This document shows positions 1-64,000 of a stretch of 64,000 nucleotides of DNA, one piece after another. Positions within the stretch are counted from its first letter, which is position 1. Every line of letters starts with the position of its first letter. The notes beneath the pieces were generated by a model. The model searched no databases, had not been told where the DNA came from, and saw nothing but the letters and a program-made list of their open reading frames with translations. This stretch comes from Oscillospiraceae bacterium (GTDB taxonomy: Bacteria; Bacillota; Clostridia; Oscillospirales; Oscillospiraceae), in assembly GCA_009776445.1 (NCBI GenBank), contig WRNV01000004.1, positions 427 to 64,426 on the forward strand, read 5' to 3'. The position numbers were made by a program, and so were the translations under genes.

Positions 1-897
1 CGCGCGCGCGCGGGTAAACACATACTGGCTTCCGCTATTGAGCACGATGCGGTCATGGAACCCTTAAAAAAACTTGGGAACATGGGGTGGGACGTGACAT
101 ACCTCGCGCCCGATGGCGCTGGACGCGTCACTGCTGATGCTTTTGCCGCCGCGCTTCGTGAGGACACTGTATTTGCGACTGTCATGCTAGTCAATAACGA
201 AACCGGCGCGATAAACCCGGTAAGCGAGTATTCGCGTGAGATCAAGCGCCGGGGACTGCGTACCGTGCTGCATACCGACGCGGTGCAGGGTTTTTGCAAA
301 ATTCCCCTTAACGTAAAGACGCTCGGAGCCGACATCGTCAGCGTTAGCGCCCACAAGATACACGGCCCCAAAGGCGTTGGTGCTTTGTATGTCAAAGAAG
401 GAGTCAAACTGTCTCCTCTTATCTTTGGCGGAAGCCAGGAAAAAGGAAAACGTCCCGGCACGGAAGCATTGCCGGCCATTGCGGGCTTCGGCGAGGCTGC
501 GCGGCTCGGTCGCCTTGAGTTTCATGATACGTCGGAAGCCGTACGCAAAGTCCGCGATCACGCTATCACCCTGCTATCCGAACAACTGCCCGAAGCCGTG
601 ATAATTGGCGCCGGGGACTCCCCGTTTTTGCTTAACCTTTCGCTTCCGGGCTATAAAAGCGAGGTTTTGATGAGTTTTCTGGATAGCGAGGGGATTTGCG
701 TATCAAAAAGCTCGGCGTGCAAGAAGGGCGCGCGCAGCCGCGTTCTTGAGGCTATGTGCCTGAAAAACGAAGTGATCGACGGGGCGCTGCGCGTGAGCTT
801 CTCGCGTTTCAACACCGTTGAAGAATCTGAATGCTTCGTCTCGACACTAAAATGCGCGTCGGAAAAACTGATAAAAAACAAGAGTAAAAATAGTTGA
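1..897 (+). CDS. Cysteine desulfurase (NifS/IscS-type class V aminotransferase), N-terminus off the left window edge
   Basis: Frame 1 is open from nt 1 (RARAGKHILASAIEHDAV precedes the first Met at 55). HTDAVQG, SVSAHKIHGPKGVGALYV (PLP-lysine context) and a C-terminal SSAC Cys loop are family hallmarks. Confidence 0.85.
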   Translation, partial: RARAGKHILASAIEHDAVMEPLKKLGNMGWDVTYLAPDGAGRVTADAFAAALREDTVFATVMLVNNETGAINPVSEYSREIKRRGLRTVLHTDAVQGFCKIPLNVKTLGADIVSVSAHKIHGPKGVGALYVKEGVKLSPLIFGGSQEKGKRPGTEALPAIAGFGEAARLGRLEFHDTSEAVRKVRDHAITLLSEQLPEAVIIGAGDSPFLLNLSLPGYKSEVLMSFLDSEGICVSKSSACKKGARSRVLEAMCLKNEVIDGALRVSFSRFNTVEESECFVSTLKCASEKLIKNKSKNS

Positions 898-1041
898 AAA
901 AGCAAAAACTAAATAGTTATATGGTTATCATTTTTAAGTAATACTGACCTTATTGCACAAGATAATCCTTATTATGTCAACTCAATTACACAACAATTAG
1001 CAAAAAAGAACCAAAAATATAAAATATTGGTATTTTTACAC

Positions 1042-1069
1042 TTGACAAAGTTTAAAACTGTAGTATAGT
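1042..1069 (+). promoter_or_regulatory. Candidate sigma-70 promoter TTGACA-16-TATAGT, oriented antisense to the recombinase gene
   Basis: TTGACA at 1042-1047 and TATAGT at 1064-1069 with a 16-nt spacer, in the AT-rich gap between two convergent gene ends. Confidence 0.35.
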
Positions 1070-1097
1070 TAGCAGGAATTGGATGTTCTGTCTCAAC

Positions 1098-1673
1098 TTA
1101 TATGGTCAGTTGCAGACCTAAATATACTGCGTCTTTATCGTCTTGCGTCACTCCCAAGTATCTACGTGTAACCTCAAATGAGCTGTGGTTGTAAATTTCC
1201 ATAATGACTGCCGGGGACACGCCGCTTTTCCAAGCGTGGTAGCCGAAAGTCTTTCGCAATGAGTGGCAAGAAACCGGATACTGAAGCTGCAGCGCTTCCG
1301 CAGCTGCGCGTATAAGCCGGTAAGCTTGGATTCTGCTGATAGCCTTTTCCGTTTGACGGTTTTCAATCAGAAAACGCCCACTGAGCGCCGCTTCTTCGGC
1401 GAACGCGGCGAGCGACTGTTTGGCAGCACTGTTGAGCGCTATGATTTTTTGCTTGTGTGTTTTTACCTCGGTAACGCTGATACTTTTGCGGATACGGTTG
1501 AGATCGAAGTCGTATACATCGTCCCAAGTCAAGCGAAGAAGGTCGCTGATTCTGAGAGCGGTGTGGACTCCGAGCACGATGAGGACATGGTTTCGCCGTT
1601 GCCCTTTCTGTAGATAAAACCCCGCTAGCGCGCGGACTTCCTGCCTGTTCCTAATTGGTTGAGTGGTTGCCAT
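1098..1673 (-). CDS. Small tyrosine recombinase/integrase (catalytic domain only, 191 aa)
   Basis: Catalytic signature in order: ALRISD (Arg), HSLRKT (His-x-x-Arg), NHSS (His), RRYLG (Tyr nucleophile). RBS AAAGGAGGAAA lies upstream of the ATG. Confidence 0.85.
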   Translation of the reverse strand: MATTQPIRNRQEVRALAGFYLQKGQRRNHVLIVLGVHTALRISDLLRLTWDDVYDFDLNRIRKSISVTEVKTHKQKIIALNSAAKQSLAAFAEEAALSGRFLIENRQTEKAISRIQAYRLIRAAAEALQLQYPVSCHSLRKTFGYHAWKSGVSPAVIMEIYNHSSFEVTRRYLGVTQDDKDAVYLGLQLTI

Positions 1674-1703
1674 TGTCTATTTCCTCCTTTAGTAATTTAT
1701 TGC

Positions 1704-1776
1704 ATGTAACATAGTTCCTATTATGTTACATATGCGAATTATTTGCATATGTAACATAATAGGAAACATGTTACAT
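1704..1776. repeat. Four copies of ATGTAACAT/ATGTTACAT arranged > < > <, forming two inverted 28-bp lox/dif-like sites
   Basis: 9-mers at 1704-1712, 1723-1731, 1749-1757 and 1768-1776. The 10-nt spacers AGTTCCTATT and AATAGGAAAC are near reverse complements. Arms 1703-1735 and 1745-1777 match 31/33 as an inverted repeat. Confidence 0.8.
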
Positions 1777-1909
1777 AGTGCCCTCCCCAGTTGATCCAAC
1801 TCGCTTCAATTGGGAGATCGGCGCGCGGCGTAGCGTACGTTCATGACAAAGCCAGCGGGAAGAGCTGAGAGCATTCTTTATAAAATTATAAAACAGGAGG
1901 ATCACGAGA

Positions 1910-3412
1910 ATGACAAGCAGATACATGCTTCAGAGTCAAAAGAAAGAAAACTGGTCGTTTACTAAAACGCTTATGATCATACTTTGCGTAGCTGTATTAT
2001 CTTCGCTTTGCGGACCTTTCAGTTTAGCAGCGGATACAGCCTCTATTAGCGTGGGGCAAGCGTCCGCTAAACCCGGCGAAAGTATAACGATTTCAATATC
2101 TCTTGACAGCAACCCTGGAATTGCGGCATTGAATATCAAAATTGAGTATGACTCAACAAGATTGCGCATAGACAACCAAAACGCAATCGCAAGAGGGCCG
2201 GCGCTTGGATTTCTTACGTTTGTTGGGGCAAACGAAGTTACTTATGGCAACAATCCATTTTCTGCCATATGGTATGGCGCAATGAATGAGACGTCAACAG
2301 GGACACTACTGAACGTAACATTCACCGTATTGGCTAATGCGCCAAGTGGCTTGGCGTATGTTAGAGCTAACTGCGATTCAGGCGATGTATTAGACCTTTA
2401 TGAAGAACAAATCCCGATTTCAATAATGCAAGGCAGCGTGAATGTTTCGTCTGGCAGTGGAGATACTTCTGACCCCCAAAAAAACACGCCACCTACACCT
2501 CCGCCTCCAGTCGCGAATACGCCGATTGAACAATTCAGCAAGTTGATCGAAAATGCCGTTGTGCAATTTGAGGATGTGAAAACACTGCCAGACAACTTCC
2601 GAGCGTTGATTGCTGACCGTCCGGTATTTTCAATACAGGCGGATGCTACCGGAAGTCTTGCAAAAGTATCCATACCCTACACCTTAAAAGTAGGGCAAAT
2701 GCCTGAAAGTCTACTCGTTTATCATATAGATTCGTCTGATTCTTTAAGTATTGTAAAGCTGTGTCTATATGATGAAGCTGATTCGAGACTGAAGATGATC
2801 GGCTCTGTCGGAGAAAGATACATGATAGGGGAAAGCAAAATTAGCTTCACAGATGTCGCTGAAAACGCTTGGTATTATCGCGCTGTTTCATTTGGAGCTG
2901 CGCGTAAATTGTTTGAGGGAGTAGGAAACAACCTCTTTGCGCCTCAAGGGACGATGACGAGGGCAATGTTTATAACAGTACTTGCGAATTTTGACGGTGA
3001 GGATGTATCGAAGTATACAAACTCACCGTTTACTGATGTAAATATCGAATCGTGGTACGGTACAAAGGTTACGTGGGCAATGGAAAATGGTTTGCTTGAC
3101 GGCGGAATACTTGTCGGAACCGAACCCGGGACGTTTGATCCGAACGGTTTTATGACGCGGGAGCAGCTAGCCGTGTTGCTCGATAACTATATTACATATA
3201 AAGACTTGACTGTGCCGGAAGTTACAGGTAACGCTCTGGAGTTTTCCGATATTGAGCAAGCCAGTGAGTGGTCGCGTTCCTCAATTCGCAATATGCGTAC
3301 TTATGGAACCCTAGCGGGAGTGGGCAACAACCTCTTTAGTCCGAAAGGTGAAACCACCCGGGCCGAGATGGCCCAAATCCTTTACAATCTGATTAGTGTT
3401 CTGGTCAGTTAA
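1910..3412 (+). CDS. Secreted cohesin-domain protein with three C-terminal SLH domains (putative S-layer-anchored scaffold)
   Basis: RBS AGGAGG. Signal peptide. Cohesin-like ISVGQASAKPGESITISISLDSNPGIAALNIKIEYDSTRLRI. Pro-rich linker. Three SLH repeats (FTDVAENAWYY..., FTDVNIESWYG..., FSDIEQASEW...). Confidence 0.8.
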   Translation: MTSRYMLQSQKKENWSFTKTLMIILCVAVLSSLCGPFSLAADTASISVGQASAKPGESITISISLDSNPGIAALNIKIEYDSTRLRIDNQNAIARGPALGFLTFVGANEVTYGNNPFSAIWYGAMNETSTGTLLNVTFTVLANAPSGLAYVRANCDSGDVLDLYEEQIPISIMQGSVNVSSGSGDTSDPQKNTPPTPPPPVANTPIEQFSKLIENAVVQFEDVKTLPDNFRALIADRPVFSIQADATGSLAKVSIPYTLKVGQMPESLLVYHIDSSDSLSIVKLCLYDEADSRLKMIGSVGERYMIGESKISFTDVAENAWYYRAVSFGAARKLFEGVGNNLFAPQGTMTRAMFITVLANFDGEDVSKYTNSPFTDVNIESWYGTKVTWAMENGLLDGGILVGTEPGTFDPNGFMTREQLAVLLDNYITYKDLTVPEVTGNALEFSDIEQASEWSRSSIRNMRTYGTLAGVGNNLFSPKGETTRAEMAQILYNLISVLVS

Positions 3413-3508
3413 TATATGGAACAACTCAAAGCGCAATAATGGAATCAGGAGGGGTAAACGGTGTCACAAAATCTTTCAATCAAAAAAAATATGAATCAGG
3501 AGGGCAAC

Positions 3509-6500
3509 ATGAAAACAAACAGGATGTTCAAAAAATCTTTGGCGATGCTACTATCACTCATCATGATTCTCAGTATGGCGCCGCTTGCGGCAGTCGCGGA
3601 AGGCGAGTCAGAATACTTGGGGGGCGAGACTATTGCTATCGAGCCGCTTCCGGATACGATGGAGTCGCAGTCGGATTTGTCTGATACGGAAATAACCTCT
3701 GACGTGGAGATAACTCCAAGTCTTGCGGAAACAGGCTTTATTGGTATTCAAGCATCATCGTCAGGCGCGGATCCCGGCTTAGACCTTTTGCTTGCTGGGT
3801 ATAATATGTTTGGTGGAACAGAATTCTGTCGAAATAATACGATTGCGCTTGTTACTCCCGTAGGACGAGCAACGTTAGAGCAAGTAAACAATAACGTTGG
3901 ATTTATGAATTTTACAGGAGGTAACAGAGCGTCTTATCAATTTTACGCTGCGAGTAACATGGAATATTTGGCAAAAAGTAAAGGTCTGGATATTTTCGAA
4001 AGCGTCTCAAGAGGGATTGGTTATGAAAATGAAGTCAAAGTTGGGGCTGAAGTGAAATATGGGCCAGCGAAATTCACAGCCGAACAGGTTTTGAAAGCTT
4101 CCGCCAAAGCAGGATTCACACAAACTAATCAAAACACCTCTAATTACTCGTATGCTAATTCATACGAAAACTTCTTTTCTGTCATGGAAATCCGTAGAGA
4201 ACTTGGGCGAAACCACATCATTGACGTTAACAGTTTACGTACAAACAACGCGTTATATTGGAACGCGCTTTCACAAGACGCCAAAGATGCCTTATTGGGT
4301 GTAGGTGTTAGTGGTTCAAATATGGATCTGCTGTTTAGCACATATGGTACACACATTATTACTTCATATAACTTTGGGGGTCGCACGGAACATTACACAT
4401 CCATAATAAGAACAGCTTCACAGTCCGAAGAAAGCATAATGAGTCTCACAGGTAACGGTTCTTCAGGCGGAATAAACATTTTAGGGCTGCAAGCAAGCGT
4501 CGATAAAAACAAAACCACCATCGAAACGGCTGAAACTCTCGCAGCTACTGGGAGATACGAATATAGTGTCAAAAGCTATGTTTTCGGAGGCAACATGAGC
4601 TTGGGTAGCGCGCTTGACCCAAAATCAGATCCTGTGGATTTCGATAATTGGCTAAACTCAATAAGTCCAGCAGATCCCGTAAACACAACAGAAGTATTTG
4701 TTGATGATAAGCTTGAATTAGTGGGAATATGGGAATTGCTTCCTCCTGGAAACGAAGCTCGACAAGCGGAAATTCAAAAAGCCTTCCTTGATAAATACCG
4801 CAGCTATGACATGAACTTTTTCGAGAATTACATTTACAATGTGGCGAATATCATAAAAGACATGGAAAAGCCGCAGTACGACAGCAGCTACTATCCAATA
4901 TCAACTGCGGCAGAGTTGGCTGCTATCGGTTCTAACGCCACTACGCTTTCGCGAAATTACATTCTGACAAACGATATTGACTTATCAGGCAGCGCTTTTT
5001 GGACGCCCATCGGTTCACAGAGCGATCCATTTACGGGAAGATTTGAAGGGAATGGGTGTACAGTAAGTGGAGTCCAAGTTGCCCCGAATAGTCCGGCTCC
5101 AGGATTATTTGGATATAACAACGGAACTATTAGGTATCTTAGCGTAATCTACAGCTCTCGATATGGAGGCGTCGCAGGTGCCAGTAACGGAACTATCACA
5201 GATTGCTATGCGGAGTTTGCCCATAAATCACCTACACAGACTATTGAGATAACAAATACAACAACAATCATGCCGACATTCGCAACTGTCGCAAACAGCA
5301 CCGTTTTATTAGATTTTACAAACAGAACAACATCAGGTTTTAGCGATATGTCGATAATAGTTCCAAGTACGGTGCAGACAGTGATTTTTCGCGGAGTTGG
5401 GATAATATATACATCACTAAACGTTGCTATTCAAGGTAATAACACTGATGTCGTTTTTGAGAATTTCAACTTTAGAGGTACATCTTCCAGCACGGCTACA
5501 GCAGCCTTATACTTTACCGGTTCCAATCCGGGATTAATTTTACGCGGAACAAGTAACACGATAACAGGGTATGGAAGATATGCTAACAGCAATGGTTCTC
5601 GCTCTGTAGTCGAAGCTAACGGCAATTTGTATATTTGTGGAAACGCGGATTTTACCGTTGTCCATGATAATACTTATTCGTCTTCAACATCAGGTGACTT
5701 TGGGAAAAATGCTATTGGTGTTGTCGAAACATTGGACATTGCTCTTGGAGCTGCATTGACAGCTAAAGGCGGTGATGGTCGTGGAGGTTCTAATGGCAGT
5801 AATGGCAGTCCTGGAGCGGATAATTTCAATGGATGGAAAGATGGAGAAGCAGGTAAGCCTGGATACGATGGCTCCAGTGGCGGAAATGGCGGAAATGGAA
5901 TATCTACGAATAAACTCAACATATTAAATAACTCTAGTATAATTGCTACTGGTGGGGACGCTGGAAACGGGGGAGACGGAGGAACTGGAGGAAAAGGAGG
6001 AAGAGGTGGCGATGCAATGGTGGCCGGAAATGGTGGTATTGGAGGTGCTGGTGGCTATGGCGGCACAGGAGGTCGTGGAGGTAAAGGCGGCACTCCGCTA
6101 GTAGCAGAAAGCCATAACCTTAATGAACCACCTCTCCAATACTATTTAAACCTAAATGTAGGCAAAGGAGGCGTAGGCGGTTCAGGTGGTTATGGTGGTT
6201 ATGGTGGTCAAGGTGGAGCTACCCTTAATTTTTATTTGACAGTGTTAAGAAGGAATTCAGGTGGAGATGGTGGCAGAGGTGGCGCGGGTGGCGTGGGCGG
6301 ATACCATGGTCTCCTTGATATTGTCGGGGGTATAAATGAAACTACTGGTTATTACTATACAGCGGCTGGTGGTACTGGCGGTTATGGCGGAAGCGGCGGA
6401 TTCCCTAATGGAATATCATATACCTCGACCCGCGCGAGTTCTGGCGCATCCACCCTGCTTACTAATGAAGCTACCTACTTGACGAAAACACTAGGGCAAA

Positions 6501-8944
6501 AGTCAACTATAACCCTAAATACCGCTTTGTGGACGACAATACTTAATCAGTTCACCATTGGCATCGGTAGTCCTAACTTTGTGAAACTGTCGTACTATCC
6601 TGGAGACATATTTGATCCTTCGGGCTTTGTATTTATGAATAAAAACGGTTCAACAATACCGTACAGCTCAATAGATTTCAAATATGATTTTTCTAGTTTT
6701 GGGCAGACCCTTGTAACTGCAACCTACTATGTGGGTTCCGTTGCCATTGTCCGGTATATACCTGTTAAGGTAGAGCGCCCCACAGTGGATAGCATAGAAC
6801 TGTTTAAGCCCGCCAGAACACAATTCTATATAGGACAAGACTTTGATTCCCAAGGGATTGCGATAGATATAAATTATAGCGATGGTCACACAATAATTCT
6901 TACGGATGGGATTACAGTCACTCCTCCAGAAGATGTTACATCTACAGCAGGTACGAAAACAGTTTCTGTTTCACGTCCGGCATATGAGGGTACCTTTAAC
7001 CATCCAGGCATTTCGGAGTTTTCCAGTTCGTATCAAATAACCGTTGAAAATGATTTTCCGGTTAAACTTGAGGTTATTAACAAGCCTACTGTTATTCAGA
7101 TGGAAGGCAATGTATTTAACTCAACAGGTATGAGCTTTAGGGTCGAGTATATGAGCGGTGCTATAGATACAATTTACCCATCCAGCTTGACTTTTTCTCA
7201 TGGCTTGCTAAGTTCTCCAAACCCGAATTTCCCGATTACAGCTACTTATAGCACATCGGTAATTGTCAGTTGTACGTTTACAGTAGAAGTTTTGAGAGAT
7301 CCAATAATTAGACTCGAACTTAGTCCTACTCTAGTTCCAAGCTTATATGCTGGAGATATCTTTAATCCTGTAGGCTTAACTATCAGCGCTGTGCGTGAAA
7401 GTTCGCGAAAAACCGTCTTGCCGTGGAGTGATATTGACGTCCAACCGGATAGAACCTTACTGCAATCGGACAATGAACTCACCTTCATTTACTTCGATGC
7501 TATAGGTGGAAATTTTATAACTCTGCATGAGCCGATAACCGTTAGCCCTGTTGTACAAATTGGCATTGAAATTTCTCAGATGCCCACAAAGCAAAACTAT
7601 ATTGAGGGGGATTCATTTGACTCAGAAGGAATGATTGTAGACCGTGTGTTTAACAATGGAAACCGGGAAAGTGGTATTTCTGGATACGGTCTTTCCCACG
7701 GTGTATTAAGTTTAAATGATAGTTTCATCACAATAACAGATAATGGGTTTGAAGAATTTATTCCAGTGTTTGTTAGAGAAAAGCGCGTAACTACGCTTGA
7801 ATACACCCAACTACCCACTAAAACCGAATATGAAGAAGGTGAATATTTCGACCCAGCTGGAATGGTGGTTCAGGGAACATATGACAATGGGTATATAGAT
7901 TATAATGTAATGGGTTACGACTACTACCCAGATCGCCCGCTTATTGTTGAGGATACGGAAGTTATTATTTCATATGGCGGGGAGTCAACTAACATCCCTA
8001 TCACCGTTACGCCAGTCAAGCCTACTGGAGTGACGCTAAACAGAACAGCTCTCACGTTGTTCGTTGGATACTCAGGGATAATACTTGAGACAGTCCTTCC
8101 AGATAACGCGGCTGATAAAAAGGTGACGTGGAGCAGTGATGATCTTACGGTTGCGTCGGTTGATGAATTTGGTGTTGTAACTGCATTGGCGGAAGGAACG
8201 GCGATTATCACAGCAACAACTATAGAAGGAGACTTCTCCGCGAGTTGTAGGATAGACGTTGTTTTGGAAACCTCGTCGCTCATCACAGTATCCTCCGCTA
8301 CGGCTTTACGTGACAAAACAGTTACAGTAAATATTGACATTGAAAACAATCCGGGGTTTGCCGGAATGACACTCAAGGTGAGTTTCCCGAAAGAATTGAC
8401 TTTAACCCGATATGATCTTGGGGATATGGACTTGATTTTCGGATTCACTGGTCCCGATGGTGTTTTGCCAGGCGCAGCTTGCGACATATCAGACCAACTC
8501 TACTTAGTTTGGGGACGAACTTCAAACTACACGCAGGATGGAACGATTGTAACGCTGACATTCTCAATAGCGAATGACGCGCAACCGGGTGAATACCCTG
8601 TTCTTGTCACATTTGAACAGCATAACGGTCCTCGAACACCTGTTAATCTCCAAGAAACCCCTCTCGATATTTACATCATGGACGGAACGATTATCGCATT
8701 GCGGTGCATTCTCGGTAACGTAACCGATAGTGGTGAAGTTGGGCCGGCAGACTTGGTAAGACTAGCGCGATGGATAGCCGGTCATCAGGGTGTGTATATC
8801 AACGAATTTGCCGCTGACATCACAGGGCGCGGCGAAATTGGGCCTGCCGATCTCGTTAGGCTTGCGCGATGGATAGCTGGACATTTTGGCGATATGACTC
8901 TTGAAGAATTACGAACAAGACCAGATACAGGAGGTAGTCAATAG
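3509..8944 (+). CDS. Giant secreted multidomain protein: MACPF - GLUG - Gly-rich solenoid-like region - 6 Big_3-like - Big_2 - cohesin - dockerin
   Basis: Start chosen at ATG 3509 (CAGGAGGGCAACATG; MKTNRMFKKSLAMLLSL signal peptide). The ORF is open from GTG 3461. Domain motifs are listed under the sub-features and findings. Confidence 0.8.
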   Translation: MKTNRMFKKSLAMLLSLIMILSMAPLAAVAEGESEYLGGETIAIEPLPDTMESQSDLSDTEITSDVEITPSLAETGFIGIQASSSGADPGLDLLLAGYNMFGGTEFCRNNTIALVTPVGRATLEQVNNNVGFMNFTGGNRASYQFYAASNMEYLAKSKGLDIFESVSRGIGYENEVKVGAEVKYGPAKFTAEQVLKASAKAGFTQTNQNTSNYSYANSYENFFSVMEIRRELGRNHIIDVNSLRTNNALYWNALSQDAKDALLGVGVSGSNMDLLFSTYGTHIITSYNFGGRTEHYTSIIRTASQSEESIMSLTGNGSSGGINILGLQASVDKNKTTIETAETLAATGRYEYSVKSYVFGGNMSLGSALDPKSDPVDFDNWLNSISPADPVNTTEVFVDDKLELVGIWELLPPGNEARQAEIQKAFLDKYRSYDMNFFENYIYNVANIIKDMEKPQYDSSYYPISTAAELAAIGSNATTLSRNYILTNDIDLSGSAFWTPIGSQSDPFTGRFEGNGCTVSGVQVAPNSPAPGLFGYNNGTIRYLSVIYSSRYGGVAGASNGTITDCYAEFAHKSPTQTIEITNTTTIMPTFATVANSTVLLDFTNRTTSGFSDMSIIVPSTVQTVIFRGVGIIYTSLNVAIQGNNTDVVFENFNFRGTSSSTATAALYFTGSNPGLILRGTSNTITGYGRYANSNGSRSVVEANGNLYICGNADFTVVHDNTYSSSTSGDFGKNAIGVVETLDIALGAALTAKGGDGRGGSNGSNGSPGADNFNGWKDGEAGKPGYDGSSGGNGGNGISTNKLNILNNSSIIATGGDAGNGGDGGTGGKGGRGGDAMVAGNGGIGGAGGYGGTGGRGGKGGTPLVAESHNLNEPPLQYYLNLNVGKGGVGGSGGYGGYGGQGGATLNFYLTVLRRNSGGDGGRGGAGGVGGYHGLLDIVGGINETTGYYYTAAGGTGGYGGSGGFPNGISYTSTRASSGASTLLTNEATYLTKTLGQKSTITLNTALWTTILNQFTIGIGSPNFVKLSYYPGDIFDPSGFVFMNKNGSTIPYSSIDFKYDFSSFGQTLVTATYYVGSVAIVRYIPVKVERPTVDSIELFKPARTQFYIGQDFDSQGIAIDINYSDGHTIILTDGITVTPPEDVTSTAGTKTVSVSRPAYEGTFNHPGISEFSSSYQITVENDFPVKLEVINKPTVIQMEGNVFNSTGMSFRVEYMSGAIDTIYPSSLTFSHGLLSSPNPNFPITATYSTSVIVSCTFTVEVLRDPIIRLELSPTLVPSLYAGDIFNPVGLTISAVRESSRKTVLPWSDIDVQPDRTLLQSDNELTFIYFDAIGGNFITLHEPITVSPVVQIGIEISQMPTKQNYIEGDSFDSEGMIVDRVFNNGNRESGISGYGLSHGVLSLNDSFITITDNGFEEFIPVFVREKRVTTLEYTQLPTKTEYEEGEYFDPAGMVVQGTYDNGYIDYNVMGYDYYPDRPLIVEDTEVIISYGGESTNIPITVTPVKPTGVTLNRTALTLFVGYSGIILETVLPDNAADKKVTWSSDDLTVASVDEFGVVTALAEGTAIITATTIEGDFSASCRIDVVLETSSLITVSSATALRDKTVTVNIDIENNPGFAGMTLKVSFPKELTLTRYDLGDMDLIFGFTGPDGVLPGAACDISDQLYLVWGRTSNYTQDGTIVTLTFSIANDAQPGEYPVLVTFEQHNGPRTPVNLQETPLDIYIMDGTIIALRCILGNVTDSGEVGPADLVRLARWIAGHQGVYINEFAADITGRGEIGPADLVRLARWIAGHFGDMTLEELRTRPDTGGSQ
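3770..4750 (+). other. MACPF (membrane-attack-complex/perforin) domain region
   Basis: Signature YGTHIITSYNFGG (nt 4343-4381) fits (Y/W)-G-(T/S)-H-x7-G-G. There is an upstream AGYNMFGG, a second FGGN, and a C-terminal W..SI...P....LELVGIWELLP tail typical of the family. Confidence 0.65.
8030..8262 (+). other. Big_2 (bacterial Ig-like group 2) module
   Basis: VTLNRTALTLFVGYSGIILETVLPDNAADKKVTWSSDDLTVASVDEFGVVTALAEGTAIITATT. Confidence 0.7.
8281..8698 (+). other. Cohesin-like module inside the MACPF protein
   Basis: ITVSSATALRDKTVTVNIDIENNPGFAGMTLKVSFPKELTL resembles the cohesins of the two flanking genes (NPGFAGMALKISYP in the downstream gene, NPGIAALNIKIEYD in the upstream gene). Confidence 0.55.
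8710..8892 (+). other. Dockerin-like duplicated segment (degenerate Ca-binding loops)
   Basis: Two 22-residue-type segments, GNVTDSGEVGPADLVRLARWIAGH and ADITGRGEIGPADLVRLARWIAGH. Confidence 0.55.
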
Positions 8945-9795
8945 TGGAGATTAACAAGCTATTTAGGGCTCGTAGGATGCTTGCATCAGTGCTTACGTGT
9001 TTACTTGTATTAACTCTATACCCTACTATTATGTCCGTTTACGCCGCTGGTGCGATGCTCACTTTGCAAGTCGATTCAGGGCTGTACGCTCCAGGTGAGA
9101 CTTTCACTGCCGACATTGTTATGAGCGATAATCCAGGCTTCGCAGGGATGGCACTAAAAATCAGCTACCCTAGAGGTATTGAGGCGACCCACATTCGCCC
9201 GATTGGCTCAAATCCTCAAGATATGGGGGAAATGATGGATTTGATAAGTGGGCTGACGTTACCCGATGGCTGGGTTTCCGGAAGCGGAGCTTTACCCGCG
9301 CCTATTCCCGATAAATTTTACTTGGTATGGGGGCGTTCATTCAATTATACAGCTTCCGCTACATTATTTGAAGTTACTTTTCAAGTGACACAAGATGCTA
9401 TTGTTGGCGCAAATGTGATAGATATTGCCTTTGAAGGCGCTCAAGGGCCGCGCGCTCCAGTTAATCTTGCGGAGCAGCCGCTTACTATTGGCTTGACTCC
9501 CGGAACGGTTACGATCCACAGGCCTAGTAGTTTTAAAATTTACGATTCAAACTTCCAGCCCGCGCCAAACAACATAACGCTGTCCGTAGGTAGTACCGCG
9601 CAATTTTACGCGACGTTAGACGGAGCATTGACTATAAGTGGTATCAAATGGGTTATCGCGGATTCGCGACTTGCTACTGTCAACACTTATGGGTTAGTCA
9701 GCGTCAATAAAAACAAATATACAGGGCAATTGGTATTGATGCTCTATAGCTCCGAGAATAAGTTACTGGACAGTATCACGTTGAGGATAGTTTAG
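8944..9795 (+). CDS. Secreted cohesin-like plus Big_2 protein
   Basis: The GTG start shares one nucleotide (8944) with the upstream stop codon, and AGGAGG lies 9 nt upstream. Signal peptide. Cohesin-like LQVDSGLYAPGETFTADIVMSDNPGFAGMALKISYP. C-terminal Big_2-like ITLSVGSTAQFYATL...ATVNTYGLVSV. Confidence 0.7.
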   Translation: MEINKLFRARRMLASVLTCLLVLTLYPTIMSVYAAGAMLTLQVDSGLYAPGETFTADIVMSDNPGFAGMALKISYPRGIEATHIRPIGSNPQDMGEMMDLISGLTLPDGWVSGSGALPAPIPDKFYLVWGRSFNYTASATLFEVTFQVTQDAIVGANVIDIAFEGAQGPRAPVNLAEQPLTIGLTPGTVTIHRPSSFKIYDSNFQPAPNNITLSVGSTAQFYATLDGALTISGIKWVIADSRLATVNTYGLVSVNKNKYTGQLVLMLYSSENKLLDSITLRIV

Positions 9796-9884
9796 CAGTA
9801 GTTTATCGACTGAGAAACATCTTTGGGATATGAGAAGGAGGAAGGTGGAACGATAGAGGCATAGAAATAGCTTTCAAAACGTAA

Positions 9885-9929
9885 GGGCGTGAACTGTAGA
9901 CCTGTAACTGTCACGCTCTTTTTGTTTTT
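9885..9929 (+). terminator. Putative intrinsic terminator of the cohesin operon
   Basis: GGGCGTGA...TCACGCTC stem followed by TTTTTGTTTTT. Confidence 0.5.
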
Positions 9930-9991
9930 CTAAATGTTAAGTTATCTGCCAAAAAGAACGAAAATATGTATATATAGTATGGAGGAACGAT

Positions 9992-11002
9992 ATGAAAACA
10001 AACATTAAAACAACATTACTATTGCTTGCGGCACTCGTGATTATCGGCTCGCTTCTTTGCGCGCTTGTCGGGTGCGCCCAAAACGAAGTAGTTGATATCC
10101 ACAACCCCGAAGACCTGGTTCCTCCCATATATGAAGGCGACATAGCGGATTTGGAGCAGGAAATGATCCCGTTATCGTCCTCGCCTCCTATGTTCACCAT
10201 ATCAATGCCAACAGCCCCGGGAACCAACACAAAGAAAAACAACAAAGCGGAAATCGACTATTCCAATACAAAAGATGGATATATCATGGTTAGGTTTCTG
10301 CAAAGCACCAGCAAACAATTGCGTGTGATTATCAAGGGACCAAGCGCGGTACAGTACACGTACACCTTGAAAACTAACGGGGACTACGAAGTATACCCAC
10401 TTTCTGACGGCAACGGGAGCTACATGGCTACTGTTTACGAGCAAATAGAAGGTACAAGGTACTCAACAGCAAACTCCGCTTCGTTCGACGTGACCCTAAA
10501 TGACGAATTCGCGCCGTTCATACGCCCAAACCAATACGTAAACTATAAACCCGACAGCAAAACAGTCGCGAAGGCTGCCGAACTCATAGGGAACGTCGAT
10601 GATTTACCCGGAAAGATTTCCGCGATTTACAATTTTGTCATTAAAAACTTGACATACGACAGAGAACTAGCCGCGACCGTCCAAAGCGGCTATCTGCCCG
10701 ACGTAGACGTCATCTTGGAAAAGGGCAAAGGCATATGTTTCGACTACGCGGCTGTTATGACGTCGATGCTACGCAGCCAGGGAATCCCAACAAAACTTGT
10801 GGTGGGATATGCCGGTCAAGCCTACCATGCGTGGATAAACGTATATTCCGACGAAACAGGCTGGATAAACAATGTTATATTTTTCGATGGCAAAACGTGG
10901 AAGCTTATGGATCCCACATTCGCGTCCACAGGTAAACAAAGCTCGACCGTAATGAACTACATAGGCGACGGTACTAACTATACATCGAAATTCCTCTATT
11001 GA
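9992..11002 (+). CDS. Transglutaminase-like (papain-fold) lipoprotein
   Basis: Lipobox LLCALVGC. Transglutaminase core GKGICFDYAAVMTSMLRSQGIPTKLVVGY...YHAWINVY...WKLMDPT (Cys-His-Asp). Confidence 0.8.
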   Translation: MKTNIKTTLLLLAALVIIGSLLCALVGCAQNEVVDIHNPEDLVPPIYEGDIADLEQEMIPLSSSPPMFTISMPTAPGTNTKKNNKAEIDYSNTKDGYIMVRFLQSTSKQLRVIIKGPSAVQYTYTLKTNGDYEVYPLSDGNGSYMATVYEQIEGTRYSTANSASFDVTLNDEFAPFIRPNQYVNYKPDSKTVAKAAELIGNVDDLPGKISAIYNFVIKNLTYDRELAATVQSGYLPDVDVILEKGKGICFDYAAVMTSMLRSQGIPTKLVVGYAGQAYHAWINVYSDETGWINNVIFFDGKTWKLMDPTFASTGKQSSTVMNYIGDGTNYTSKFLY

Positions 11003-11074
11003 CGCATAGCACAGTATCTATACTCGCGGTCGAAAGTATATCTTGCGGTATCTCTATTGAAATGAGGTCGCGCG

Positions 11075-12121
11075 ATGAAAAATAAAACATTGACTAGTTC
11101 ATATCTGTCCGCGCTATGTTCTGAACTCGCGATGCTGCTCGACGCCGGACTCACTGCTATTGATAGCGTTCAGATATTGCAAGACGACGAGCCGGGTAAA
11201 GAAGGCAAAGCGATCATGCAAATCCTGATTGACACGCTTGAAATGGGCGAGCCATTGTCCGCCGCGCTCAAAGGCTCAGGCCTTTTCCCCCGTTATATGG
11301 CGCATATGGTGGAAATCGGCGAAAAAACAGGTCGCTTAGTACAGACGCTGGGCGCTCTTTCCGAATACTACGAAAGGCAAGTCAGACTATCGTCTACCAT
11401 CAGGAGTTCCGTTCTGTACCCTGCGGTGCTGCTCGCACTGATGGTAGTTGTGGTATTGATCCTTATTGTACAGGTCTTGCCAATATTCAACGATGTGTTT
11501 AACCGGCTCGGCGCGCAGATGTCCCCCTTGGCCGACAGCTTAATGCGGTTCGGTGGGTGGCTTGGAAACGCCTCAGCGGTTATCGCGGTTATTTTCGGCG
11601 CGATATTTATATTGGCTATTATCGTTTGGGCTGTGCCAAGCATTCGCAAAAGTCTCACAAAAGGGTTTTCCGATAGGTGGGGCGATAGAGGCGTTTTTGG
11701 CAAAATAGCGTCGTCCCGATTCGTATTTGCCATGACGCTTGGGATGGCAAGCGGGCTGGACACGGCTGAAGCCATCGATATCGCGGCCGCTGTCAGCGGC
11801 GGTTCAAAAGCCATAGACAATAAGCACAAGCGGTGTTCGGGCTTGCTGAGCTCTGGCAGCACGCTTTCCGAAGCGTTGTGCGGCGCTGGCATACTCTCGC
11901 CACAAGATGGCAAGATGCTGTCTATCGGGAGCCGTAGCGGCAAGGCGGACGCCGCAATGGCTGAGATCGCGCGTAGAAGCGACCTTGATGTACAAGACAG
12001 AGTGGGCCGGCTCGTCGGTAAGATCGAGCCCACGCTTGTTATAATATCGTCAGCAATAGTTGGCGTTATCTTGCTTTCGGTCATGTTGCCTCTAATGGGT
12101 ATTATGACCGCTATAGGTTGA
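11075..12121 (+). CDS. Type II secretion / type IV pilus platform protein (GspF/PilC family)
   Basis: 348 aa. Duplicated GspF-type helical domains with three TM segments (LSSTIRSSVLYPAVLLALMVVVVLILIV..., C-terminal TLVIISSAIVGVILLSVMLPLMGIM). Confidence 0.85.
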   Translation: MKNKTLTSSYLSALCSELAMLLDAGLTAIDSVQILQDDEPGKEGKAIMQILIDTLEMGEPLSAALKGSGLFPRYMAHMVEIGEKTGRLVQTLGALSEYYERQVRLSSTIRSSVLYPAVLLALMVVVVLILIVQVLPIFNDVFNRLGAQMSPLADSLMRFGGWLGNASAVIAVIFGAIFILAIIVWAVPSIRKSLTKGFSDRWGDRGVFGKIASSRFVFAMTLGMASGLDTAEAIDIAAAVSGGSKAIDNKHKRCSGLLSSGSTLSEALCGAGILSPQDGKMLSIGSRSGKADAAMAEIARRSDLDVQDRVGRLVGKIEPTLVIISSAIVGVILLSVMLPLMGIMTAIG

Positions 12122-12180
12122 TTGATTTATTGGTTGATTGGTTGATTGGTTGATTGGTTGGTTGGATGGTTGATTGATTA
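12118..12180. repeat. 8-bp tandem repeat (TTGATTGG)n, about 8 units with 3 perfect
   Basis: ttgattga tttattgg ttgattgg ttgattgg ttgattgg ttggttgg atggttga ttgatta. Fills the whole gap between the GspF stop and the next start. Confidence 0.9.
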
Positions 12181-12182
12181 AT

Positions 12183-12512
12183 ATGCGAAAAAGGATATAC
12201 AAAGCAAACGCTTGGGATTTTCTTCGTGGCGCGATAGTCCCCATCCTCTTCACAGTCGCCGTGATGCTTATGATCGTCTATGGTTTGTCGCAGACGGAGC
12301 GGTCAAGCAGGGTTGAAGGCTTGCGGATACTTGAGGACAGCATACGCCGCGCCACAGTTATGTGCTACGCTGTCGAGGGGCGATATCCTGATACTATTAA
12401 ATACCTCGAAGAGAATTATGGGATACGTATAGATTGGTCTAAATATGCCGTACACTACAGCATTTTCGCCTCAAATCTCTTCCCTGACATAACGGTAATA
12501 GAGCTAGTATAG
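12183..12512 (+). CDS. Small membrane-anchored protein of the pilus-like operon
   Basis: Single N-terminal TM (GAIVPILFTVAVMLMIVYGL). The ATG at 12183 is preferred over the TTG at 12174. No clear SD. Confidence 0.5.
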   Translation: MRKRIYKANAWDFLRGAIVPILFTVAVMLMIVYGLSQTERSSRVEGLRILEDSIRRATVMCYAVEGRYPDTIKYLEENYGIRIDWSKYAVHYSIFASNLFPDITVIELV

Positions 12513-12549
12513 CTTAAGTTGTGGGTAGATACAACTTTGGGAGTTCCAT

Positions 12550-13065
12550 ATGGAATATAAAAACCGCCGACGTCGTATTGATACTATTTTCGTTATGATA
12601 ATATTCTGTGTATTCGCCGTATCTGTGCTTATGGTGTTGATGCTTGGCGCGAAGATTTATGAAAATGTAACTGCAATGTCGCGTGACGGATACGCTGACC
12701 ATTCGATACTTTCTTATATTTGGACTAAAATAAAAAACAGCGACGACGCTGGGCGTATCTATATCGGGGAATTCTCCGGATTGCCCGCTCTTTTTATTGA
12801 GGAGCAATATGGTCAGATACAGTATATTACAACTATTTATGAGTATAATGGCTGGATCTACGAGCTGTTTTGCGAAATTGGCCTTGACTTTCTCCCGGAG
12901 GACGGCGTACAGATAGCGGAGCATGGCAGCTTAACGTTTGATATGTATGAAAACGGGCTGATAAAGGTATCTTCCTACGCAAAAGACCTGCTAATATTCC
13001 CACGCGGCAACGTAACCGGCGCTAACGCTCGCGATGCTTCCATCGGAGGGGGGCCGTCAGGATGA
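12550..13065 (+). CDS. Membrane-anchored protein (DUF4860-like) of the pilus-like operon
   Basis: RBS GGGAG. N-terminal basic stretch plus TM (IDTIFVMIIFCVFAVSVLMVLML). The family assignment is from memory only. Confidence 0.5.
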   Translation: MEYKNRRRRIDTIFVMIIFCVFAVSVLMVLMLGAKIYENVTAMSRDGYADHSILSYIWTKIKNSDDAGRIYIGEFSGLPALFIEEQYGQIQYITTIYEYNGWIYELFCEIGLDFLPEDGVQIAEHGSLTFDMYENGLIKVSSYAKDLLIFPRGNVTGANARDASIGGGPSG

Positions 13066-13502
13066 ACCAGCGTTCGAGATCCACTCTATTTTTGATAGAA
13101 CAGTTGATCGTCGTCGCTGTGTTCGCGATTTGCGGGGCAGCTTGCGTCAGTATCCTAACTTCTGCATATCTTACGGCAAGGGACTCCAAGGACATAGTAA
13201 ACGCGATTTCGGTCGCCGAAAGTGGCGCAGAAAGTTACAAGGCGACTGGCGGCGATATGATCAAAGCAGTAGAAATGCTGGGCGGCGGCGCTATCAGCAA
13301 CTCAGACGGCGCATATGAAGCGATCATATACTATGACAGGCAGTGGCATATCTGCGCAATAGATGAAGCGTTCTATGCTTTCCGCATAATTCGCAATGGG
13401 CCTGAAAATCGGCCCACGTCTTTGATAACAGACAAAATCCTTGTCGAAAAGCTCACTGGCGAGACCTTAATAACCTTCAATGTCGCCGCTAACCCACCGT
13501 AA
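13062..13502 (+). CDS. Pseudopilin-like protein (non-canonical prepilin N-terminus)
   Basis: STLFLIEQLIVVAVFAICGAA resembles the class III signal (x-TL-IE plus hydrophobic helix) but lacks the Gly at -1. Overlaps the upstream gene by 4 nt. Confidence 0.55.
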   Translation: MNQRSRSTLFLIEQLIVVAVFAICGAACVSILTSAYLTARDSKDIVNAISVAESGAESYKATGGDMIKAVEMLGGGAISNSDGAYEAIIYYDRQWHICAIDEAFYAFRIIRNGPENRPTSLITDKILVEKLTGETLITFNVAANPP

Positions 13503-13543
13503 TTATACTCGCGGTCTGAACAGTAGCATAGGGGTGATCGTCT

Positions 13544-14020
13544 ATGAAAAATGGTGGGATTGGCGTCGGCAGCGCTTCGCTTGTTCTTGTTTTCGCGGTA
13601 CTGTGCCTGACGGTGTTTTCCCTCATCACGTTCGTGGTTGCCGGAAACGACAAAGCTCTGACTGACGCCGAAGCGAAACTGGTGGCCGGTTACTACGAAG
13701 CGGATGCCTTTGCCGAAAACATCGTCGCGGAAATCGTTGGAGACGACGATATACCTGACAGTGTCGGCGGCATTGACATAACGTATGAGCAGGATTTTTC
13801 GACAGGCGAAAAAATAGCGAGTTTTGTATGCCCAATCTCCAGCCGGAAGGAACTGTACGTTAGCGTAGCTCTAAGCGGGGAATCATACGACATACTCAGT
13901 TGGCGGATGTTTGATATTGGGCAGTGGGCCGTCGACGACAAGCTGAACGTGTGGCAAGGACCGGACGAATCCGAGACCGGAGACCCAACGGATGTTTTAT
14001 CAAAACTGAAAGTGGATTGA
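13544..14020 (+). CDS. Membrane-anchored protein of the pilus-like operon
   Basis: N-terminal TM GSASLVLVFAVLCLTVFSLITFVVAG. In operon context. Confidence 0.5.
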   Translation: MKNGGIGVGSASLVLVFAVLCLTVFSLITFVVAGNDKALTDAEAKLVAGYYEADAFAENIVAEIVGDDDIPDSVGGIDITYEQDFSTGEKIASFVCPISSRKELYVSVALSGESYDILSWRMFDIGQWAVDDKLNVWQGPDESETGDPTDVLSKLKVD

Positions 14021-14042
14021 GTTAATGAGAAAGGATAGGCAT

Positions 14043-15098
14043 ATGGTGCTTGATTGGCTAAAAAAGGCGGTATATGAAGGCGCTTCAGACATTTTCATTG
14101 GAGCGGGCCGCAGCGTCGCGTTTAAAAAGAATGGCATAATAAGTTCCCAAGACAGTGGGTTCATCTCCCCCGCCGAAGCGGAAGAACTGATAACTGAACT
14201 GTATACTTTGGGGAAAAGACCGACAAAAAGATATATAGAAAGCGGGGACGACGACTTCCCTGTTACCGTCCCCGGCCTCGCCCGCTTCAGGGTGAATACG
14301 TACAAACAGCGTAGCACGATGGCTGCTATTATACGGGTCGTTATGTTCAACATCCCTGATTATAAGGCGCTGCTCATCCCCGACGAAGTTATGGCAGTGG
14401 CAGGAGAGAATAACGGACTGGTGCTTGTTACAGGACCTGCCGGTGGCGGGAAATCGACGACTCTCGCTTGCGTCATCGACGCGATTAACAAATCCCGGAA
14501 TTGCCATATCATAACTTTGGAAGACCCCATCGAATTTCTTCACCGGGACAACCAGAGCCTTGTCAGCCAACGCGAGGTGTCCACTGACACCGAATCGTAC
14601 AAGGTCGCGCTACGAGCTTGCCTAAGGCAGGCGCCGGATATTATCCTGCTTGGTGAAATGCGCGACTATGATACGATAAGGACGGCGATAACAGCCGCTG
14701 AAACAGGACATCTCGTTATTTCGACGCTACACACAGTTGGCGCTTCGAATACAATTGACCGCGTCATCGACATATTCCCGTCGGAGCAGCAACAGCAGAT
14801 ACGCGTCCAGCTCTCTATGGTACTGCGCATGGTGGTTTCACAGCGACTACTGCCAAACATAAACGGCGAATCCATCCCAGCGTTTGAGATCATGCGGGTC
14901 AATAACGCGATCAGTAATATTATCCGTGAAGCAAAAACGCATCAGATCGACAGCGTTATCCAGACTTCGGCGCAAGACGGTATGATTGGTATGGACGCGT
15001 ACATACTTAGGCTGTACCGCAAGGGCGATATCACCGCTGAAACAGCCTTGAGAAACGCTTCAAACCCGGACTTAATGAGTCGGCAGCTTCGGAACTGA
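14043..15098 (+). CDS. PilT/ComGA-sized secretion ATPase (GspE/PilT superfamily)
   Basis: MVLDWLKKAVYEGASDIFI N-terminus. Walker A GPAGGGKSTT. LGEMRD Asp box. TGHLVISTLHT His box. An alternative ATG lies at 14025. Confidence 0.85.
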   Translation: MVLDWLKKAVYEGASDIFIGAGRSVAFKKNGIISSQDSGFISPAEAEELITELYTLGKRPTKRYIESGDDDFPVTVPGLARFRVNTYKQRSTMAAIIRVVMFNIPDYKALLIPDEVMAVAGENNGLVLVTGPAGGGKSTTLACVIDAINKSRNCHIITLEDPIEFLHRDNQSLVSQREVSTDTESYKVALRACLRQAPDIILLGEMRDYDTIRTAITAAETGHLVISTLHTVGASNTIDRVIDIFPSEQQQQIRVQLSMVLRMVVSQRLLPNINGESIPAFEIMRVNNAISNIIREAKTHQIDSVIQTSAQDGMIGMDAYILRLYRKGDITAETALRNASNPDLMSRQLRN

Positions 15099-15100
15099 CG

Positions 15101-15136
15101 AATGGCTAGCGGCTGTATATCAAGCCGCTAGCCATT
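15101..15136. terminator. Bidirectional hairpin between convergent genes
   Basis: AATGGCTAGCGGC - loop - GCCGCTAGCCATT, a perfect 13-bp stem. Confidence 0.6.
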
Positions 15137-15142
15137 GTGGCT

Positions 15143-18100
15143 TCATTCGCCGGCCCATACTTCGGAGCCGGCGCCATTTGGCCTTGAGTAATCGTGGGCG
15201 TGATATGCTTCCATTATGTCATAAAACGCCCAATGCGACGACGCGACGTCAGAAAAACGCTCCTGTTCCAGATGAGTGTCAATGTACACTTTGTCCGCCA
15301 AACGATCAAGCGCCCTGTTCATGATCGTTACGACTTCCGCGCGGCTGATCTGTTGATCAGGTTTGAAACTCCCGTCGTTGTACCCGATAATCCATCCGAA
15401 CCGGATCGCTACGTCGATGTGCTCAAACGCCCAGTGCTCCACGGATACGTCGTCGAACGAACCATCCGGCAAAGTATCCGGCGCGTATTTCGCGAAACGC
15501 GTCAGAACAGCGACAAATTCCGCGCGGCTGATGCTGTCTTCAGGATGGAAGCGCCCGTCTGGGTATCCTTCGACTATGCCTATTGAAGCTAGCGTGTGTA
15601 CCGCCCTTTCGTACCACGCGCCTACCAGAACGTCTGGAAACCGCTTCGATATCTCCACGTTTTGTTTGCTAAGCAGGTTGAAGAACATCTGCGCAACCTC
15701 CGCCCGTTTCATATCCCTATCCGGCGCAAAGATACCCCCGCCGACCCCGCGTATATATTGTATATGCTCATCGACTGTCAGCAAGTTTAATGCGCTGCTT
15801 GTTTCTCTGGTTTCTTTACCGTTGCCGACATCATTTTTTCCAGGATCATATATCCTGCCCTGGTTTTTGTTTTGGTCTTCCGGCGGTTCTATGGTCGACG
15901 TATCCGCTTTATAAACAGCAATAACTTGTTTGCTGGGGCTTACGAAGAACTCTCCAAACGGTTTTATTTCAACTTCAACCGTCCCCTCCGTCCCCACGCT
16001 GCTAAGGCCTAATGTCCAAGCGTTGCTGGCGGCTTCGTAGCCAGGGGATAGCGCGCTTTTCTCCGCCGTCCCTGTCATATCGCGGATCGTGACGTCATAA
16101 ACAGTCAAGCCCGATATCATCACCGGCGCGCTAGAGTCTTGCTCGACAAATGAGATCGCGATTCCCTCAGAGTCAGCCTTTCCGGGTATTCCTCCTGTCT
16201 GTTCGGCAGTAAAACTTATTGGCTTGAGCGCCTGGAGTTTGATAAATCGATCCTCGTCATAGTATTCGAACTGTATGTCTGATGTGCCGGTAGTGGCGTC
16301 GTCGCCATCATAACTGCCGCTGTACTCCCAGCGGTAGTATTCGTTTGCCGGGCCTTCGCCAGCGCCGCCGATCCAGCGTATCGCCGTTTGGCTACCTTGG
16401 GCTGTGATCGAGCCGCCGATTATTGACAAACGTCCCGAATTCCCGAGATCGACGCCAAATTCGCCTTTTGCTGCCAGCTCGCCACTGCCCTCAATTATGA
16501 TATTACTGTCTGATTTCAGCCCGTTTGTTCTGCCTTCGAAGACGCTGTTGCCATAGGATATGACCGTCGTGTCGCCTACAAGCGTCAGCGCCGTAGACGC
16601 GTTCGTAGTCCAAAAGAATTCATACAATGTCAGCTTTCCAGGTTCCCCGTCCCATAATGTCCCCTGCCAGTCGTTGGAGGGATCGAACGGAGCGTCTAGA
16701 TTAGTGCCAGACAGTGTTCCGCTTTCATCGATGTCATAATACAGTTTTCCTTCCGCCGCGTTAAAAACCAGACCGCAATCTCCGCGCACGTCGGCATTGA
16801 GAGCAGTAAATTCAGGTGTTAATATTACGTCACAATCCGGCATGTCAAACTCCGCCGGGTTTTCTTCATTGCCGCCCGAAATCACAACGCCACCCGCCAC
16901 GTTCCATTGATTGAATTCATAGCCGACGTTGGCAACAGCCGTCACGTTGATAGGCGTCCCCGCCAAATAATCGCCCGCAACCGTGCCGGACGTCCCGCCG
17001 CCTTCGCTGGAACCAATAATCAGTTTGTAGAGTATTGCTTTGTACACATTCACGGGTACGCTACTTGGTTGCAAAACGTAGAAGTCTCCAAAATGCCCTA
17101 TTTCGACATTGACCGTCCCCTCCGCGACCACGCCCTCAAGCGCTACCATCCATGTGTCGCCGTATCCCGTAAGCGCGCCAACGGGCGCGACCGTCACTGC
17201 TCCAGTGTCATCTGTTATATCAATATTGTCAATATATAAGCCGTCTACTGGTTGGTCGAAAACCAGCGCGATGCCCGCCGTATCGACCATACCTGGGACG
17301 CCGCCTTTTTCAACCGCACTAAAACTGATTGGTTTTAGCGCCTGGAACATTATAAACTGATCCTTGACAAAGTACTTAAATGGATCCTCCGGGCTGTACC
17401 CCGAGTCCGAATCGCCGCCGTCATAGCCGCCGCCGCCGTCGTAATCAATGCTCCACGACCATCTGTAGTACTGGGACGTCGTACCCGGACCGACTGAATC
17501 GTCAGGCCCTTCGAAGTTGACTGCCTTGCCTCCCTGGGCAATAAACGCGCCGCCGTTGATCGTGAGATCCATTATACCAATATCGATTCCATAGCAGTAT
17601 GTTCCCGAACCAGTATCGTTCCTCCCTTTGGCTGTCAGCGTCCCTGAACCGTTGACGGTCAGATTGTAGCTGTTTGACCTGATCCCGCATGAATAGCCTG
17701 ACTTGGATGTTGATTCAAACGTGCTGTCCCCGTCAAGAATGATCTCTACATCCGCTCCTACGACTGTCAGAGAGGTTCGTGCGGACGTTATCCATGAAAA
17801 TCCTCTGAGCGTAAGCTTTCCAGGTTCCCCCGACCAGTATCCGTCAAATATCCCAACGGCATATGGCTCCGCCAGATTGATGTCGGAAAGTCCGCCCGTT
17901 TGATCGACGTCAATATACATCATGCCGCTGGATGCGTCGAAAATAAGCCCATATTCATTAGTAACCGTTACTGGAGTCAGCAGGAAAAAACCGGCCGTCA
18001 CGCCACTGATGTATTGGATCCCGCTACCCAGCATTGGGTCGAAATACCAGTACAGCGTGTTGCTACCGATCGAGTAATTCAAGTCATGCGTATTTGGAGT

Positions 18101-19654
18101 CGTGGTCTGCGGATACAGCGTTTCGCCTGCCGCCTCATTCCACACCCCTACTATGCCGCCTAAACTGGTAGGCCAGACGATCCGCTCCGCCGGGGCAGAT
18201 ATGACCGTCGTTGTTTCGCTGCCGTAAGCGAATACAAGGCCGCCGTTAACCGTGACGGCGCCATCGGATTTGATAGCGGCGCCATTATTCAAAACCGAAA
18301 CCTGGCCGCCGCGTCCGCCGCCGTAGCCCGAACCGTCGGGTTTGTCGCTCACTATGACAACGGAGTCTACGCCCCTGCTTTGTATCGCCAGCCCGTCGTC
18401 CGCCATGACCGAACCGCCGCTGACGATTATTTCGTATTTTGCGGCCGCGTTGAGCGCTGATATCCCGGCGTCGGCTATGATCGCGACGCCACTGGTGGCT
18501 GAAACTATACCGCCGCTTACCGCTACTTTGGAATTGCTGCCGGTGATCCTGATCGCATTTCCGCTGGTGGCGGAAACCACGCCCCCTTCGATTGTCACAG
18601 AGGCGTTTTGTACCGTTGCTGGATTGGCGGTCGCCGTGCAAATCGCTGTGCCGCTAGATGCGTCAAAATTCGAAGCTTGAACAACCCCGTCGCCTCTGAC
18701 TGTGACGTTCGAGTTTTCTCCGACCAGATTGATAGCCCGCCCTGCCACCGTGGAGACTGTACCGCCGCTGACTATTACATTCCCTGTAGTCTGGATCGTA
18801 TAACTTGTGGATTTAGTCGCCAGGTTTTGGACGCTCCCGCCGCTGATGATCACGTTGTCGCCCAATCCCCCATTCATATATATTGTCGGATTCGCGTTGC
18901 TGTTGGCGGTATTCGAAACTTCTCCGCCCCTTATCTCAACGGTCGAATTTATGCCCGTTGAATTAATAGCACACGCGCTCCCGGACATAATGACGCCACC
19001 GTCTATCACTATGCGGGTATTGTTCTCCCGTGTTCCTACCCCGGCGCCGTCGTTTATGGCATAGCCGCTATTGTATGAAATAATCGCGCCATCTCCGGTC
19101 AGATTGATCTGGGCGCCCAAATAATTGTTTACCTGGATCGCCGCATTCGAATTGTTGGTCATGCTTATGACAGTCCCACCCGGCATGATATCCACAGTGA
19201 CGTCAGGCGCATCAATAACGATCCCGCAACCGCTTCTATCGGAAATGATCGCGGCGTCTCCAACGGAAACAGAAGTCCCGGCGTCGGCGACGCAAATGAC
19301 TCCGCCGGTTCCGGTGTTGCTGACAGTACAAGAGCTAACATTGAATGCGCCGTTCCCGTGAAGTTTTATGAGGTAATCGCTCGCCGGCCCTACTGCGCCT
19401 GACAGGTTCGCCTGCCACTCGACCGTTACCCCGGTGATATCTAATTCGAGTTTTGACGTTGTGGAAGCGATGTCGCCGACAATTTCGTTAGTTACGGTTA
19501 CAGTATTTCCGTCGGCGGTGGCAACGAGGCCGGGCCGGGCGCTGATATCCGCAGCCAAATCAGCCGCGCTCGCTAACTCGCCGACGCTTATCATCCCGAA
19601 GAGCATCGTTACAGCAAGAAATACAATATAGATTTTTTTAAAAGTCTTAGTCAT
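15143..19654 (-). CDS. Giant SLH-anchored surface protein with beta-helix-like repeats and an internal module duplication
   Basis: ATG at 19654 follows GGGAG (the ORF is open to TTG 19669). Signal peptide. Repetitive GG.V...G.AI segments. A module of about 330 aa occurs twice. Three C-terminal SLH domains (FPDVLVGAWYERAV..., FDDVSVEHWAFEHI..., FSDVASSHWAFYDI...). Confidence 0.8.
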   Translation of the reverse strand: MTKTFKKIYIVFLAVTMLFGMISVGELASAADLAADISARPGLVATADGNTVTVTNEIVGDIASTTSKLELDITGVTVEWQANLSGAVGPASDYLIKLHGNGAFNVSSCTVSNTGTGGVICVADAGTSVSVGDAAIISDRSGCGIVIDAPDVTVDIMPGGTVISMTNNSNAAIQVNNYLGAQINLTGDGAIISYNSGYAINDGAGVGTRENNTRIVIDGGVIMSGSACAINSTGINSTVEIRGGEVSNTANSNANPTIYMNGGLGDNVIISGGSVQNLATKSTSYTIQTTGNVIVSGGTVSTVAGRAINLVGENSNVTVRGDGVVQASNFDASSGTAICTATANPATVQNASVTIEGGVVSATSGNAIRITGSNSKVAVSGGIVSATSGVAIIADAGISALNAAAKYEIIVSGGSVMADDGLAIQSRGVDSVVIVSDKPDGSGYGGGRGGQVSVLNNGAAIKSDGAVTVNGGLVFAYGSETTTVISAPAERIVWPTSLGGIVGVWNEAAGETLYPQTTTPNTHDLNYSIGSNTLYWYFDPMLGSGIQYISGVTAGFFLLTPVTVTNEYGLIFDASSGMMYIDVDQTGGLSDINLAEPYAVGIFDGYWSGEPGKLTLRGFSWITSARTSLTVVGADVEIILDGDSTFESTSKSGYSCGIRSNSYNLTVNGSGTLTAKGRNDTGSGTYCYGIDIGIMDLTINGGAFIAQGGKAVNFEGPDDSVGPGTTSQYYRWSWSIDYDGGGGYDGGDSDSGYSPEDPFKYFVKDQFIMFQALKPISFSAVEKGGVPGMVDTAGIALVFDQPVDGLYIDNIDITDDTGAVTVAPVGALTGYGDTWMVALEGVVAEGTVNVEIGHFGDFYVLQPSSVPVNVYKAILYKLIIGSSEGGGTSGTVAGDYLAGTPINVTAVANVGYEFNQWNVAGGVVISGGNEENPAEFDMPDCDVILTPEFTALNADVRGDCGLVFNAAEGKLYYDIDESGTLSGTNLDAPFDPSNDWQGTLWDGEPGKLTLYEFFWTTNASTALTLVGDTTVISYGNSVFEGRTNGLKSDSNIIIEGSGELAAKGEFGVDLGNSGRLSIIGGSITAQGSQTAIRWIGGAGEGPANEYYRWEYSGSYDGDDATTGTSDIQFEYYDEDRFIKLQALKPISFTAEQTGGIPGKADSEGIAISFVEQDSSAPVMISGLTVYDVTIRDMTGTAEKSALSPGYEAASNAWTLGLSSVGTEGTVEVEIKPFGEFFVSPSKQVIAVYKADTSTIEPPEDQNKNQGRIYDPGKNDVGNGKETRETSSALNLLTVDEHIQYIRGVGGGIFAPDRDMKRAEVAQMFFNLLSKQNVEISKRFPDVLVGAWYERAVHTLASIGIVEGYPDGRFHPEDSISRAEFVAVLTRFAKYAPDTLPDGSFDDVSVEHWAFEHIDVAIRFGWIIGYNDGSFKPDQQISRAEVVTIMNRALDRLADKVYIDTHLEQERFSDVASSHWAFYDIMEAYHAHDYSRPNGAGSEVWAGE

Positions 19655-19756
19655 ACTTATCGCTCCCAATTATAGTAATATATCTACATTATACATCATC
19701 ACTCGCCGTATTTCTACATATTTATCATCATTATTTTATGTAGCCAAGGTGTATAC

Positions 19757-19890
19757 CTGTTCAGAGGGTATCCAAAAACTCGCAATGGTTACAGACTCCG
19801 CACACAAGTTTGAGCAATTGTACAAGTTTCCGCCGCAGGACCAGTGCGTTGTCTGTAACCAGCCTGTGTTTTTTGATACCCCCTGAACAC
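19757..19890 (+). repeat. 134-nt nested-hairpin element, copy A (CTGTTCAG...CTGAACAC termini)
   Basis: About 89% identical to 36454-36587. About 21-nt terminal inverted repeats. Inner stems GGTTACAGAC/GTCTGTAACC and CGCAC/GTGCG. Confidence 0.85.
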
Positions 19891-19896
19891 AAGCCG

Positions 19897-20163
19897 TCAT
19901 CTCCCGCTCTCGACAAACCAGCGTGGCTGCCCTGTGTCGCTCCAGGTATCCTCGAAAAACAGAAGCCTCGTTTGCCCCATTATTTTCACGGTGTACCGCA
20001 CTCCCATGCTGCCTGCGGCCGACGCGGCGCGACGCGCGTCGACAACCCTGTCGATCTCAAAAACCCGGCCGTCTTCCCATGTGATTTCGATCGGCCTCAT
20101 ATCCCCGTCCGCGCTGAAACTGACGCGCGCCTCAACATAAACCCTTCGCGGATGCATCTCCAT
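19897..20163 (-). CDS. 88-aa protein translationally coupled to the Y-family polymerase
   Basis: RBS GAAAGG lies upstream of the ATG, which sits 13 nt after the polymerase stop. No recognisable motif. Confidence 0.55.
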   Translation of the reverse strand: MEMHPRRVYVEARVSFSADGDMRPIEITWEDGRVFEIDRVVDARRAASAAGSMGVRYTVKIMGQTRLLFFEDTWSDTGQPRWFVESGR

Positions 20164-20176
20164 CTTGCCTTTCTAT

Positions 20177-21409
20177 TTAGTAATATCCTACCGGATTGAC
20201 GACGTGTTCCTCGCGCGCGTTTAGCCTCCCCAGCTTGCCATCAAGCCCCGTAAGCCCGCGCCATATGCTATGAAATCCATATTGCCGCCGTATGTCGTCG
20301 ACCGCCCTGTCGATCGCCCTTTGACAATTAAGCATTCTTTCATTCACGAAAAGATCGAGCTGCTCGGGCGCGTCCGAGCGTACAAGCGCAGACGCTCTCA
20401 CGCCTATGCTTCGTAGCGGAAGCATCCTAGCCTCCCTGTACAGCTCAAAGCTCAAGTCCAATATCTCCCGCGTGATATCAGTGGCCCGCTCCAGCTTTCG
20501 CTGATGGCTCATCCACCGCAAGTCCGTTGAGCGTAACGAAACCTCCAAAACAAAACTTTTGAAGCCATGCTCCCGGAGCCGCGAGCCTACGCTTTCCGCC
20601 AAAGTCGTCAGAACGATCCTCACATCCTCGTCGCAGACCATGTCCCGCGCCGCCGTCGTCGAATTCCCGATCGATTTCACCGGCGCTTGCATGCTCTCGC
20701 TCCTTACCGGTGTGCTGTCAAGGCCATTGGCGAAAGCGTATAGCACAAGCCCGATTTTTCCGAAACAGCGTTTTAAAATGTCCGGCGCCACAGCCGCGAG
20801 TTCCCCGACTGTGCCTATTCCCATGTCGTTGAGTTTCCGTTTCGTTGCGTACCCCACGCCCATCAAGGTCTCCGCCGGAAGCGGCCAGACAGTTTCCTTC
20901 ATGTTGCCTCTGGTGATTTCGACGACGGAGTCAGGCGGTGCGATATCGCTGCCGATTTTGGCAAAAATCTTGTTCCAACTCACGCCGATGCTGGCGGTCA
21001 AACCGGTTTCCGCTTTAAGCCTTTCTTTTATCTCGTTGGCGACGGAGGCTCCTCTGTCGGCGCGATAGATTCCGGTGAGGTCGAGCCAGGATTCGTCTAT
21101 CGAAAAATCGTCCCTCAAATCGCTATATTCCGAATAGATTTTTCGCACCCTGTCGGTCACCTTTATATAAAGGTCTATATTTGGCGGGACGGTGATGAGG
21201 TTCGGACAGCGCTGGAGCGCCTGCCACCTCGCCATGCCGGTCTTGACCCCGGCTTTTTTCGCCTGCTCGGATTTCGCGAGGATAATACCGTGCCTGTGCT
21301 CGACCGACCCACAAACGGCCACGGGTTTCCCCCTCAGCTCCGGGCGGCGCGCTATTTCGATCGACGCGTAGCAAGCGTTCAAGTCGCTCAAAAGTATCTG
21401 CCTATCCAT
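20177..21409 (-). CDS. Y-family (DinB/UmuC-type) translesion DNA polymerase
   Basis: MDRQILLSDLNACYASIE (cf. D-x-N-x-FYASVE). SIDESWLDLT catalytic motif. Start at ATG 21409 after GGAGGAG (the ORF is open to 21463). Confidence 0.85.
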   Translation of the reverse strand: MDRQILLSDLNACYASIEIARRPELRGKPVAVCGSVEHRHGIILAKSEQAKKAGVKTGMARWQALQRCPNLITVPPNIDLYIKVTDRVRKIYSEYSDLRDDFSIDESWLDLTGIYRADRGASVANEIKERLKAETGLTASIGVSWNKIFAKIGSDIAPPDSVVEITRGNMKETVWPLPAETLMGVGYATKRKLNDMGIGTVGELAAVAPDILKRCFGKIGLVLYAFANGLDSTPVRSESMQAPVKSIGNSTTAARDMVCDEDVRIVLTTLAESVGSRLREHGFKSFVLEVSLRSTDLRWMSHQRKLERATDITREILDLSFELYREARMLPLRSIGVRASALVRSDAPEQLDLFVNERMLNCQRAIDRAVDDIRRQYGFHSIWRGLTGLDGKLGRLNAREEHVVNPVGYY

Positions 21410-21464
21410 GTCTCCGTTGCGGGCTCCTCCTTCAACACGGGACTTCCCCTCCACTACTCTCACT

Positions 21465-21492
21465 ATTATATCACTAGTTTTTAAGATTTCAA
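21465..21492 (-). promoter_or_regulatory. Promoter TTGAAA-16-TATAAT for the polymerase operon
   Basis: On the - strand: TTGAAA (21487-21492) and TATAAT (21465-21470). Overlapped by the direct repeat ACTAGTTTTTAAGATTT. Confidence 0.5.
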
Positions 21493-21535
21493 TATGTTAA
21501 AATAACTAATTTTTAAGATTTTTTGTGTTTTATAC

Positions 21536-21564
21536 TTGCATTGCGTTATTAAATGGGTTATTAT
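21536..21564 (+). promoter_or_regulatory. Promoter TTGCAT-17-TATTAT for the S24 repressor/SRAP operon
   Basis: TTGCAT at 21536-21541 and TATTAT at 21559-21564. A second copy of ACTAATTTTTAAGATTT lies just upstream. Confidence 0.5.
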
Positions 21565-21594
21565 ATGGGTATACACGTATTTGGGGGTAACTAT

Positions 21595-22293
21595 ATGAAC
21601 TTATCTATCGGAAATACGCTTGCCGAACTTCGCCGGGCCAAAAACCACACGCAAAAAGAAGTGGCGTCCAGATTGTCCGGATACGGCTTTTCTGTAAACG
21701 CCAAAACTATATACAATTGGGAAAAGGAGCTTTCCCAACCCAACATCCCATATTTCCTGGCATTATGTGATATTTTGGGCGTGGACGACGCGCTGTGGCG
21801 TTTTGCCGGCATCCACAAAGGGCCATACGCAGGTTTGAACCAGGCCGGACGTCAAAAAGCCCGCGAGCTTATTGACCTATTGTTTCAAATCGACAAATAC
21901 AGAGACGACCCGAAAGAAAGCGACGATCCCCCGCGCCTCTTGCGCCTGTATGACATCCCAGTATCGGCAGGGAGCGGTATTTTTCTCGACGACAGCGGAT
22001 ATGAAATGATAGAGGCGCCCGAATATGTGCCGGCCTCCGCAGACTTCGCGCTACGCGTCAGCGGCGACAGCATGGAGCCGCTGTTCCAGGACGGGCAGGT
22101 AATCTGGATAAAAGAACAGGAAACCTTGGGCGGCGGCGAAATAGGGATTTTCATTTATTTTGACGACGTATACCTTAAAAAGCTGGTTGTCGAGAGCGGC
22201 AAAGCGTACTTGAGGTCGCTCAACCCTAAATACAGCGATATAGAGATAAAAGAAGACTTCGGATTTAAAGCCATAGGCAAAATCGTATCCTAA
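21595..22293 (+). CDS. XRE-HTH plus S24 peptidase repressor (LexA/CI-like)
   Basis: HTH LAELRRAKNHTQKEVASRL. S24 catalytic VSGDSMEPLFQDGQVIWI and a downstream Lys (YLKKL). ATG 21595 follows GGGGGT. Confidence 0.8.
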   Translation: MNLSIGNTLAELRRAKNHTQKEVASRLSGYGFSVNAKTIYNWEKELSQPNIPYFLALCDILGVDDALWRFAGIHKGPYAGLNQAGRQKARELIDLLFQIDKYRDDPKESDDPPRLLRLYDIPVSAGSGIFLDDSGYEMIEAPEYVPASADFALRVSGDSMEPLFQDGQVIWIKEQETLGGGEIGIFIYFDDVYLKKLVVESGKAYLRSLNPKYSDIEIKEDFGFKAIGKIVS

Positions 22294-22339
22294 AGCTAGC
22301 TTTGCCCTCAAATAGCAACAAATCATAGGAGGCGCTGAT

Positions 22340-22960
22340 ATGTGCGGCCGTTATCTTATTGACGAAGAATCATACTCCGACATGTGGGAAACGCTGAATT
22401 TGCCGAGTATTGGCGCATCGCCGAGAATTGACGCACCGCCGTACGCTGCGCTAAGCGCTGGCTTTGTCCATGGAGAGGTTTTCCCGACAAACATAGCGCC
22501 AGTCGTCACTGTCGGCGGAGTGGAAACCATAAAGTGGGGATTCCCGCATTGGAAAGGCGCGGGCGTCATCATTAACGCTCGCGCCGAAACCGCGCGGGAA
22601 AAAACATTGTTCCGCAAACCGCTGGCAGAGCGGCGGTGCGTAGTGACGTCGAGTGGCTTTTTTGAGTGGCGCCATGTCGACGGAAAGAAAAAGAAGGACA
22701 AACACCTACTACGCCGCCCGGGCGAGCGGGCTGTTTACATGGCGGGTGTGGTTGACGTGTTTCTGGACGCCTCTGGTTGTGACTACAGCGCGTTTGTCAT
22801 ACTTACCACCTGCGCGAACAGTTCGGTGGCGCCAATACACAACCGTATGCCGGTTATACTGGCGCCTGACGAACTCGAATATTGGTTAAATGACGGTAAT
22901 TTTGCGCAATACGCCCTGTGTCGGCCAGGCCCCGAACTTATGCTTGAGCCTGCTTTCTAG
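22340..22960 (+). CDS. SOS-response-associated peptidase (SRAP/YedK/HMCES family)
   Basis: Starts MCGRY (invariant Cys2). NARAET and GFFEW motifs. RBS GGAGG. Confidence 0.85.
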   Translation: MCGRYLIDEESYSDMWETLNLPSIGASPRIDAPPYAALSAGFVHGEVFPTNIAPVVTVGGVETIKWGFPHWKGAGVIINARAETAREKTLFRKPLAERRCVVTSSGFFEWRHVDGKKKKDKHLLRRPGERAVYMAGVVDVFLDASGCDYSAFVILTTCANSSVAPIHNRMPVILAPDELEYWLNDGNFAQYALCRPGPELMLEPAF

Positions 22961-23050
22961 CCACTTATGGATTATCAGAGTAAATAAAAACAAGAAAATC
23001 CCCTCGTCTAATCCCGTATTCTGACTTCTGACTCCTGACTTCTGACTCCT

Positions 23051-23068
23051 TGCGCTCCGCAGAGCGCA
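23051..23068. terminator. Short hairpin between convergent genes
   Basis: TGCGCTC-CGCA-GAGCGCA abutting the stop codon of the - strand gene. The T-tract is weak. Confidence 0.3.
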
Positions 23069-24946
23069 TTAATATTTCACCTGAATAAGCTTGACGTACT
23101 CTTCCAGTGGAGCTTCGTTCATGCAGCACTCAATGATTTCCTTACCCAACGGCTCCAGTTCAGGAACGTTATACTTGGACAACTCGCTCTTGCAGAAATC
23201 ACTGAGCTGTTTAGCCCCATCGTCATAGCCGCTTAAACCGACTTCCGGCTGCATCTCAGGCCTGAGGAACGCTTTGTTAATATATTGCCCATCGATTTTC
23301 AGGCTTTCAAGGCCATACCCAAGTAAAGGTAGCCGCGCCGGCGATAAGCAGCTCGGCTTGAAGTTCGCGCTGCCTCGCCGCGCCAGATACTCGCGCATCA
23401 ACCACTGCGGCATAAACCCAACTTTATAGCAACCGATATGCTGGTTCGGAATCAAGACATACCTTGTATTGAGCGAATTGAGTATTTGCTTGAGCAGCAG
23501 GTTTGCGTGGTTCACGCTTTTCCCTGTCAGAAACGGCCCGTATGATCCTATGCCTTCGCTCGTTATACCCTTCGTCTCGATGATGCTAGGATTGTTGTGG
23601 CCCCTTGGCGCGACAAGCCTCCAAAGCCACGCGAGCGCGGGCGGAAGCACATGTAGCATGCCCAGGATACCGTAGCTTGGGCGCTCTTTTGTGCAAGGCG
23701 GGGTGCGTATCCCAAAGCTCCGCACGTCCACCTCTATTGGGTCTGATATAATGTCCGGAACCATCCTACGCGGCAATATCACCCTCGGGTTTGGGCATGG
23801 CTTGCCATCCGAATCTATCGTATGCTCCCATACCAGGCATGTCGCCGTCGGCACCGCCTGGATATTCAAAAACACTAATGGTTCGGAAGGTTGCGTGAAT
23901 ATTTTCTCGCGTAGCGGTTCTGTCCCATATTCCTTCACATGGTCGAGTCTGAGGAACCAGCCGTCTTCCGCGTCGCGTATAACAAGTTTCCCGCTATCGT
24001 TTTGGATGCTCGGATGACACAATACCATGTCGTCCGCGATCGGGCCCAACTGACATTCTTCTTCAATGTTGATATAGAATTTTTCTTTTGTCTCAAGGTG
24101 TTGAGCGTAAAGAATCTTCCTATCTATTTCGCGGTGGATATTTTCACCCATCTCGCTTTTACCGCCGCCTGATGCGCCCTCATGCATAAGAATGATCTCG
24201 TTTTCGTATGGCGTGGTTATTTTGACGGCTGAAGCGTGCGCGGTAACCCAACCTTCCCTCTCCCCGACATCCAGTAAAAAACCGTAAACTCCCTTTTTGG
24301 CGCTCGGCCCTGGATATAGGTTGTACGAAAACATTTCGTAGATATTCGGGGTACGGTTATGCACGATTATTTGCTTGCCATCGAAATATGTGTGCCTGAA
24401 AGGCGGCGCTAGAAAAACCGCAAGCTTTGGTTCAAACACACCCTCGAATTCATCGATATTGATAAAATACTGCAGCCCCGCAAGGCCGCACGCAAAGAAG
24501 GTAGCGTTCTTAGGCGATATTAGGATCGAGTGATACCCTCCAAATGTCCCTCCAGCCAAAAACGGGACTATCGTCAACTCCTGGTTTATCAGCCAATCGA
24601 AAGTATCCTGCCTTAGTGATGTGAACGGTTCCTTGAACTGATCGATGAATCTGGGCTTATCGGTTGGCATATCGTCAGCGACAATAGTGCAGTCCGGATC
24701 CCTTCTTCTCATATAGTCTTCCATGTAGTTGACGGCAACGCCGTTTTTGCATCGGACGACGGTCGCCTCCTTGACGAACTTGCCGTTCACGTCATATCGG
24801 ACGTCAAAACTGTTCGCTCCAGGCGGGTATAGCGTCATGGAGACAAGTTCTTCCCTACTTGTAGGGACGGTAACGGATTTGCAATTGTCGATAACACGTG
24901 AGATATCATCTGAAAATTTAAATTTTTTCAGGCTCAACAGACTCAA
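23069..24946 (-). CDS. Uncharacterised 625-aa protein with an HPr-kinase/PEPCK-like P-loop (possibly DUF4914)
   Basis: TTG start after AAGGAGGAG. HEGASGGGKSEMGE (G-x-S-G-x-GKSE as in HprK) followed by GPIADDMVLCH (HprK-like ADD). No signal peptide. Confidence 0.55.
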   Translation of the reverse strand: MSLLSLKKFKFSDDISRVIDNCKSVTVPTSREELVSMTLYPPGANSFDVRYDVNGKFVKEATVVRCKNGVAVNYMEDYMRRRDPDCTIVADDMPTDKPRFIDQFKEPFTSLRQDTFDWLINQELTIVPFLAGGTFGGYHSILISPKNATFFACGLAGLQYFINIDEFEGVFEPKLAVFLAPPFRHTYFDGKQIIVHNRTPNIYEMFSYNLYPGPSAKKGVYGFLLDVGEREGWVTAHASAVKITTPYENEIILMHEGASGGGKSEMGENIHREIDRKILYAQHLETKEKFYINIEEECQLGPIADDMVLCHPSIQNDSGKLVIRDAEDGWFLRLDHVKEYGTEPLREKIFTQPSEPLVFLNIQAVPTATCLVWEHTIDSDGKPCPNPRVILPRRMVPDIISDPIEVDVRSFGIRTPPCTKERPSYGILGMLHVLPPALAWLWRLVAPRGHNNPSIIETKGITSEGIGSYGPFLTGKSVNHANLLLKQILNSLNTRYVLIPNQHIGCYKVGFMPQWLMREYLARRGSANFKPSCLSPARLPLLGYGLESLKIDGQYINKAFLRPEMQPEVGLSGYDDGAKQLSDFCKSELSKYNVPELEPLGKEIIECCMNEAPLEEYVKLIQVKY

Positions 24947-25130
24947 AACTATTCTCCTCCTTAAATTTAAAATGTGAACGCTGTATTATAGTTATAGTGT
25001 TAATAAATGCCCCGCAATAATATCACAATCCATTAGCATACGCAATAGCCTGTAGCGCTCAACAATGCGGAAAAACAGACCTGTTACCTTTCATGGTTGG
25101 TCGTTTTCCACAATGTCTGTTTATTTGCGA

Positions 25131-25284
25131 CTGTTCAGTACTCTCATCATTGCAAGCCGTGGGCGTGGCAATCCAGTTTATATTGCGTCGATTTGCGTCG
25201 ATCGCAATGTTTTCTTCTGGATTGCCTCGTCGCTGCGCTTCTTGCAAAGACGAAACTGTGATATTTGCGGTATCACCTGAACAG
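25131..25284 (+). repeat. 154-nt nested-hairpin element, copy D (same CTGTTCAG...CTGAACAG termini, different interior)
   Basis: Termini at 25131-25138 and 25277-25284. Inner inverted pairs TTGCAAG/CTTGCAA, GGCAATCCAG/CTGGATTGCC and ATTGCG/CGCAAT. The right end plus flank, CTGAACAGTTACGTT, is identical to that of copy B. Confidence 0.65.
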
Positions 25285-25363
25285 TTACGTTTATTGTACT
25301 CTTATCTGTTGTCGCTTAAAAACCAAAATAACCTATGAGCCACTATTGACATTCACTCGCGTT

Positions 25364-25699
25364 TTACTGCGGACTGTCAAATCTGTATTCCTCAACACAC
25401 ATGTGCTCCATATAACCCAAAACTTTGTATCTGTTGTTATCAGACAGCTTTCTGAACATTCCAAGCAGCTTTTGCTCATTGTCGCTCACCAGAGAGGCTG
25501 ATGCGCTTTCTGATAAAAGCCAGTCAAGTGGTACGGCATAATAATCAGCCATCGTCCTTAACATCGCTTTCCTTGGAATAGCCAGGTTGTGCTCCCATCT
25601 GTACACAGAATTCATCGACACTCCCAAAATCAGGCTTTGCTCATATAACGTCTTCTTTGTTTTTAATCGCAAGCTCCTTAATTTCTCACCTAGACTCAC
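25364..25699 (-). CDS. XRE-family helix-turn-helix transcriptional regulator (111 aa)
   Basis: LRSLRLKTKKTLYEQSLILGVSMNSVYRWEHNLAIP. GTG start. Confidence 0.75.
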   Translation of the reverse strand: MSLGEKLRSLRLKTKKTLYEQSLILGVSMNSVYRWEHNLAIPRKAMLRTMADYYAVPLDWLLSESASASLVSDNEQKLLGMFRKLSDNNRYKVLGYMEHMCVEEYRFDSPQ

Positions 25700-26038
25700 G
25701 ATAATCCCTACTTTCTATATATTGGCTTATAAAATAATCACTTCCGAAATCAAGTAATGTTTCCTACTTACGCGTAGGATCCTTTTTCCGCGAGAACAAT
25801 CTAATCTGGACTTATTTAGTATTCTTCTAACTAGCTTCTACACTTCTTCTTTTCAAATTTGCTTTACTGAAAAGTAGTTTCTCATGTTTTTCAACTTACA
25901 CATCCAACACTTAACATTAATATCTCAATCTGAGCTTAAGCACTAAACAATCATTTCTGTGATATAAAGGTTACTATCTTCTTTCAATAGACACTATGTT
26001 TACACAGATTAAACTTATTCTACTTATGCCCGCTATTT

Positions 26039-26078
26039 AGTGTAATATAAATTAACAGTATTGTCATTACACATTTGA
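26039..26078 (-). promoter_or_regulatory. Shared promoter/operator motif, copy 1 (upstream of the XRE gene)
   Basis: The - strand reads TCAAATGTGTAATGACA-N17-TACACT. The same 17-mer context occurs at 36037-36053 and 39824-39840. Confidence 0.4.
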
Positions 26079-26931
26079 AACTACTTATTCTTATATACGA
26101 TACACTATTTATTCATAATATTTGCTCTATGAGCCGTCAATGGGCATTTTACCCGACTATTTTATACATTGTTTTCTCCATATGTCATTACTCTATCTAT
26201 ACATTAATTTATTAATTTTTTTGTAACTATTCAGTTACCCCTGCAGAAAACTTATCTTCATGTTTTGTGCAAAGTTCTCAACGTATCATCTTTTAAAAGC
26301 AAACAAAAAAAAGCAGACGTCATCAACACCTACCCCATTGCCGTACACGCATAGCTGGTGTTGTGGATTTGCCTGAATTTACGCATACCTTTTACAATAT
26401 CAAACGTTTTGTAGCGCCATTAAAACGTTTGCGGCGACAAATCCTCAATCTCCAGCTACACGCATACAGAATACTTTCGCGCAATCCATACAAATATCAT
26501 CTTAAGCATTAGTAACAGCTAGTGATTTTGTGTTTCCTTACATACCAGGTATTCCTTGTTCGCTTTGCTTCTCAATCTGACAAGCAGAACAACTCAATAC
26601 CTATAAATGCATAATGTCATTCCAGATTGAGAGTGTGTGCGTTTCTAAGGTTCCCTGTGTTTCGTTGGATGGTGTTTTTGTTGTTGTTCAGTTGTTTTAG
26701 TAGGTTGTGAGGTTAGGCGGGAGCAGCTCGTTCGACGCCGCCCAACCCCACGCGCTATTATATTACAATTGTACCATTATTTAATGTTGTTCTTTTTTGT
26801 CCAGTATACGCCGCTCCTCATCACATATACTTTACTTACATTCACATCTGGCCAGGATGATCAGTGTATGGAAAGCATATTCCAGAGCTTTCGGGACGTA
26901 TCCAGCTATGTACGATGTCTTATTCTATCAC

Positions 26932-29900
26932 TCACTTTAGTGTCCAAATTTCATTTCCATCGGCTTTTTTCATGAAATCATGATATGTTGAAGCCTCCAT
27001 GATATGGGTGTAAGCCCAATGACCTTCACCAATATCGCTATATTGTCTTATACCTGGTGTACCTATTGGTGGGATATCTTCCAGCGCTACCCTTCTGTCC
27101 AGCATGGTGTTAACAATCTTCACGACTTCAGCTCGCGTAATGCTTTGTTGTGGCATGAAAGTCCCGTCTGGGTATCCGTTAATCCACCCTTTAACTGCCG
27201 CTGAATTGATGTAATCTTTTGCCCAGTGATTTCCAACATCCGAGAACGCATTACTTTCCGTTACTTCCAGGTGATCAAATCTGGAAGCTATTGTAGCGAA
27301 TTCCGCTCTTGTTATTGGTTGGTTCGGCTTGAAGGTTCTGTCTGGATATCCGGTGATGATGCCTATACTTGCTAGATAGTTGACAGCCTGCGTATACCAT
27401 AGGCCTTCGGCTACGTCATTGAAAATGGCTGGCATCGCTGCGTCCTTGTTGCTGTCGCTCAGCAGCCTGAAGAATATAGCCGCTGCCTCAGCCCTTGTAA
27501 TGGCGCTGTCAGGTCTTACTGTGTTATCCGGGTAACCGAATATGTATGGGATATGATCGGTGATGAACCCAGGTACAACCGTGTTATCTGTAGCCCACTG
27601 TGCGTAGACCACAATATTTGCGTTAACGGTAGTGGCGCCTGTAAATGGCGAACCTGTTCCACCTGAATTGGTGTTCCAACCTGTGAATATGTATCCGCTG
27701 CGTGTAGGATCAGTCGGCATAGCGCTATTGCCAACTATACTACCACTTTCTACTGTTCGTGTCGTCGATCCTGTTGTTCCGTCATTGTTGTTAAAGGTAA
27801 CTATGTAGTACGTCGGACCGCCACCGCCAGGAGGAGGATTGACGACTCCTGATGTTTGCCAGATGGCGTAAACAGTAATATCTTTCTCAACAACTGTCGT
27901 AGCTCTGAATGTTGTTCCATTGCCGTACTGACTTGTATTCCACTCAGAAAATGTGTACCCGCTGCGCGTGGGCAGGGGCGGCATATTCGCGGCGCCTACC
28001 ATTGCTAAATTCGAATTTACCTCAACTTTTTCGTCATTAGGCCCGCCAGCAAAATTGTAATTGAACGTTACTGTATACTTCTGTGTTGTGTCTTCATCCC
28101 ACTGTGCGTAAACAGTATAATCAACTTCAACAGTTGTCGTAGCTTTAAACTCAAATCCTGTGCCATCTTGTTTTGTATCCCAACGAACAAATTTGTATCC
28201 GCTACGCGTAGGCGGGTCAGGCATATTGTTGTTTCCTATCGAGCTTCCTTTCTGTACTTTGCGTGTCTGTATATCGTCAGGAGTTCCTTGATTCCCGTCA
28301 AATGTAACAGTACACATTTCTATCCACTGCGCGTAAACTGTAATATCACTTGTAACAGGTGTCGTAATTGTCAACTCTGAGCCCGTACCGTCTTGTATTG
28401 TATCCCAACGTACAAAATCATACCCGGTACGAGTAGTCGGAATGGCTGGCATACGGTCCACGCCAATTGATGTATTCGCGTCGACATCGATCGAATATTG
28501 AGGTGGGCTACCAGCGTAATTGTAATCGAACGTTACTCGATATTTCCCAGGCTGCGGTATGTCGTCTTCCCACTGAGCGTAAACAGTATAATCATGGCTA
28601 ACAGTTGTCGAAGCTAGGAATGCTGTTCCCGTACCGTCTTGTTTTGTATCCCAACGAACAAATTTGTATCCGCTACGTGTAGGCTGGGCGGGCATATAGT
28701 TGTTTCCTATTGCGTTTCCATCCACTACTTCGCGTGTTTGTATATCAGGTGTTCCTTGATTTCCATCAAACGTAACGATCCACTTTTCGATCTGCCGTTC
28801 GCCCCACAGAGCATAAACGTCCATGTCTTCGTTAACGGCTGTCGCTGCGTCAAAATCAGCAACATTGCCGTCCGGCGTCGTACACCATCCCCAAAATTCA
28901 TACCTGTCGTCCACGGAAGCTGGATCTGGTGGCATTGCAGATCCTAGTGCGCTTCCTTTCTGGACATCACGTTGTACCGGCGTTTCGGGAATTCCTTGAT
29001 TTCCGTGAAATGTAACTATACACATTTCTGGCGGTTCATCGGACCATTGCGCGTAAACTGTTATGTTCACTGAAACAGGCGTCGTCTCGTCAAATGGTGT
29101 GCCTGAGCCATCCTGCTCTGTATTCCATCCCAAAAATGTTCGGTTTGTAAACGTCGGATTGGCAGGCATCTCGTCTCCTACAGCTAAGCCTTTCTCTACG
29201 ATGACCTCCTGTGGCGTCTGGGGTTCGCCGCCGTTGCTGTCAAACGTCACTGTACAACAGTCAATTGGCGGTATGTATTGAGCGTAAACCCTCTTATTAT
29301 CATCCACAGTAGTCGTGGAAACCTGGAATACCATACCCGATCCATCCCTACGCGTGTTCCATCCTACGAATGTAGCTAAATCAGCGCGTTTTAGGTCTTC
29401 GTCGGGTTGCGTTTCACCACCGGCCGCTACCGTTTTTCCTTCCTCTACGTTGCAAATCTGTACATCAGGAATACCTCCGTTGCCGTCAAAAGTGACAGTG
29501 TAAACCTTAAATACATTAATGAGCTGCCATTTGGCGTAGAGATAGTGGTCGGTTGTTTTAGTCACGACCGTATTTTCCATTACTAGGTTAATTGGTCCAA
29601 TACCATCAAATAAGTCCCAACCGTATAGTTCGTACCTGTAGCCAAAGCCTCCAGGTCTAGTTATACTCCAAGCGCCATTGTCCCTTGGTAAAGTGCCATA
29701 TTCTTCGCCTACGTAGACGATTTTTTTCGTCGCGCCGTTAAAAGTCGCGTCATCACAATTCTGGTCAAACGTTACTTCTACCGACGTCTTGGTTGAATCA
29801 ATCCACTGGGCGTATACTTGTATGTTGCTATTTACTACCGTTGTTGCTGAAAATGTTGTGCCCGTGCCGTCCTGCTTCGTATTCCACTCAACGAAGTCAT

Positions 29901-31068
29901 GGCCGTCCCAACTTGGTACGGGAGGCATATTGCTCGCCCCTACAGCAGATCCTTCCAGGACATTGCGTGTCTGTTGGTTGGGTGTTCCGCCGTTGCCGTA
30001 AAACGTGACTATGTATGTGGTACTGCCATTGCCGTCAAAGACTAAGATTGCAGGCTCGCTGGCTATATATTTCTTGTAATTGCCGTACAGAGCATCGTTC
30101 CCGCTGTATTCCGCGTCGCCCTTTTCTCTGACGTATATTGTCTCTCCGCCGTTTATAATCGGCGACACGTCGCTCCTGTAAGTGATACCGTCATACGACC
30201 ACTCCATCGTGGCGCTGTTATAGTTTGTAACAGTTTTGGCGTTGTTATTCGCGGATACGTTTGGCTTTGCTCGCTGTACATGCATCTTGAATGTGTTTGG
30301 GCTGACTATGTAGTATCTGCTATCTGGCATATTCTCGTCAACAGACTCAACAAAGTACATACCGTTCGCAATGTAATTTGTAAACCGGTAAAACCCAGGG
30401 ATCATGTACTCGTACTTGAATGTGAACATCTCCAAACTCAGTTCAGAACTACCGTCTACAGGCATGAAGTAGAACTCTGCTATGTTGACTGATTCCCCAG
30501 GTTGCACTACTACAGACTGTAAATGAGTAGGATCGGGACTGGCAATCCGCGTGGAGATCAAGCCTCCATATCCCGCGACAGAGCTGATACACTCGTTTCC
30601 AAGATAGCTAAAGTCATAGCCACCCGAACTGTATAACGTATTACAGTAATTTGTGAAAAGATAGTCGAGGGGATCAATGGTGACAATGCCATTGAGGTAT
30701 CCGTTTCTAATCTCTCCAAACCACAGTTTTGCTGGATCAAATGTCGTTTCGAGTGGGTTATACGCATACGGAGCGACTGATCCGTTGAACGATATCTCAA
30801 CGCCAAACCCTTCAATCTCCAGTTTATCGGTGCCGACGCCGTTATTTTGCGCTTGTACCGTCGCGGTAATAAGTTTGGTGGTGGGATCCTGCTTGATGAC
30901 GGTAACAACCCTTGTATCCGCGTCGGCTAGCAAAATCTTGCTGTCTCCTACAACAATAGGAAAATTATCTATCTTTATCGAGACCCACGCCGCCGCAGTA
31001 GGCAACGTCAACCACGCCAGAAGGATTGCCAGCAATAAAGCAGGTATCCGTTTTTTTGTTTTCATCAT
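26932..31068 (-). CDS. Giant SLH-anchored surface protein with 10 Listeria-Bacteroides (Flg_new/InlB-B-type) repeats
   Basis: Signal peptide. About 350-aa N-terminal module shared with the next gene. Ten units of the V-T-F-x-G-N-G-G...Y-x-F-x-G-W-x-T...VYAQW type. Three C-terminal SLH domains. Confidence 0.85.
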   Translation of the reverse strand: MMKTKKRIPALLLAILLAWLTLPTAAAWVSIKIDNFPIVVGDSKILLADADTRVVTVIKQDPTTKLITATVQAQNNGVGTDKLEIEGFGVEISFNGSVAPYAYNPLETTFDPAKLWFGEIRNGYLNGIVTIDPLDYLFTNYCNTLYSSGGYDFSYLGNECISSVAGYGGLISTRIASPDPTHLQSVVVQPGESVNIAEFYFMPVDGSSELSLEMFTFKYEYMIPGFYRFTNYIANGMYFVESVDENMPDSRYYIVSPNTFKMHVQRAKPNVSANNNAKTVTNYNSATMEWSYDGITYRSDVSPIINGGETIYVREKGDAEYSGNDALYGNYKKYIASEPAILVFDGNGSTTYIVTFYGNGGTPNQQTRNVLEGSAVGASNMPPVPSWDGHDFVEWNTKQDGTGTTFSATTVVNSNIQVYAQWIDSTKTSVEVTFDQNCDDATFNGATKKIVYVGEEYGTLPRDNGAWSITRPGGFGYRYELYGWDLFDGIGPINLVMENTVVTKTTDHYLYAKWQLINVFKVYTVTFDGNGGIPDVQICNVEEGKTVAAGGETQPDEDLKRADLATFVGWNTRRDGSGMVFQVSTTTVDDNKRVYAQYIPPIDCCTVTFDSNGGEPQTPQEVIVEKGLAVGDEMPANPTFTNRTFLGWNTEQDGSGTPFDETTPVSVNITVYAQWSDEPPEMCIVTFHGNQGIPETPVQRDVQKGSALGSAMPPDPASVDDRYEFWGWCTTPDGNVADFDAATAVNEDMDVYALWGERQIEKWIVTFDGNQGTPDIQTREVVDGNAIGNNYMPAQPTRSGYKFVRWDTKQDGTGTAFLASTTVSHDYTVYAQWEDDIPQPGKYRVTFDYNYAGSPPQYSIDVDANTSIGVDRMPAIPTTRTGYDFVRWDTIQDGTGSELTITTPVTSDITVYAQWIEMCTVTFDGNQGTPDDIQTRKVQKGSSIGNNNMPDPPTRSGYKFVRWDTKQDGTGFEFKATTTVEVDYTVYAQWDEDTTQKYTVTFNYNFAGGPNDEKVEVNSNLAMVGAANMPPLPTRSGYTFSEWNTSQYGNGTTFRATTVVEKDITVYAIWQTSGVVNPPPGGGGPTYYIVTFNNNDGTTGSTTRTVESGSIVGNSAMPTDPTRSGYIFTGWNTNSGGTGSPFTGATTVNANIVVYAQWATDNTVVPGFITDHIPYIFGYPDNTVRPDSAITRAEAAAIFFRLLSDSNKDAAMPAIFNDVAEGLWYTQAVNYLASIGIITGYPDRTFKPNQPITRAEFATIASRFDHLEVTESNAFSDVGNHWAKDYINSAAVKGWINGYPDGTFMPQQSITRAEVVKIVNTMLDRRVALEDIPPIGTPGIRQYSDIGEGHWAYTHIMEASTYHDFMKKADGNEIWTLK

Positions 31069-31091
31069 TTGTATATCCTTTCCGTAGTTAC

Positions 31092-31134
31092 CCGGTAGGG
31101 GCGTCGATCCTTTTTAGAGGATCGACTCCCCCGG
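31092..31134 (-). promoter_or_regulatory. Intercistronic stem-loop between the two giant genes
   Basis: CCGGTAGGGGCGTCGATCC-loop-GGATCGACTCCCCCGG, an imperfect stem of about 17 bp in the 90-nt gap. No U-tract on the coding strand. Confidence 0.5.
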
Positions 31135-31158
31135 TTTTTGCGTCTTCGACGCTGGATA

Positions 31159-34100
31159 TCAAATAGTGAAATTCACGGTTTCCGCGCCTGCGTACATGCT
31201 TGCGTCTAGATTCCAGTTTGACATTATCCTCATCAAGTCTTCGTTATCTATTACTCCTTCGGTGAGAACATCGGCGGCGGGATCATAGTCGGAATCATAT
31301 GCGCTGGTTCCTCTGTTCATGTAGTACTGAACCATCAACTGATCCTCGTTATCTATTCTGAAGTCGCCGTTACAGTCGCCGCCCCAGAGTTCGAACACTC
31401 CATTTTCGTTCTGCGTATTGGGAGGCGCGATATCTCTCATATCCAGGTCTGTTGGTGAAATGGTGATATTCATGCACCTTGTCAAGAATCCGGGCCGCTG
31501 GATTACCAATACATAATCTCCAAACGGGACGTTTTCAAATGTGAATTCACCCAATCCGCCTACAGCCGGAGTAGCAGTTACTCTCAGGCTGGAAGGCGCC
31601 GGCGTCCGGAATGTGGTTCTCAGTTCGACAGTTATTGCATGCATATTTGCAAAGCCTGGTACTGGATTAACGGTGACTATCGGATTTACGAGGCCATGGA
31701 TCCCTCTGCCGGTTTTATCCCCAGCCGTCCCATACACCACGTCACTGGGGTCTTTACCGACTTCGGTCTGAACGGCACTGATCACATCACCAGTGGTGAC
31801 TTCTTTGCCGACTGGCAAATCCGCTCTCCACGTTCCATCATTCGCGACTGTTGCCGGAATCTGCGTATTGTCCGGAAGCGTCACGATTACCGTAGCTCCG
31901 GGTTCTCCTTCACCGGTGATCGCTCTGTCGCCCCTGGTTATTGGGTCGATGATCGGATCTGCGGACTTGTTAACGACGTTAAATCCGCCGCCATCCTCAT
32001 CAGCTCCGTCATTAACCGGTTTTGTTGAATCGCCATTTTCAAAGCCGGCTACAGTAACGGAGTTCATAATGTGCGTACCATTCGCGTTAGGATTAATAGT
32101 AGCTTCGAATACAACCGTAGCTGATAAGCCTCCTTGTATCCCTTGGTCGGTCGGGCCGCGCCACACCTGCACACGCAGTGTTCTTGTCGTCGCATTGTAA
32201 TCCGAGAACGTCGGTTGCGTGCCGTCGAGCAATACTGAAGAAAGATCTAATGTCATACCCTGCGGAATAACATCTGTTACAACCGCGCCAGTCCAGAAAG
32301 ATTTTGGCGAGCCATTGTTATATAAGGTTATCGTATATCGGATTCTGTCGCCCGTACGGAAGTTGCCGTCAGTACTCGTCAGGTTCTGCGAAACCTTAAC
32401 AACATCTGAGATCACAGGTTTTTTGCCATTCACTGTCACTACAACTGGGTCGCTGGCGCTATCAGGGGCCAGCACCTGGGTTACGTTAATTATATTACCT
32501 TCAATGAGGTTGATGCTGTTTGGAACCGTAACGCTCCATCTGCCGCCAGAGACAGTAGCCGTCCTCGTTGTGACGCCGTCCGGGAACGTGACTGTGACCG
32601 TCGCTCCATTGATCCCGTCGCCTTCGACTATCTTGTCGCCTTCGTTTACTTCATCAACAACCGGTTGAGCTGTCTGTCCATAAACAGGTGGCGGAACTGT
32701 GGGCCCTTCAATTATCGAATCTCCGTCGATCAAAGCGGTGTTAACAAACGTTTTACCATACGCGGTATTATTGATTTCCGCGTCGAAAGTTACTACTTTG
32801 GTGACGCCGCCAGGGATATCACCGAGGTTCACAGTCAGCACTCCACTTGAGTAGTTTGCCGCCGAGCCTGCCGGAAGTGTGTCGATGGTCACGCTGCCTG
32901 GAACGTAGTTCACCTCGGTTGGAACCGTATCGATTATTATCACGTTTTGCCAAAGCGATTTAGGAAGACCGTCGTTCTTTACGGTTATCGTATACCTGAG
33001 CATATCGCCCACGCGCCTACTTCCGTCGCTCCGTGTAAGGTTTTCCGAGGTTTTTGCCGAATTCTTGATTACAGGTGGTCTGGCAACTGTGACAGTTGAC
33101 GCTTGTGGGCTTGGGTCTTTGTTTGGCTCTGTCTGTACTGCTGTGATCGTCCGCCCAGTAATAGGCCTTCTGCCTGACACATCAGCGCTCCAAACACCGT
33201 TACCACTGCCGTCGTCGACAACTACGACTGTAATGCTCGCTCCGCCGTCGCCGGGATTGACGACTACATCCGCTCCAATAACACCGGTTCCGGTGATGGT
33301 CGCGTCGCCTTCAGTGACGGGATCAATCGTTGGGGCAGCCGAGCGATCCACTATATCCAAACCGCCGCCGCCTTGGCCGTCGCCATCATCCGCGTCCACT
33401 ATGACGTCGGTGCTTGTATTGCCATCTTTGCCCGCTACTCTGGCGGTGTTGACAATCTTTATCCCGTACGCGCTTTCATTCACTGTCGCGTTGAAGGTTA
33501 CTCTTTTTTGCGTTCCGCCCGGAATATCGCCAAGAGGCACTGTCAATATGCCGCTAAGGAACGTGAATCCAACATTCTGTGTCTGTAAAAATCCGTCAAT
33601 CCTTACATTGTTGGCAAATGTGACGCCAACGGGCATCGTATCCGTCACGACGGCGTCTGTCCATGTTGAATTGGGATGCCCGTCGTTTCTGGCGATAATT
33701 GTATACTCAATAGTGTCGCCAACGCGGACTTTACCGTCCGGATGTAACGGCGCGAGCGGTGTCGATGTCTTTGTTACAACCGTTAGGCCGAGGCATGGAT
33801 AGAAGTTCGGCGGGAAATCAAGCTCCACCGGATCGCTGGCAATTTCCTTCTTGTAGTTAACGTATTCATCGTCAATCCCGCTGTATCCGCTTTCTCTCAT
33901 CCTTACATAGATGGTGTGCGCGTCGTCTAGCACTATAGGCGGCACGTCGCTCCTATATGTGACGCCGTCATACGACCACTCCATTTGGGTGGCGTTATAT
34001 CCGACCACAGCCCTGTTAGTCAGGTCTGCTGTTACGCCTGTTGGTACTGGCCTGACGAAATGCATTTTAAAGGTGGGGGCTGAGATTACGTATGTGTACG

Positions 34101-34839
34101 AATTTAGCGCTACAGCTTTATTACTCGCGTATACCATTGACTTATTGTTTGCTAACCAAGTGTTTATCTCAATGAAATTAACCGTAGTTACGAATTGGTA
34201 CCTAAACATATTTATGTCCAATATGTTGTCTGCTGTGCTAATCGGCATAAAGAACATTTCTAGAACTGGTTCTGTAGCGCCGGGGGCGACCAGAATTGAT
34301 GAATTGGCTGGGTTGCTGTTTTGACCAACGAAAGCGGTAATCTTTCCGCCGAAAAATGATCCGTTTGCCGTATTGTTGCACATGACGGCGGATCCTATGT
34401 TATTGAAGTTATTCAGCGGTCCGCCAAAAGCGTGTAGGTACCGACTGTTATCAGCAAGATTCGCGTTTGGGCCTTGATTGAGATACATTCTGCTCACGTC
34501 AAATTCGTGAGGATCCGACGTGTTGCTAGGGTCATATCTATAGGGCGCGACTCTAGCTCCGTCAAATGCTACTTCAAATCCGAAGCCGCCTATATATAGA
34601 GTCTCTCCGCCGGCTGGATTTCCATTGAATACTTTCAATGTGGCTGTGATCATTTTCGAAACTGGGTCTTGCGATAATTCGGTAATGTACAATGTGTTAT
34701 CGTTGGCGACCAGATGTGTATCATCGTACAATGGGAAATATGTCTGCGCTGCTTCCGCTAATGGAATTGTACCCAGTATCATTAGAACTGCCAATACTAA
34801 GGCTACCATAGCTTTCTTATACTTCTTGAACATTTGCAT
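31159..34839 (-). CDS. Giant dockerin-bearing surface protein (shared N-module, DUF11/TIGR01451-type repeats, Ig-like spacers, CarboxypepD_reg-like, dockerin)
   Basis: RBS TAGGAGTG. Signal peptide. Four copies of GD.I.YTI...N.G...W....V.D..P.G. GEFTFENVPFGDYVLVIQRPGF. C-terminal GGDCNGDFRIDNEDQLMV...ADVLTEGVIDNEDLMRI dockerin. Confidence 0.85.
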   Translation of the reverse strand: MQMFKKYKKAMVALVLAVLMILGTIPLAEAAQTYFPLYDDTHLVANDNTLYITELSQDPVSKMITATLKVFNGNPAGGETLYIGGFGFEVAFDGARVAPYRYDPSNTSDPHEFDVSRMYLNQGPNANLADNSRYLHAFGGPLNNFNNIGSAVMCNNTANGSFFGGKITAFVGQNSNPANSSILVAPGATEPVLEMFFMPISTADNILDINMFRYQFVTTVNFIEINTWLANNKSMVYASNKAVALNSYTYVISAPTFKMHFVRPVPTGVTADLTNRAVVGYNATQMEWSYDGVTYRSDVPPIVLDDAHTIYVRMRESGYSGIDDEYVNYKKEIASDPVELDFPPNFYPCLGLTVVTKTSTPLAPLHPDGKVRVGDTIEYTIIARNDGHPNSTWTDAVVTDTMPVGVTFANNVRIDGFLQTQNVGFTFLSGILTVPLGDIPGGTQKRVTFNATVNESAYGIKIVNTARVAGKDGNTSTDVIVDADDGDGQGGGGLDIVDRSAAPTIDPVTEGDATITGTGVIGADVVVNPGDGGASITVVVVDDGSGNGVWSADVSGRRPITGRTITAVQTEPNKDPSPQASTVTVARPPVIKNSAKTSENLTRSDGSRRVGDMLRYTITVKNDGLPKSLWQNVIIIDTVPTEVNYVPGSVTIDTLPAGSAANYSSGVLTVNLGDIPGGVTKVVTFDAEINNTAYGKTFVNTALIDGDSIIEGPTVPPPVYGQTAQPVVDEVNEGDKIVEGDGINGATVTVTFPDGVTTRTATVSGGRWSVTVPNSINLIEGNIINVTQVLAPDSASDPVVVTVNGKKPVISDVVKVSQNLTSTDGNFRTGDRIRYTITLYNNGSPKSFWTGAVVTDVIPQGMTLDLSSVLLDGTQPTFSDYNATTRTLRVQVWRGPTDQGIQGGLSATVVFEATINPNANGTHIMNSVTVAGFENGDSTKPVNDGADEDGGGFNVVNKSADPIIDPITRGDRAITGEGEPGATVIVTLPDNTQIPATVANDGTWRADLPVGKEVTTGDVISAVQTEVGKDPSDVVYGTAGDKTGRGIHGLVNPIVTVNPVPGFANMHAITVELRTTFRTPAPSSLRVTATPAVGGLGEFTFENVPFGDYVLVIQRPGFLTRCMNITISPTDLDMRDIAPPNTQNENGVFELWGGDCNGDFRIDNEDQLMVQYYMNRGTSAYDSDYDPAADVLTEGVIDNEDLMRIMSNWNLDASMYAGAETVNFTI

Positions 34840-34894
34840 TTAATTTCACTCCTATTTTTATTATTTTTAGATACTTTTTTATATAATCGCCGTG

Positions 34895-35304
34895 CGCCGG
34901 TTATATACTGTAGTGACTTTATTACCTCTGGGATAATCATTGACGCTTTTATTTCAATTCATGAACGCTTTAATTAGTATCGCCAACGTATTGGTTATAT
35001 ATCTGCTGGCATCAAGTTTTCATTTTGGGACATATAACCTTCAATAAACGCTACCTGAGCGATCAATGAAATATTGGATTAACAACTACTCCTCGTTGTC
35101 AACCCGTTAGTCGTCATTAAAATCGCCAGGTGTAAGATTGAATATTCCGTCATCTGTGGTTCCCGGCGGCACAAGCTCAACTGTGGCCGGGTTGAACTCC
35201 GATATCGTCACGTTAATGCGTTTTTTCATTGATATCAGTTCTCCTGTTTGTTTCGGCATTTCTTTCACTTTCTTTCTGGGTCTTGCGTTATATTTCTCTA
35301 TCAT
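34895..35304 (-). pseudogene. Decayed internal-deletion paralog of the 36748-39156 dockerin gene
   Basis: The 5' end (VKEMPKQTGELISM vs MKEMLKHTRKLVSI) is fused directly to the C-terminal region (INVTISEFNPATVELVPPGTTDDGIFNLTPGDFNDD). The dockerin continues in frame through at least 3 stops (DD*RVDNEE*LLIQYFIDRSGSVY*). Confidence 0.75.
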
Positions 35305-36012
35305 TTCCGGTTATCTTATACTTATCGCCTCCATTATAAAGGTTGAGTCAGTTCCCAAAGCCTGCTGGTTTGTAGTTCCGGATCTTTTGGCATTACGTTT
35401 TACACGTTTTTTTCGACTATTTTAGTCTACATAATGTTTATAAATTATTCGTTTTATTCGTTTCTGCCTTCAATTCCATTCTTTGACCCGGTTGTTAAGC
35501 TGTTTATGGCCAGAAGACTGTGGTTGCGCATTTTCTGGACATCCTTATATCGTTTGGAATTCGTTGGGGAACCTCTGATAATAATGACATCATGTTTTTT
35601 CCATCTTGTATACTGCTGATTTCCTGTTATTTCAGTCCATTTCTTATCGTTTGCTATCCTTCCTTGTTTTCCTTACGCCCAATTTTGCTTTTCCATTTCG
35701 CAACGTACTAATTATATTCGAGCTTTGACTTCCGGCGGGTTCTGACTCACCAAAACGCTACTTCATAACTGGTAAGGAATTTGCGATAACTCCTAGATAT
35801 TGAACCGATATATCCTCCATGATGGTTTTGCAATGTTAAGTGGGTCTATTTTGTATATTTTTAACTTATACGATATTTATATTCATATCAGCAACCATTA
35901 CTGTATTCGACAAATAAAAATCCCCAGGATCAGAAAAATGACCCCCTGTCGGCGTGTTGGCTAGGTAAGCTCCCAAAAAAAACCTAAAACCACACTCCCC
36001 CTTTTACACGGT

Positions 36013-36053
36013 ATATTAATACATTTTGTTGGTCCTGTCATTACACATTTGAT
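36013..36053 (-). promoter_or_regulatory. Shared promoter/operator motif, copy 2
   Basis: The - strand reads TCAAATGTGTAATGACA-N18-TAATAT, about 730 nt upstream of the pseudogene start. Confidence 0.4.
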
Positions 36054-36226
36054 TATGCAATTTTTTGCGCTAATTCATTTACATTGTAATACTTTTTGCT
36101 TTCCAATCCGATTTTCTCGCACTTTTATAGTGATAATCTACACTTAGCTCACATCGTTGAAAAACTAATCTTGATGAATTTTGTTAATATTTTTCAGTTT
36201 TTCCATGGCGTCCACTGTGTACCGCC

Positions 36227-36261
36227 CCCAAATGGGCGCATAAAACGGCGCCCCATTTGGG
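36227..36261 (-). terminator. Hairpin downstream of tRNA-Leu
   Basis: CCCAAATGGGCGC-loop-GCGCCCCATTTGGG (13 bp, one bulge). No clear U-tract. Confidence 0.35.
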
Positions 36262-36283
36262 TTTGTGTATGAATGAAAATTCA

Positions 36284-36368
36284 TGGTGCCGGTGGTCGGA
36301 CTCGAACCGACACGTCCAGAGGACACGTGATTTTGAGTCACGCACGTCTACCATTCCATCACACCGGC
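36284..36368 (-). tRNA. tRNA-Leu(CAA): tRNA-Leu (anticodon CAA), CCA encoded
   Basis: The reverse complement folds as a cloverleaf. Acceptor GCCGGTG/CACCGGC. Anticodon arm CGTGA-CTCAAAA-TCACG. Long variable arm GTCC-TCT-GGAC. T-arm GTCGG-TTCGAGT-CCGAC. Discriminator A plus CCA. Confidence 0.92.
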
Positions 36369-36453
36369 GCACCGACGACCATTATAGTATAGTCCCGTCG
36401 CCATTTCAAGCCTTTTTATCTTTGAATAATATTATATTAATGTTACATGGCTA

Positions 36454-36587
36454 CTGTTCAGTGGGTGTCCAAAAACTCGCAATGGTTACAGGCTCCGCAC
36501 AAAAGTTTTGACAATTGTACAAGTTTCCACCGCAGTACCAGTGCGTTGCCTGTAACCAACCTGTGTTTTTGGATGCCCACTGAACAG
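36454..36587 (+). repeat. 134-nt nested-hairpin element, copy B
   Basis: Near-perfect 21-bp terminal stem (GTTCAGTGGGTGTCCAAAAAC / GTTTTTGGATGCCCACTGAAC). The inner stem GGTTACAGGC/GCCTGTAACC shows a compensatory change relative to copy A. Confidence 0.85.
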
Positions 36588-36615
36588 TTACGTTACATGT
36601 TACTGTTGAGGGGAG

Positions 36616-36654
36616 AAGAGCCGCGTTGAGTTATTATTCTCAAACGCGGCTCTT
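36616..36654. terminator. Strong hairpin downstream of the 802-aa dockerin gene
   Basis: AAGAGCCGCGTTGAG-loop-CTCAAACGCGGCTCTT (15-16 bp). The T-tract is weak on both strands. Confidence 0.5.
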
Positions 36655-36747
36655 GTCAGTTTATACTATAACTTAATATTATCGTTTTGAGTATTCCTTA
36701 CATTCCGTGTTCTTTCATTTGTTAGCAAATGCTAAACCACGCGTTAA

Positions 36748-39156
36748 CTAATAATTGTAGTTAACTGTATCCCCTCCTGCATAATCTAAAACGCTTTTGT
36801 TCCAGTTCGCGAAAACTATCAGCGTATCTCCAACACCGTTTGTTATATATCCATCGGCATTGAGATCGCATTCAGGGAGATAATACCCGTTGTAAATACT
36901 GCCTGAGCGATCAATGAAATACTGGATCGCCAACTGATCCTCGTTGTCAACCCGTAAGTCGTCAGTACAATCGCCAGGTATGAGATTGAATATTCCTCCA
37001 TCGTCGGTTCCCGGCGGCACTAGCTCCACTGTGGGCGGGCTGGACGCCGATATCGTTACGCTCAAGCACCTGACCAGGTAACCAGGACGCTTGATATACA
37101 GCACATAAGTGCCAAACGGGACATTGGTAAGAGTGAATTCGCCAAGGCCCGCATTGCCGGTTCCTGAGATCAATTGCGCGCTGACGCTCATCCCAGGCGC
37201 GGCTGGGGTTCTGAACGTTGGCCTTAGCTGGACGGATATGCCATGCATTTGCCGGAATCCCGCCACTAAATCATAAGTGAGCATCGGGTAAACATATCCA
37301 TGGACTGTCCGGGTCTGCGGGGGAGGGGTCGGGGTAGGAGTCGGAGTCGGAGTCGGGGTCGGGGTTGCTTCGAATATAGCGGAGTCTACCCAAAGCGCCG
37401 GGTAAATAAGCCCGCGGCAAGCGGTTACGTCTTTATCTACTACGCATTGGAAAGCGCATCCGTTGCCGTATCCCGTATAGGTAAGGAATCCTGCGGTATC
37501 AAGAGAATCTCCAGGAGAGCGCAGCCAAGCGCCGTATATAGCAATATTGGGGATATTTATCCTGTTGTAATTTGCCTGTGCGATGGCGTTACTGGGAATA
37601 GGCGCGTTTTCTGGGATTCTATTGAAATGCGTTATGGAGCAGAAATTAGCCGCTTCGCTAAAGCTTAGCAGGAAAGCTACGTCGTTCCCTGTGGAAGCGT
37701 GTATGGCGCTCGGCTTGCTGAAACCGTCAGTCATCGAAGGAGTGTTCCAACTAGAGGACGTACCAACAACAGAGAGCGCGTCGTTTATCATAGTATAGCT
37801 GCGCATCCTGGCGCCAAGGGGCAGGTTATCAGCCGCGCCGGGTGCAAGTGAATTGAACCAAGTGTTGAGTTTCAAGCGCGCTGAAGAGTTCACGTAGTAG
37901 CATCTTCTATCAGCTGCTTTTTCAAAATCGACAATTTGCCACGTCGGGCTTCCATAGTATACGCTGTTGGAATTAATATTGATGAAATTAGTGCGGAATA
38001 TCAGCGAATAGTTGCCATAGCGCGCGATCTCGATCCAGTTGACACAGTCTCCGCTTAAATTCGGAGTTAACACCCTACCAACCACGCCTTCAGAACACCC
38101 TGGAGGCGGTGGCGGCGGTGGCGGCTGCGTTGGTACTGGACAGTACTCCCACACTGCGTACAGCGTTATATTGCTGCTCACGTAAATGCTTGCGCCCGGC
38201 TGATACTGCGCGGAAGTCGCATAGTATGTCGTCGCCCAACCCTTGAAAGTGTATGAGGAACGGCTGGGGATCACGCTGCTGATGGTGGCGTAAGTATTCG
38301 CGGCTACCGATTGCGGCGGAGGCGCGCCTGTGCCGCCATTGGCGTCGTATGAAAGCGTGCACGTGGATCCTGAGCTAAATATGCCGGAGCCGACCCACAT
38401 AGCCGGGCGGTAGTGGCCGTACCAGCCCATTGTGGTATCCTGGTTCACGCGGCCGCAAGCCTGTGCGTACGTGTAAGGAGCGCCGGTCCAACCCGCGCCC
38501 CCTTGGAAGGTAACGCTGCCTGCATAAAGGTAAGAACTTCCCGGAGTTCTGAGCCAGTAAGCCGCATCGAGATTATTGTTTGTGTTTGGCAACAATTTGT
38601 GGTAGTTGCTGTACGCTATGTTGGAACTATTGGTAACCGTTGCGCTATTCGGCATATACTGCGTAGAGCAGTAGTAGGCTGCCTCGCAGAAGCTAAGGGC
38701 AAAGGCCACGTCATTGCCCGTCGGCGCCGCAATCCCATTGGGTAGGCTCATCCCATCCACATAGGACGTCCCGTAGCTGCCCAAACTATTGAGCGCGTTA
38801 TTTCCAACGGCGAAACTACGAAGCCTGGCCGAGCTTCCCAATGTGCTGTTGTACCATGTGTTGATCCCACTACGCAATAATGAGCTGTAATACTGGTTGT
38901 CAAGTACCGAGTTGAACCAAGTGAGGCTGCTTGTTATTGGCGTTTGCCGGATAATCAGGGAATAGTTTCCGTATTGGGCGATTTCGATCCAGTTTGATGA
39001 GTCTCCGGCTTCTGCTGCTGTTAGCGTCCTACCGGCTACGGGGGTAGGGTCGTTGGCCGCCACTATCATGCTGGCCTGCGGCAGTGCCGTTACGAACAGA
39101 GCAATGAGCAAGAGTATTGATACCAGTTTTCTTGTGTGTTTCAGCATTTCTTTCAC
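36748..39156 (-). CDS. Dockerin-bearing secreted protein with two W-x-LRSPG/RPALW-type domains (DUF6273-like) and one Listeria-Bacteroides repeat
   Basis: Signal peptide. Duplicated NWIEIA.YGNYSLI...DVAF.LSF.EA...WLR(T/S)PG...PA(M/L)WV modules. TLSYDANGGTG...YTFKGW...LYAVW. (TP)n linker. CarboxypepD_reg-like region. C-terminal PGDCTDDLRVDNEDQLAI...CDLNADGYITNGVGDTLIV dockerin. GTG 39156 or ATG 39147 as start. Confidence 0.8.
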   Translation of the reverse strand: MKEMLKHTRKLVSILLLIALFVTALPQASMIVAANDPTPVAGRTLTAAEAGDSSNWIEIAQYGNYSLIIRQTPITSSLTWFNSVLDNQYYSSLLRSGINTWYNSTLGSSARLRSFAVGNNALNSLGSYGTSYVDGMSLPNGIAAPTGNDVAFALSFCEAAYYCSTQYMPNSATVTNSSNIAYSNYHKLLPNTNNNLDAAYWLRTPGSSYLYAGSVTFQGGAGWTGAPYTYAQACGRVNQDTTMGWYGHYRPAMWVGSGIFSSGSTCTLSYDANGGTGAPPPQSVAANTYATISSVIPSRSSYTFKGWATTYYATSAQYQPGASIYVSSNITLYAVWEYCPVPTQPPPPPPPPGCSEGVVGRVLTPNLSGDCVNWIEIARYGNYSLIFRTNFININSNSVYYGSPTWQIVDFEKAADRRCYYVNSSARLKLNTWFNSLAPGAADNLPLGARMRSYTMINDALSVVGTSSSWNTPSMTDGFSKPSAIHASTGNDVAFLLSFSEAANFCSITHFNRIPENAPIPSNAIAQANYNRINIPNIAIYGAWLRSPGDSLDTAGFLTYTGYGNGCAFQCVVDKDVTACRGLIYPALWVDSAIFEATPTPTPTPTPTPTPPPQTRTVHGYVYPMLTYDLVAGFRQMHGISVQLRPTFRTPAAPGMSVSAQLISGTGNAGLGEFTLTNVPFGTYVLYIKRPGYLVRCLSVTISASSPPTVELVPPGTDDGGIFNLIPGDCTDDLRVDNEDQLAIQYFIDRSGSIYNGYYLPECDLNADGYITNGVGDTLIVFANWNKSVLDYAGGDTVNYNY

Positions 39157-39800
39157 TTTCTTTCATTATATTTTGTGGTTTGACGCTACAATTCCATGCC
39201 TATTCATTCTTATAGAATAATTGCCAAGGGCTGAGTCAGTTCCCAAAGCTCATTTGATGATGTTACCGGACTGGTGGACAGCGCGTTTCGCGCGTTTGTC
39301 ATTGAAAATAAAAAATCTGACGCGGGCTGCGCCTGCAACCCGACGCGCGGCGCCAAGAGTTAAAATTCAGGAATTATAATTTTGTTTGTATTATCTTCCA
39401 TGTTGTTGATATTCTACTATTTTAGTCCATTTAAACGTCTCCCATCACCCCTCCTTTCCTTCAATACGCTCAGTCCTGTTTTTTCCATTCCGCAACGCAG
39501 TTTTTATATTTGAGTTTTGACTTCCAGCGGGTTCTGACTCATCAAAACGCTATATCAATATATAGACTTATTTAGTCCATTTATAATTTACAAAACACTT
39601 TAGATCAGATTTACTCAAACGCCGCCGTAATGATATTCGGCTGGCGCGCGGATTATATTGGTTGATTAAGGAACTGTTCATAAAAAAACGAGAAGTCTTG
39701 TAACCCTCTCCCCTATTCTGATTCCTGTCTTCCGACTCCTAATTCCTGATTTCTTTTTACTGTCGCTGCGCATTGGGACATTGGTAAAACCCACCCTAGT

Positions 39801-39840
39801 ATAGTAATACATATTTCTGCTTTTGTAATTACACATTTGA
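39801..39840 (-). promoter_or_regulatory. Shared promoter/operator motif, copy 3
   Basis: The - strand reads TCAAATGTGTAATTACA-N17-TACTAT, about 650 nt upstream of the 802-aa gene. Confidence 0.4.
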
Positions 39841-39989
39841 TTGTGCAATTTTTCGTGTTATTGCACGCTATATGTCAGGCATTTTAGGCACTGATCCATA
39901 ATCCTCTTACTTTAGTGATGATATTCTACAATCAAAACACACCGTTTTAATTCTATTCTTGATAATTTTTATCTGTTTTTACCTATCAG

Positions 39990-41849
39990 CTACACTGCCG
40001 CAGCTGGCTCGAATTGACTATTGTACAGCTCTGCGTAGAAACCGCCTTTTGCTATCAACTCGCTGTGGTTTCCACTTTCCACTATATCGCCGTCTCGCAT
40101 CACCAGGATGATGTCGGCGTTTCTTATTGTCGATAGCCTGTGCGCTATTACGAACGAAGTCCTGCCAGCCGTCAGCATGTCCATGGCACGCTGCACCAAT
40201 GCTTCCGTGCGCGTATCTACTGAGCTTGTCGCCTCGTCGAGGATCAGCAAAGGAGAATTCTCAATCATTGCGCGGGCAATCGTCAGCAATTGCTTTTGAC
40301 CAGCCGACAGGTTCACGTTTTCCCCCAATACGGTGTCGTACCCGTGCGGCAGCGTCTTGATGAAATGATGCATCCCAACGGCTTTGCAAGCGCTTTTAAT
40401 TTCCTCGTCCGTGACGCCTTTCTTGCTGTAAGCGACGTTTTCCTTTATCGTACCCTCAAAAAGCCACGTATCCTGTAACACCATGCAAAACAGCGAATGT
40501 ACGTTAGCGCGTGATAGCGTCGATATTGGTATGCCATCTATCCTGATTTCGCCGCCGCCGGTTTCATAAAAACGCATTAGTAGATTAACAATCGTCGTTT
40601 TTCCGGCGCCTGTCGGCCCAACGATCGCCACTTTCTTCCCTTTCTCTATGAGCGCGGAAAAATTCTTGATGATCGTCCTGTCTGGGTCGTATCCAAAGAC
40701 GACATTGCTAAACTCGACGTCGCCCTTTACCTTATTTAGAACACTTAGTGACCCTTCCTCTTTTGCCATATCCTTTTCCTCAAGGAACTCGAAAACGCGC
40801 TCGGCGGCTGCAGCGGCGGATTGCAGCGCCGTCATTCCCTGTGCTATCTGATTGAGCGGTTGGGTGAAGGTCCTTATATACATCATAAACGCGACGATGA
40901 CGCCAAACAGTATTTTCCCGTTCATGCTCAGCAACGCGCCAACAATACAGACCGATACGTACCCAAAATTACCGATAAAATGCATAATGGGCATCATCAG
41001 CCCGGATAGGAATTGCGATTTCCAATTGCTTTCATAAAGCGCCTCGTTTATCCTGTCAAATTCTAGTAGAGCCGCGCCCTCTCCGTTATACGCCTTTACG
41101 ACGTTATGGCCTGAGTAGATTTCCTCAATGTGGCCGTTCATCTCGCCAAGGTTCTTCTGATTACTCGAAAAGAATATATGCGAGCGCTTCATTATAAACC
41201 GCATCATCACAAACCCTGCCGCTGTCGCCACAACGGCTGTCGCGGCCATAGTAATATTTGTTATTACCATCAGGAGAAGCGAGCCTACGAGTAAAGTGAT
41301 CGACATGACAAGCAACCCGACGCTTTGGTTCATCGCCACTGATATTGTGTCAACATCGTTCGTTACGCGGCTGAGTATATCGCCGTAAGCAGTCGAGTCG
41401 AAATACTTCAGCGGAAGCCTATTGATTTTTTGCGAAATTTCTGTCCTTAATTTTTGAGAAAATCGCTGAGTTGAGGTCGCCATTATGAAACCTTGCGCGT
41501 ATGTAAGCAGGGCGCCGCCCAAGTAAAGGATGAGAAGTGTCACGGAAATCCTTACTATGCTGTCAAGGTCAATTCCCCGCTCAAAGCCAGCCGTAATGAT
41601 ATCCGTGATTTTCATAAGTTGTGATGGCCCCACCAAAGCTGCCGCCGCGCCTATAATAGAGCATATCATAGCCACAATGAGCGCCGGCAAGTGCTTGCGC
41701 GCGTGTTTGGCGAGTTTCCCTATCGATGCCGCAAAATCCTTCGGCTTTTCCGCCCCCGGATCCATACCGCGCGCCCTTCCTCCCATCCTACCGCGTATGG
41801 GCTGTTTGGCGGCTTGCCCAAGTTCGTCGTTATGATTTCTGTCACTCAT
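39990..41849 (-). CDS. ABC exporter, fused permease/ATPase (type I MDR-like), subunit 2
   Basis: Six TM helices followed by Walker A GPTGAGKTT, signature LSAGQKQ and Walker B LLILDEAT. The ATG at 41849 overlaps the upstream stop by 8 nt (the ORF is open to 41957). Confidence 0.85.
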   Translation of the reverse strand: MSDRNHNDELGQAAKQPIRGRMGGRARGMDPGAEKPKDFAASIGKLAKHARKHLPALIVAMICSIIGAAAALVGPSQLMKITDIITAGFERGIDLDSIVRISVTLLILYLGGALLTYAQGFIMATSTQRFSQKLRTEISQKINRLPLKYFDSTAYGDILSRVTNDVDTISVAMNQSVGLLVMSITLLVGSLLLMVITNITMAATAVVATAAGFVMMRFIMKRSHIFFSSNQKNLGEMNGHIEEIYSGHNVVKAYNGEGAALLEFDRINEALYESNWKSQFLSGLMMPIMHFIGNFGYVSVCIVGALLSMNGKILFGVIVAFMMYIRTFTQPLNQIAQGMTALQSAAAAAERVFEFLEEKDMAKEEGSLSVLNKVKGDVEFSNVVFGYDPDRTIIKNFSALIEKGKKVAIVGPTGAGKTTIVNLLMRFYETGGGEIRIDGIPISTLSRANVHSLFCMVLQDTWLFEGTIKENVAYSKKGVTDEEIKSACKAVGMHHFIKTLPHGYDTVLGENVNLSAGQKQLLTIARAMIENSPLLILDEATSSVDTRTEALVQRAMDMLTAGRTSFVIAHRLSTIRNADIILVMRDGDIVESGNHSELIAKGGFYAELYNSQFEPAAAV

Positions 41850-43608
41850 GACCAAGCTCCTCCTTTGATAATTGAGAATACGCAATTTCCTGATATACCG
41901 CGCAAGTTTCCATAAGCTCGCTGTGCGTACCCATCCCGACAAGCTCGCCTTCATCAAGTACGACGATACGATCCGCGTCGCGTATCGTACCGATACGCTG
42001 CGCCACGATCAGGTTCGTCGCGCCCGCCGTCTCACGCCTCAGCGCGGATCGGAGTTCCCTGTCGGTTCTGAAGTCCAGTGCGGAAAATGTATCATCAAAA
42101 ATGTAGATCTCAGGTTTTCTGCAAATCGCGCGCGCAATCGCCAGACGCTGCTTCTGGCCGCCGGACACGTTTGTGCCACCCTGCGCTATATGGGCGCCGT
42201 ATCCGTCTTCCATCTCCTCCACAAATTCATCCGCCTGCGCTACTCGGACGGCGCGCTTTATGTCCTTTTCATCCGCCGGACGCTTGCCGTTTTCCCCGAA
42301 GGCGACATTTGACGACACCGTTCCCCTGAATAGCACCGCTCTTTGCGGGATATATCCAAGTCTGTCACGCAGCGCGCTCTGCGCGTAATCCTTCACGTCG
42401 ACGCCGTCAATGAGTACTTGTCCTTCCGTCGCATCATAAAAGCGCGGTATGAGGTTTATAAGCGTCGATTTCCCACTACCTGTCGAGCCAATGAACGCTA
42501 CAGTCTCGCCGCGCTTCGCTTTGAAGCTGATATCGCGCAGCACGTATTCCTCGGCGTCTGGATATTTAAAGCTGACGCGCCTGAACTCTACTTCCCCGGC
42601 GACGTTTCCCCCCGGTCCCGTGAGTCCCTTCCCGTCGAGTATCTTAGGCTCTGTATCTAGCACTTCGTTTACGCGGTTTACAGACACCATTACGCGCGGC
42701 AGCATGATGAATACTATAGTAAGCATCATTAGCGACATGATGACTTGCATAGCGTATTGCGAGAATACAACCATATCAGAAAATATCTGAATTTTATCCA
42801 TTAGTTGAGCCGCGTCGATGAGAAACGCCCCGATCCAGAATATGCCGAGCGACAACCCGGTCATTACCAGCCGCATGACAGGATTCATTATTTGCATAGC
42901 GCGGTTTACCTGGAGGCTGTTAGTGGTGAAGTCGGAATTTGCTTCTTCGAACTTCGCTTCCTGGTAACTCTCCGCGTTATATGCCCTGACGACGCGTATG
43001 CCCGTTAAGTTTTCTCTCGTCACGCGATTAAGGTTGTCTGTCAGCGTTTGTATCTTACGAAACCGAGGCATCGCGTATGCCATGAGCGTCAGTATTACTA
43101 TTATAATGAAGGCTACAAACCCTCCCGTCAGCACCGTCCACTCCCAATTCTTCGTTGATATCTTTCCGATTGCCCACACAGCCATGATTGGCGCTCTGAT
43201 TACTACCTGCAACCCAATCGCAACAATTAGCTGTATCTGCGTTATGTCGTTTGTAGTGCGTGTTATCAGACTGGCTGTCGAGAAACCGCTGATCTCCTCC
43301 ATTGAAAAGCTCTCTACGCGCCGGAAAACATCGCCTCGCAGCCTGTGGGAAAACGCCGCAGCCACTTTCGACGCGAAATAACCGACGATTACCGCCGTCG
43401 CTACGCTGCCAATCGCGCAAAGCATCATCTTTCCGCCCTCTACCATGACATCGCCAACCGTCCCGCCTGGACTTGAAACAATTCTGGTAACGGACGCCAT
43501 ATAGTCTGGGACACGCAGGTCGAGCCATACCTGCGCCACGACAAAAACAAGGCTGGCGCATATCATAAACCACCCTTGTGCTCCTAATCGTTTTAATAGT
43601 TTAAACAT
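41842..43608 (-). CDS. ABC exporter, fused permease/ATPase, subunit 1
   Basis: ATG 43608 follows GGAGCAGTGATT. Walker A GSTGSGKST, signature VSGGQKQR, Walker B IYIFDDTFS. Confidence 0.85.
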   Translation of the reverse strand: MFKLLKRLGAQGWFMICASLVFVVAQVWLDLRVPDYMASVTRIVSSPGGTVGDVMVEGGKMMLCAIGSVATAVIVGYFASKVAAAFSHRLRGDVFRRVESFSMEEISGFSTASLITRTTNDITQIQLIVAIGLQVVIRAPIMAVWAIGKISTKNWEWTVLTGGFVAFIIIVILTLMAYAMPRFRKIQTLTDNLNRVTRENLTGIRVVRAYNAESYQEAKFEEANSDFTTNSLQVNRAMQIMNPVMRLVMTGLSLGIFWIGAFLIDAAQLMDKIQIFSDMVVFSQYAMQVIMSLMMLTIVFIMLPRVMVSVNRVNEVLDTEPKILDGKGLTGPGGNVAGEVEFRRVSFKYPDAEEYVLRDISFKAKRGETVAFIGSTGSGKSTLINLIPRFYDATEGQVLIDGVDVKDYAQSALRDRLGYIPQRAVLFRGTVSSNVAFGENGKRPADEKDIKRAVRVAQADEFVEEMEDGYGAHIAQGGTNVSGGQKQRLAIARAICRKPEIYIFDDTFSALDFRTDRELRSALRRETAGATNLIVAQRIGTIRDADRIVVLDEGELVGMGTHSELMETCAVYQEIAYSQLSKEELGHE

Positions 43609-43688
43609 AATCACTGCTCCTTGTACATTTCTTCCACATAATGCTTTACCAGACAATCATTAAAATGTCAATGAACAAAATGTAAAAC

Positions 43689-43719
43689 CTATAAAAGTTG
43701 GGCTGCTTTCGCAGCCCAA
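43689..43719 (-). terminator. Intrinsic terminator of the pilus operon
   Basis: On the - strand: TTGGGCTGC-GAAA-GCAGCCCAA (9-bp stem, tetraloop) followed by CTTTTAT. Confidence 0.65.
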
Positions 43720-43814
43720 GGGGTTAGGGGGGCAGGGATAGGGAAAGGGGTTATTAAAAGTGGGGGAATAAGCATACTAGTTATTTATTTGGATTAATTT
43801 TATCCACTAAGTCT

Positions 43815-44540
43815 TCAATATTTTACTTCAGCGAAACGCACCAACCTACGCCTAGTCCTATCTTTTTCACATGTAAGTAAGGTTATATCCCACCCATCGC
43901 CAGCCTGTACAGCCTCCTCTTCGCTTTTGTGGCACTCATCGAAACCGATCATCCTGTACCGGAACGTCTCTGCTTCCCTTGTCGTAAATAATATCTCGTC
44001 GCCTTCTTCAAGGGATTTGATTAACCCAAAATGGCTCTTCAGGTTATGACCGGCTATAACCAGGCGAATGGGTTTTTCTTCTACGCGTCCTGAATATCTG
44101 CAAACCGAAATATTCAGTAGCGCTGCTATGCTTCTGTCCAATACCGGCAGTTTCTTATTTAGTTTTGGTATTTCAATCACGCCAATAACGCTATATTCAA
44201 GCGTGACTACCGATTCACTGGTTGCTTCTTCGGTCTCTTCTTCGATCTCTTCTATATTTCCATTATTATCTATAACTTCGTTTTCAATTTGGCTGTTATA
44301 TTTCCGCGCCTCTTCTTCGTTTTCCAGCGCTTCAGCTGACAGTATCTGCGCGGGAAAGTACAAATCCGGATCGCTTATATCCGTCAGATCCCACACATCA
44401 TCCATCACCTGCCGCAAGACGCTTTCCGCCCGCTGGCCCGCTAGAAAATCGTCTACTCGGCTGTAAATGAGCAACCCGCCCGCTGTAAGAAGAAGAACAA
44501 TTCCAGCACATATCAATACCCAAGGCGTCGCTTTTTTCAT
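43815..44540 (-). CDS. Sortase (second, non-class-C sortase of the locus)
   Basis: N-terminal TM. LVIAGHN (catalytic His). ITLLTC (TLxTC Cys). Downstream RRLVRF Arg. Confidence 0.8.
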   Translation of the reverse strand: MKKATPWVLICAGIVLLLTAGGLLIYSRVDDFLAGQRAESVLRQVMDDVWDLTDISDPDLYFPAQILSAEALENEEEARKYNSQIENEVIDNNGNIEEIEEETEEATSESVVTLEYSVIGVIEIPKLNKKLPVLDRSIAALLNISVCRYSGRVEEKPIRLVIAGHNLKSHFGLIKSLEEGDEILFTTREAETFRYRMIGFDECHKSEEEAVQAGDGWDITLLTCEKDRTRRRLVRFAEVKY

Positions 44541-44543
44541 CGA

Positions 44544-45500
44544 TCAGCTCCTCTGATCGCGCCTTTTCTGTAAGATAATGCCTATCAATAGGAGCAATAC
44601 GCCAAAGGATGTCAGCAAAATGATGATGAGGTTCCAATCAATAACGCCTGTTTGCGGCAATCGTCCAGGCTTATCGCCATCTGGCGGAAAATCCGTAGTC
44701 GGGACGTCGGGATTATCAATATCTGTATCACCACTAGGAGTCGGCGTCCCACCCGCGCCTGGGGTCAGTGTTGGCTGATACGCGCCAAGCGACGGAGTCG
44801 GCGTTACATCTGCCCCTGGAGTTGGAGAAGTAGGCGGGCCGCTGGGAGTCGGCGTCGGTGATACATTTGCACCTGGAGTAGGAGAAGCCGGCGGACCGCT
44901 GGGAGTCGGCGTTAGAGATGGCAACGGCGTCGGGGTAGGCGTAGGGCGCTGCTGTATTGTGTGATGTTCAACTTTCGGCAAAACTTCAGTCGTCTCGACT
45001 CCTTCCCTTCCAATAGCTACTAGTGAAGGTAAAAAAGTATAATAACTGCCAGCGCCACTGCTAGGATTCATTTGCATTACAAGGTAATACCCATGTTCCA
45101 GATTATCAAATATCGTTCTTCCATTATCGTCCGAGGTTCCGTAAATCCTCCTGATGCCTCTGTTTGTTACGTAATCGCTAAGCGCCCTCGCAAGCTCCCT
45201 TAATTCACCATCATATATGTCCATATATTGGGGCCAGTTATATGGAAAATCATCAAACTCCGGAGATATAAGGTCAAACCTCAGCCGCCCGCCACTTTGC
45301 ACATATATGGTCGCTACTCGGCAGACGCCGATCTGCATACCGCGTATTGGAGTTGTATCATCCTCCAGTATTACCGTCATCCGTTGGTCTCCATGCTCGA
45401 AGTCGTCTAATGCCAAAGCGTTAAATACCTGCGTCGCTAAACACACGAGAGCTATTATGACCAATACTATTGAAAGCGGTTTTTTTATCGCCTTTTTCAT
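44544..45500 (-). CDS. Minor/basal pilin-like LPXTG protein with a Pro/Thr-rich stalk
   Basis: Signal peptide. Cna-B-like NGRTIFDNLEHGYYLVMQ. PTPTP-rich region. LPQTG plus TM plus KRRDQRS tail. Confidence 0.7.
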   Translation of the reverse strand: MKKAIKKPLSIVLVIIALVCLATQVFNALALDDFEHGDQRMTVILEDDTTPIRGMQIGVCRVATIYVQSGGRLRFDLISPEFDDFPYNWPQYMDIYDGELRELARALSDYVTNRGIRRIYGTSDDNGRTIFDNLEHGYYLVMQMNPSSGAGSYYTFLPSLVAIGREGVETTEVLPKVEHHTIQQRPTPTPTPLPSLTPTPSGPPASPTPGANVSPTPTPSGPPTSPTPGADVTPTPSLGAYQPTLTPGAGGTPTPSGDTDIDNPDVPTTDFPPDGDKPGRLPQTGVIDWNLIIILLTSFGVLLLLIGIILQKRRDQRS

Positions 45501-46345
45501 AGTTTCTTCCCTCTTCCGTAGGTCTTCCTGAGTCGGATGAACAGCTTCGCCAATATCACCAAAATCGCTGGTACTATCAACAGGAGCGATGCCCTTGCGC
45601 CTTTAAGGACGCGCGCGTCTGATATTATTCGCGTAGGCCCTTTATATGACGCATCGTCTTCATCGTTGTCGACTCGATGCCCTCGCACAAGCAACCTATG
45701 TGTGTTGATCCCGATAGGCGTGCATGTGACTAGCGTACAATAATCCGCGCCCGATACAATGGCTAAAGCAGAAGTCTCGTTCGGCAAAACGGTCACAATC
45801 TGATCGACCCTATATGTCAGCTTCTCACTCAAGACCGTTACTGAAAACTTATCGCCGATGATAACGCGATCCATGTTCGTCAGCAATGTCGACGACGGTA
45901 ACCCTCTATGTCCGGTGATCACCGCGTGCGTCCCGGGGCCGCCGACCGGGAGGGACGAGCCTTCCAGATGTCCAAGGCCCGCTTGCAGTGAGCCTTCCCC
46001 GGTTCCATGGTAAATAGGGAGCCTAATGTTTATTACCTCGATCTCCAGCATCCCCATAACGCCCAGCCCGCTTGGGTCGAGCAGTCCCATATACTCATCC
46101 ATCTCTTCTTGCGACATTATGAAACGATTAGGTTTTCGCGACAATCCTTCATTATACTCGCGAGCGGCTTCGAGATACCCGGTATAGTCCCGTTCGCTTA
46201 GGTTCTCAACAGCCTTGCTATACTGCTCGACCGTACGCACATGCCTTTGAGAGTTATAGTAGTCGCTGACAGCGGGATAAATGAGAACAGATAAGCCTAC
46301 GATAAAAATCACAACGAAAACCGCGATTGCCAGTACCCTGCTCAT
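45497..46345 (-). CDS. Class C (pilin-polymerising) sortase
   Basis: N- and C-terminal TM segments. VITGHRG. YCTLVTCTP. THRLLVRGHR. Confidence 0.85.
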   Translation of the reverse strand: MSRVLAIAVFVVIFIVGLSVLIYPAVSDYYNSQRHVRTVEQYSKAVENLSERDYTGYLEAAREYNEGLSRKPNRFIMSQEEMDEYMGLLDPSGLGVMGMLEIEVINIRLPIYHGTGEGSLQAGLGHLEGSSLPVGGPGTHAVITGHRGLPSSTLLTNMDRVIIGDKFSVTVLSEKLTYRVDQIVTVLPNETSALAIVSGADYCTLVTCTPIGINTHRLLVRGHRVDNDEDDASYKGPTRIISDARVLKGARASLLLIVPAILVILAKLFIRLRKTYGRGKKL

Positions 46346-46442
46346 CTAATTCCCCCTGCCGCTACCCCGGAGCGTAGGGATGCCTATGTTCCGGGGCTGC
46401 GGCATACCAATTGAGATAACGCGCGCGCAATGATTCCCGCGC

Positions 46443-48227
46443 TTAATCTATAACGATCTTTCTTTTCTTGCGGGCGGATATGACAACTAACCCAACTACA
46501 GCGAGTCCCATCAAAGCCACGCCACCTACGAAGAAGATCGTGCGACCAGCGCCACCAGTCTTCGGGAACTCAGGCCCGCCACTGTTTGGAACCCAAAACG
46601 CGCCAGGCAAAGGCTGCCAATCAAGATCAATCACATCATACCCGTTCAAATACCAATCCGGTAACTGCGTACCATCATCTATTCCATCATATACACATTC
46701 AATCATTACTTGTACTTTAATATCTTCTTCGGGTAAGAAGAATCCTTCTGGAGCTTCAAGCTCTACGAGCCAATAAATACCAAGTTTGTCGTTGACTGGA
46801 GTAGGCCTACCACGATACGCCTCAAATCCAGCGCCGAGACCTACTATTCTCACCTCTCCATTTTCCGGCGTTACAAATTGATCTATAGCACCCGGAGTAC
46901 CGCTGGGCACAACCTTGTATACATTTGGCCCTGTGCCACTTTCGCCTACAACAGGCCCAGCAATAGGTAAAAGTGAAATCTTATCGCCTAATCCACCAGT
47001 GCCGTCATCATTATACAACTCAAATTTCGCTTTCGCTAGTAGTACCGATGGTTTGCCTAATTCATATTTTACTATTTCAAGCACACCAGTATACGCTCTA
47101 ACTCTCTTCCTCGGTGTTCTATTAGTCTTATTCTCATAATCACCCCAACCGTAGGGGTTATTACTATACTCCAGATAGACGTCATTGGGATTCCCATCTT
47201 CCTCGATTATCGCGTCCTCGTTGAGTATAGCGGAACAGTATATATAGATTTCATCACCAGGCGTATAATCAACAAACACTGTTGGTACAAACACAATATC
47301 TATTAGAGCGTTGCCATCAGCATCTGGACCACCAACTGTAACGTTATAGTCGGTACCCAGTGTCAATTTTCTGCCATTACCATTACCATCATCTGCCTTT
47401 GTGCCGCCAAGGTAAACCTCTATATCGTTGTTGAAAGTTAAGCCCTTACTCATTTCGTCATGCACCGTAAACAAATATCCGCCTTTAAGCACTTTGTAAC
47501 CAGGCATTTCCGGTACTTTGGATACAATCCGGAAATCGACAGTGTCGCCGATAGATGTATCGTCCCACTTCATCCATTCACCTTCATGGCGATTCCAGAT
47601 TTCCTTGTCAATAGTCGGAACATCTGCTTTTAGATTTATAACAGCGCCAGGGAGCAAATCAGTAATAGTCGCAAGAATATGGACGGGATTGACCGCACTT
47701 TTATCATCCGCTGAATATCCACTTCCAACTATCAAATAGTACCCATTATCGAGTCCTTCAAATTTTACTTGTGTCGGTGGAGTGCCTGTGTATATAGGGC
47801 TTGTAGGAACCGGTGTAATCGAATTAGTCGCAACATACTGACTTAATAAATCAGTCAACTTTATCATGTCATCTGCTGATGGTGTATTCAGTGAGTGGTC
47901 TGGGTTGCTCGGGAGACCAACAAGGTAGTCACGAAGCGACTTTTGTCCCGCTCCTGTTCCTATTCCCAATGCGCTATCACTAAAACCACTAAATGCAGGA
48001 TCAATTATATATGCGTATCTGTCGTCTTCCGGGCTGTTTTCACCTGATATCGTGCTGACACTAAAAACCTTGTACAACCTGAATGTCTGTCCCTCTAGTG
48101 TAAGGTCCGGTGGTGCGTTTATGGTGATTGATCTGCCTACATCCGCGCTGGCCGTTAAGCTTACCGATAAGGTCACGGCAACAGCAATCGCCATTATTAT
48201 GGCTAAAATCCTTTTACTCCTCTTCAT
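46443..48227 (-). CDS. Major pilin (SpaA-type isopeptide-forming fimbrial subunit)
   Basis: Strong RBS AAAGGAGG. Signal peptide. E-box-like YWLVELEAPEGF. Sorting signal FPKTGG plus TM plus RKKRK. Confidence 0.8.
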   Translation of the reverse strand: MKRSKRILAIIMAIAVAVTLSVSLTASADVGRSITINAPPDLTLEGQTFRLYKVFSVSTISGENSPEDDRYAYIIDPAFSGFSDSALGIGTGAGQKSLRDYLVGLPSNPDHSLNTPSADDMIKLTDLLSQYVATNSITPVPTSPIYTGTPPTQVKFEGLDNGYYLIVGSGYSADDKSAVNPVHILATITDLLPGAVINLKADVPTIDKEIWNRHEGEWMKWDDTSIGDTVDFRIVSKVPEMPGYKVLKGGYLFTVHDEMSKGLTFNNDIEVYLGGTKADDGNGNGRKLTLGTDYNVTVGGPDADGNALIDIVFVPTVFVDYTPGDEIYIYCSAILNEDAIIEEDGNPNDVYLEYSNNPYGWGDYENKTNRTPRKRVRAYTGVLEIVKYELGKPSVLLAKAKFELYNDDGTGGLGDKISLLPIAGPVVGESGTGPNVYKVVPSGTPGAIDQFVTPENGEVRIVGLGAGFEAYRGRPTPVNDKLGIYWLVELEAPEGFFLPEEDIKVQVMIECVYDGIDDGTQLPDWYLNGYDVIDLDWQPLPGAFWVPNSGGPEFPKTGGAGRTIFFVGGVALMGLAVVGLVVISARKKRKIVID

Positions 48228-48340
48228 TGCTATATATTCCTCCTTTAATATAATTACACAAAATTTAATGCCGAGTTAAACAAACGCTGGTTCTGAGCTG
48301 AGGTGTTGCTAGTTGCGTTGAGGGGGGTCCAGTATCCGGC

Positions 48341-50992
48341 TTATTCTCTCTTTCGGCAAATATACCACCTCTTTCTGGTTCGTTTTCCGATCAGAGACAA
48401 AAGCCGCGCTCTGCTTTCGTCGTTTATGCCCTGCCGAACCGGTCTGACGCTATGCGCGAAGAACAGCGACAAAGAGGCCAGTATGAGCATAGCGCCTGTG
48501 ATCAGATACAAATCGCTCCCGAAACCAAACGTTCTCGGCAATTCGATCGTAGTGAATAAGTTCCTAAACCCCAGCTTACCATTGCCAACCGTTAGCGAAG
48601 CCTTGAGTTTTACAAACTCGGCAGTGCCAGTTATTAGATGCTGAAATATCTTTAAATCCGGGTTTTTTTCATCATCATTGGCAGATAAATACGCTCCTCT
48701 AATGCTTCCTCCTATGAGGAAGTAATTCAGCTCGTCCGAGAGTTCAAACGTCACCGGATTTACATTGTTTTGGTCAATTTGGACATAAAACGTGCCGCCC
48801 ATACCAACTGAATCGCCCGACGTTATCTCTTGCGAATACACACCACCACTGTACTGTCTATACACCTTTACAGCATTGTTATCCCAATTGAGTAGTAATT
48901 CAGGCAACTTTGGATCATAACCCAAGTAACCAATTGCCAACTTGCCTGAAGTGGCGCTATCCGCATCGTATACCAAATCCAGCGCGGTTATGCTCTTTCC
49001 GGCTTCGGTAAGCCTATACGCAGCCATCAATTTTTTTATTGTATCAAGTACACTATCGAAATGATCTAAATAATCCTTTCCAGAACCACCATGTGCTCTG
49101 TCGTAGTTTGCCGCTTTCGCCCTAAATAAATTATATCTAATAGATTCCTGTATAAACGTTTCAGATGCATTTTCAAACCAAATAAGATACTGGATTAAGC
49201 CTCTACGCAAGTCTTCAGTTATTTCGCCAGGTTCAAACCCAAACAAAGTGTTAAACTCATCATCACTAAGTTGCGCCCCGTGTCTTATTTCCTGATCAAA
49301 CAAAGAAAACAGTAATGCAAATTCAGCATATTCATCATCATCATCAAAAATCATATGATAATAATAGCCAGAATCAGGAAATATACCATCCATTTCAGCG
49401 CAAAGTGCATCAAATTCACCAAAAGTCTCGTCTAAACTATTCATGATAAATATTGATATAGGGGCATCATCAAAATGTACTCTATTTTTATCTACCGAGA
49501 AAATTTTATAATCCATATAACCGGGAGGCCCCGGCACCAACGGCCTGTACAGATTCGGATTCGGTTTGCGCGCGTGGTATGACTTCGTAGCCACGCCATT
49601 TACTATGATCGCTTCCGTCGATCCGTCGTCTTTCTTAATCTCCGCGACAACATCGCCGTTTGATTCAACCGTTACGGTGACCGTATACCTATTTGAGTCG
49701 TATATCCACTCTTCACCGGCGGTGCTATATACCTCTTCGATGGTGTATACATACGGGCTTGCGCCGCTGCTTTCGTAAATCGGTATTGTTATTGTGACTT
49801 CGGCGCTGATTCCGCCATTAAAATCATCGTACTCTATATTAACACTCTCAACATCTTCTCCATCCGAGTCTTTTACTAAGAACTGGAAGAAGTAATTTCC
49901 ACCGCCCGCTTTCGCTCTGCCCAGGGCTTCTAAAGCGTCTTCGCCGTCAATGTATTTGGTGATCGGTATCGTTACGGTAGTAATAAGAGCGTCCCCATTC
50001 GGGCTGGGTCCTCTACCGACGCCGAATGGTTTTACGGTATTGACCGGTTCTTCCTCGACTTCCTCCTCTTCGGCGGGTTCCTCCTCCATTTCTTCTTCTG
50101 AAGGTTCTTCCGTATCGATCGCGGCTTCTTCTTCGTCCGGAGCTTCTGAAGCGGGCGTTTCGGGGACTTCTATATCCGTCTCTTCCGTGTTGTCCGCGTC
50201 ATTCGAGGCGGCGGGTTTCTTGTTGCCCTGAGCCACGTCGGTTTCCGAATCGGGCGTTTCGGCGTCAGTCATTTCGGAATCGGGCACTTCGGCGTCAGTC
50301 GTTTTCTCAGCGTCAACAACCGGCGTGTCTGGGTCCACTACCGCTTCACCTGTTTCTTTGCTGGAATCCGCAGGTTCGTTTTGGTTATCCTTCGAATCCT
50401 GTGCCAGAATAGGTTCTCCGCTGTTATCACTCTTTCCTCTACTATTGTTATTGTCGCTTCTAACGACATTATTACTATTATTGTTGCTGCTAGTATTCTC
50501 ATAGCAGCTCGCGCTGTGCGTGTGTTCTTCCAGTCCGCATATGAGCTTCGGATAATAGCATTCATCCGTGTGCCAGTGCGCTTCTATCCCCGCTTCTTCA
50601 TCGCCTTCAGTCTCTTCAAGGCCGCATGTCAGTTCCATCTCCGTATAGTAACACGCATCCGAATGCGTATGGGGTTCGGCTTCGGCTATGTCGCATATCA
50701 GGTTGTCGTCCCCGTCATAGCAGTCCACTGTGTGCGTATGCCCTTCGGTTTCTTCTAAACCGCATATAAGCTCAGGTTGGCTGTAACATAATAATTCATC
50801 GTGGATATGCTCCTGCAAGCCGCAAATCAATTGTTTATCATATGAAAGCCCAATTTGAGACAGAGCGAAGTAGGCAGAGGCGGCGACGATAAGCCCCACC
50901 AGAACCGTCATGCCAAACTTCCGCTTCCCTTTCTTGCGGAGCATGCCTCTCTGTATGGAACGTATGGTTTGTCGCGAATTATACACTCTCAT
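48341..50992 (-). CDS. 883-aa pilus-locus protein: N-terminal TM, five Cys/His repeats, acidic low-complexity region, large globular domain, C-terminal LPRTFG-like signal (candidate tip adhesin)
   Basis: RBS GAGGTAG. Position is upstream of the major pilin. The function is inferred from position only. Confidence 0.55.
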   Translation of the reverse strand: MRVYNSRQTIRSIQRGMLRKKGKRKFGMTVLVGLIVAASAYFALSQIGLSYDKQLICGLQEHIHDELLCYSQPELICGLEETEGHTHTVDCYDGDDNLICDIAEAEPHTHSDACYYTEMELTCGLEETEGDEEAGIEAHWHTDECYYPKLICGLEEHTHSASCYENTSSNNNSNNVVRSDNNNSRGKSDNSGEPILAQDSKDNQNEPADSSKETGEAVVDPDTPVVDAEKTTDAEVPDSEMTDAETPDSETDVAQGNKKPAASNDADNTEETDIEVPETPASEAPDEEEAAIDTEEPSEEEMEEEPAEEEEVEEEPVNTVKPFGVGRGPSPNGDALITTVTIPITKYIDGEDALEALGRAKAGGGNYFFQFLVKDSDGEDVESVNIEYDDFNGGISAEVTITIPIYESSGASPYVYTIEEVYSTAGEEWIYDSNRYTVTVTVESNGDVVAEIKKDDGSTEAIIVNGVATKSYHARKPNPNLYRPLVPGPPGYMDYKIFSVDKNRVHFDDAPISIFIMNSLDETFGEFDALCAEMDGIFPDSGYYYHMIFDDDDEYAEFALLFSLFDQEIRHGAQLSDDEFNTLFGFEPGEITEDLRRGLIQYLIWFENASETFIQESIRYNLFRAKAANYDRAHGGSGKDYLDHFDSVLDTIKKLMAAYRLTEAGKSITALDLVYDADSATSGKLAIGYLGYDPKLPELLLNWDNNAVKVYRQYSGGVYSQEITSGDSVGMGGTFYVQIDQNNVNPVTFELSDELNYFLIGGSIRGAYLSANDDEKNPDLKIFQHLITGTAEFVKLKASLTVGNGKLGFRNLFTTIELPRTFGFGSDLYLITGAMLILASLSLFFAHSVRPVRQGINDESRARLLSLIGKRTRKRWYICRKRE

Positions 50993-51014
50993 GATTGCAA
51001 CTACCTCACGGATC

Positions 51015-51626
51015 CTATTTTACTAAGCCTACCCTGTCCAGTGGCCAGATTCTGATTATCGTTTTCCCTATGATCCCGTCCCCATGGACAGTCCCAAAAT
51101 CCAGTAGGCGGCTGTCCATCGAAGCGGCTCTGTTATCTCCCATGACAAAAAACTGTTTGTCCGGCACCTGGATAGGAAACTCTAAATCACAATCGCCAAA
51201 ACTCGTGTTTTCCAGATACGGTTCGTCCAGTAATGTTCCATCTACATACACCGAACCATCCCGATCTATATCTACAAATTCGCCGGCAGTGGCGATTACT
51301 CTTTTAAGCAGGGTTTGGTTGCCAAGGTGGAACGCTATGATGTCTCCCCTCCTGACGCTTCCAAGCGCGAACAATACGATCTGTTCTCCGTCGCGCAATG
51401 TCGGCGACATGCTTCCCCTTTGAACCTGCACAGTTGGAAACAACAATGTTACCAACAATACCGCTGCTGCCGCGAATACTACCAACGTCCTTATCGCTTT
51501 GAAGATCGAGCCCCTTACTTCCGCCGCAAGTTCCCTTCGCCTTAATTCCACTTCAATCTGCTCGCTCGTCAAGCCAATCCCTTTTCTTGCCGGTTCTATT
51601 TTTACGGTTTCATCACTATCATTCAT
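51015..51626 (-). CDS. Signal peptidase I (LepB/SipA-type) encoded in the pilus locus
   Basis: Boxes GSMSPTL (Ser), RGDIIAF, LLKRVIATAGE (Lys) and FVMGDNRAASMDSR. Confidence 0.85.
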   Translation of the reverse strand: MNDSDETVKIEPARKGIGLTSEQIEVELRRRELAAEVRGSIFKAIRTLVVFAAAAVLLVTLLFPTVQVQRGSMSPTLRDGEQIVLFALGSVRRGDIIAFHLGNQTLLKRVIATAGEFVDIDRDGSVYVDGTLLDEPYLENTSFGDCDLEFPIQVPDKQFFVMGDNRAASMDSRLLDFGTVHGDGIIGKTIIRIWPLDRVGLVK

Positions 51627-52089
51627 TTGTGCGGCTACTTCCCGGAATCAGATACTCGATATCATTTTTCATGATCAGTTCCATTAATTCGTCTTTCAGC
51701 GCGGCTAAATTGTTTAGTTGATTATCAAACATCCTGAGCATATCCGTTACCAATCTTTCCAGTCGCGCTTTAGTCTCCGCATTTTTTAGCTCCAGTGTCC
51801 TTAGCGCGCGTTCTTTTGCTTCTTCTTCCAGCTTCGCAATTGATTCAAGTTTGTCCGCTTCTGCTTTTTGTATGCTATCTAGATACACGTCGGCGGCTTT
51901 CTGGGTGGCTTCCACGATCCCGCTTACAATTATCGACGCTTCCGCAAGTGAACCGGCTTGCTCCAAACAGAGCGCCCTTTCGGATAGTTTCGCGTTGTCC
52001 GCGCTCAGGCGTTCAAGCTCGACTTCCTGTTTGTGCAGCAGACTTAACAATTGCATTTTCGAAAGAGACCTTAGCTGCTTGTCAGTCAT
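51619..52089 (-). CDS. Coiled-coil protein (156 aa), first gene of the pilus operon
   Basis: Heptad-rich, highly charged sequence. Overlaps the signal peptidase start by 8 nt. Confidence 0.5.
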   Translation of the reverse strand: MTDKQLRSLSKMQLLSLLHKQEVELERLSADNAKLSERALCLEQAGSLAEASIIVSGIVEATQKAADVYLDSIQKAEADKLESIAKLEEEAKERALRTLELKNAETKARLERLVTDMLRMFDNQLNNLAALKDELMELIMKNDIEYLIPGSSRTNE

Positions 52090-52795
52090 AAGCTCATACC
52101 CTTACTCCGTTTTTCTGAGGCTTCTCTCTTCGAGCCTTTGATAATTGCGCGCATGCTTTTGCTTTGTGTTAAAGGCTCTTTCGTAGCTAAAATGCTTTTA
52201 TTTTCTCAAAATTCATTAGAATACAAGCTATTTTTGTTACTTTTTGTTACTTCTTCTGCTATTTTCACATGCTACACAGAGGAATGTTACTGTAATGCTT
52301 ACATTTTACTACATTTTCCCTCCAAAGTAATCTGTTTATGTTACACAGATTACAAACATGCTACATGTTCAAGATTATTGCCTTTGGCAACCCATGGCAA
52401 TTTTAGTGTGCTATGGTGATTATTTCGAATTATTGCATACTCCTTCATCATTTGTCAAGCTATTTTTTGGAAAAATACTGAATTCATTTCGCTCCAGTTT
52501 TATGCTGTTTTTTGCTCATATAACAAATTTTGGCACTTTTCTCAGTAAATAGACATATTGAACTGTTTTTTTCAATCCCTTATTTTGCAATGGTTTGAGA
52601 GCTTTTCCGTAAATATATTTACTAGAAGTTACAGTTTTTGAAAACTCTTGTTTTACAGTTTCTTTACAGTTTTTTTTGCGAAAAATATTCGATATACAAA
52701 AAATTAACAATTTGTTCACAATTTATTTGCCTGTTTCCATTGCGTTTCAGCTGCCGGAAGAGGCGCCAATTTATCAATCCAATAACTCCAAGCAA

Positions 52796-53185
52796 CTGTT
52801 CAGAAAGTATCCAGTAGCAATTAGCGTGTACTGATATTATATTTCGAATTATTCGAATATTTAATTAGCATCTGAAGTCTGGCCCTCTGCCCTCTTTAGC
52901 AAAGAGGGTGGCCCCGCAGGGCCGGGTGATTTGTTCCCCCGCAGGGCCGTTGGCGGTTGCTGTTCCTGTAGTCGCTACTATTCACTGGGTAGTCAGTAAC
53001 AATTCATGTGTGGTAATGCGCAGGAAACCGGAGTACTCCCCCTGTCGGCTACGCCGACATCCCCCTCTGAGAGGGAGACAACGTAAAACCAAAGCCTCCC
53101 GCTTTGAGTAGAGACGACACCAAAGCCATAGCCTCCCTCTTGGAGGGAGGTGCCGCAAAGCGACGGAGGGAGTCTACCTGAACAG
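52796..53185 (+). repeat. About 390-nt candidate long member of the CTGTTCAG/CTGAACAG element family, packed with GC-rich perfect hairpins
   Basis: The left end CTGTTCAGAAAGTATCCA matches copy A's CTGTTCAGAGGGTATCCA at 16/18. CTGAACAG occurs at 53178-53185. Internal hairpins CCCTCTTT-AGC-AAAGAGGG, GTCGGC-TAC-GCCGAC, CCCTC-TGA-GAGGG and CCTCCCTC-TTG-GAGGGAGG. Confidence 0.4.
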
Positions 53186-53199
53186 CAACGCAGCAATCG

Positions 53200-53228
53200 T
53201 TGACTTTATTGCTCAATTATGTTATCGT
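53200..53228 (+). promoter_or_regulatory. Candidate promoter TTGACT-17-TATCGT for the envelope-glycosylation cluster
   Basis: TTGACT at 53200-53205 and TATCGT at 53223-53228, 85 nt upstream of ATG 53313. Confidence 0.3.
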
Positions 53229-53312
53229 CTGATTGCTGATGAGGCAGTCCACCGTGAGGCAAAGGCAGCCAACACTTGATTAGTTCAATCTAATTCTTGG
53301 AAGTGAGAATAG

Positions 53313-54260
53313 ATGCCTGATACATTATATATAGTAGTCCCGTGCTATAACGAAGAAGCTGTGCTTCCCGAAACATCATCCAGGCTCCGCGACAAACTCC
53401 TGCGCATGATAAGCGCGGGGATCGTCGACGACAGCAGCAAAATCATGTTTGTCGACGACGGCAGCAAAGACAAAACCTGGGAAATCATAGAAGCCCTCCA
53501 TGATTCAGACGCGCTATACTCCGCCGTCAAACTCTCGCGCAATAAAGGCCACCAAAACGCGCTGATGGCCGGGATCATGACGGCGATGCGCCGCGCGGAC
53601 GTCACAATTTCCATAGACGCCGACCTCCAGGACGATATCGAATGCCTGGACGAATTCATACGCCAATACAACGACGGCTGCGACATTGTTTACGGAGTCA
53701 GGGGCGACAGGCCCAAAGACACAGCATTTAAAAAAGCGAGCGCCCAGACGTATTATAGGCTGCTCAAAATACTCGGCGTCAACGTTGTATTCAACCACGC
53801 CGATTACAGGCTTATGAGCAAGCGCGCCATGGAAGGGCTTGCGTCTTTCCGCGAAGTCAACCTATTTTTGCGGGGGATAGTCCCGCTCATCGGCTATAAA
53901 TCGGGGACGGTGACATACTCCAGGGGCGAGAGGTTTGCTGGGGAGTCTAAATACCCTCTAAAAAAGATGCTTGCGTTTGCCTGGGAAGGCGTCAGCTCTT
54001 TCAGCGTCCTTCCTATGCGGTTTATCACGATACTGGGCATTCTAACCTTCATCATCAGCCTGGGTTTCATGCTATACACATTCATCATGGCAATACTGCC
54101 TGGCAGGACAGTGCCGGGATGGTCAACCCTTATGATCTCTATTTGGCTGCTCGGCGGCCTTCAGCTTCTGGCGTTAGGAGTTATCGGCGAGTATATTGGA
54201 AAGATTTACAGCGAAATAAAGGACAGGCCTAAGTATATAATAGAAACAATACTTGAATGA
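53313..54260 (+). CDS. GT2 polyprenyl-phosphate glycosyltransferase (GtrB/CsbB-like) with two C-terminal TM helices
   Basis: IVVPCYNEE, VDDGSKD and DADLQD motifs, plus two C-terminal TM segments. Confidence 0.85.
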   Translation: MPDTLYIVVPCYNEEAVLPETSSRLRDKLLRMISAGIVDDSSKIMFVDDGSKDKTWEIIEALHDSDALYSAVKLSRNKGHQNALMAGIMTAMRRADVTISIDADLQDDIECLDEFIRQYNDGCDIVYGVRGDRPKDTAFKKASAQTYYRLLKILGVNVVFNHADYRLMSKRAMEGLASFREVNLFLRGIVPLIGYKSGTVTYSRGERFAGESKYPLKKMLAFAWEGVSSFSVLPMRFITILGILTFIISLGFMLYTFIMAILPGRTVPGWSTLMISIWLLGGLQLLALGVIGEYIGKIYSEIKDRPKYIIETILE

Positions 54261-54282
54261 TACTCTTATGAAAGGCGGCTGC

Positions 54283-55824
54283 ATGAAATCAAAACTTTTG
54301 GACAATAGGCACGTGGCAATAGGCGCAGCGTTGATATTCGCGGCAATGTTCGTTTTTTTTGCGATCATCTCCCCCAGCGTCCCCTACGACTCGGATGACT
54401 GGCATTACCTATCCTCATTCTCATTGACCCCAGTACCGGTTCCGCCTTTTGACACTTGGAACCCGACCCGCATCCTTCCCGAATATCTCATGCCTGCAGC
54501 GGGCTATTTTTCCGCATTTGTGGTTTACCCGCTAATAGGAGACTATATCCTCTCTATTTCCGTCACTACCGCGCTACTTCTGAGTGCTTTACTCACTACA
54601 TTATATATATCTCTGTACGGCTTGTTTCTATCATTGAGCAATGACAAGGTCAACTCCGCGCTAGCGGGGGTATTCGCGATAGCGCTTTGCTTCGCCCTGT
54701 TCAAGGGAAGGCCAAAGGAAAACATGCATTTATTTATAGTATATAGCTTGAACCTTCACTATTTTTATACTATTCCAAACATTCTAAATTCCATCCTTGT
54801 ATGTCAGTTGCTGCGGCTATGTGTCAAAAGCGAACTGTCGTTCAGGCGCGTCCCTCGCAAGGCGCCCCTGCTGGTCACGCTTCTCTATTTTTGTATCTTC
54901 TCCATGTTGTTTTCCGCGATAACACTGCTTGCCTTCTCAGTCTCAGTCCTGCTACTTAACCTTCTCGAAACAATTATCAACCGTAAGCGACATGAAATGA
55001 AATTTCTGCAAGCCCTCAAACAATTTGGGCTTGACAGCTTCAAGCGCGCCAATATCGCGGTCGCCGCGTTTATTGGAGTCGTTTACGCGATCATCGCCGA
55101 GTCTTTTGGCGGAAGGGCTAAATGGAACAACGGGAGTACATTGCAAGGGTCTGTCCTTAACGCCCGGTTTATATCGCGTTTGTTCGAGTCGGTAAAAAGC
55201 CTGTTTGGATTTGTTCTTACGATGAACCGGCATGTCTTTGTTATCATGCTTGCCATATTCATAGTGGCGGTAGGCATTTATATCCACTCAAGGAAAAAAG
55301 AACAACCTTTGCCCGATCCGTACGCCAAAGCCGCCCCAACCGCCCTATTGTCTTGCGTCGTAGCTTTAGTATGCGTAGCACTTGTGTCGGCAAAAGGGGG
55401 AACCCAATACTCAAGGGATATCAGAAGCGCTTACAGCGTGTTCTTTTTCGGAATTGTGTTTATTTCGATTCTTGCCACATACCTGAACAAAAAAATCCGC
55501 GTCATGCGCGTGCTTTTTCCGCTTATAACTATCGTTGTTGTTATGGTTGCGATAAACTCAAGAAATCAGTTCGCGTATACGTATAATCGTACATATACCC
55601 AAACCCAGCTCGTGGAGTCATTTATCCAAAAGGTCGTGCAAGCGGATCTTAATAATGAAACGACGGTTGAACTGAGGGCGCCAAGGTATAGCGCGGGCGG
55701 CAATTGGCCTATACATGTAGATTCGTGGGGAAAAGAGTTTTCAAATACTTTATACAACCACCGCATAACATCGTCCAAAATAGAAATCACGTTGCAACTC
55801 GACGACAGCTTGCCCAAACCTTAG
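54283..55824 (+). CDS. Polytopic membrane protein (candidate GT-C-type glycosyltransferase partner of the GtrB-like enzyme)
   Basis: At least 10 predicted TM helices with a soluble C-terminal tail. The start is ambiguous (TTG 54253, ATG 54268 or ATG 54283). The function is inferred from gene neighbourhood only. Confidence 0.5.
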   Translation: MKSKLLDNRHVAIGAALIFAAMFVFFAIISPSVPYDSDDWHYLSSFSLTPVPVPPFDTWNPTRILPEYLMPAAGYFSAFVVYPLIGDYILSISVTTALLLSALLTTLYISLYGLFLSLSNDKVNSALAGVFAIALCFALFKGRPKENMHLFIVYSLNLHYFYTIPNILNSILVCQLLRLCVKSELSFRRVPRKAPLLVTLLYFCIFSMLFSAITLLAFSVSVLLLNLLETIINRKRHEMKFLQALKQFGLDSFKRANIAVAAFIGVVYAIIAESFGGRAKWNNGSTLQGSVLNARFISRLFESVKSLFGFVLTMNRHVFVIMLAIFIVAVGIYIHSRKKEQPLPDPYAKAAPTALLSCVVALVCVALVSAKGGTQYSRDIRSAYSVFFFGIVFISILATYLNKKIRVMRVLFPLITIVVVMVAINSRNQFAYTYNRTYTQTQLVESFIQKVVQADLNNETTVELRAPRYSAGGNWPIHVDSWGKEFSNTLYNHRITSSKIEITLQLDDSLPKP

Positions 55825-55839
55825 GAGGAACAGTAACCT

Positions 55840-56730
55840 GTGGCTATACTAAAAAGATACGCAGCCTATTTATATTTGGCGTCTTCGCTGATTTCGCTGT
55901 TTGCCGGCCTGTTCATACTGAATTACCGCTACGATCTCATGGGTAGGCTCAAGCTCCTTTTTAGTGAAAACAGCGTTCGCGTACCCGTGTTGATGTACCA
56001 TCATTTTTCGGACGATGGCCCCACTGGCACTACCATTGCGGCTGACATTTTTGAAAGCCATATAGAGGCGCTAAGCAAAGCCGGATATACAACGATAACG
56101 TTCGACGAACTATGCAGTTTTGTCTACAATGAAACCCCATTACCGCAACGCCCGGTCGTTATTACCATCGACGACGGCTACACTAGCGTCTATGAAATAG
56201 CATACCCCCTTCTTAAAAAATATGGCATGAAAGCCACAGTATTCATTATCGGGGTCATGCATGGGGAAACTCTGTATAAAGACACCCAATATCCGATAGA
56301 CCCGCCGCACTTCGGCGACGCTGAAGGAATAGAAATGGACGCATCCGGAGTCATATCGATCCAAAGTCATTCATTCGACATGCACCAGCTCGAGCCGTAC
56401 GAGACAGGGCCGTACCGATCCGGCGTTCTGCAAAGACAAGACGAGAGCCGGGAAGAATACATTGAAGCGTTGCGCTCGGATTTTGAGCGTTCGGCGGCTC
56501 AAATCGAAAACATGACTGGAACTCGCCCCCTTGTTTATTCATACCCGTTTGGAAGGTATAGCAAACTTAGTGAAGAAACGCTCAGGGACTGCGGCGTCAA
56601 GGCCACGCTGACAATAGTTAAGGGCTTCAACGTCGTTAAGGCTGGGTCCCCGGAAAGCTTGTTCAGGCTTAAGCGTTATAACGTCTATGGCGACATGACG
56701 GCGGACAAATTGCTGTCGATGATAAAATAA
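55840..56730 (+). CDS. Polysaccharide deacetylase (CE4/NodB family), membrane-anchored
   Basis: GTG start after TAGGAGGA. N-terminal TM. VVITIDDGY (motif 1). IQSHSFDMH (His motif). YPFG. Confidence 0.8.
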   Translation: MAILKRYAAYLYLASSLISLFAGLFILNYRYDLMGRLKLLFSENSVRVPVLMYHHFSDDGPTGTTIAADIFESHIEALSKAGYTTITFDELCSFVYNETPLPQRPVVITIDDGYTSVYEIAYPLLKKYGMKATVFIIGVMHGETLYKDTQYPIDPPHFGDAEGIEMDASGVISIQSHSFDMHQLEPYETGPYRSGVLQRQDESREEYIEALRSDFERSAAQIENMTGTRPLVYSYPFGRYSKLSEETLRDCGVKATLTIVKGFNVVKAGSPESLFRLKRYNVYGDMTADKLLSMIK

Positions 56731-56763
56731 TACTATAGCCCTGTTTGGAAAGGTGTATATCTA

Positions 56764-58698
56764 ATGAATACAGCCGTGATAAAAAGAATTTGGGGACTGA
56801 TTCTTGTGGTGGTACTGATTGTCCTTGCCGTCGTCGGTTGGTTGTTGTACTGCGGCTTAGTTCGCGGGAAACCTGTAGAACGGCCTGTCATCGACGGTGC
56901 CCTGGGTTATCATGTGATTGTCGTGGGCGGAGAGCCGGAAGGCATCGCGGCGGCGCTTGCGGCAGCCAGAAATGGCATGAGTACGCTGCTTGTCGAAGAA
57001 GGCGACGCGCTGGGCGGTCTATTCACTCTTGGAATGCTCAATTTTCTTGATATGAATCAAAGCAAGGACGCAACCAACCATTTGCTCACCCAAGGGATTT
57101 TTAAGGAGTTTTACAATGCCCTTGGCAACGCTTTTGACATTGAAGAAGCAAAAGCGTGGTTTTTGCGAAAGTGCCGCGACGAACCGAACCTAACTGTCAT
57201 GCTCGGCGCCAAAATCATCTCCCCGCTCATGGATGGAAATGCTATAACAGGTCTTGAAGTAATGGAATCCGGGAATTCTTCGTTTTCCTTACTACGTGGC
57301 CTTACGTTCATTGACGCCACCCCTAATGGCGACATAGCGGCGGCGGCAGGCGCGCCTTTCACTATTGGTGCCGAAGACTATGGTGAACACGGGGTTTTGC
57401 AAGGAGTTACATTAGTCTTCGAGGTTTCGGGCGTCGACTGGGGCGCAGTTTCCGATTACCTAAAAAACGATGGCAACCCCTCTTCAGGCGCGGACTCAGT
57501 ATCGGCCTGGGGGTATGGGGAAGAAGCGTCGAACTACGTCCCCATGGATAGCAACATGCGTTTTCGCGGCCCGAATATTGCACGACAAAAAAATGGCGAC
57601 GTTTTGCTCAACGCACTTCTCATATTCGGCGTCGACGCGCTCGATCCTAAATCATACGCCGAAGGGATTGAAAGGGGGCAACTGGAGATCCTCCATATAG
57701 TTGAATTTATGCGTAACAACTTTGTTGGTTTCGAAAACGCCTCTTACGTCAGCCGCGCTCCACGCCTATATGTCAGGGAAACGAGACATTTCATCGGCGA
57801 ATACAGACTGACAATTACGGATGTGCTTGAAAACAGAGATCAGTGGGATAGGATCGGCCATGGCAATTATCCGGTAGACATCCAACCCACAAGCCCTGAC
57901 AACTCCGGCAACATCATCGGCGCGCCCGATAAGTACAGTATCCCCTTCCGATGTCTTGTACCGCTGAAAGTCGATCAGCTTTTGATTGCTGGGAGAAGCG
58001 CGTCGTACGATTCGCTCCCCCACGGCAGCGCCCGAGTCGTACCGATCGGTATGGTCGCGGGAGAAGCTTGCGGCGTCGCTGCAGCGTATAGCGTGAACAG
58101 CGGCGTCACATTTCGGCAAATGACTGTGGACTCCGAGGCTATCCTTTGGCTCCAGACGCAGCTTAAAAAACAAGGCGCCTATTTAACCGAATACACTCCC
58201 GCGCGTATCGAGGCTATGGATCACTGGGCATATCCCGGTTTGGCGGCAATTAGGGAACTTGGACTAGCGTATGGCGGTTACTCAAACGATTACCGGCTTG
58301 ACGACGAGGTCCCTCACCGCTGGGCGCTGCAAAACAGACTCAACCATGTAATGGCGGTTATGAACGAGCGGACAGTGGATCGAGGCAATTTCAGGATCCC
58401 CGCGTGGGAAATCTCGCTTGACACAGACGAAGTTCCGGTAGGGTTGGTGCTTATAAAAACGGCCGAGTGCGCTTCTTTGGCGGATTGGAATCGGTTCCCA
58501 CAAGGTCATCCAAATACTGGTCAGCAACCGGAACCGATGGCTTTCGAGAATCCCGCCGAAGCAATGACGTATCTGGTTAACCTAGGCATACTGGATGAGG
58601 GTGTTGTTGCCCATTTCCCGGATTTCGACGCGATATCAACAAATAGCCAACTGTTTTATATAGTTGGCGCTCTATATATCTCGCTAATGGAATGGTGA
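56764..58698 (+). CDS. FAD-dependent oxidoreductase-like protein (FAD_oxidored type) with an N-terminal TM anchor
   Basis: VIVVGGEPEGIAAALAAARNGMSTLLVEEGDALGG dinucleotide-binding fold. Note the atypical GGEPEG in place of GxGxxG. Confidence 0.65.
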   Translation: MNTAVIKRIWGLILVVVLIVLAVVGWLLYCGLVRGKPVERPVIDGALGYHVIVVGGEPEGIAAALAAARNGMSTLLVEEGDALGGLFTLGMLNFLDMNQSKDATNHLLTQGIFKEFYNALGNAFDIEEAKAWFLRKCRDEPNLTVMLGAKIISPLMDGNAITGLEVMESGNSSFSLLRGLTFIDATPNGDIAAAAGAPFTIGAEDYGEHGVLQGVTLVFEVSGVDWGAVSDYLKNDGNPSSGADSVSAWGYGEEASNYVPMDSNMRFRGPNIARQKNGDVLLNALLIFGVDALDPKSYAEGIERGQLEILHIVEFMRNNFVGFENASYVSRAPRLYVRETRHFIGEYRLTITDVLENRDQWDRIGHGNYPVDIQPTSPDNSGNIIGAPDKYSIPFRCLVPLKVDQLLIAGRSASYDSLPHGSARVVPIGMVAGEACGVAAAYSVNSGVTFRQMTVDSEAILWLQTQLKKQGAYLTEYTPARIEAMDHWAYPGLAAIRELGLAYGGYSNDYRLDDEVPHRWALQNRLNHVMAVMNERTVDRGNFRIPAWEISLDTDEVPVGLVLIKTAECASLADWNRFPQGHPNTGQQPEPMAFENPAEAMTYLVNLGILDEGVVAHFPDFDAISTNSQLFYIVGALYISLMEW

Positions 58699-60569
58699 TA
58701 AGAATGCGAAACAAAGGTAAGAATATGAGGCGGTTTTTGAAAAAGTTCGACGGATTGCCTGATTTACGCCGAAGTTCCACATTTAATTACGCGATGCTCG
58801 CTCTTGCCGGCATCTGTGTCGGGTTGGTATCGCTTTTATTGGGTGCTACAGTCTTCGGGCTTAATATGTTCTGGACATATTTTTCTTCACCGATGGTCAT
58901 ATTGCTCAACTTGCTGCCGCCAATCCTGCTGATATTCCTTGTGTATTTCATAAGCGGGAGGGCGTGGATAGCGTTCACGTTCCCATCGTTATTGATTTTA
59001 ACTGTCTCTGTAACCCATTTCTTTAAAGTGCAGTTACGCGGCGACCCGTTTATACTTTCCGATATTCTGCTAGTCCGCGAAGTGAACAAAGTCATCGCCC
59101 CTTACACACTGGTCATGAACTGGAAAATCTATTTCGCGATCTTCGCGTTCGTTTGCGGGGTCGCGTTTTCTGTTTTCATATTGAAATATAAACCGAAAAA
59201 AGCAAAGTTGCGCGCGATATCCTCCCTCGTGATCATTGCTTTGTCCGCCGCGCTTTACACTACGGTATACACAAACACGAAGATATACGCTGACACCAAG
59301 GGTAGCTTCAGCGTTCACGAGTGGTCGACGACACACACCTATATAGCGAAGGGGTTTGTCTATCCGTTTATCCACAGCATCAAGGACACGCTGACGGACA
59401 TAAGCGGGGCGACGCCGGATTGGTACGACGCCCAAGAAGCCGCTCTGATGCTGGGATCATTTGGCGAGCCTACCATACCGGCTGACAAAAAGGTCAATAT
59501 CATCGCCATTACGCTCGAGGCTTATTGCGATCTTTCGCTGCTTAGCGCGCTTGATTTCGAGTCGGAAGTTTACGAACCGCTTCACGCACTTGAGGAGGAA
59601 TCCTTTTCCGGGACGCTCACGACCAACACTTACGGCGGCGGAACCACTGACGCTGAACGCTTGTTTCTAACCGGAAATACGCGCTTTACGAACTTCTCCT
59701 CACCGACGAATTCCTATGTCCACTATTTGCGGTCACAAGGCTACCACACCGAGGGGTTTCACGCGGGAGATATGTGGTTTTATGACAGACGCCCAATTAA
59801 CGCCTATTTAGGTTTCGACAACTACTATTTCCTTGAAGATTTCGACGACAGTAACAGATACGACTGGTTCTTCTTCCCCACCGTCGCTTCTTTGTACAAG
59901 GAGCGCGATGCCAAAAATCCCTATTTCAGCTATAACCTTTCGTATCAAAACCACGGGCCATACGACAGCTCGAAAACACATGAGCCTTATCTAATAGCGA
60001 AGAATGGGTTGTCTGACGAGTCATTCAATATCCTCAATAATTACCTGATCGGGATACGCGACACTACTTCGCGTCTCGCGAGTTTCATCGACACGCTTCG
60101 CGCCGATTCAGACCCAGTCGTCGTAGTCGTTTTTGGCGACCATATGCCCTGGCTGGGCAATCTCAGTTCGGTGTATTTGGAACTTGGAATAAACATCGAC
60201 AGAAATACGCAGGATGGGTATCTAAACTATTACTCCACACCGTATTTCATATGGGCTAACAATCCCGCGAAAACCATGCTCGGTAATGATTTCAACGGGA
60301 ATGGAGGGAGCTTTTCGCCCTGCTTCCTCATGGGGGAGCTTTTTCGCCTGTGTTCATGGGAAGGTGAAGGATACATGCAAGCTCTTAGGGAACTTCAGAC
60401 GCGCGTAGACATCATCAATGCTCCCTTTGGCACATTCAGGGAATATGGCGTCATGACAGGGACACTGTCTCCGGATTCACAGGAAGCCTATCAACGGCTT
60501 CTTGGTATGGAGATTTACAGGCGGAAGAATTTCTTTTATACTGATACATACTCGCCTATATCTAGATAA
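58692..60569 (+). CDS. LTA-synthase family (sulfatase-like phosphoglycerol transferase) membrane protein
   Basis: Five N-terminal TM helices and an extracellular sulfatase-like domain (VVVFGDHMPWLG). An alternative ATG at 58725 follows AAAGG. Confidence 0.75.
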   Translation: MVIRMRNKGKNMRRFLKKFDGLPDLRRSSTFNYAMLALAGICVGLVSLLLGATVFGLNMFWTYFSSPMVILLNLLPPILLIFLVYFISGRAWIAFTFPSLLILTVSVTHFFKVQLRGDPFILSDILLVREVNKVIAPYTLVMNWKIYFAIFAFVCGVAFSVFILKYKPKKAKLRAISSLVIIALSAALYTTVYTNTKIYADTKGSFSVHEWSTTHTYIAKGFVYPFIHSIKDTLTDISGATPDWYDAQEAALMLGSFGEPTIPADKKVNIIAITLEAYCDLSLLSALDFESEVYEPLHALEEESFSGTLTTNTYGGGTTDAERLFLTGNTRFTNFSSPTNSYVHYLRSQGYHTEGFHAGDMWFYDRRPINAYLGFDNYYFLEDFDDSNRYDWFFFPTVASLYKERDAKNPYFSYNLSYQNHGPYDSSKTHEPYLIAKNGLSDESFNILNNYLIGIRDTTSRLASFIDTLRADSDPVVVVVFGDHMPWLGNLSSVYLELGINIDRNTQDGYLNYYSTPYFIWANNPAKTMLGNDFNGNGGSFSPCFLMGELFRLCSWEGEGYMQALRELQTRVDIINAPFGTFREYGVMTGTLSPDSQEAYQRLLGMEIYRRKNFFYTDTYSPISR

Positions 60570-63500
60570 TATATGATGCTTTCCTTTACGCGCTTTCCCG
60601 TAATGCGCTCAAGGGCTTCGGAATATAGCATTAATTGCGGCGCGTAAAAGTCGCTCTTTTCCATGAGCGTGTCCTTGGTTACCCGGTCAGTCTTAAAATC
60701 GATTACAACAAGTTCGCCGTCTTCTTCGAAAAAACAGTCTATTACGCCTTGAAACAGTATTTTGTCCTCACCTCCGCCAGGGAAAAACCTCTCTGCGGGG
60801 TATAAAAGGGAAAACTTAAATTCCTTTTTTATATTTTCAGCTCTTACCGCGCGTTGTCCGATACGAGACTCGAAAAAACGCGTGATTTTTGTCGCGTCGA
60901 TTTCAGCAGCCTTTTCTTTTGTCAAAAATCCTTTCTCTACCAAACGCCTCAGTTCGCCTGAAACGTCGTCTACGCTTTGGCACATGGAGAAATCAACATA
61001 CTGCAACGCGAGATGAAGAGCCGTGCCACGCTCCGCCGCTGTCAACCCTGTTCTCTTTGTGACAAACGTAGGCCGGGTATACGCGAGTTCCCGACCAGAT
61101 GGAACCTCAGGAAACCATTGTTTCGCCTCTTGATCAAAATATCTCCCTTTTAGCCCCGTAACAGTCAGTTTTGACGGCAAATCTGGCGCTTTTTCGTGCG
61201 GATAGATAAATTCGTTTTCTTCATAACGCGACTCGGCAGCCTCCTGTTCGTCTTCCTCGGTAATAGCATCGCCAGGAGTCATTGTGTTTCTCAACCTCAA
61301 ATATTCTAATTCCGACATTGCGTCGCTCTCCGACGCAGCTACGCGCCTTATGTCCAAAACCTCACAAGTTTCGCTATTTGACGAGATTATATCGTCTGCT
61401 GAATACATAATATCATCTGCTGATGCCTTATCATCGTCGCTTGTATATCGCTCGTGTAGGGCCGGCATGAGTATCCATCCGGCCATATTCTTTGTTTCCT
61501 CAAGCGCTTGCGCGGATATTCCCCCGCTTGAGAGCTTTATTAGTTTTTCTATTTCTTTATCTGCGTCCCTATATGCCGCTGTTATGATCAGCTTCTCGCG
61601 TGCCCGTGTCATCGCAACGTATAATAGGCGCAATTCCTCCGCCATCATCTCTGAAGTCAGCTTGCTTTGTATAGCCATTCGCGCAAGCGTCGTGTATTCC
61701 GCCCGGCGCTGCCTATCTATCATTGTCGTACCGACACCAAGCGCGGGATGGAGTACAAGCGGTTGTCTCGCGTCTTTATTGTTGAGCCGTTTTGTAGTGT
61801 CCGCGAGTATTACTATCGGAAACTCAAGCCCTTTTGACTTATGTATACTCATTATCCTCACCGCGTCTGTAACGGCCGCGCCAGACAGTGGCTCCGCCGA
61901 ACCTTTTGCGATATCCGCGCCTCTTTCCTTAAGGCTGCGAATATATGTGAGAAATCCGAACAGGCCTTTGTAACCGCTCTGTTCGAATTCGCGCGCTCGC
62001 TCTGCAAGCAATATCAGGTTACCGCGACGTCTCTCTCCGCCTCGCATAGCGCCTACCAACTCAAGTAACCTTGTTTTGTTGTACATATGCCATATAAACC
62101 TGTCAGCGGGCATATCTGGCATAACTTCCCGAAATGCGTCTATATCCATAAGGAAAGCCTTGCTCTTCCCATTTGTTTCCGCAGCTTTCATCAGTGCCCT
62201 ATAAAAGTCAGCCCCGCGCGTCCCCGCTCGTATCTCGGCAAGCTCGTCGTCCGTGAATCTATAGATTGGACCCCGGAGCGCCGCGACGAGCGGAATATCC
62301 TGCATAGGGTTGTCGATTACCGACATTAGCGACAAGGCAGCGGACACTTCAGCACTCTCCAGTACACCTTCACTTCCTGGCATATCTACAGGAATTCCAA
62401 GTTCCATCAATGCGGAACAGTATTTTTTTGCCTTGTCCCGTATGGAGCGCAGCAGTATCACAATGTCCGAATATTTAACGGGTCGACTGTTTCCCTGCCC
62501 ATCAGGTATCATGAATTGCCCGTCCACAAGCTCAGCTACACGATCCGCTATCATCTTGGCTTCGACCTGCGTTTTGGCTGGACTCTCCTCATCCTCTTCC
62601 TGCTGCGTTTCGCTCATGTCAACTATATCAAATTCTACGGCGGACCCCAATTTTTGTTCTATTGTCCGGGGTATAATACTGGCATCTTCCCTTCCCGGGA
62701 TGAGGTATTCGTCTTTTGTATAATTCATCTCCCCGAATTCGACCGACATAATTTCACGGAATATGAAGTTGACCGTTTCGAGTATACCAGCTTTTGAGCG
62801 GAAGTTTTTTGAAAGAAGTATTTTAGTTCCCATAGGTTGCGCTGCTTGAGTGATCGGCGCGAGGTAATCGGTCGCCATACCCCCGTTCTCCTGACAACTA
62901 TCGCAATCCAGCATTCCCATTTTTTGTGGCGTAAATCTTTTATATTTATCAAGAAAGATAGATGGGTCGGCTAAACGAAAGCGGTAGATCGACTGCTTTA
63001 CGTCGCCTACCATGAAAACATTCCTACTATCTTGTGAGATCGCGTTGAAAATGCTTTCCTGAATGGCGTTGACATCTTGGTACTCATCTACCATTATTTC
63101 TTTGAACCGTTGGGATATCGTTCCCGCAATACCAGTTTTTTCCCCTGTTTTCCTGTTTATCAGCAATGATAGCGTCAAATGTTCCAAGTCGGCAAAGTCA
63201 ACTATTCCGCGACTGCGTTTTTCTTTCGAATACGCGCGGTCGAATTTAAGCACAAATTGTAACAGCGCTACCGTCGCTGGGGCGATTGATCGCATATCGT
63301 CTATATGGTCCTTGGAACAGCACTCAAAGGTCGGCGCGAGCTTTTTCATCGCTGTTTTGCATCGCAAACGGGTTTCTTTAAGATCATCAAAGCCCTGTAT
63401 CCGTTTTGGCTTAACGCGCGAAAAATCGATATTGCAATGTTTTCTGGCTTCGTCCCACCCATTTTCCATTGAATCAACGAGTGCCTGGATATCGCTTATT

Positions 63501-64000
63501 ACTGCGTCGAAATTGGGACCGTACGCCAAGTCAAAATCAGGCGAGGCTTTCATTGCGTTTTTTGCCGACGACATCACTCCAAGCCAGTGCCTCGCATGAG
63601 CGCGCGTTTTGTCTAAAAGCAGCGCTCCCCATATCGTTTCGGACACATCCGCCACGTTAGCCAGCGACAGCCTTTCCGCCTGTTCTTCCACCCAGGCGTC
63701 GGGGTCAGGATTGCTCCGCAATTTCGCGTGAGTATCGAGAATTATCATAACCAGCCGCTTGTCGTCGCGCCCGGTAGAGATCATATCGATCATATCGCGG
63801 AAGTCGTCTGACATCTCCGCAGTCTCATAAGCTTCGCTTAAAACAGTGTCCAGAACCTCAGCTCTAATCGTTTCGCTTTCGCTATCGTCCGCGACCCGAA
63901 AATCCGCAGACAGTCGCGCCAGGTGCGCGTTTTCACGTAAGATATCCGCGCAAAACCCATGTATTGTATCGATCGACGCGCCCCCGCAAAGCATTGATAC
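60536..64000 (-). CDS. addA: ATP-dependent helicase/nuclease AddA (UvrD-like helicase plus RecB-type nuclease), N-terminus off the right window edge
   Basis: TIHGFCADIL, VDEYQDVN, VGDVKQSIYRFR and MSIHKSKGLEFPIV helicase motifs. C-terminal GVIDCFFEEDGELVVIDFKTD nuclease motif. The frame is open to nt 64000. Confidence 0.85.
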   Translation of the reverse strand, partial: VSMLCGGASIDTIHGFCADILRENAHLARLSADFRVADDSESETIRAEVLDTVLSEAYETAEMSDDFRDMIDMISTGRDDKRLVMIILDTHAKLRSNPDPDAWVEEQAERLSLANVADVSETIWGALLLDKTRAHARHWLGVMSSAKNAMKASPDFDLAYGPNFDAVISDIQALVDSMENGWDEARKHCNIDFSRVKPKRIQGFDDLKETRLRCKTAMKKLAPTFECCSKDHIDDMRSIAPATVALLQFVLKFDRAYSKEKRSRGIVDFADLEHLTLSLLINRKTGEKTGIAGTISQRFKEIMVDEYQDVNAIQESIFNAISQDSRNVFMVGDVKQSIYRFRLADPSIFLDKYKRFTPQKMGMLDCDSCQENGGMATDYLAPITQAAQPMGTKILLSKNFRSKAGILETVNFIFREIMSVEFGEMNYTKDEYLIPGREDASIIPRTIEQKLGSAVEFDIVDMSETQQEEDEESPAKTQVEAKMIADRVAELVDGQFMIPDGQGNSRPVKYSDIVILLRSIRDKAKKYCSALMELGIPVDMPGSEGVLESAEVSAALSLMSVIDNPMQDIPLVAALRGPIYRFTDDELAEIRAGTRGADFYRALMKAAETNGKSKAFLMDIDAFREVMPDMPADRFIWHMYNKTRLLELVGAMRGGERRRGNLILLAERAREFEQSGYKGLFGFLTYIRSLKERGADIAKGSAEPLSGAAVTDAVRIMSIHKSKGLEFPIVILADTTKRLNNKDARQPLVLHPALGVGTTMIDRQRRAEYTTLARMAIQSKLTSEMMAEELRLLYVAMTRAREKLIITAAYRDADKEIEKLIKLSSGGISAQALEETKNMAGWILMPALHERYTSDDDKASADDIMYSADDIISSNSETCEVLDIRRVAASESDAMSELEYLRLRNTMTPGDAITEEDEQEAAESRYEENEFIYPHEKAPDLPSKLTVTGLKGRYFDQEAKQWFPEVPSGRELAYTRPTFVTKRTGLTAAERGTALHLALQYVDFSMCQSVDDVSGELRRLVEKGFLTKEKAAEIDATKITRFFESRIGQRAVRAENIKKEFKFSLLYPAERFFPGGGEDKILFQGVIDCFFEEDGELVVIDFKTDRVTKDTLMEKSDFYAPQLMLYSEALERITGKRVKESIIYYLDIGEYVSV

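Follow-up and report, generated by a model that had tools for sequence, protein, structure and literature searches.

A three-gene operon of a gut Oscillospiraceae bacterium probably mounts a MACPF (perforin-family) domain on a long surface stalk by means of cellulosome-type plug-and-socket modules. It lies near one end of the 64-kb stretch of DNA analysed here, referred to below as the window, and comprises g1, coding for an S-layer-type anchoring protein, g2, coding for the MACPF protein, and g3, coding for a small secreted cohesin protein. The kinds of modules involved are known ones; their combination, MACPF with cellulosome-type modules and the S-layer, is probably new within the open-access literature, in which no paper joining MACPF with dockerin, the cellulosome or S-layer anchoring was found, in agreement with the view of the preliminary description of this locus that a MACPF payload on a cohesin–dockerin surface assembly was undescribed. 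The proposal as a whole—a dedicated surface-display operon in which the MACPF domain of g2 would be tethered via the dockerin for perforation on contact—is assigned a probability of about one half.

Layout of the operon

The preliminary description had presented the locus as a co-directional, closely packed gene trio, the last two members of which overlap by one nucleotide, and this observation is confirmed. In the window ORF list the three genes occupy positions 1910–3412, 3461/3509–8944, and 8944–9795, all on the + strand, and the G at 8944 is common to the TAG stop codon of g2 (8942–8944) and the GTG start codon of g3 (8944–8946), the latter preceded by GGAGG 9 nt upstream. The mechanically delimited ORF of g2 begins with GTG 3461, and its start is probably ATG 3509, located directly 3' of AGGAGG. 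The domain layouts proposed for all three proteins (Table 1) were judged correct from Pfam, predicted fold, and module-to-module matches. A Pfam search found MACPF, the cohesins of g1 and g2, SLH, and the Big_2 and Big_3 modules of g2; the MACPF fold was additionally borne out by a structural model and the g3 cohesin by its match to that of g2, and the dockerin of g2 remained below the Pfam threshold. g1 is recorded by NCBI as MCL2151515.1, an "S-layer homology domain-containing protein" of an Oscillospiraceae bacterium MAG, and a protein identical to g2 is on record as P0001, while NCBIfam holds no model for g2 or g3.

Table 1. Features of the three-gene operon and of the downstream dockerin genes (positions refer to the window)
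Feature	Position (nt)	Strand	Description
g1	1910..3412	+	anchoring protein, 500 aa: signal peptide, type-A cohesin, unassigned middle region, 3 SLH
g1 type-A cohesin	~2045-2443	+	Pfam Cohesin E 2.5e-10
g1 SLH domains (x3)	~2843-3397	+	Pfam SLH E 1.5e-25
g2	3509..8944	+	secreted MACPF protein, 1,811 aa, C-terminal fused cohesin-dockerin pair
g2 MACPF domain	3764..4918 (aa 86-470)	+	Pfam PF01823; signature YGTHIITSYNFGG
g2 GLUG-type right-handed beta-helix	4874..5767 (~aa 456-753)	+	AlphaFold2 model all-beta
g2 glycine-rich (GGxGGxGG) region	5768..6463 (~aa 754-985)	+	predicted polyproline-II / polyglycine-II type bundle
g2 Big_3-like modules (x6)	6566..8008 (~aa 1020-1500)	+	Pfam Big_3 E 1.2e-16
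g2 Big_2	8024..8248 (aa 1506-1580)	+	Pfam E 1.2e-13
g2 type-B cohesin	8282..8692 (~aa 1592-1728)	+	Pfam 25.4 bits; family cohesin HMM E 1e-39
g2 dockerin	8705..8881 (~aa 1733-1791)	+	two near-identical segments ending GPADLVRLARWIAGH
g3	8944..9795	+	283-aa secreted protein: signal peptide, type-B cohesin, weak Big_2-like end
g3 type-B cohesin	~9070-9516	+	match to g2 cohesin, 45% identity
Adhesin-like protein	31159..34839	-	1,226 aa; DUF11, Big_6, isopeptide-type domains; C-terminal dockerin, second type
Dockerin of the adhesin-like protein	~31222-31380	-	Pfam Dockerin_1 22.9 bits, exactly at cut-off
Short remnant ORF	35107-35304
802-aa protein	36748..39156	-	Flg_new, DUF6273; C-terminal dockerin-like module at ~36751-36999

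Modules of the encoded proteins

The MACPF identity of the N-terminal domain of g2 is supported by Pfam, by the signature motif, and by a predicted fold like that of solved MACPF toxins. PF01823 was matched with 41.3–45.1 bits against a cut-off of 21.5, and the signature Y/W-G-T/S-H-F/Y-x6-G-G is present with Ile at the F/Y position; its G, T, and H, together with the first glycine of the motif (G206), are invariant in 18 relatives, and the hinge glycines of the domain are invariant in the family. The AlphaFold2 model (pLDDT 79.5, pTM 0.76) displays, at the level of a prediction, a bent central β-sheet and two helical clusters, TMH1 and TMH2. Submitted to Foldseek, it retrieved 33 PDB chains at E ≤ 1e-3, every one a MACPF-family entry, the best being Mpf2Ba1 (8b6v, E 1.5e-10), with Plu-MACPF (2qp2), GNIP1Aa (6fbm), Bth-MACPF (3kk7), perforin, and C9 among the other top matches. 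The amphipathicity test of both membrane-inserting regions, based on the β-periodic hydrophobic moment, was equivocal overall: the value for TMH1 was beaten by 2.7% of shuffles (p ~0.03), corresponding to an amphipathic β pattern, and TMH2 gave no amphipathic signal above shuffles.

The modules following the MACPF domain differ in how they were recognized. The GLUG assignment of the preliminary description did not hold as a direct detection, as no Glug was found in the Pfam scan of g2, but it stood indirectly: amino acids 459–571 match four repeats of the Glug-annotated P0003 (E 2.6e-29), Pfam places a Glug match at the equivalent position of one relative, and the modelled fold is a β-helix, for which Foldseek gave weak matches to β-helix adhesins and a putative IgA1 protease (5nxk, 3n6z). 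The glycine-rich region, whose glycines are invariant in the family alignment, is modelled confidently as neither helix nor strand (pLDDT ~81–88 at ~aa 756–835, then lower and patchier), and its best PDB match is a springtail antifreeze protein built as a PPII bundle (7jjv, E 5.6e-4). The count of six Big_3-like modules was upheld, five of them by a repeat search seeded with one module (motifs at aa 1026, 1096, 1197, 1358, and 1435) and the sixth, at ~aa 1272 (SLYAGDIFNPVGL), by reading the g2 sequence by eye.

The window contains exactly three cohesins, of two types—type A in g1 and type B in g2 and g3—and three dockerin-like modules. The g2 cohesin, scanned alone, exceeds the Pfam cut-off of 24.1 bits, and that of g3 is weak in Pfam (16 bits, sub-threshold), yet a comparison with the g2 cohesin gives E 4e-29. 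The Big_2 of g3 likewise scores under the cut-off (17.7 against 22.8 bits), and this protein has neither an anchor nor a dockerin. In g2 the dockerin begins ~4 residues after the cohesin. It misses the Pfam cut-off (16.8 against 22.9 bits), but is matched by solved dockerins across both repeats (6kg9, E 1.1e-4; 1daq, E 1e-3) and by the family dockerin HMM (E 1e-18). Its calcium loops are non-canonical (N-T-S...D in segment 1 and D-T-R...D in segment 2), the canonical D-x-N-x-D ligands being replaced by N-x-T-x-S and D-x-T-x-R, replacements that are kept in orthologues.

Further dockerins had been described downstream on adhesin-type repeats, and C-terminal dockerin-like modules were found accordingly in the 1,226-aa and 802-aa proteins, in the former of which NCBIfam also recognized DUF11 and isopeptide domains. 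The dockerin modules of the two proteins are related to each other (phmmer E ~1e-18), and a short remnant ORF lies between the two genes, in line with the decayed copy foreseen. Both proteins may be further cargo of the system. As regards the claim that carbohydrate-active enzymes are absent, it stands for the large ORFs of the 64-kb window scanned with Pfam, among which there is no glycoside hydrolase and no dockerin-bearing carbohydrate-active enzyme that could be cargo, which within these 64 kb places the locus outside a strict definition of the cellulosome. The window is rich in surface adhesin-type genes, coding for SLH giants, pili, and DUF11 proteins, and it offers no evident candidate for an immunity gene or a target. 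A recombinase with palindromic sites adjoins the system. An invertible promoter in the window was considered and found unsupported, the candidate 73-bp palindrome having no flanked segment.

Relatives of the MACPF protein

The family of g2 is rare but real: the exhaustive representative search matched 90 clusters among 1.84 billion representatives, which makes it small and well defined. An 18-sequence MACPF alignment run as a profile against a word-indexed protein collection gave three matches only, and a scan of a genome collection (species representatives, with the window's own genome not among them) gave one distant locus. Ga0082212 corresponds, according to an accession search in papers, to higher-termite gut.

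The MACPF–cohesin–dockerin architecture recurs in many divergent relatives. Of the 49 family representatives with a length of 900 aa or more, 28 bear a dockerin and 23 both a cohesin and a dockerin, mostly fused; a Pfam scan of 28 representatives confirmed the dockerin in 19 and the two modules together in 16. The dockerin follows the cohesin within 2–9 residues in 21 of the 23 members with both, and cohesin–dockerin–cohesin variants also occur. In some relatives, lectin, LRR, and FG-GAP modules are present as well. The g2-type cassette is present on the fragment P0108, whose recovered part is without MACPF, and the dockerin subtype also on P0110, another fragment showing no MACPF.

The operon itself is conserved as well. 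In locus L010 all three genes have orthologues arranged as [..SLH]–[MACPF..cohesin–dockerin]–[cohesin], with 74%, 70%, and 54% identity, respectively. In L001 a gene for a cohesin with three SLH domains precedes the MACPF gene, and in L003, L004/L011, and L028 a cohesin gene follows it, the cohesin being N-terminal, after the signal peptide, in L003 and L004/L011. The g3 counterpart in L009 (62% identity) carries three SLH domains besides the cohesin, in a locus that shows decay. L005, L006, and L007 have the MACPF gene alone, with no cohesin genes nearby. In some relatives, namely L038 (MACPF, Glug, and SLH) and P0058 (MACPF, two cohesins, and three SLH), SLH domains are found directly on the MACPF protein, and such fusions point, independently, to S-layer display of the family.

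The dockerin is the best-conserved module of g2 in the comparison with L010 (89% identity), and the identity is 83–89% over the P0002 and L010 proteins; the T-for-N loop substitutions recur in L010, P0107, P0108, and P0110. As to its partner, the g1-type and g2-type cohesins of the window are about equally conserved in L001 (57% and 59% identity, respectively), so module conservation does not discriminate between them.

Assembly at the surface and known systems

In the preferred reading, g1 would be an anchor in the S-layer or cell wall offering one cohesin socket, and g2 would be exported with its MACPF domain at the far N-terminal end of a stalk of ~1,300 residues, composed in order of the GLUG-type β-helix, the glycine-rich PPII-type bundle, six Big_3 modules, and one Big_2, and ending with the cohesin–dockerin pair. 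The dockerin would most likely plug into the cohesin of an SLH-anchored partner, here g1 and in relatives a g3-type protein, and the MACPF domain would therefore be held tens of nanometres beyond the wall of the producer. From there it could form oligomers on the membrane of a touched cell and pierce that membrane, be the cell a competitor or prey. The cohesins of g2 and g3 would provide extra sockets for a second cargo, such as the adhesin-like dockerin proteins encoded at 31–39 kb, or for chaining. For this reading speak the modules and folds, the conserved operon, the recurring architecture, the MACPF–SLH fusions, and the pore-former hallmarks of the MACPF domain, including the TMH1 pattern. 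Against it speak the non-canonical loops and sub-threshold Pfam score of the dockerin, the similar conservation of both cohesin types, the missing anchor of g3, the TMH2 result, the relatives without nearby cohesin genes, and the want of an evident immunity gene or target; moreover, several bacterial MACPF proteins of solved structure are not known to be lytic. A bolder and distinctly doubtful version holds that the cohesin–dockerin cassette is self-compatible and chains or clusters S-layer-anchored g2, pre-concentrating MACPF at the stalk tips to open a contact pore in a neighbour. Gram-positive gut bacteria would then possess a perforin weapon that works on contact, or an organelle for predation, and the neighbouring recombinase with its palindromic sites might switch or relocate it.

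The MACPF proteins known to date are immune effectors or toxins that are soluble and have to find a membrane and oligomerise there. If the preferred reading is true, a MACPF protein hard-wired to the bacterial surface by cellulosome-type modules would represent a new delivery logic for the perforin family, a new function of cohesin–dockerin assemblies beyond polysaccharide degradation, and a hitherto unrecognised way for Gram-positive anaerobes of the gut to antagonise other cells on contact or to lyse prey. The fused cohesin–dockerin cassette and the glycine-rich PPII bundle could also be of use as modular parts in protein engineering.

Several other readings deserve weighing. The dockerin of g2 might bind the g2/g3-type cohesins, giving head-to-tail chains of g2 capped or nucleated by g3, with g1 anchoring the other dockerin type of the 31–39-kb proteins. 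The location of g1 directly upstream of g2, conserved with it in L010 and L001, speaks against such self-polymerisation, and in the adaptor scaffoldins known to us the cohesin and dockerin of one protein do not pair. On the other side stand the close tandem of the two modules in nearly all members bearing both, the cohesin–dockerin–cohesin variants, the same cassette on P0108, and the SLH domains of the g3-type protein in L009, as well as a precedent in Ruminococcus bromii, in which the dockerin of Amy4 binds its own cohesin, making multimerisation possible (PMC4611034). Such chains are a serious candidate, although on the whole an improbable one. That g2 is one more large surface adhesin, with MACPF serving in binding or in another non-pore role, is a slightly fainter prospect, in keeping with a window full of surface giants, with the β-helix, Big_3, and Big_2 modules typical of adhesins, with the lectin, LRR, and FG-GAP modules of relatives, and with the lack of an amphipathic signal in TMH2. 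Against it, a divergent family has retained the signature, the hinge glycines, and the two helical clusters, and the nearest structures, Mpf2Ba1 and GNIP1Aa, are those of active pore-forming toxins.

The operon could also be an accessory part of a larger cellulosome-like system, with g1 as a general anchor for many dockerin proteins, among them carbohydrate-active enzymes whose genes lie in other parts of the genome, and with g2 as just one of many clients. Only 64 kb of the genome are visible, the dockerin subtype of g2 occurs on the fragments P0108 and P0110, and cellulosomes do include non-enzyme clients such as serpins and proteases. Against this, the genes for the anchor and for the accessory cohesins share an operon with the MACPF gene in several genomes, and neither the window nor the retrieved operon-bearing loci showed a dockerin-bearing glycoside hydrolase. 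This reading has a small chance. A decaying locus, in which the calcium ligands of the dockerin and the SLH domains of g3 were lost and the assembly is gone, is far less credible still. It could explain the non-canonical loops, with Arg at a calcium-ligand position, and the shortness of g3 relative to its SLH-bearing counterpart in L009, itself an example of such loci decaying; however, all three ORFs are intact, and conservation led to the rejection of a decayed dockerin: odd loop residues included, this module is the best conserved one, and its substitutions recur in other members.

The closest known systems each share part of this design. Cellulosome anchoring scaffoldins, e.g., of the SdbA/OlpB type of Clostridium thermocellum, combine cohesin with SLH, as g1 does with its signal peptide, cohesin, and three SLH domains, and adaptor scaffoldins bear both cohesin and dockerin, as does g2, the dockerin of which has the duplicated two-segment form. 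Unlike in cellulosome scaffoldins, the payload of g2 is MACPF and not a carbohydrate-active enzyme, hardly any linker separates its cohesin from its dockerin, and the calcium-loop residues are non-canonical. Cohesin–dockerin pairs reportedly (Adams et al., in 2008) also build the toxin complexes of Clostridium perfringens (mu-toxin/NagH-NagJ-NanJ), which similarly assemble virulence-type proteins and not cellulases; their cargos, however, are glycoside hydrolases (GH84, GH33) and no pore-formers, and there is no operonic S-layer anchor gene. The R. bromii amylosome is anchored by a sortase-type scaffoldin, not by SLH. It is a non-cellulose cohesin–dockerin system of the same bacterial family, in which Amy4 has both modules (PMC4611034), but the cargo is an amylase, with no perforin-family domain.

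Among MACPF proteins, BSAP-1 to BSAP-4 are secreted by Bacteroidales as antimicrobials against other gut bacteria (PMC4999547, PMC12853789). They are bacterial MACPF proteins like g2, with a separate receptor-binding domain, related to it in sequence at the Pfam-family level only; unlike the 1,811-aa Oscillospiraceae protein with its cohesin–dockerin end, they are small, soluble, and of Gram-negative origin, without cohesin, dockerin, SLH or stalk. Mpf2Ba1, GNIP1Aa, and Plu-MACPF, the best structural matches to the modelled domain (E 1.5e-10 to 1e-9), belong to insecticidal and insect-pathogen MACPF proteins and are soluble Proteobacteria toxins of ~500 aa with a C-terminal domain of the β-prism type, and their sequence identity to the MACPF domain of g2 is 14–16%.

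Layout and domain content of the operon

The three co-directional genes g1, g2, and g3 are arranged as in the preliminary description, the stop codon of g2 (TAG) and the start codon of g3 (GTG) having a single G in common (see the table). The g3 start has GGAGG 9 nt upstream, the best start of g2 is the ATG at 3509, with AGGAGG directly before it, and no terminator-like sites were found between the three genes. At the N-terminus of each product, basic residues, a hydrophobic segment, and a site of the A-x-A type were recognised by eye as a signal peptide, without a predictor. NCBI MCL2151515.1, of a MAG of Oscillospiraceae bacterium, has the same sequence as g1. Of g2, the NCBI contig annotation has the C-terminal 344 residues alone (P0106, "Ig-like domain-containing protein"), and thereby hides its full architecture; all 1,811 aa (3509-8944) are given by the JGI and ENA gene calls.

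Features of the operon, its window, and related metagenome loci
Feature	Locus	Coordinates	Strand	Remark
Tyrosine-recombinase gene	window	1098-1673	-	short, divergent
Palindrome	window	1704-1776		73 bp, near-perfect
g1 ORF	window	1910-3412	+	
g2 ORF	window	3461-8944	+	mechanical ORF
GGxGGxGG region of g2	window	5768-6463		aa about 754-985, roughly 230 residues
Cohesin-dockerin didomain of g2	window	8282-8881		near-linkerless fusion
g3 ORF	window	8944-9795	+	
Surface machinery	window	9992-15098, 15143-19669, 26932-31068, 43815-50992		
Truncated dockerin-region copy	window	35107-35304	-	short ORF
Palindrome or inverted-repeat pair	L003	1239-1496		5' of MACPF gene
Palindrome or inverted-repeat pair	L005	796-969		5' of MACPF gene
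Palindrome or inverted-repeat pair	L040	1661-1830		5' of MACPF gene
Downstream protein, CxxC...CxxC repeats	L003	6724-9117		after cohesin
Downstream protein, CxxC...CxxC repeats	L004	7907-11137		after cohesin

The proposed composition of g1, a signal peptide, a cohesin, and three SLH domains, was borne out, with Pfam E-values of 2.5e-10 for the cohesin and 1.5e-25 for SLH. In g2 Pfam detected MACPF (41-45 bits, cut-off 21.5), Big_3, Big_2, and, when scanned alone, the cohesin (25.4 bits, above the 24.1 threshold), but not the C-terminal dockerin (16.8 bits, under the cut-off of 22.9), which nevertheless aligns over both repeats with the solved dockerins 6kg9 (E 1.1e-4) and CelS 1daq (E 1e-3). 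Five of the six Big_3-like modules ascribed to g2 were recovered by repeat search, the sixth being read from the sequence only. The GLUG module was not detected in g2 by Pfam, but four repeats of P0003, a protein annotated with Glug, are matched by aa 459-571 (E 2.6e-29), and one relative has a Pfam Glug match at the corresponding position. The g3 cohesin, weak in Pfam (16 bits), matches that of g2 at E 4e-29, and each of the two matches the cohesin of g1 at about 1e-6. Family HMMs built for this analysis put the number of cohesins in the window at exactly three, and that of dockerin-like modules likewise. The cohesins are of type A (g1) or type B (g2 and g3); the dockerins, too, are of two types, one in g2 and the other shared by the adhesin-like proteins encoded at 31159-34839 and 36748-39156.

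Predicted structure of g2 and its protein family

The AlphaFold2 model of g2 aa 86-470 (input of 18 family sequences, pLDDT 79.5) hit 33 chains of the PDB in Foldseek with E <= 1e-3, each from a MACPF-family entry, with Mpf2Ba1 the best (E 1.5e-10), followed by Plu-MACPF, GNIP1Aa, and Bth-MACPF, and then by perforin and C9; together with the Pfam score, this upholds the MACPF fold, as modelled. Neither the MACPF signature YGTHIITSYNFGG nor a second glycine pair varies across the family. The two putative membrane-hairpin regions have 71 and 48 residues; beta-type amphipathicity was found in the first (p about 0.03) and not in the second. The model of aa 456-1100 (pLDDT 76) contains a beta-helix, with weak matches to an SRRP adhesin and a putative IgA1 protease, then a glycine-rich segment, and then the first Big_3 module. 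This segment is predicted to be neither helix nor strand, its pLDDT is about 81-88 in the first part and lower and patchier beyond, and the PDB entry closest to it is that of the springtail polyproline-II bundle antifreeze protein (E 5.6e-4). The GGxGGxGG region, kept across the family, is predicted, with high confidence for its first part only, to form a polyproline-II/polyglycine-II type bundle. Bundles of this type are uncommon, and the region may be what binds the target. On its domains and predicted structures, g2 can be read as a MACPF head borne by a long stalk of modules with a terminal docking cassette.

When 1.84 billion representatives were searched exhaustively with the MACPF domain (E <= 1e-3), only 90 clusters emerged, mostly of long proteins. 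Pfam, run on 28 of them, detected MACPF in 26, Dockerin_1 in 19, cohesin and Big_3 in 16 each, and C-type lectin in four. By local HMMs, a dockerin is present in 28 of the 49 representatives with 900 aa or more, and 23 carry cohesin and dockerin, with the dockerin following the cohesin after 2-9 residues in 21 of these 23 and the order cohesin-dockerin-cohesin in several. We know of no description of such a fused didomain. The g2 dockerin subtype is also found on protein fragments with no visible MACPF domain (P0108, P0110).

Related operons and the pairing of docking modules

The metagenome scan for the family yielded 35 loci; the JGI metagenomes with relatives other than Ga0082212 are presumably from termite gut too. 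L010 is an orthologous operon, its first product ending in three SLH domains (74% identical to g1), its second running from MACPF to cohesin-dockerin with an extra N-terminal LRR (70% to g2), and its third carrying a cohesin (54% to g3); the dockerins of L010 and g2 share 89% identity, odd loop residues included. In L001 a cohesin plus three-SLH gene lies directly upstream of a 2,309-aa relative, and in L003, L004/L011, and L028 a gene with a cohesin lies downstream of the MACPF gene, the cohesin being N-terminal, behind a signal peptide, in L003 and L004/L011. In L009, remnants of g1 and g2 precede an intact protein resembling g3, in which a type-B cohesin (62% to g3) is combined with three SLH domains. 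MACPF, Glug, and SLH are joined in a single protein in L038, and MACPF, two cohesins, and three SLH domains in P0058; no other indirect evidence speaks as strongly for display of the family on the S-layer as these direct fusions do. Of the proposed S-layer-tethered MACPF pore-former, surface display is well supported indirectly; pore formation, the target, and the exact cohesin-dockerin pairing are what we infer. Metagenome Ga0082212, with relatives, is described as higher-termite gut (PMC8124441).

Between the window and L001 the dockerin is 83%, the g2 cohesin 59%, and the g1 cohesin 57% identical, against 34% for MACPF. The docking modules are clearly under constraint, but the similar values for the g1 and g2 cohesins do not discriminate the partner of the dockerin. 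In R. bromii, the Amy4 dockerin is able to bind the cohesin that Amy4 itself carries (PMC4611034), which makes chaining of g2 a live alternative to simple tethering. No paper with MACPF and dockerin, MACPF and cellulosome, or "membrane attack" and dockerin was found among open-access full texts, and the single matches for perforin and dockerin and for MACPF and S-layer were irrelevant. The operon is real and conserved and, as first claimed, combines two well-known systems in a way not described so far.

Palindromes, possible mobility, and other genes

The palindrome between g1 and the recombinase gene (36-nt arms, 92% complementary) consists of two inverted lox/dif-like units with 10-bp arms ATGTAACATA/TATGTTACAT and spacers of 8-10 bp. 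A recombinase may act on it, or it may serve as an operator; it flanks no invertible segment in the window. Large palindromes and inverted-repeat pairs with a spacing of 112-193 nt, unrelated in sequence to the palindrome of the window, lie immediately 5' of the MACPF genes of L003, L005, and L040, an integrase or resolvase gene adjoining two of the three. They might serve phase variation or mobility, or the hairpins could be terminators. The G+C content across 1098-9800 is 43-46% versus 48-53% in the flanks, and integrase, resolvase, ParA/ParB, and KilA-N genes adjoin related MACPF genes (L001, L003, L005, L006), which together suggests that the MACPF loci travel on mobile elements.

The decayed dockerin copy noted earlier was located: the short ORF, whose end reads "VELVPPGTTDDGIFNLTPGDFNDD", repeats in truncated form the beginning of the dockerin region found in the 36748-39156 protein, within a low-(G+C) (40%) gap that has no long ORFs. 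The reported absence of carbohydrate-active enzymes holds for glycoside hydrolases, none being found among the large ORFs of the 64-kb window. Surface machinery is dense in the window, comprising a transglutaminase-like lipoprotein, type IV pilus-type genes (T2SSF, T2SSE), two giant SLH proteins, and a sortase-pilin locus. The Cys-rich CxxC...CxxC motifs of the L003 and L004 downstream proteins, present also between two cohesins of the protein P0002 (aa about 2010-2090), look like an unassigned extracellular zinc-ribbon-like repeat.

Follow-up and report, generated by a model that had tools for sequence, protein, structure and literature searches.

A MACPF domain at the tip of a giant Oscillospiraceae protein with cohesin- and dockerin-like modules: a candidate wall-docked pore-former

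The question raised by this locus is whether a giant protein encoded in a 64-kb stretch of DNA from a metagenome-assembled gut Oscillospiraceae genome (the whole stretch analysed, hereafter the window) truly carries a MACPF domain and, if so, what such a domain would do next to cohesin and dockerin modules. Studies of perforin-like proteins have covered animals, apicomplexans, fungi, Bacteroidales, Chlamydia and a few proteobacteria, while Gram-positive bacteria are known rather for the related cholesterol-dependent cytolysins (CDCs). Cohesin-dockerin modules are otherwise famous for organising cellulases. The locus points to a distinct and rare family in which very large, apparently wall-tethered Oscillospiraceae proteins bear a MACPF domain at their tip.

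The gene (3509-8944, forward strand, as are all genes and modules described here) encodes a protein of 1,811 amino acids. Its ATG at 3509 has an AGGAGG just 5' of it, and an alternative GTG start lies at 3461 (ORF 3461/3509-8944). A JGI/ENA record holds the exact product from ATG 3509, as a singleton cluster on a 65.9-kb contig; products from the alternative starts at 3461 and 3491 have no database record. As read from the translation, the protein begins with a putative Sec-type signal peptide, MKTNRMFKKSLAMLLSLIMILSMAPLAAVAEG (3509-3604), with a basic N-terminus, a hydrophobic core and an AVA motif. It is followed by the MACPF domain, a GLUG-like and Gly-rich region, four Big_3 modules, one Big_2 module, a cohesin-like module and a putative dockerin. 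Promoter and terminator scans gave counts no higher than shuffle level. Recombinase-like palindromic sites are present at 1704-1776, next to a small tyrosine recombinase; no distant partner, which would be a sign of an invertible switch, was seen within the 64-kb window.

The sequence-only reading of this DNA had proposed a MACPF signature at 4343-4381. Indeed, YGTHIITSYNFGG lies there in frame on the forward strand and is the sole match to [YW]G[TS]H.{7}GG when the 64-kb window is translated in all six frames, with none in 200 shuffles. As had been remarked, Ile occupies the Phe/Tyr position of the signature (Y/W)-G-(T/S)-H-(F/Y)-x6-G-G. In the family described below, the strict motif is kept in 67 of 81 members, the residue after His being I, V, L, F or M, and G194, H196 and G204 are invariant in an alignment of 36 sequences. 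Could such a motif nevertheless have arisen by chance in a repeat-rich surface protein that has no MACPF domain? The single-sequence phmmer search of the domain against the PDB, which gave nothing significant (perforin E 0.66), and an AF2 model computed from only three sequences (pLDDT 33) would fit this idea. It is refuted by Pfam, by the comparison of the family profile with the PDB, by the model built on the larger alignment and by Foldseek, together with the empty shuffles, and we leave it practically no credence.

First, the protein matches Pfam PF01823 (MACPF) with an E-value of 1.6e-11 and 45.2 bits against a gathering score of 21.5, and so do all 36 aligned family members. Second, the 36-sequence family profile retrieved 25 solved MACPF sequences from the PDB at E <= 1e-3 and nothing from any other family; among them were GNIP1Aa (1.3e-13), Plu-MACPF (2.8e-13) and Bth-MACPF (6.4e-10), and C8 alpha, perforin, C6 and C9 were also matched, the solved MACPF proteins ranging from 1e-13 to 1e-5. 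Third, the 36-sequence alignment, the only one to yield a usable model, gave an AF2 prediction with a pLDDT of 84.1 and a pTM of 0.81, in which four long central strands (domain residues 47-62, 135-151, 196-215 and 264-273) are accompanied by two helical clusters; the signature stands at the start of the third strand. With this model, Foldseek returned 30 matches at E <= 1e-3, all of them MACPF structures, the top ten with a probability of 1.00. Bacterial proteins came first: Mpf2Ba1 (5.5e-10), Plu-MACPF (2qp2, 7.3e-10), GNIP1Aa (6fbm, 4.9e-9) and Bth-MACPF (3kk7, 7.8e-8). Significant matches to the fold were thus obtained by profile and by structure alike, and the N-terminal module is almost certainly a genuine MACPF fold, as far as a predicted structure can tell. 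It covers amino acids 87-440 (about 3767-4828); the extent first given, 3770-4750, lies in the right place and is somewhat too short.

The other motifs that had been read around the signature are also in place: AGYNMFGG near the N-terminus (3794-3817) and, towards the close of the domain (4580-4744), a second Gly-Gly in VFGGN (4580-4594), the W-x2-S motif in WLNSISP (4649-4669) and the IWELLP tail (4727-4744), which is preceded by Gly. G274, G275, W295, W322 and P326 do not vary among the 36 aligned sequences, in a family whose mean identity is about 27%. Plu-MACPF and GNIP1Aa have their W..S and GIWEL motifs at the matching positions of the family profile alignments.

The relationship to known pore-forming families can be narrowed further. 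CDCs belong to the same structural superfamily as MACPF proteins and insert by the same two-hairpin mechanism (PMC2954219). They have an undecapeptide, which the protein of the window lacks: ECTGLAWEWWR has no match in it even with up to four substitutions, in line with the absence noted from the sequence. No CDC family appeared in the Pfam scan of the protein and no CDC structure among the Foldseek matches listed, and membership in the CDCs was rejected on the missing undecapeptide and the Pfam scan. Membership in the BSAPs was rejected as well: NCBIfam NF053771 (BSAP5a_fam) scores 16.7 bits against a cut-off of 500 bits, and the shared MACPF core alone aligns.

The best matches by both profile and fold are Plu-MACPF from Photorhabdus luminescens (2qp2), GNIP1Aa from Chromobacterium piscinae (6fbm) and Mpf2Ba1 (8b6u/8b6v). 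Judged from the alignments, the domain belongs to the same branch as these three proteins, with which it has in common the signature, a TMH1 strand of the form LF(K/S)AS...F, the second Gly-Gly, W-x2-S and GIWEL. The distance is large, with about 14-15% identity in structural alignment. Moreover, these relatives are soluble Gram-negative proteins of about 450-540 amino acids with a single C-terminal receptor-binding domain, and cohesin, dockerin and Ig-like stalk are all missing from them. Bth-MACPF and the BSAPs are likewise MACPF proteins of gut bacteria; they are far smaller (541 amino acids for Bth-MACPF, 549 positions for the BSAP5a model) and are not cohesin-dockerin tethered giants of a Gram-positive lineage. 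Most Bacteroides MACPF proteins bear lipoprotein signal peptides (PMC2954219), and BSAPs are reported to act against competing bacteria (PMC12853789).

Does the domain keep the features expected of a pore-former? In the model, the TMH1 region (domain residues 63-134, 3953-4168) lies between strands 47-62 and 135-151, and the TMH2 region (residues 216-263, 4412-4555) between strands 196-215 and 264-273. Two Ser/Thr/Asn-rich stretches had been assigned to the hairpins, and both exist: QTNQNTSNYSYANSY at 4121-4165 and LTGNGSSGGINILGLQASVDKNKTT at 4445-4519. The assignment holds for TMH2. For TMH1 it has to be shifted: the amphipathic hairpin corresponds mainly to domain residues ~83-115 (4013-4111), and the Asn/Ser-rich QTNQNTSNYSYANSY adjoins it at the end of the region. 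TMH1 contains two amphipathic stretches of about 16-20 residues (4013-4060 and 4064-4111) with Gly-Pro between them; they are the two strongest period-2 segments of the domain, at a level that is not significant alone. Indeed, the single-sequence amphipathicity of the TMH regions of this protein is not significant (z 1.6 and 0.4; shuffles agree). Across the family, hydrophobicity alternates with period 2 over about 25 columns in TMH1 and about 22 columns in TMH2, a level reached in each case by none of 1000 shuffles, and the alternation is absent from the flanking strands and the C-terminal helix. Such a pattern is expected of membrane-inserting hairpins.

These data bear on the view that the MACPF domain is non-lytic and serves as a recognition or adhesion head of a giant adhesin, binding a membrane or a glycan, with the cohesin-dockerin modules used for display only. 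The remainder of the protein does resemble an adhesin stalk, with its Big_3, Big_2 and Gly-rich parts, and the window is rich in further giant SLH surface proteins. A review treats functions of MACPF proteins other than pore formation as a recognised theme (PMC5483515), and the function of Bth-MACPF is given as unknown (PMC2954219). What this view accounts for poorly is that the hairpin-type alternation is kept in both TMH regions despite a mean family identity of only ~27%, which can hardly be accounted for unless membrane insertion has been selected, and that the signature retains its invariant Gly-Gly and His. We consider a purely non-lytic head rather unlikely. Several bacterial MACPF proteins have no demonstrated lytic activity, which we counted against pore formation. 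Plu-MACPF itself was reportedly non-lytic in the assays described with its structure. We know of no case of ring assembly by a MACPF protein with a 1,400-residue tethered tail. Taken together, real pore formation on contact is a possibility that falls somewhat short of an even chance.

The part of the protein that follows the MACPF domain begins with a GLUG-like module and a Gly-rich (GGxGG) region (4829-6748). The sole Pfam match here is Glug, at a sub-threshold E-value of 0.035, and comparison of amino acids 441-1080 with the PDB gave nothing meaningful, the matches being low-complexity artefacts of Gly linkers. An Ig-like stalk comes next (6749-8248), made of Big_3 in four stretches (67.6 bits) and Big_2 (8024-8248, 51.2 bits). 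It leads to a cohesin-like module (8267-8707, amino acids 1587-1733), which is below the Pfam cut-off (Cohesin, E 0.013), resembles the Ruminococcus flavefaciens protein ScaE weakly (2zf9, E 0.027) and is recognised by a local cohesin HMM; this HMM was seeded on three modules of the window and recovers Pfam-confirmed cohesins in other loci. Finally, a putative dockerin (8696-8896, amino acids 1730-1796) with the duplicated segment G-x-x-G-P-A-D-L-V-R-L-A-R-W-I-A-G-H ends the protein. It is similar to the solved type-I dockerins 6kg9 (E 1.3e-4) and CelS (2mte, 1.3e-3). Pfam Dockerin_1 does not match it in this protein and is recorded, in precomputed annotation, at the same place in the homologues P0006 and P0008. 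The calcium-loop positions are degenerate, reading N-V-T-D-S-G and D-I-T-G-R-G in place of D-x-N-x-D-G, and these substitutions make calcium-dependent docking uncertain.

The neighbouring genes provide candidate partners. Immediately upstream, a putative cell-wall anchor gene (1910-3412) encodes a signal peptide, a cohesin (amino acids 46-178, nt ~2045-2443; Pfam 41.1 bits, cut-off 24.1) and three SLH stretches (amino acids ~309-494, nt ~2834-3391; 89.3 bits); its product is recorded at NCBI as MCL2151515.1, 'S-layer homology domain-containing protein [Oscillospiraceae bacterium]'. The SLH link that had been suggested for the MACPF protein is therefore indirect, through this neighbour: the ORF 3509-8944 itself contains no SLH repeats and ends with a cohesin-like module and the putative dockerin. 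Proteins encoded next to it in the window are entered at NCBI under 'MAG: Oscillospiraceae bacterium'. Downstream, a gene whose start overlaps the MACPF gene stop (8944-9795) encodes a protein that lacks an anchor and in which a signal peptide precedes a cohesin-like module (amino acids 38-196) and a Big_2-like tail (local cohesin HMM 1e-31; weak Pfam matches to Big_2, 0.0035, and Cohesin, 0.051). No glycoside hydrolase was seen among the window genes scanned, and no immunity gene or target for the MACPF protein could be identified.

In the cellulosomes of Clostridium thermocellum and Ruminococcus flavefaciens, SLH anchoring scaffoldins carry cohesins, and adaptor scaffoldins combine cohesins with a C-terminal dockerin. 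The same logic applies here, with a cohesin-SLH anchor, a partner bearing a cohesin-like module and a putative dockerin, and a further cohesin protein nearby. The cargo differs: that of cellulosomes is a carbohydrate-active enzyme, whereas here it is a perforin-like domain, on a protein whose dockerin calcium loops are degenerate.

This organisation is found beyond the window. Word-index searches yielded two incomplete fragments only, whether run with the single domain or with the 36-sequence profile, and the family had to be sought with an exhaustive HMMER search, which found ~80 related clusters among 1.84 billion representatives. Among the 27 members of at least 1,400 amino acids, 24 end with a dockerin and 20 have both cohesin and dockerin. 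One homologue (P0045) has SLH repeats of its own and another (P0004) a C-terminal membrane anchor, so that surface attachment looks like a common theme of the family. The GLUG-like module directly follows the MACPF domain in at least 20 homologues. A cohesin gene adjoins the MACPF gene in five of seven distinct loci (the window, L003, L007, L008 and L009) and is absent beside it in the other two (L002 and L004-L006). In L003, a cohesin + SLH gene 32% identical to the anchor 1910-3412 occupies the same position upstream of the MACPF gene of P0006; in L007, L008 and L009, a cohesin-bearing gene follows the MACPF gene. Loci L001 and L007 are flanked by resolvase genes. From these features, tethering of the MACPF protein to the cell wall by cohesin-dockerin docking appears probable.

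From the computed fold and family of the N-terminal domain, its hairpin-type hydrophobic pattern, the domain order and the conserved neighbourhood, we infer the following course of events. The protein would be exported by Sec, and its dockerin would plug into a cohesin, the likeliest partner being the SLH-anchored protein encoded immediately upstream, which would fix the MACPF protein non-covalently to the cell wall. The Ig-like stalk and the GLUG-like and Gly-rich region would keep the MACPF domain away from the producer membrane. Its own cohesin, with the small secreted downstream cohesin protein, may let more dockerin proteins or copies assemble, and it is proposed that the local density of MACPF domains would thereby be raised. 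On contact with a foreign lipid membrane, that of a microbial outer membrane or of a eukaryotic cell, the domains would oligomerise, and the TMH1 and TMH2 helical clusters would refold into amphipathic beta-hairpins and insert as a pore. With moderate confidence, we favour this reading as a whole, namely a surface-tethered MACPF warhead that would be docked to the wall and act on contact. Its boldest form, in which gut Oscillospiraceae have repurposed cellulosome hardware into a contact-dependent device whose cohesins cluster the perforin-like heads and thereby enable a ring to form on the membrane of a neighbouring cell, is doubtful.

A protein stored on the wall through its dockerin might also be shed, by undocking or proteolysis, so that the MACPF head or the whole protein would act at a distance like the secreted BSAPs or the insecticidal Mpf/GNIP toxins. 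The degenerate calcium loops might reflect weak, reversible docking; the nearest relatives of solved structure are toxins secreted in soluble form, 450-540 amino acids long; and a gene for a transglutaminase/cysteine-protease fold lies 1 kb downstream of the MACPF gene (9992-11002). Yet neither a cleavage site nor a dedicated protease is apparent, the GLUG-like module stands directly behind the MACPF domain throughout, and the domain remains joined to a long stalk with an anchor module, be it the dockerin of 24 of the 27 long members or the SLH and membrane anchors of others. Release of a toxin thus seems improbable to us.

Should the wall-docked domain form pores, gut Clostridia would have a new way to antagonise other cells on contact, or to interact with a host or prey, and cohesin-dockerin assembly would have a new use; how a tethered MACPF oligomerises is the mechanistic question that this raises. 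If the repurposed-cellulosome reading is true, Bacillota would have their first described MACPF weapon, which would also be the first 'toxin-osome' of a non-enzymatic kind. If no pores are formed, the family would be a clear added case in the debate on non-lytic MACPF functions.

The architecture had been called new. This is true of the literature searched, in which no paper combines MACPF with dockerin, cohesin or cellulosome; it does not extend to databases, where one homologue already bears the NCBI name 'MAC/perforin domain-containing protein [Oscillospiraceae bacterium]'. Most homologues lie on metagenome contigs, with sample accessions that include ERZ27257xxx, JGI 3300027864 and SRR6219166. 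The NCBI-named homologues come from two Oscillospiraceae MAGs, and a search of reference genomes gave a single match, in an Oscillospiraceae MAG from the termite Termes hospes (hindgut).

We established by four lines of evidence that the N-terminal domain (nt 3767-4828, aa 87-440) of the 1,811-aa protein encoded at 3509-8944 on the forward strand is a MACPF domain, as the sequence-only reading had proposed. All the strings quoted by that reading were recovered in the translation of this ORF where it had placed them, and YGTHIITSYNFGG, encoded at 4343-4381, is the MACPF signature; the pattern [YW]G[TS]H.{7}GG has a single match in the six-frame translation of the 64-kb window and none in 200 shuffles. 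Pfam MACPF (PF01823) matches the domain at E 1.6e-11 (45.2 bits; the gathering score is 21.5). When 1.84 billion representative proteins were scanned exhaustively with HMMER, 80 relatives were returned at E <= 1e-3, 42 of them at <= 1e-10 and 11 at <= 1e-30; most of the 80 are 1,000-2,600 aa long, with the MACPF domain near the N-terminus. When the window domain is aligned with 35 relatives (mean column identity 27%), the signature glycine and histidine, both Gly-Gly pairs, two tryptophans and one proline are invariant, and all 36 sequences individually match Pfam MACPF. Among solved proteins, the profile of this alignment matched MACPF proteins and no others: GNIP1Aa (1.3e-13), Plu-MACPF (2.8e-13), Bth-MACPF (6.4e-10), C8 alpha (5.7e-8) and perforin (3.4e-7), as well as Mpf2Ba1, pleurotolysin B, C6 and C9.

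The AlphaFold2 model of the domain reached a pLDDT of 33 from three sequences, and a pLDDT of 84.1 with a pTM of 0.81 from the 36-sequence alignment. It has long central strands (domain residues 47-62, 135-151, 196-215 and 264-273) with two helix-rich regions between them. Foldseek comparison with the PDB gave 30 matches at E <= 1e-3, every one a MACPF protein, led by Mpf2Ba1 (5.5e-10), Plu-MACPF (7.3e-10), GNIP1Aa (4.9e-9) and Bth-MACPF (7.8e-8). Significant matches were thus found by both profile and structure, and the view that the signature is a chance motif in a protein devoid of a MACPF domain is refuted, its probability being negligible. The domain belongs to the MACPF superfamily and is closest to the Plu-MACPF/GNIP1Aa/Mpf2Ba1 group, with which it has the W-x2-S and GIWEL closing motifs in common. 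Two narrower assignments were rejected: the CDCs, given that there is no CDC profile match and no undecapeptide, an absence already remarked from the sequence, and the BSAPs (16.7 bits against a 500-bit cut-off).

The ORF can be read from GTG 3461 or ATG 3509. AGGAGG precedes ATG 3509 and a classic signal peptide results from that start; only its product starts with a signal peptide and is on record, JGI/ENA holding the exact 1,811-aa protein as an unnamed singleton. We noted that AATCAGGAGGG is present twice in 3440-3511, ahead of each of the two codons, which provides two possible ribosome-binding sites and starts.

TMH1 (nt 3953-4168, between model strands 1 and 2) and TMH2 (nt 4412-4555, between strands 3 and 4), both on the forward strand, are the regions that would become membrane-inserting hairpins, and we looked in them for the alternation of polar and apolar residues that pore hairpins should show. 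In the window sequence by itself the pattern is no more than suggestive: the domain's two strongest period-2 segments adjoin within TMH1, with Gly-Pro between them, and shuffles often equal them. In the family hydrophobicity profile, TMH1 and TMH2 alternate across 22-25 columns, matched by 0 of 1000 shuffles, while neither the core strands nor the C-terminal helix gives an alternation signal. That this alternation is kept at about 27% identity argues for, without proving, selection on membrane insertion.

The MACPF domain is followed by a GLUG-like module, a Gly-rich region, four Big_3 and one Big_2 domains, a cohesin-like module and a C-terminal dockerin. Comparison with PDB and Pfam assigned no fold to the GLUG-like module, which 20 or more homologues also have directly after their MACPF domain, or to the Gly-rich region. 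The dockerin (8714-8890) matches 6kg9 at E 1.3e-4; its calcium loops are degenerate (N-V-T-D-S-G and D-I-T-G-R-G in place of D-x-N-x-D-G), and the second loop of P0006, a close homologue, is the canonical D-I-N-G-D-G. The protein had been described as SLH-linked. It contains no SLH repeats itself; they lie in the adjoining upstream gene (1910-3412, forward strand), whose product has a signal peptide, one cohesin (41.1 bits) and three SLH repeats, a layout that, judged by its domains, is that of a wall-anchoring scaffoldin. Overlapping the MACPF stop codon, a downstream gene (8944-9795, forward strand) encodes a secreted cohesin-like module with a Big_2-like tail.

As read from domain annotation, this MACPF-cohesin-dockerin architecture is not a one-off. 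Local HMMs were seeded on the window cohesin, dockerin and SLH modules, with Pfam calls in other loci as a check; they predicted a dockerin in 27 and a cohesin in 22 of 81 family members. In the 27 likely complete members (1,400 aa or longer), a dockerin was predicted in 24 and both modules in 20. Precomputed Pfam annotations of four homologues (P0006, P0008, P0010, P0003) are consistent with these calls. Other members appear to use alternative anchors: in P0045 a cohesin-dockerin-cohesin series is followed, within one polypeptide, by SLH repeats, and P0004 ends in a hydrophobic segment and KRRA, an ending reminiscent of a membrane anchor or sortase signal. A cohesin gene adjoins the MACPF gene in five of seven distinct loci: in the window, in L003 (cohesin and three SLH, directly upstream, 32% identical to the window anchor), in L009 (cohesin and SLH, directly downstream) and in L007 and L008 (cohesin, directly downstream), versus none adjacent in L002 and L004-L006. 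Between the window protein and P0006, encoded in L003, the cohesin-dockerin module is 65% identical and the MACPF domain about 35%, which suggests a conserved anchor and a diverging head.

Fold, domain order, conserved synteny and hairpin pattern are computational results, and we infer every physical step of the following mechanism. The protein would be exported by Sec, and its C-terminal dockerin would dock onto the SLH-anchored cohesin, so that the Ig-like stalk might project the MACPF head well clear of the producer's membrane. The protein's own cohesin and the secreted cohesin protein encoded downstream might serve for clustering. When the heads meet a foreign membrane, they would oligomerise and the TMH1 and TMH2 hairpins would insert. 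The weak points of the docking steps are the degenerate calcium loops, the lack of a Pfam Dockerin_1 match to the window dockerin and the sub-threshold score of the protein's own cohesin (Pfam E 0.013, ScaE E 0.027). A toxin shed from the cell is an improbable reading beside the recurrent dockerins. The insertion step has weak points too: we know of no tethered MACPF that assembles rings, and Plu-MACPF is reportedly among the bacterial MACPFs that lack demonstrated lysis. Several such proteins are recorded (PMC2954219), and a non-lytic adhesion head, set beside the conserved hairpin alternation, is unlikely though clearly more plausible than shedding.

The tethered pore-former that we favour is akin to the cellulosome anchoring system in its display logic, but carries no enzyme. 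Plu-MACPF, GNIP1Aa and Mpf2Ba1 are soluble toxins of Gram-negative bacteria, whereas the window host is Gram-positive by attribution. This attribution is reasonable, since several neighbouring proteins are exact NCBI entries of 'MAG: Oscillospiraceae bacterium' and the one match obtained in 185,579 reference genomes is to another Oscillospiraceae MAG, Th196P3bin43, which derives from the hindgut (P3) of Termes hospes, a humus-feeding termite (PMC7024585). A 2010 survey placed bacterial MACPFs in Chlamydiae, Bacteroides, proteobacteria, actinomycetes and cyanobacteria, Firmicutes not being among them (PMC2954219). The claim of a new architecture holds in part: full-text searches found no relevant paper joining MACPF with dockerin, cohesin, cellulosome, Bacillota or termite bacteria, but automated annotation had already recognised the domain, the Th196P3bin43 protein (MCL2087503.1, adjoining spoIIP) being named 'MAC/perforin domain-containing protein'. 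The family is real, uncharacterised and architecturally distinctive.

In this family, mobile-element genes are often found shortly upstream of the MACPF gene (L001 7539-8324; L007 1911-6408; L003 1134-1961). A small resolvase/invertase gene is directly upstream in L001 and L007, the latter also having a large serine recombinase, a Mob_Pre relaxase and TnpW, and L003 has a KilA-N gene; the cassette may be subject to horizontal transfer or to switching. In the window, two inverted recombinase-core-like sites, ATGTAACATA-N8-TATGTTACAT, 17 bp apart, jointly form a 73-nt palindrome (1704-1776) in the intergenic region from which a 191-aa tyrosine-recombinase ORF (1098-1673, reverse strand) and the cohesin-SLH gene diverge. 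The window contains no further copy of the site, which may control the operon as an operator or through recombination or phase variation. G+C is 43-46% over the cohesin-SLH, MACPF and cohesin genes (2001-10000) versus 51-53% in the following 10 kb (14001-24000), which does not clearly indicate foreign origin because low G+C is shared by other surface-protein genes of the window. Downstream of the operon, 9992-15098 encodes a transglutaminase-core protein (named 'lasso peptide biosynthesis protein' at NCBI) and a set of proteins like those of type IV pili, namely a T2SS F protein, DUF4860 and an ATPase of the PilT/PilU type. The reverse strand encodes three further giant surface proteins (15143-19669, 26932-31068 and 31159-34839): two combine SLH with Flg_new/InlB-B repeats, and the third has DUF11, Big_6 and, at its C-terminus, a dockerin; it may be a second client of the local cohesins.
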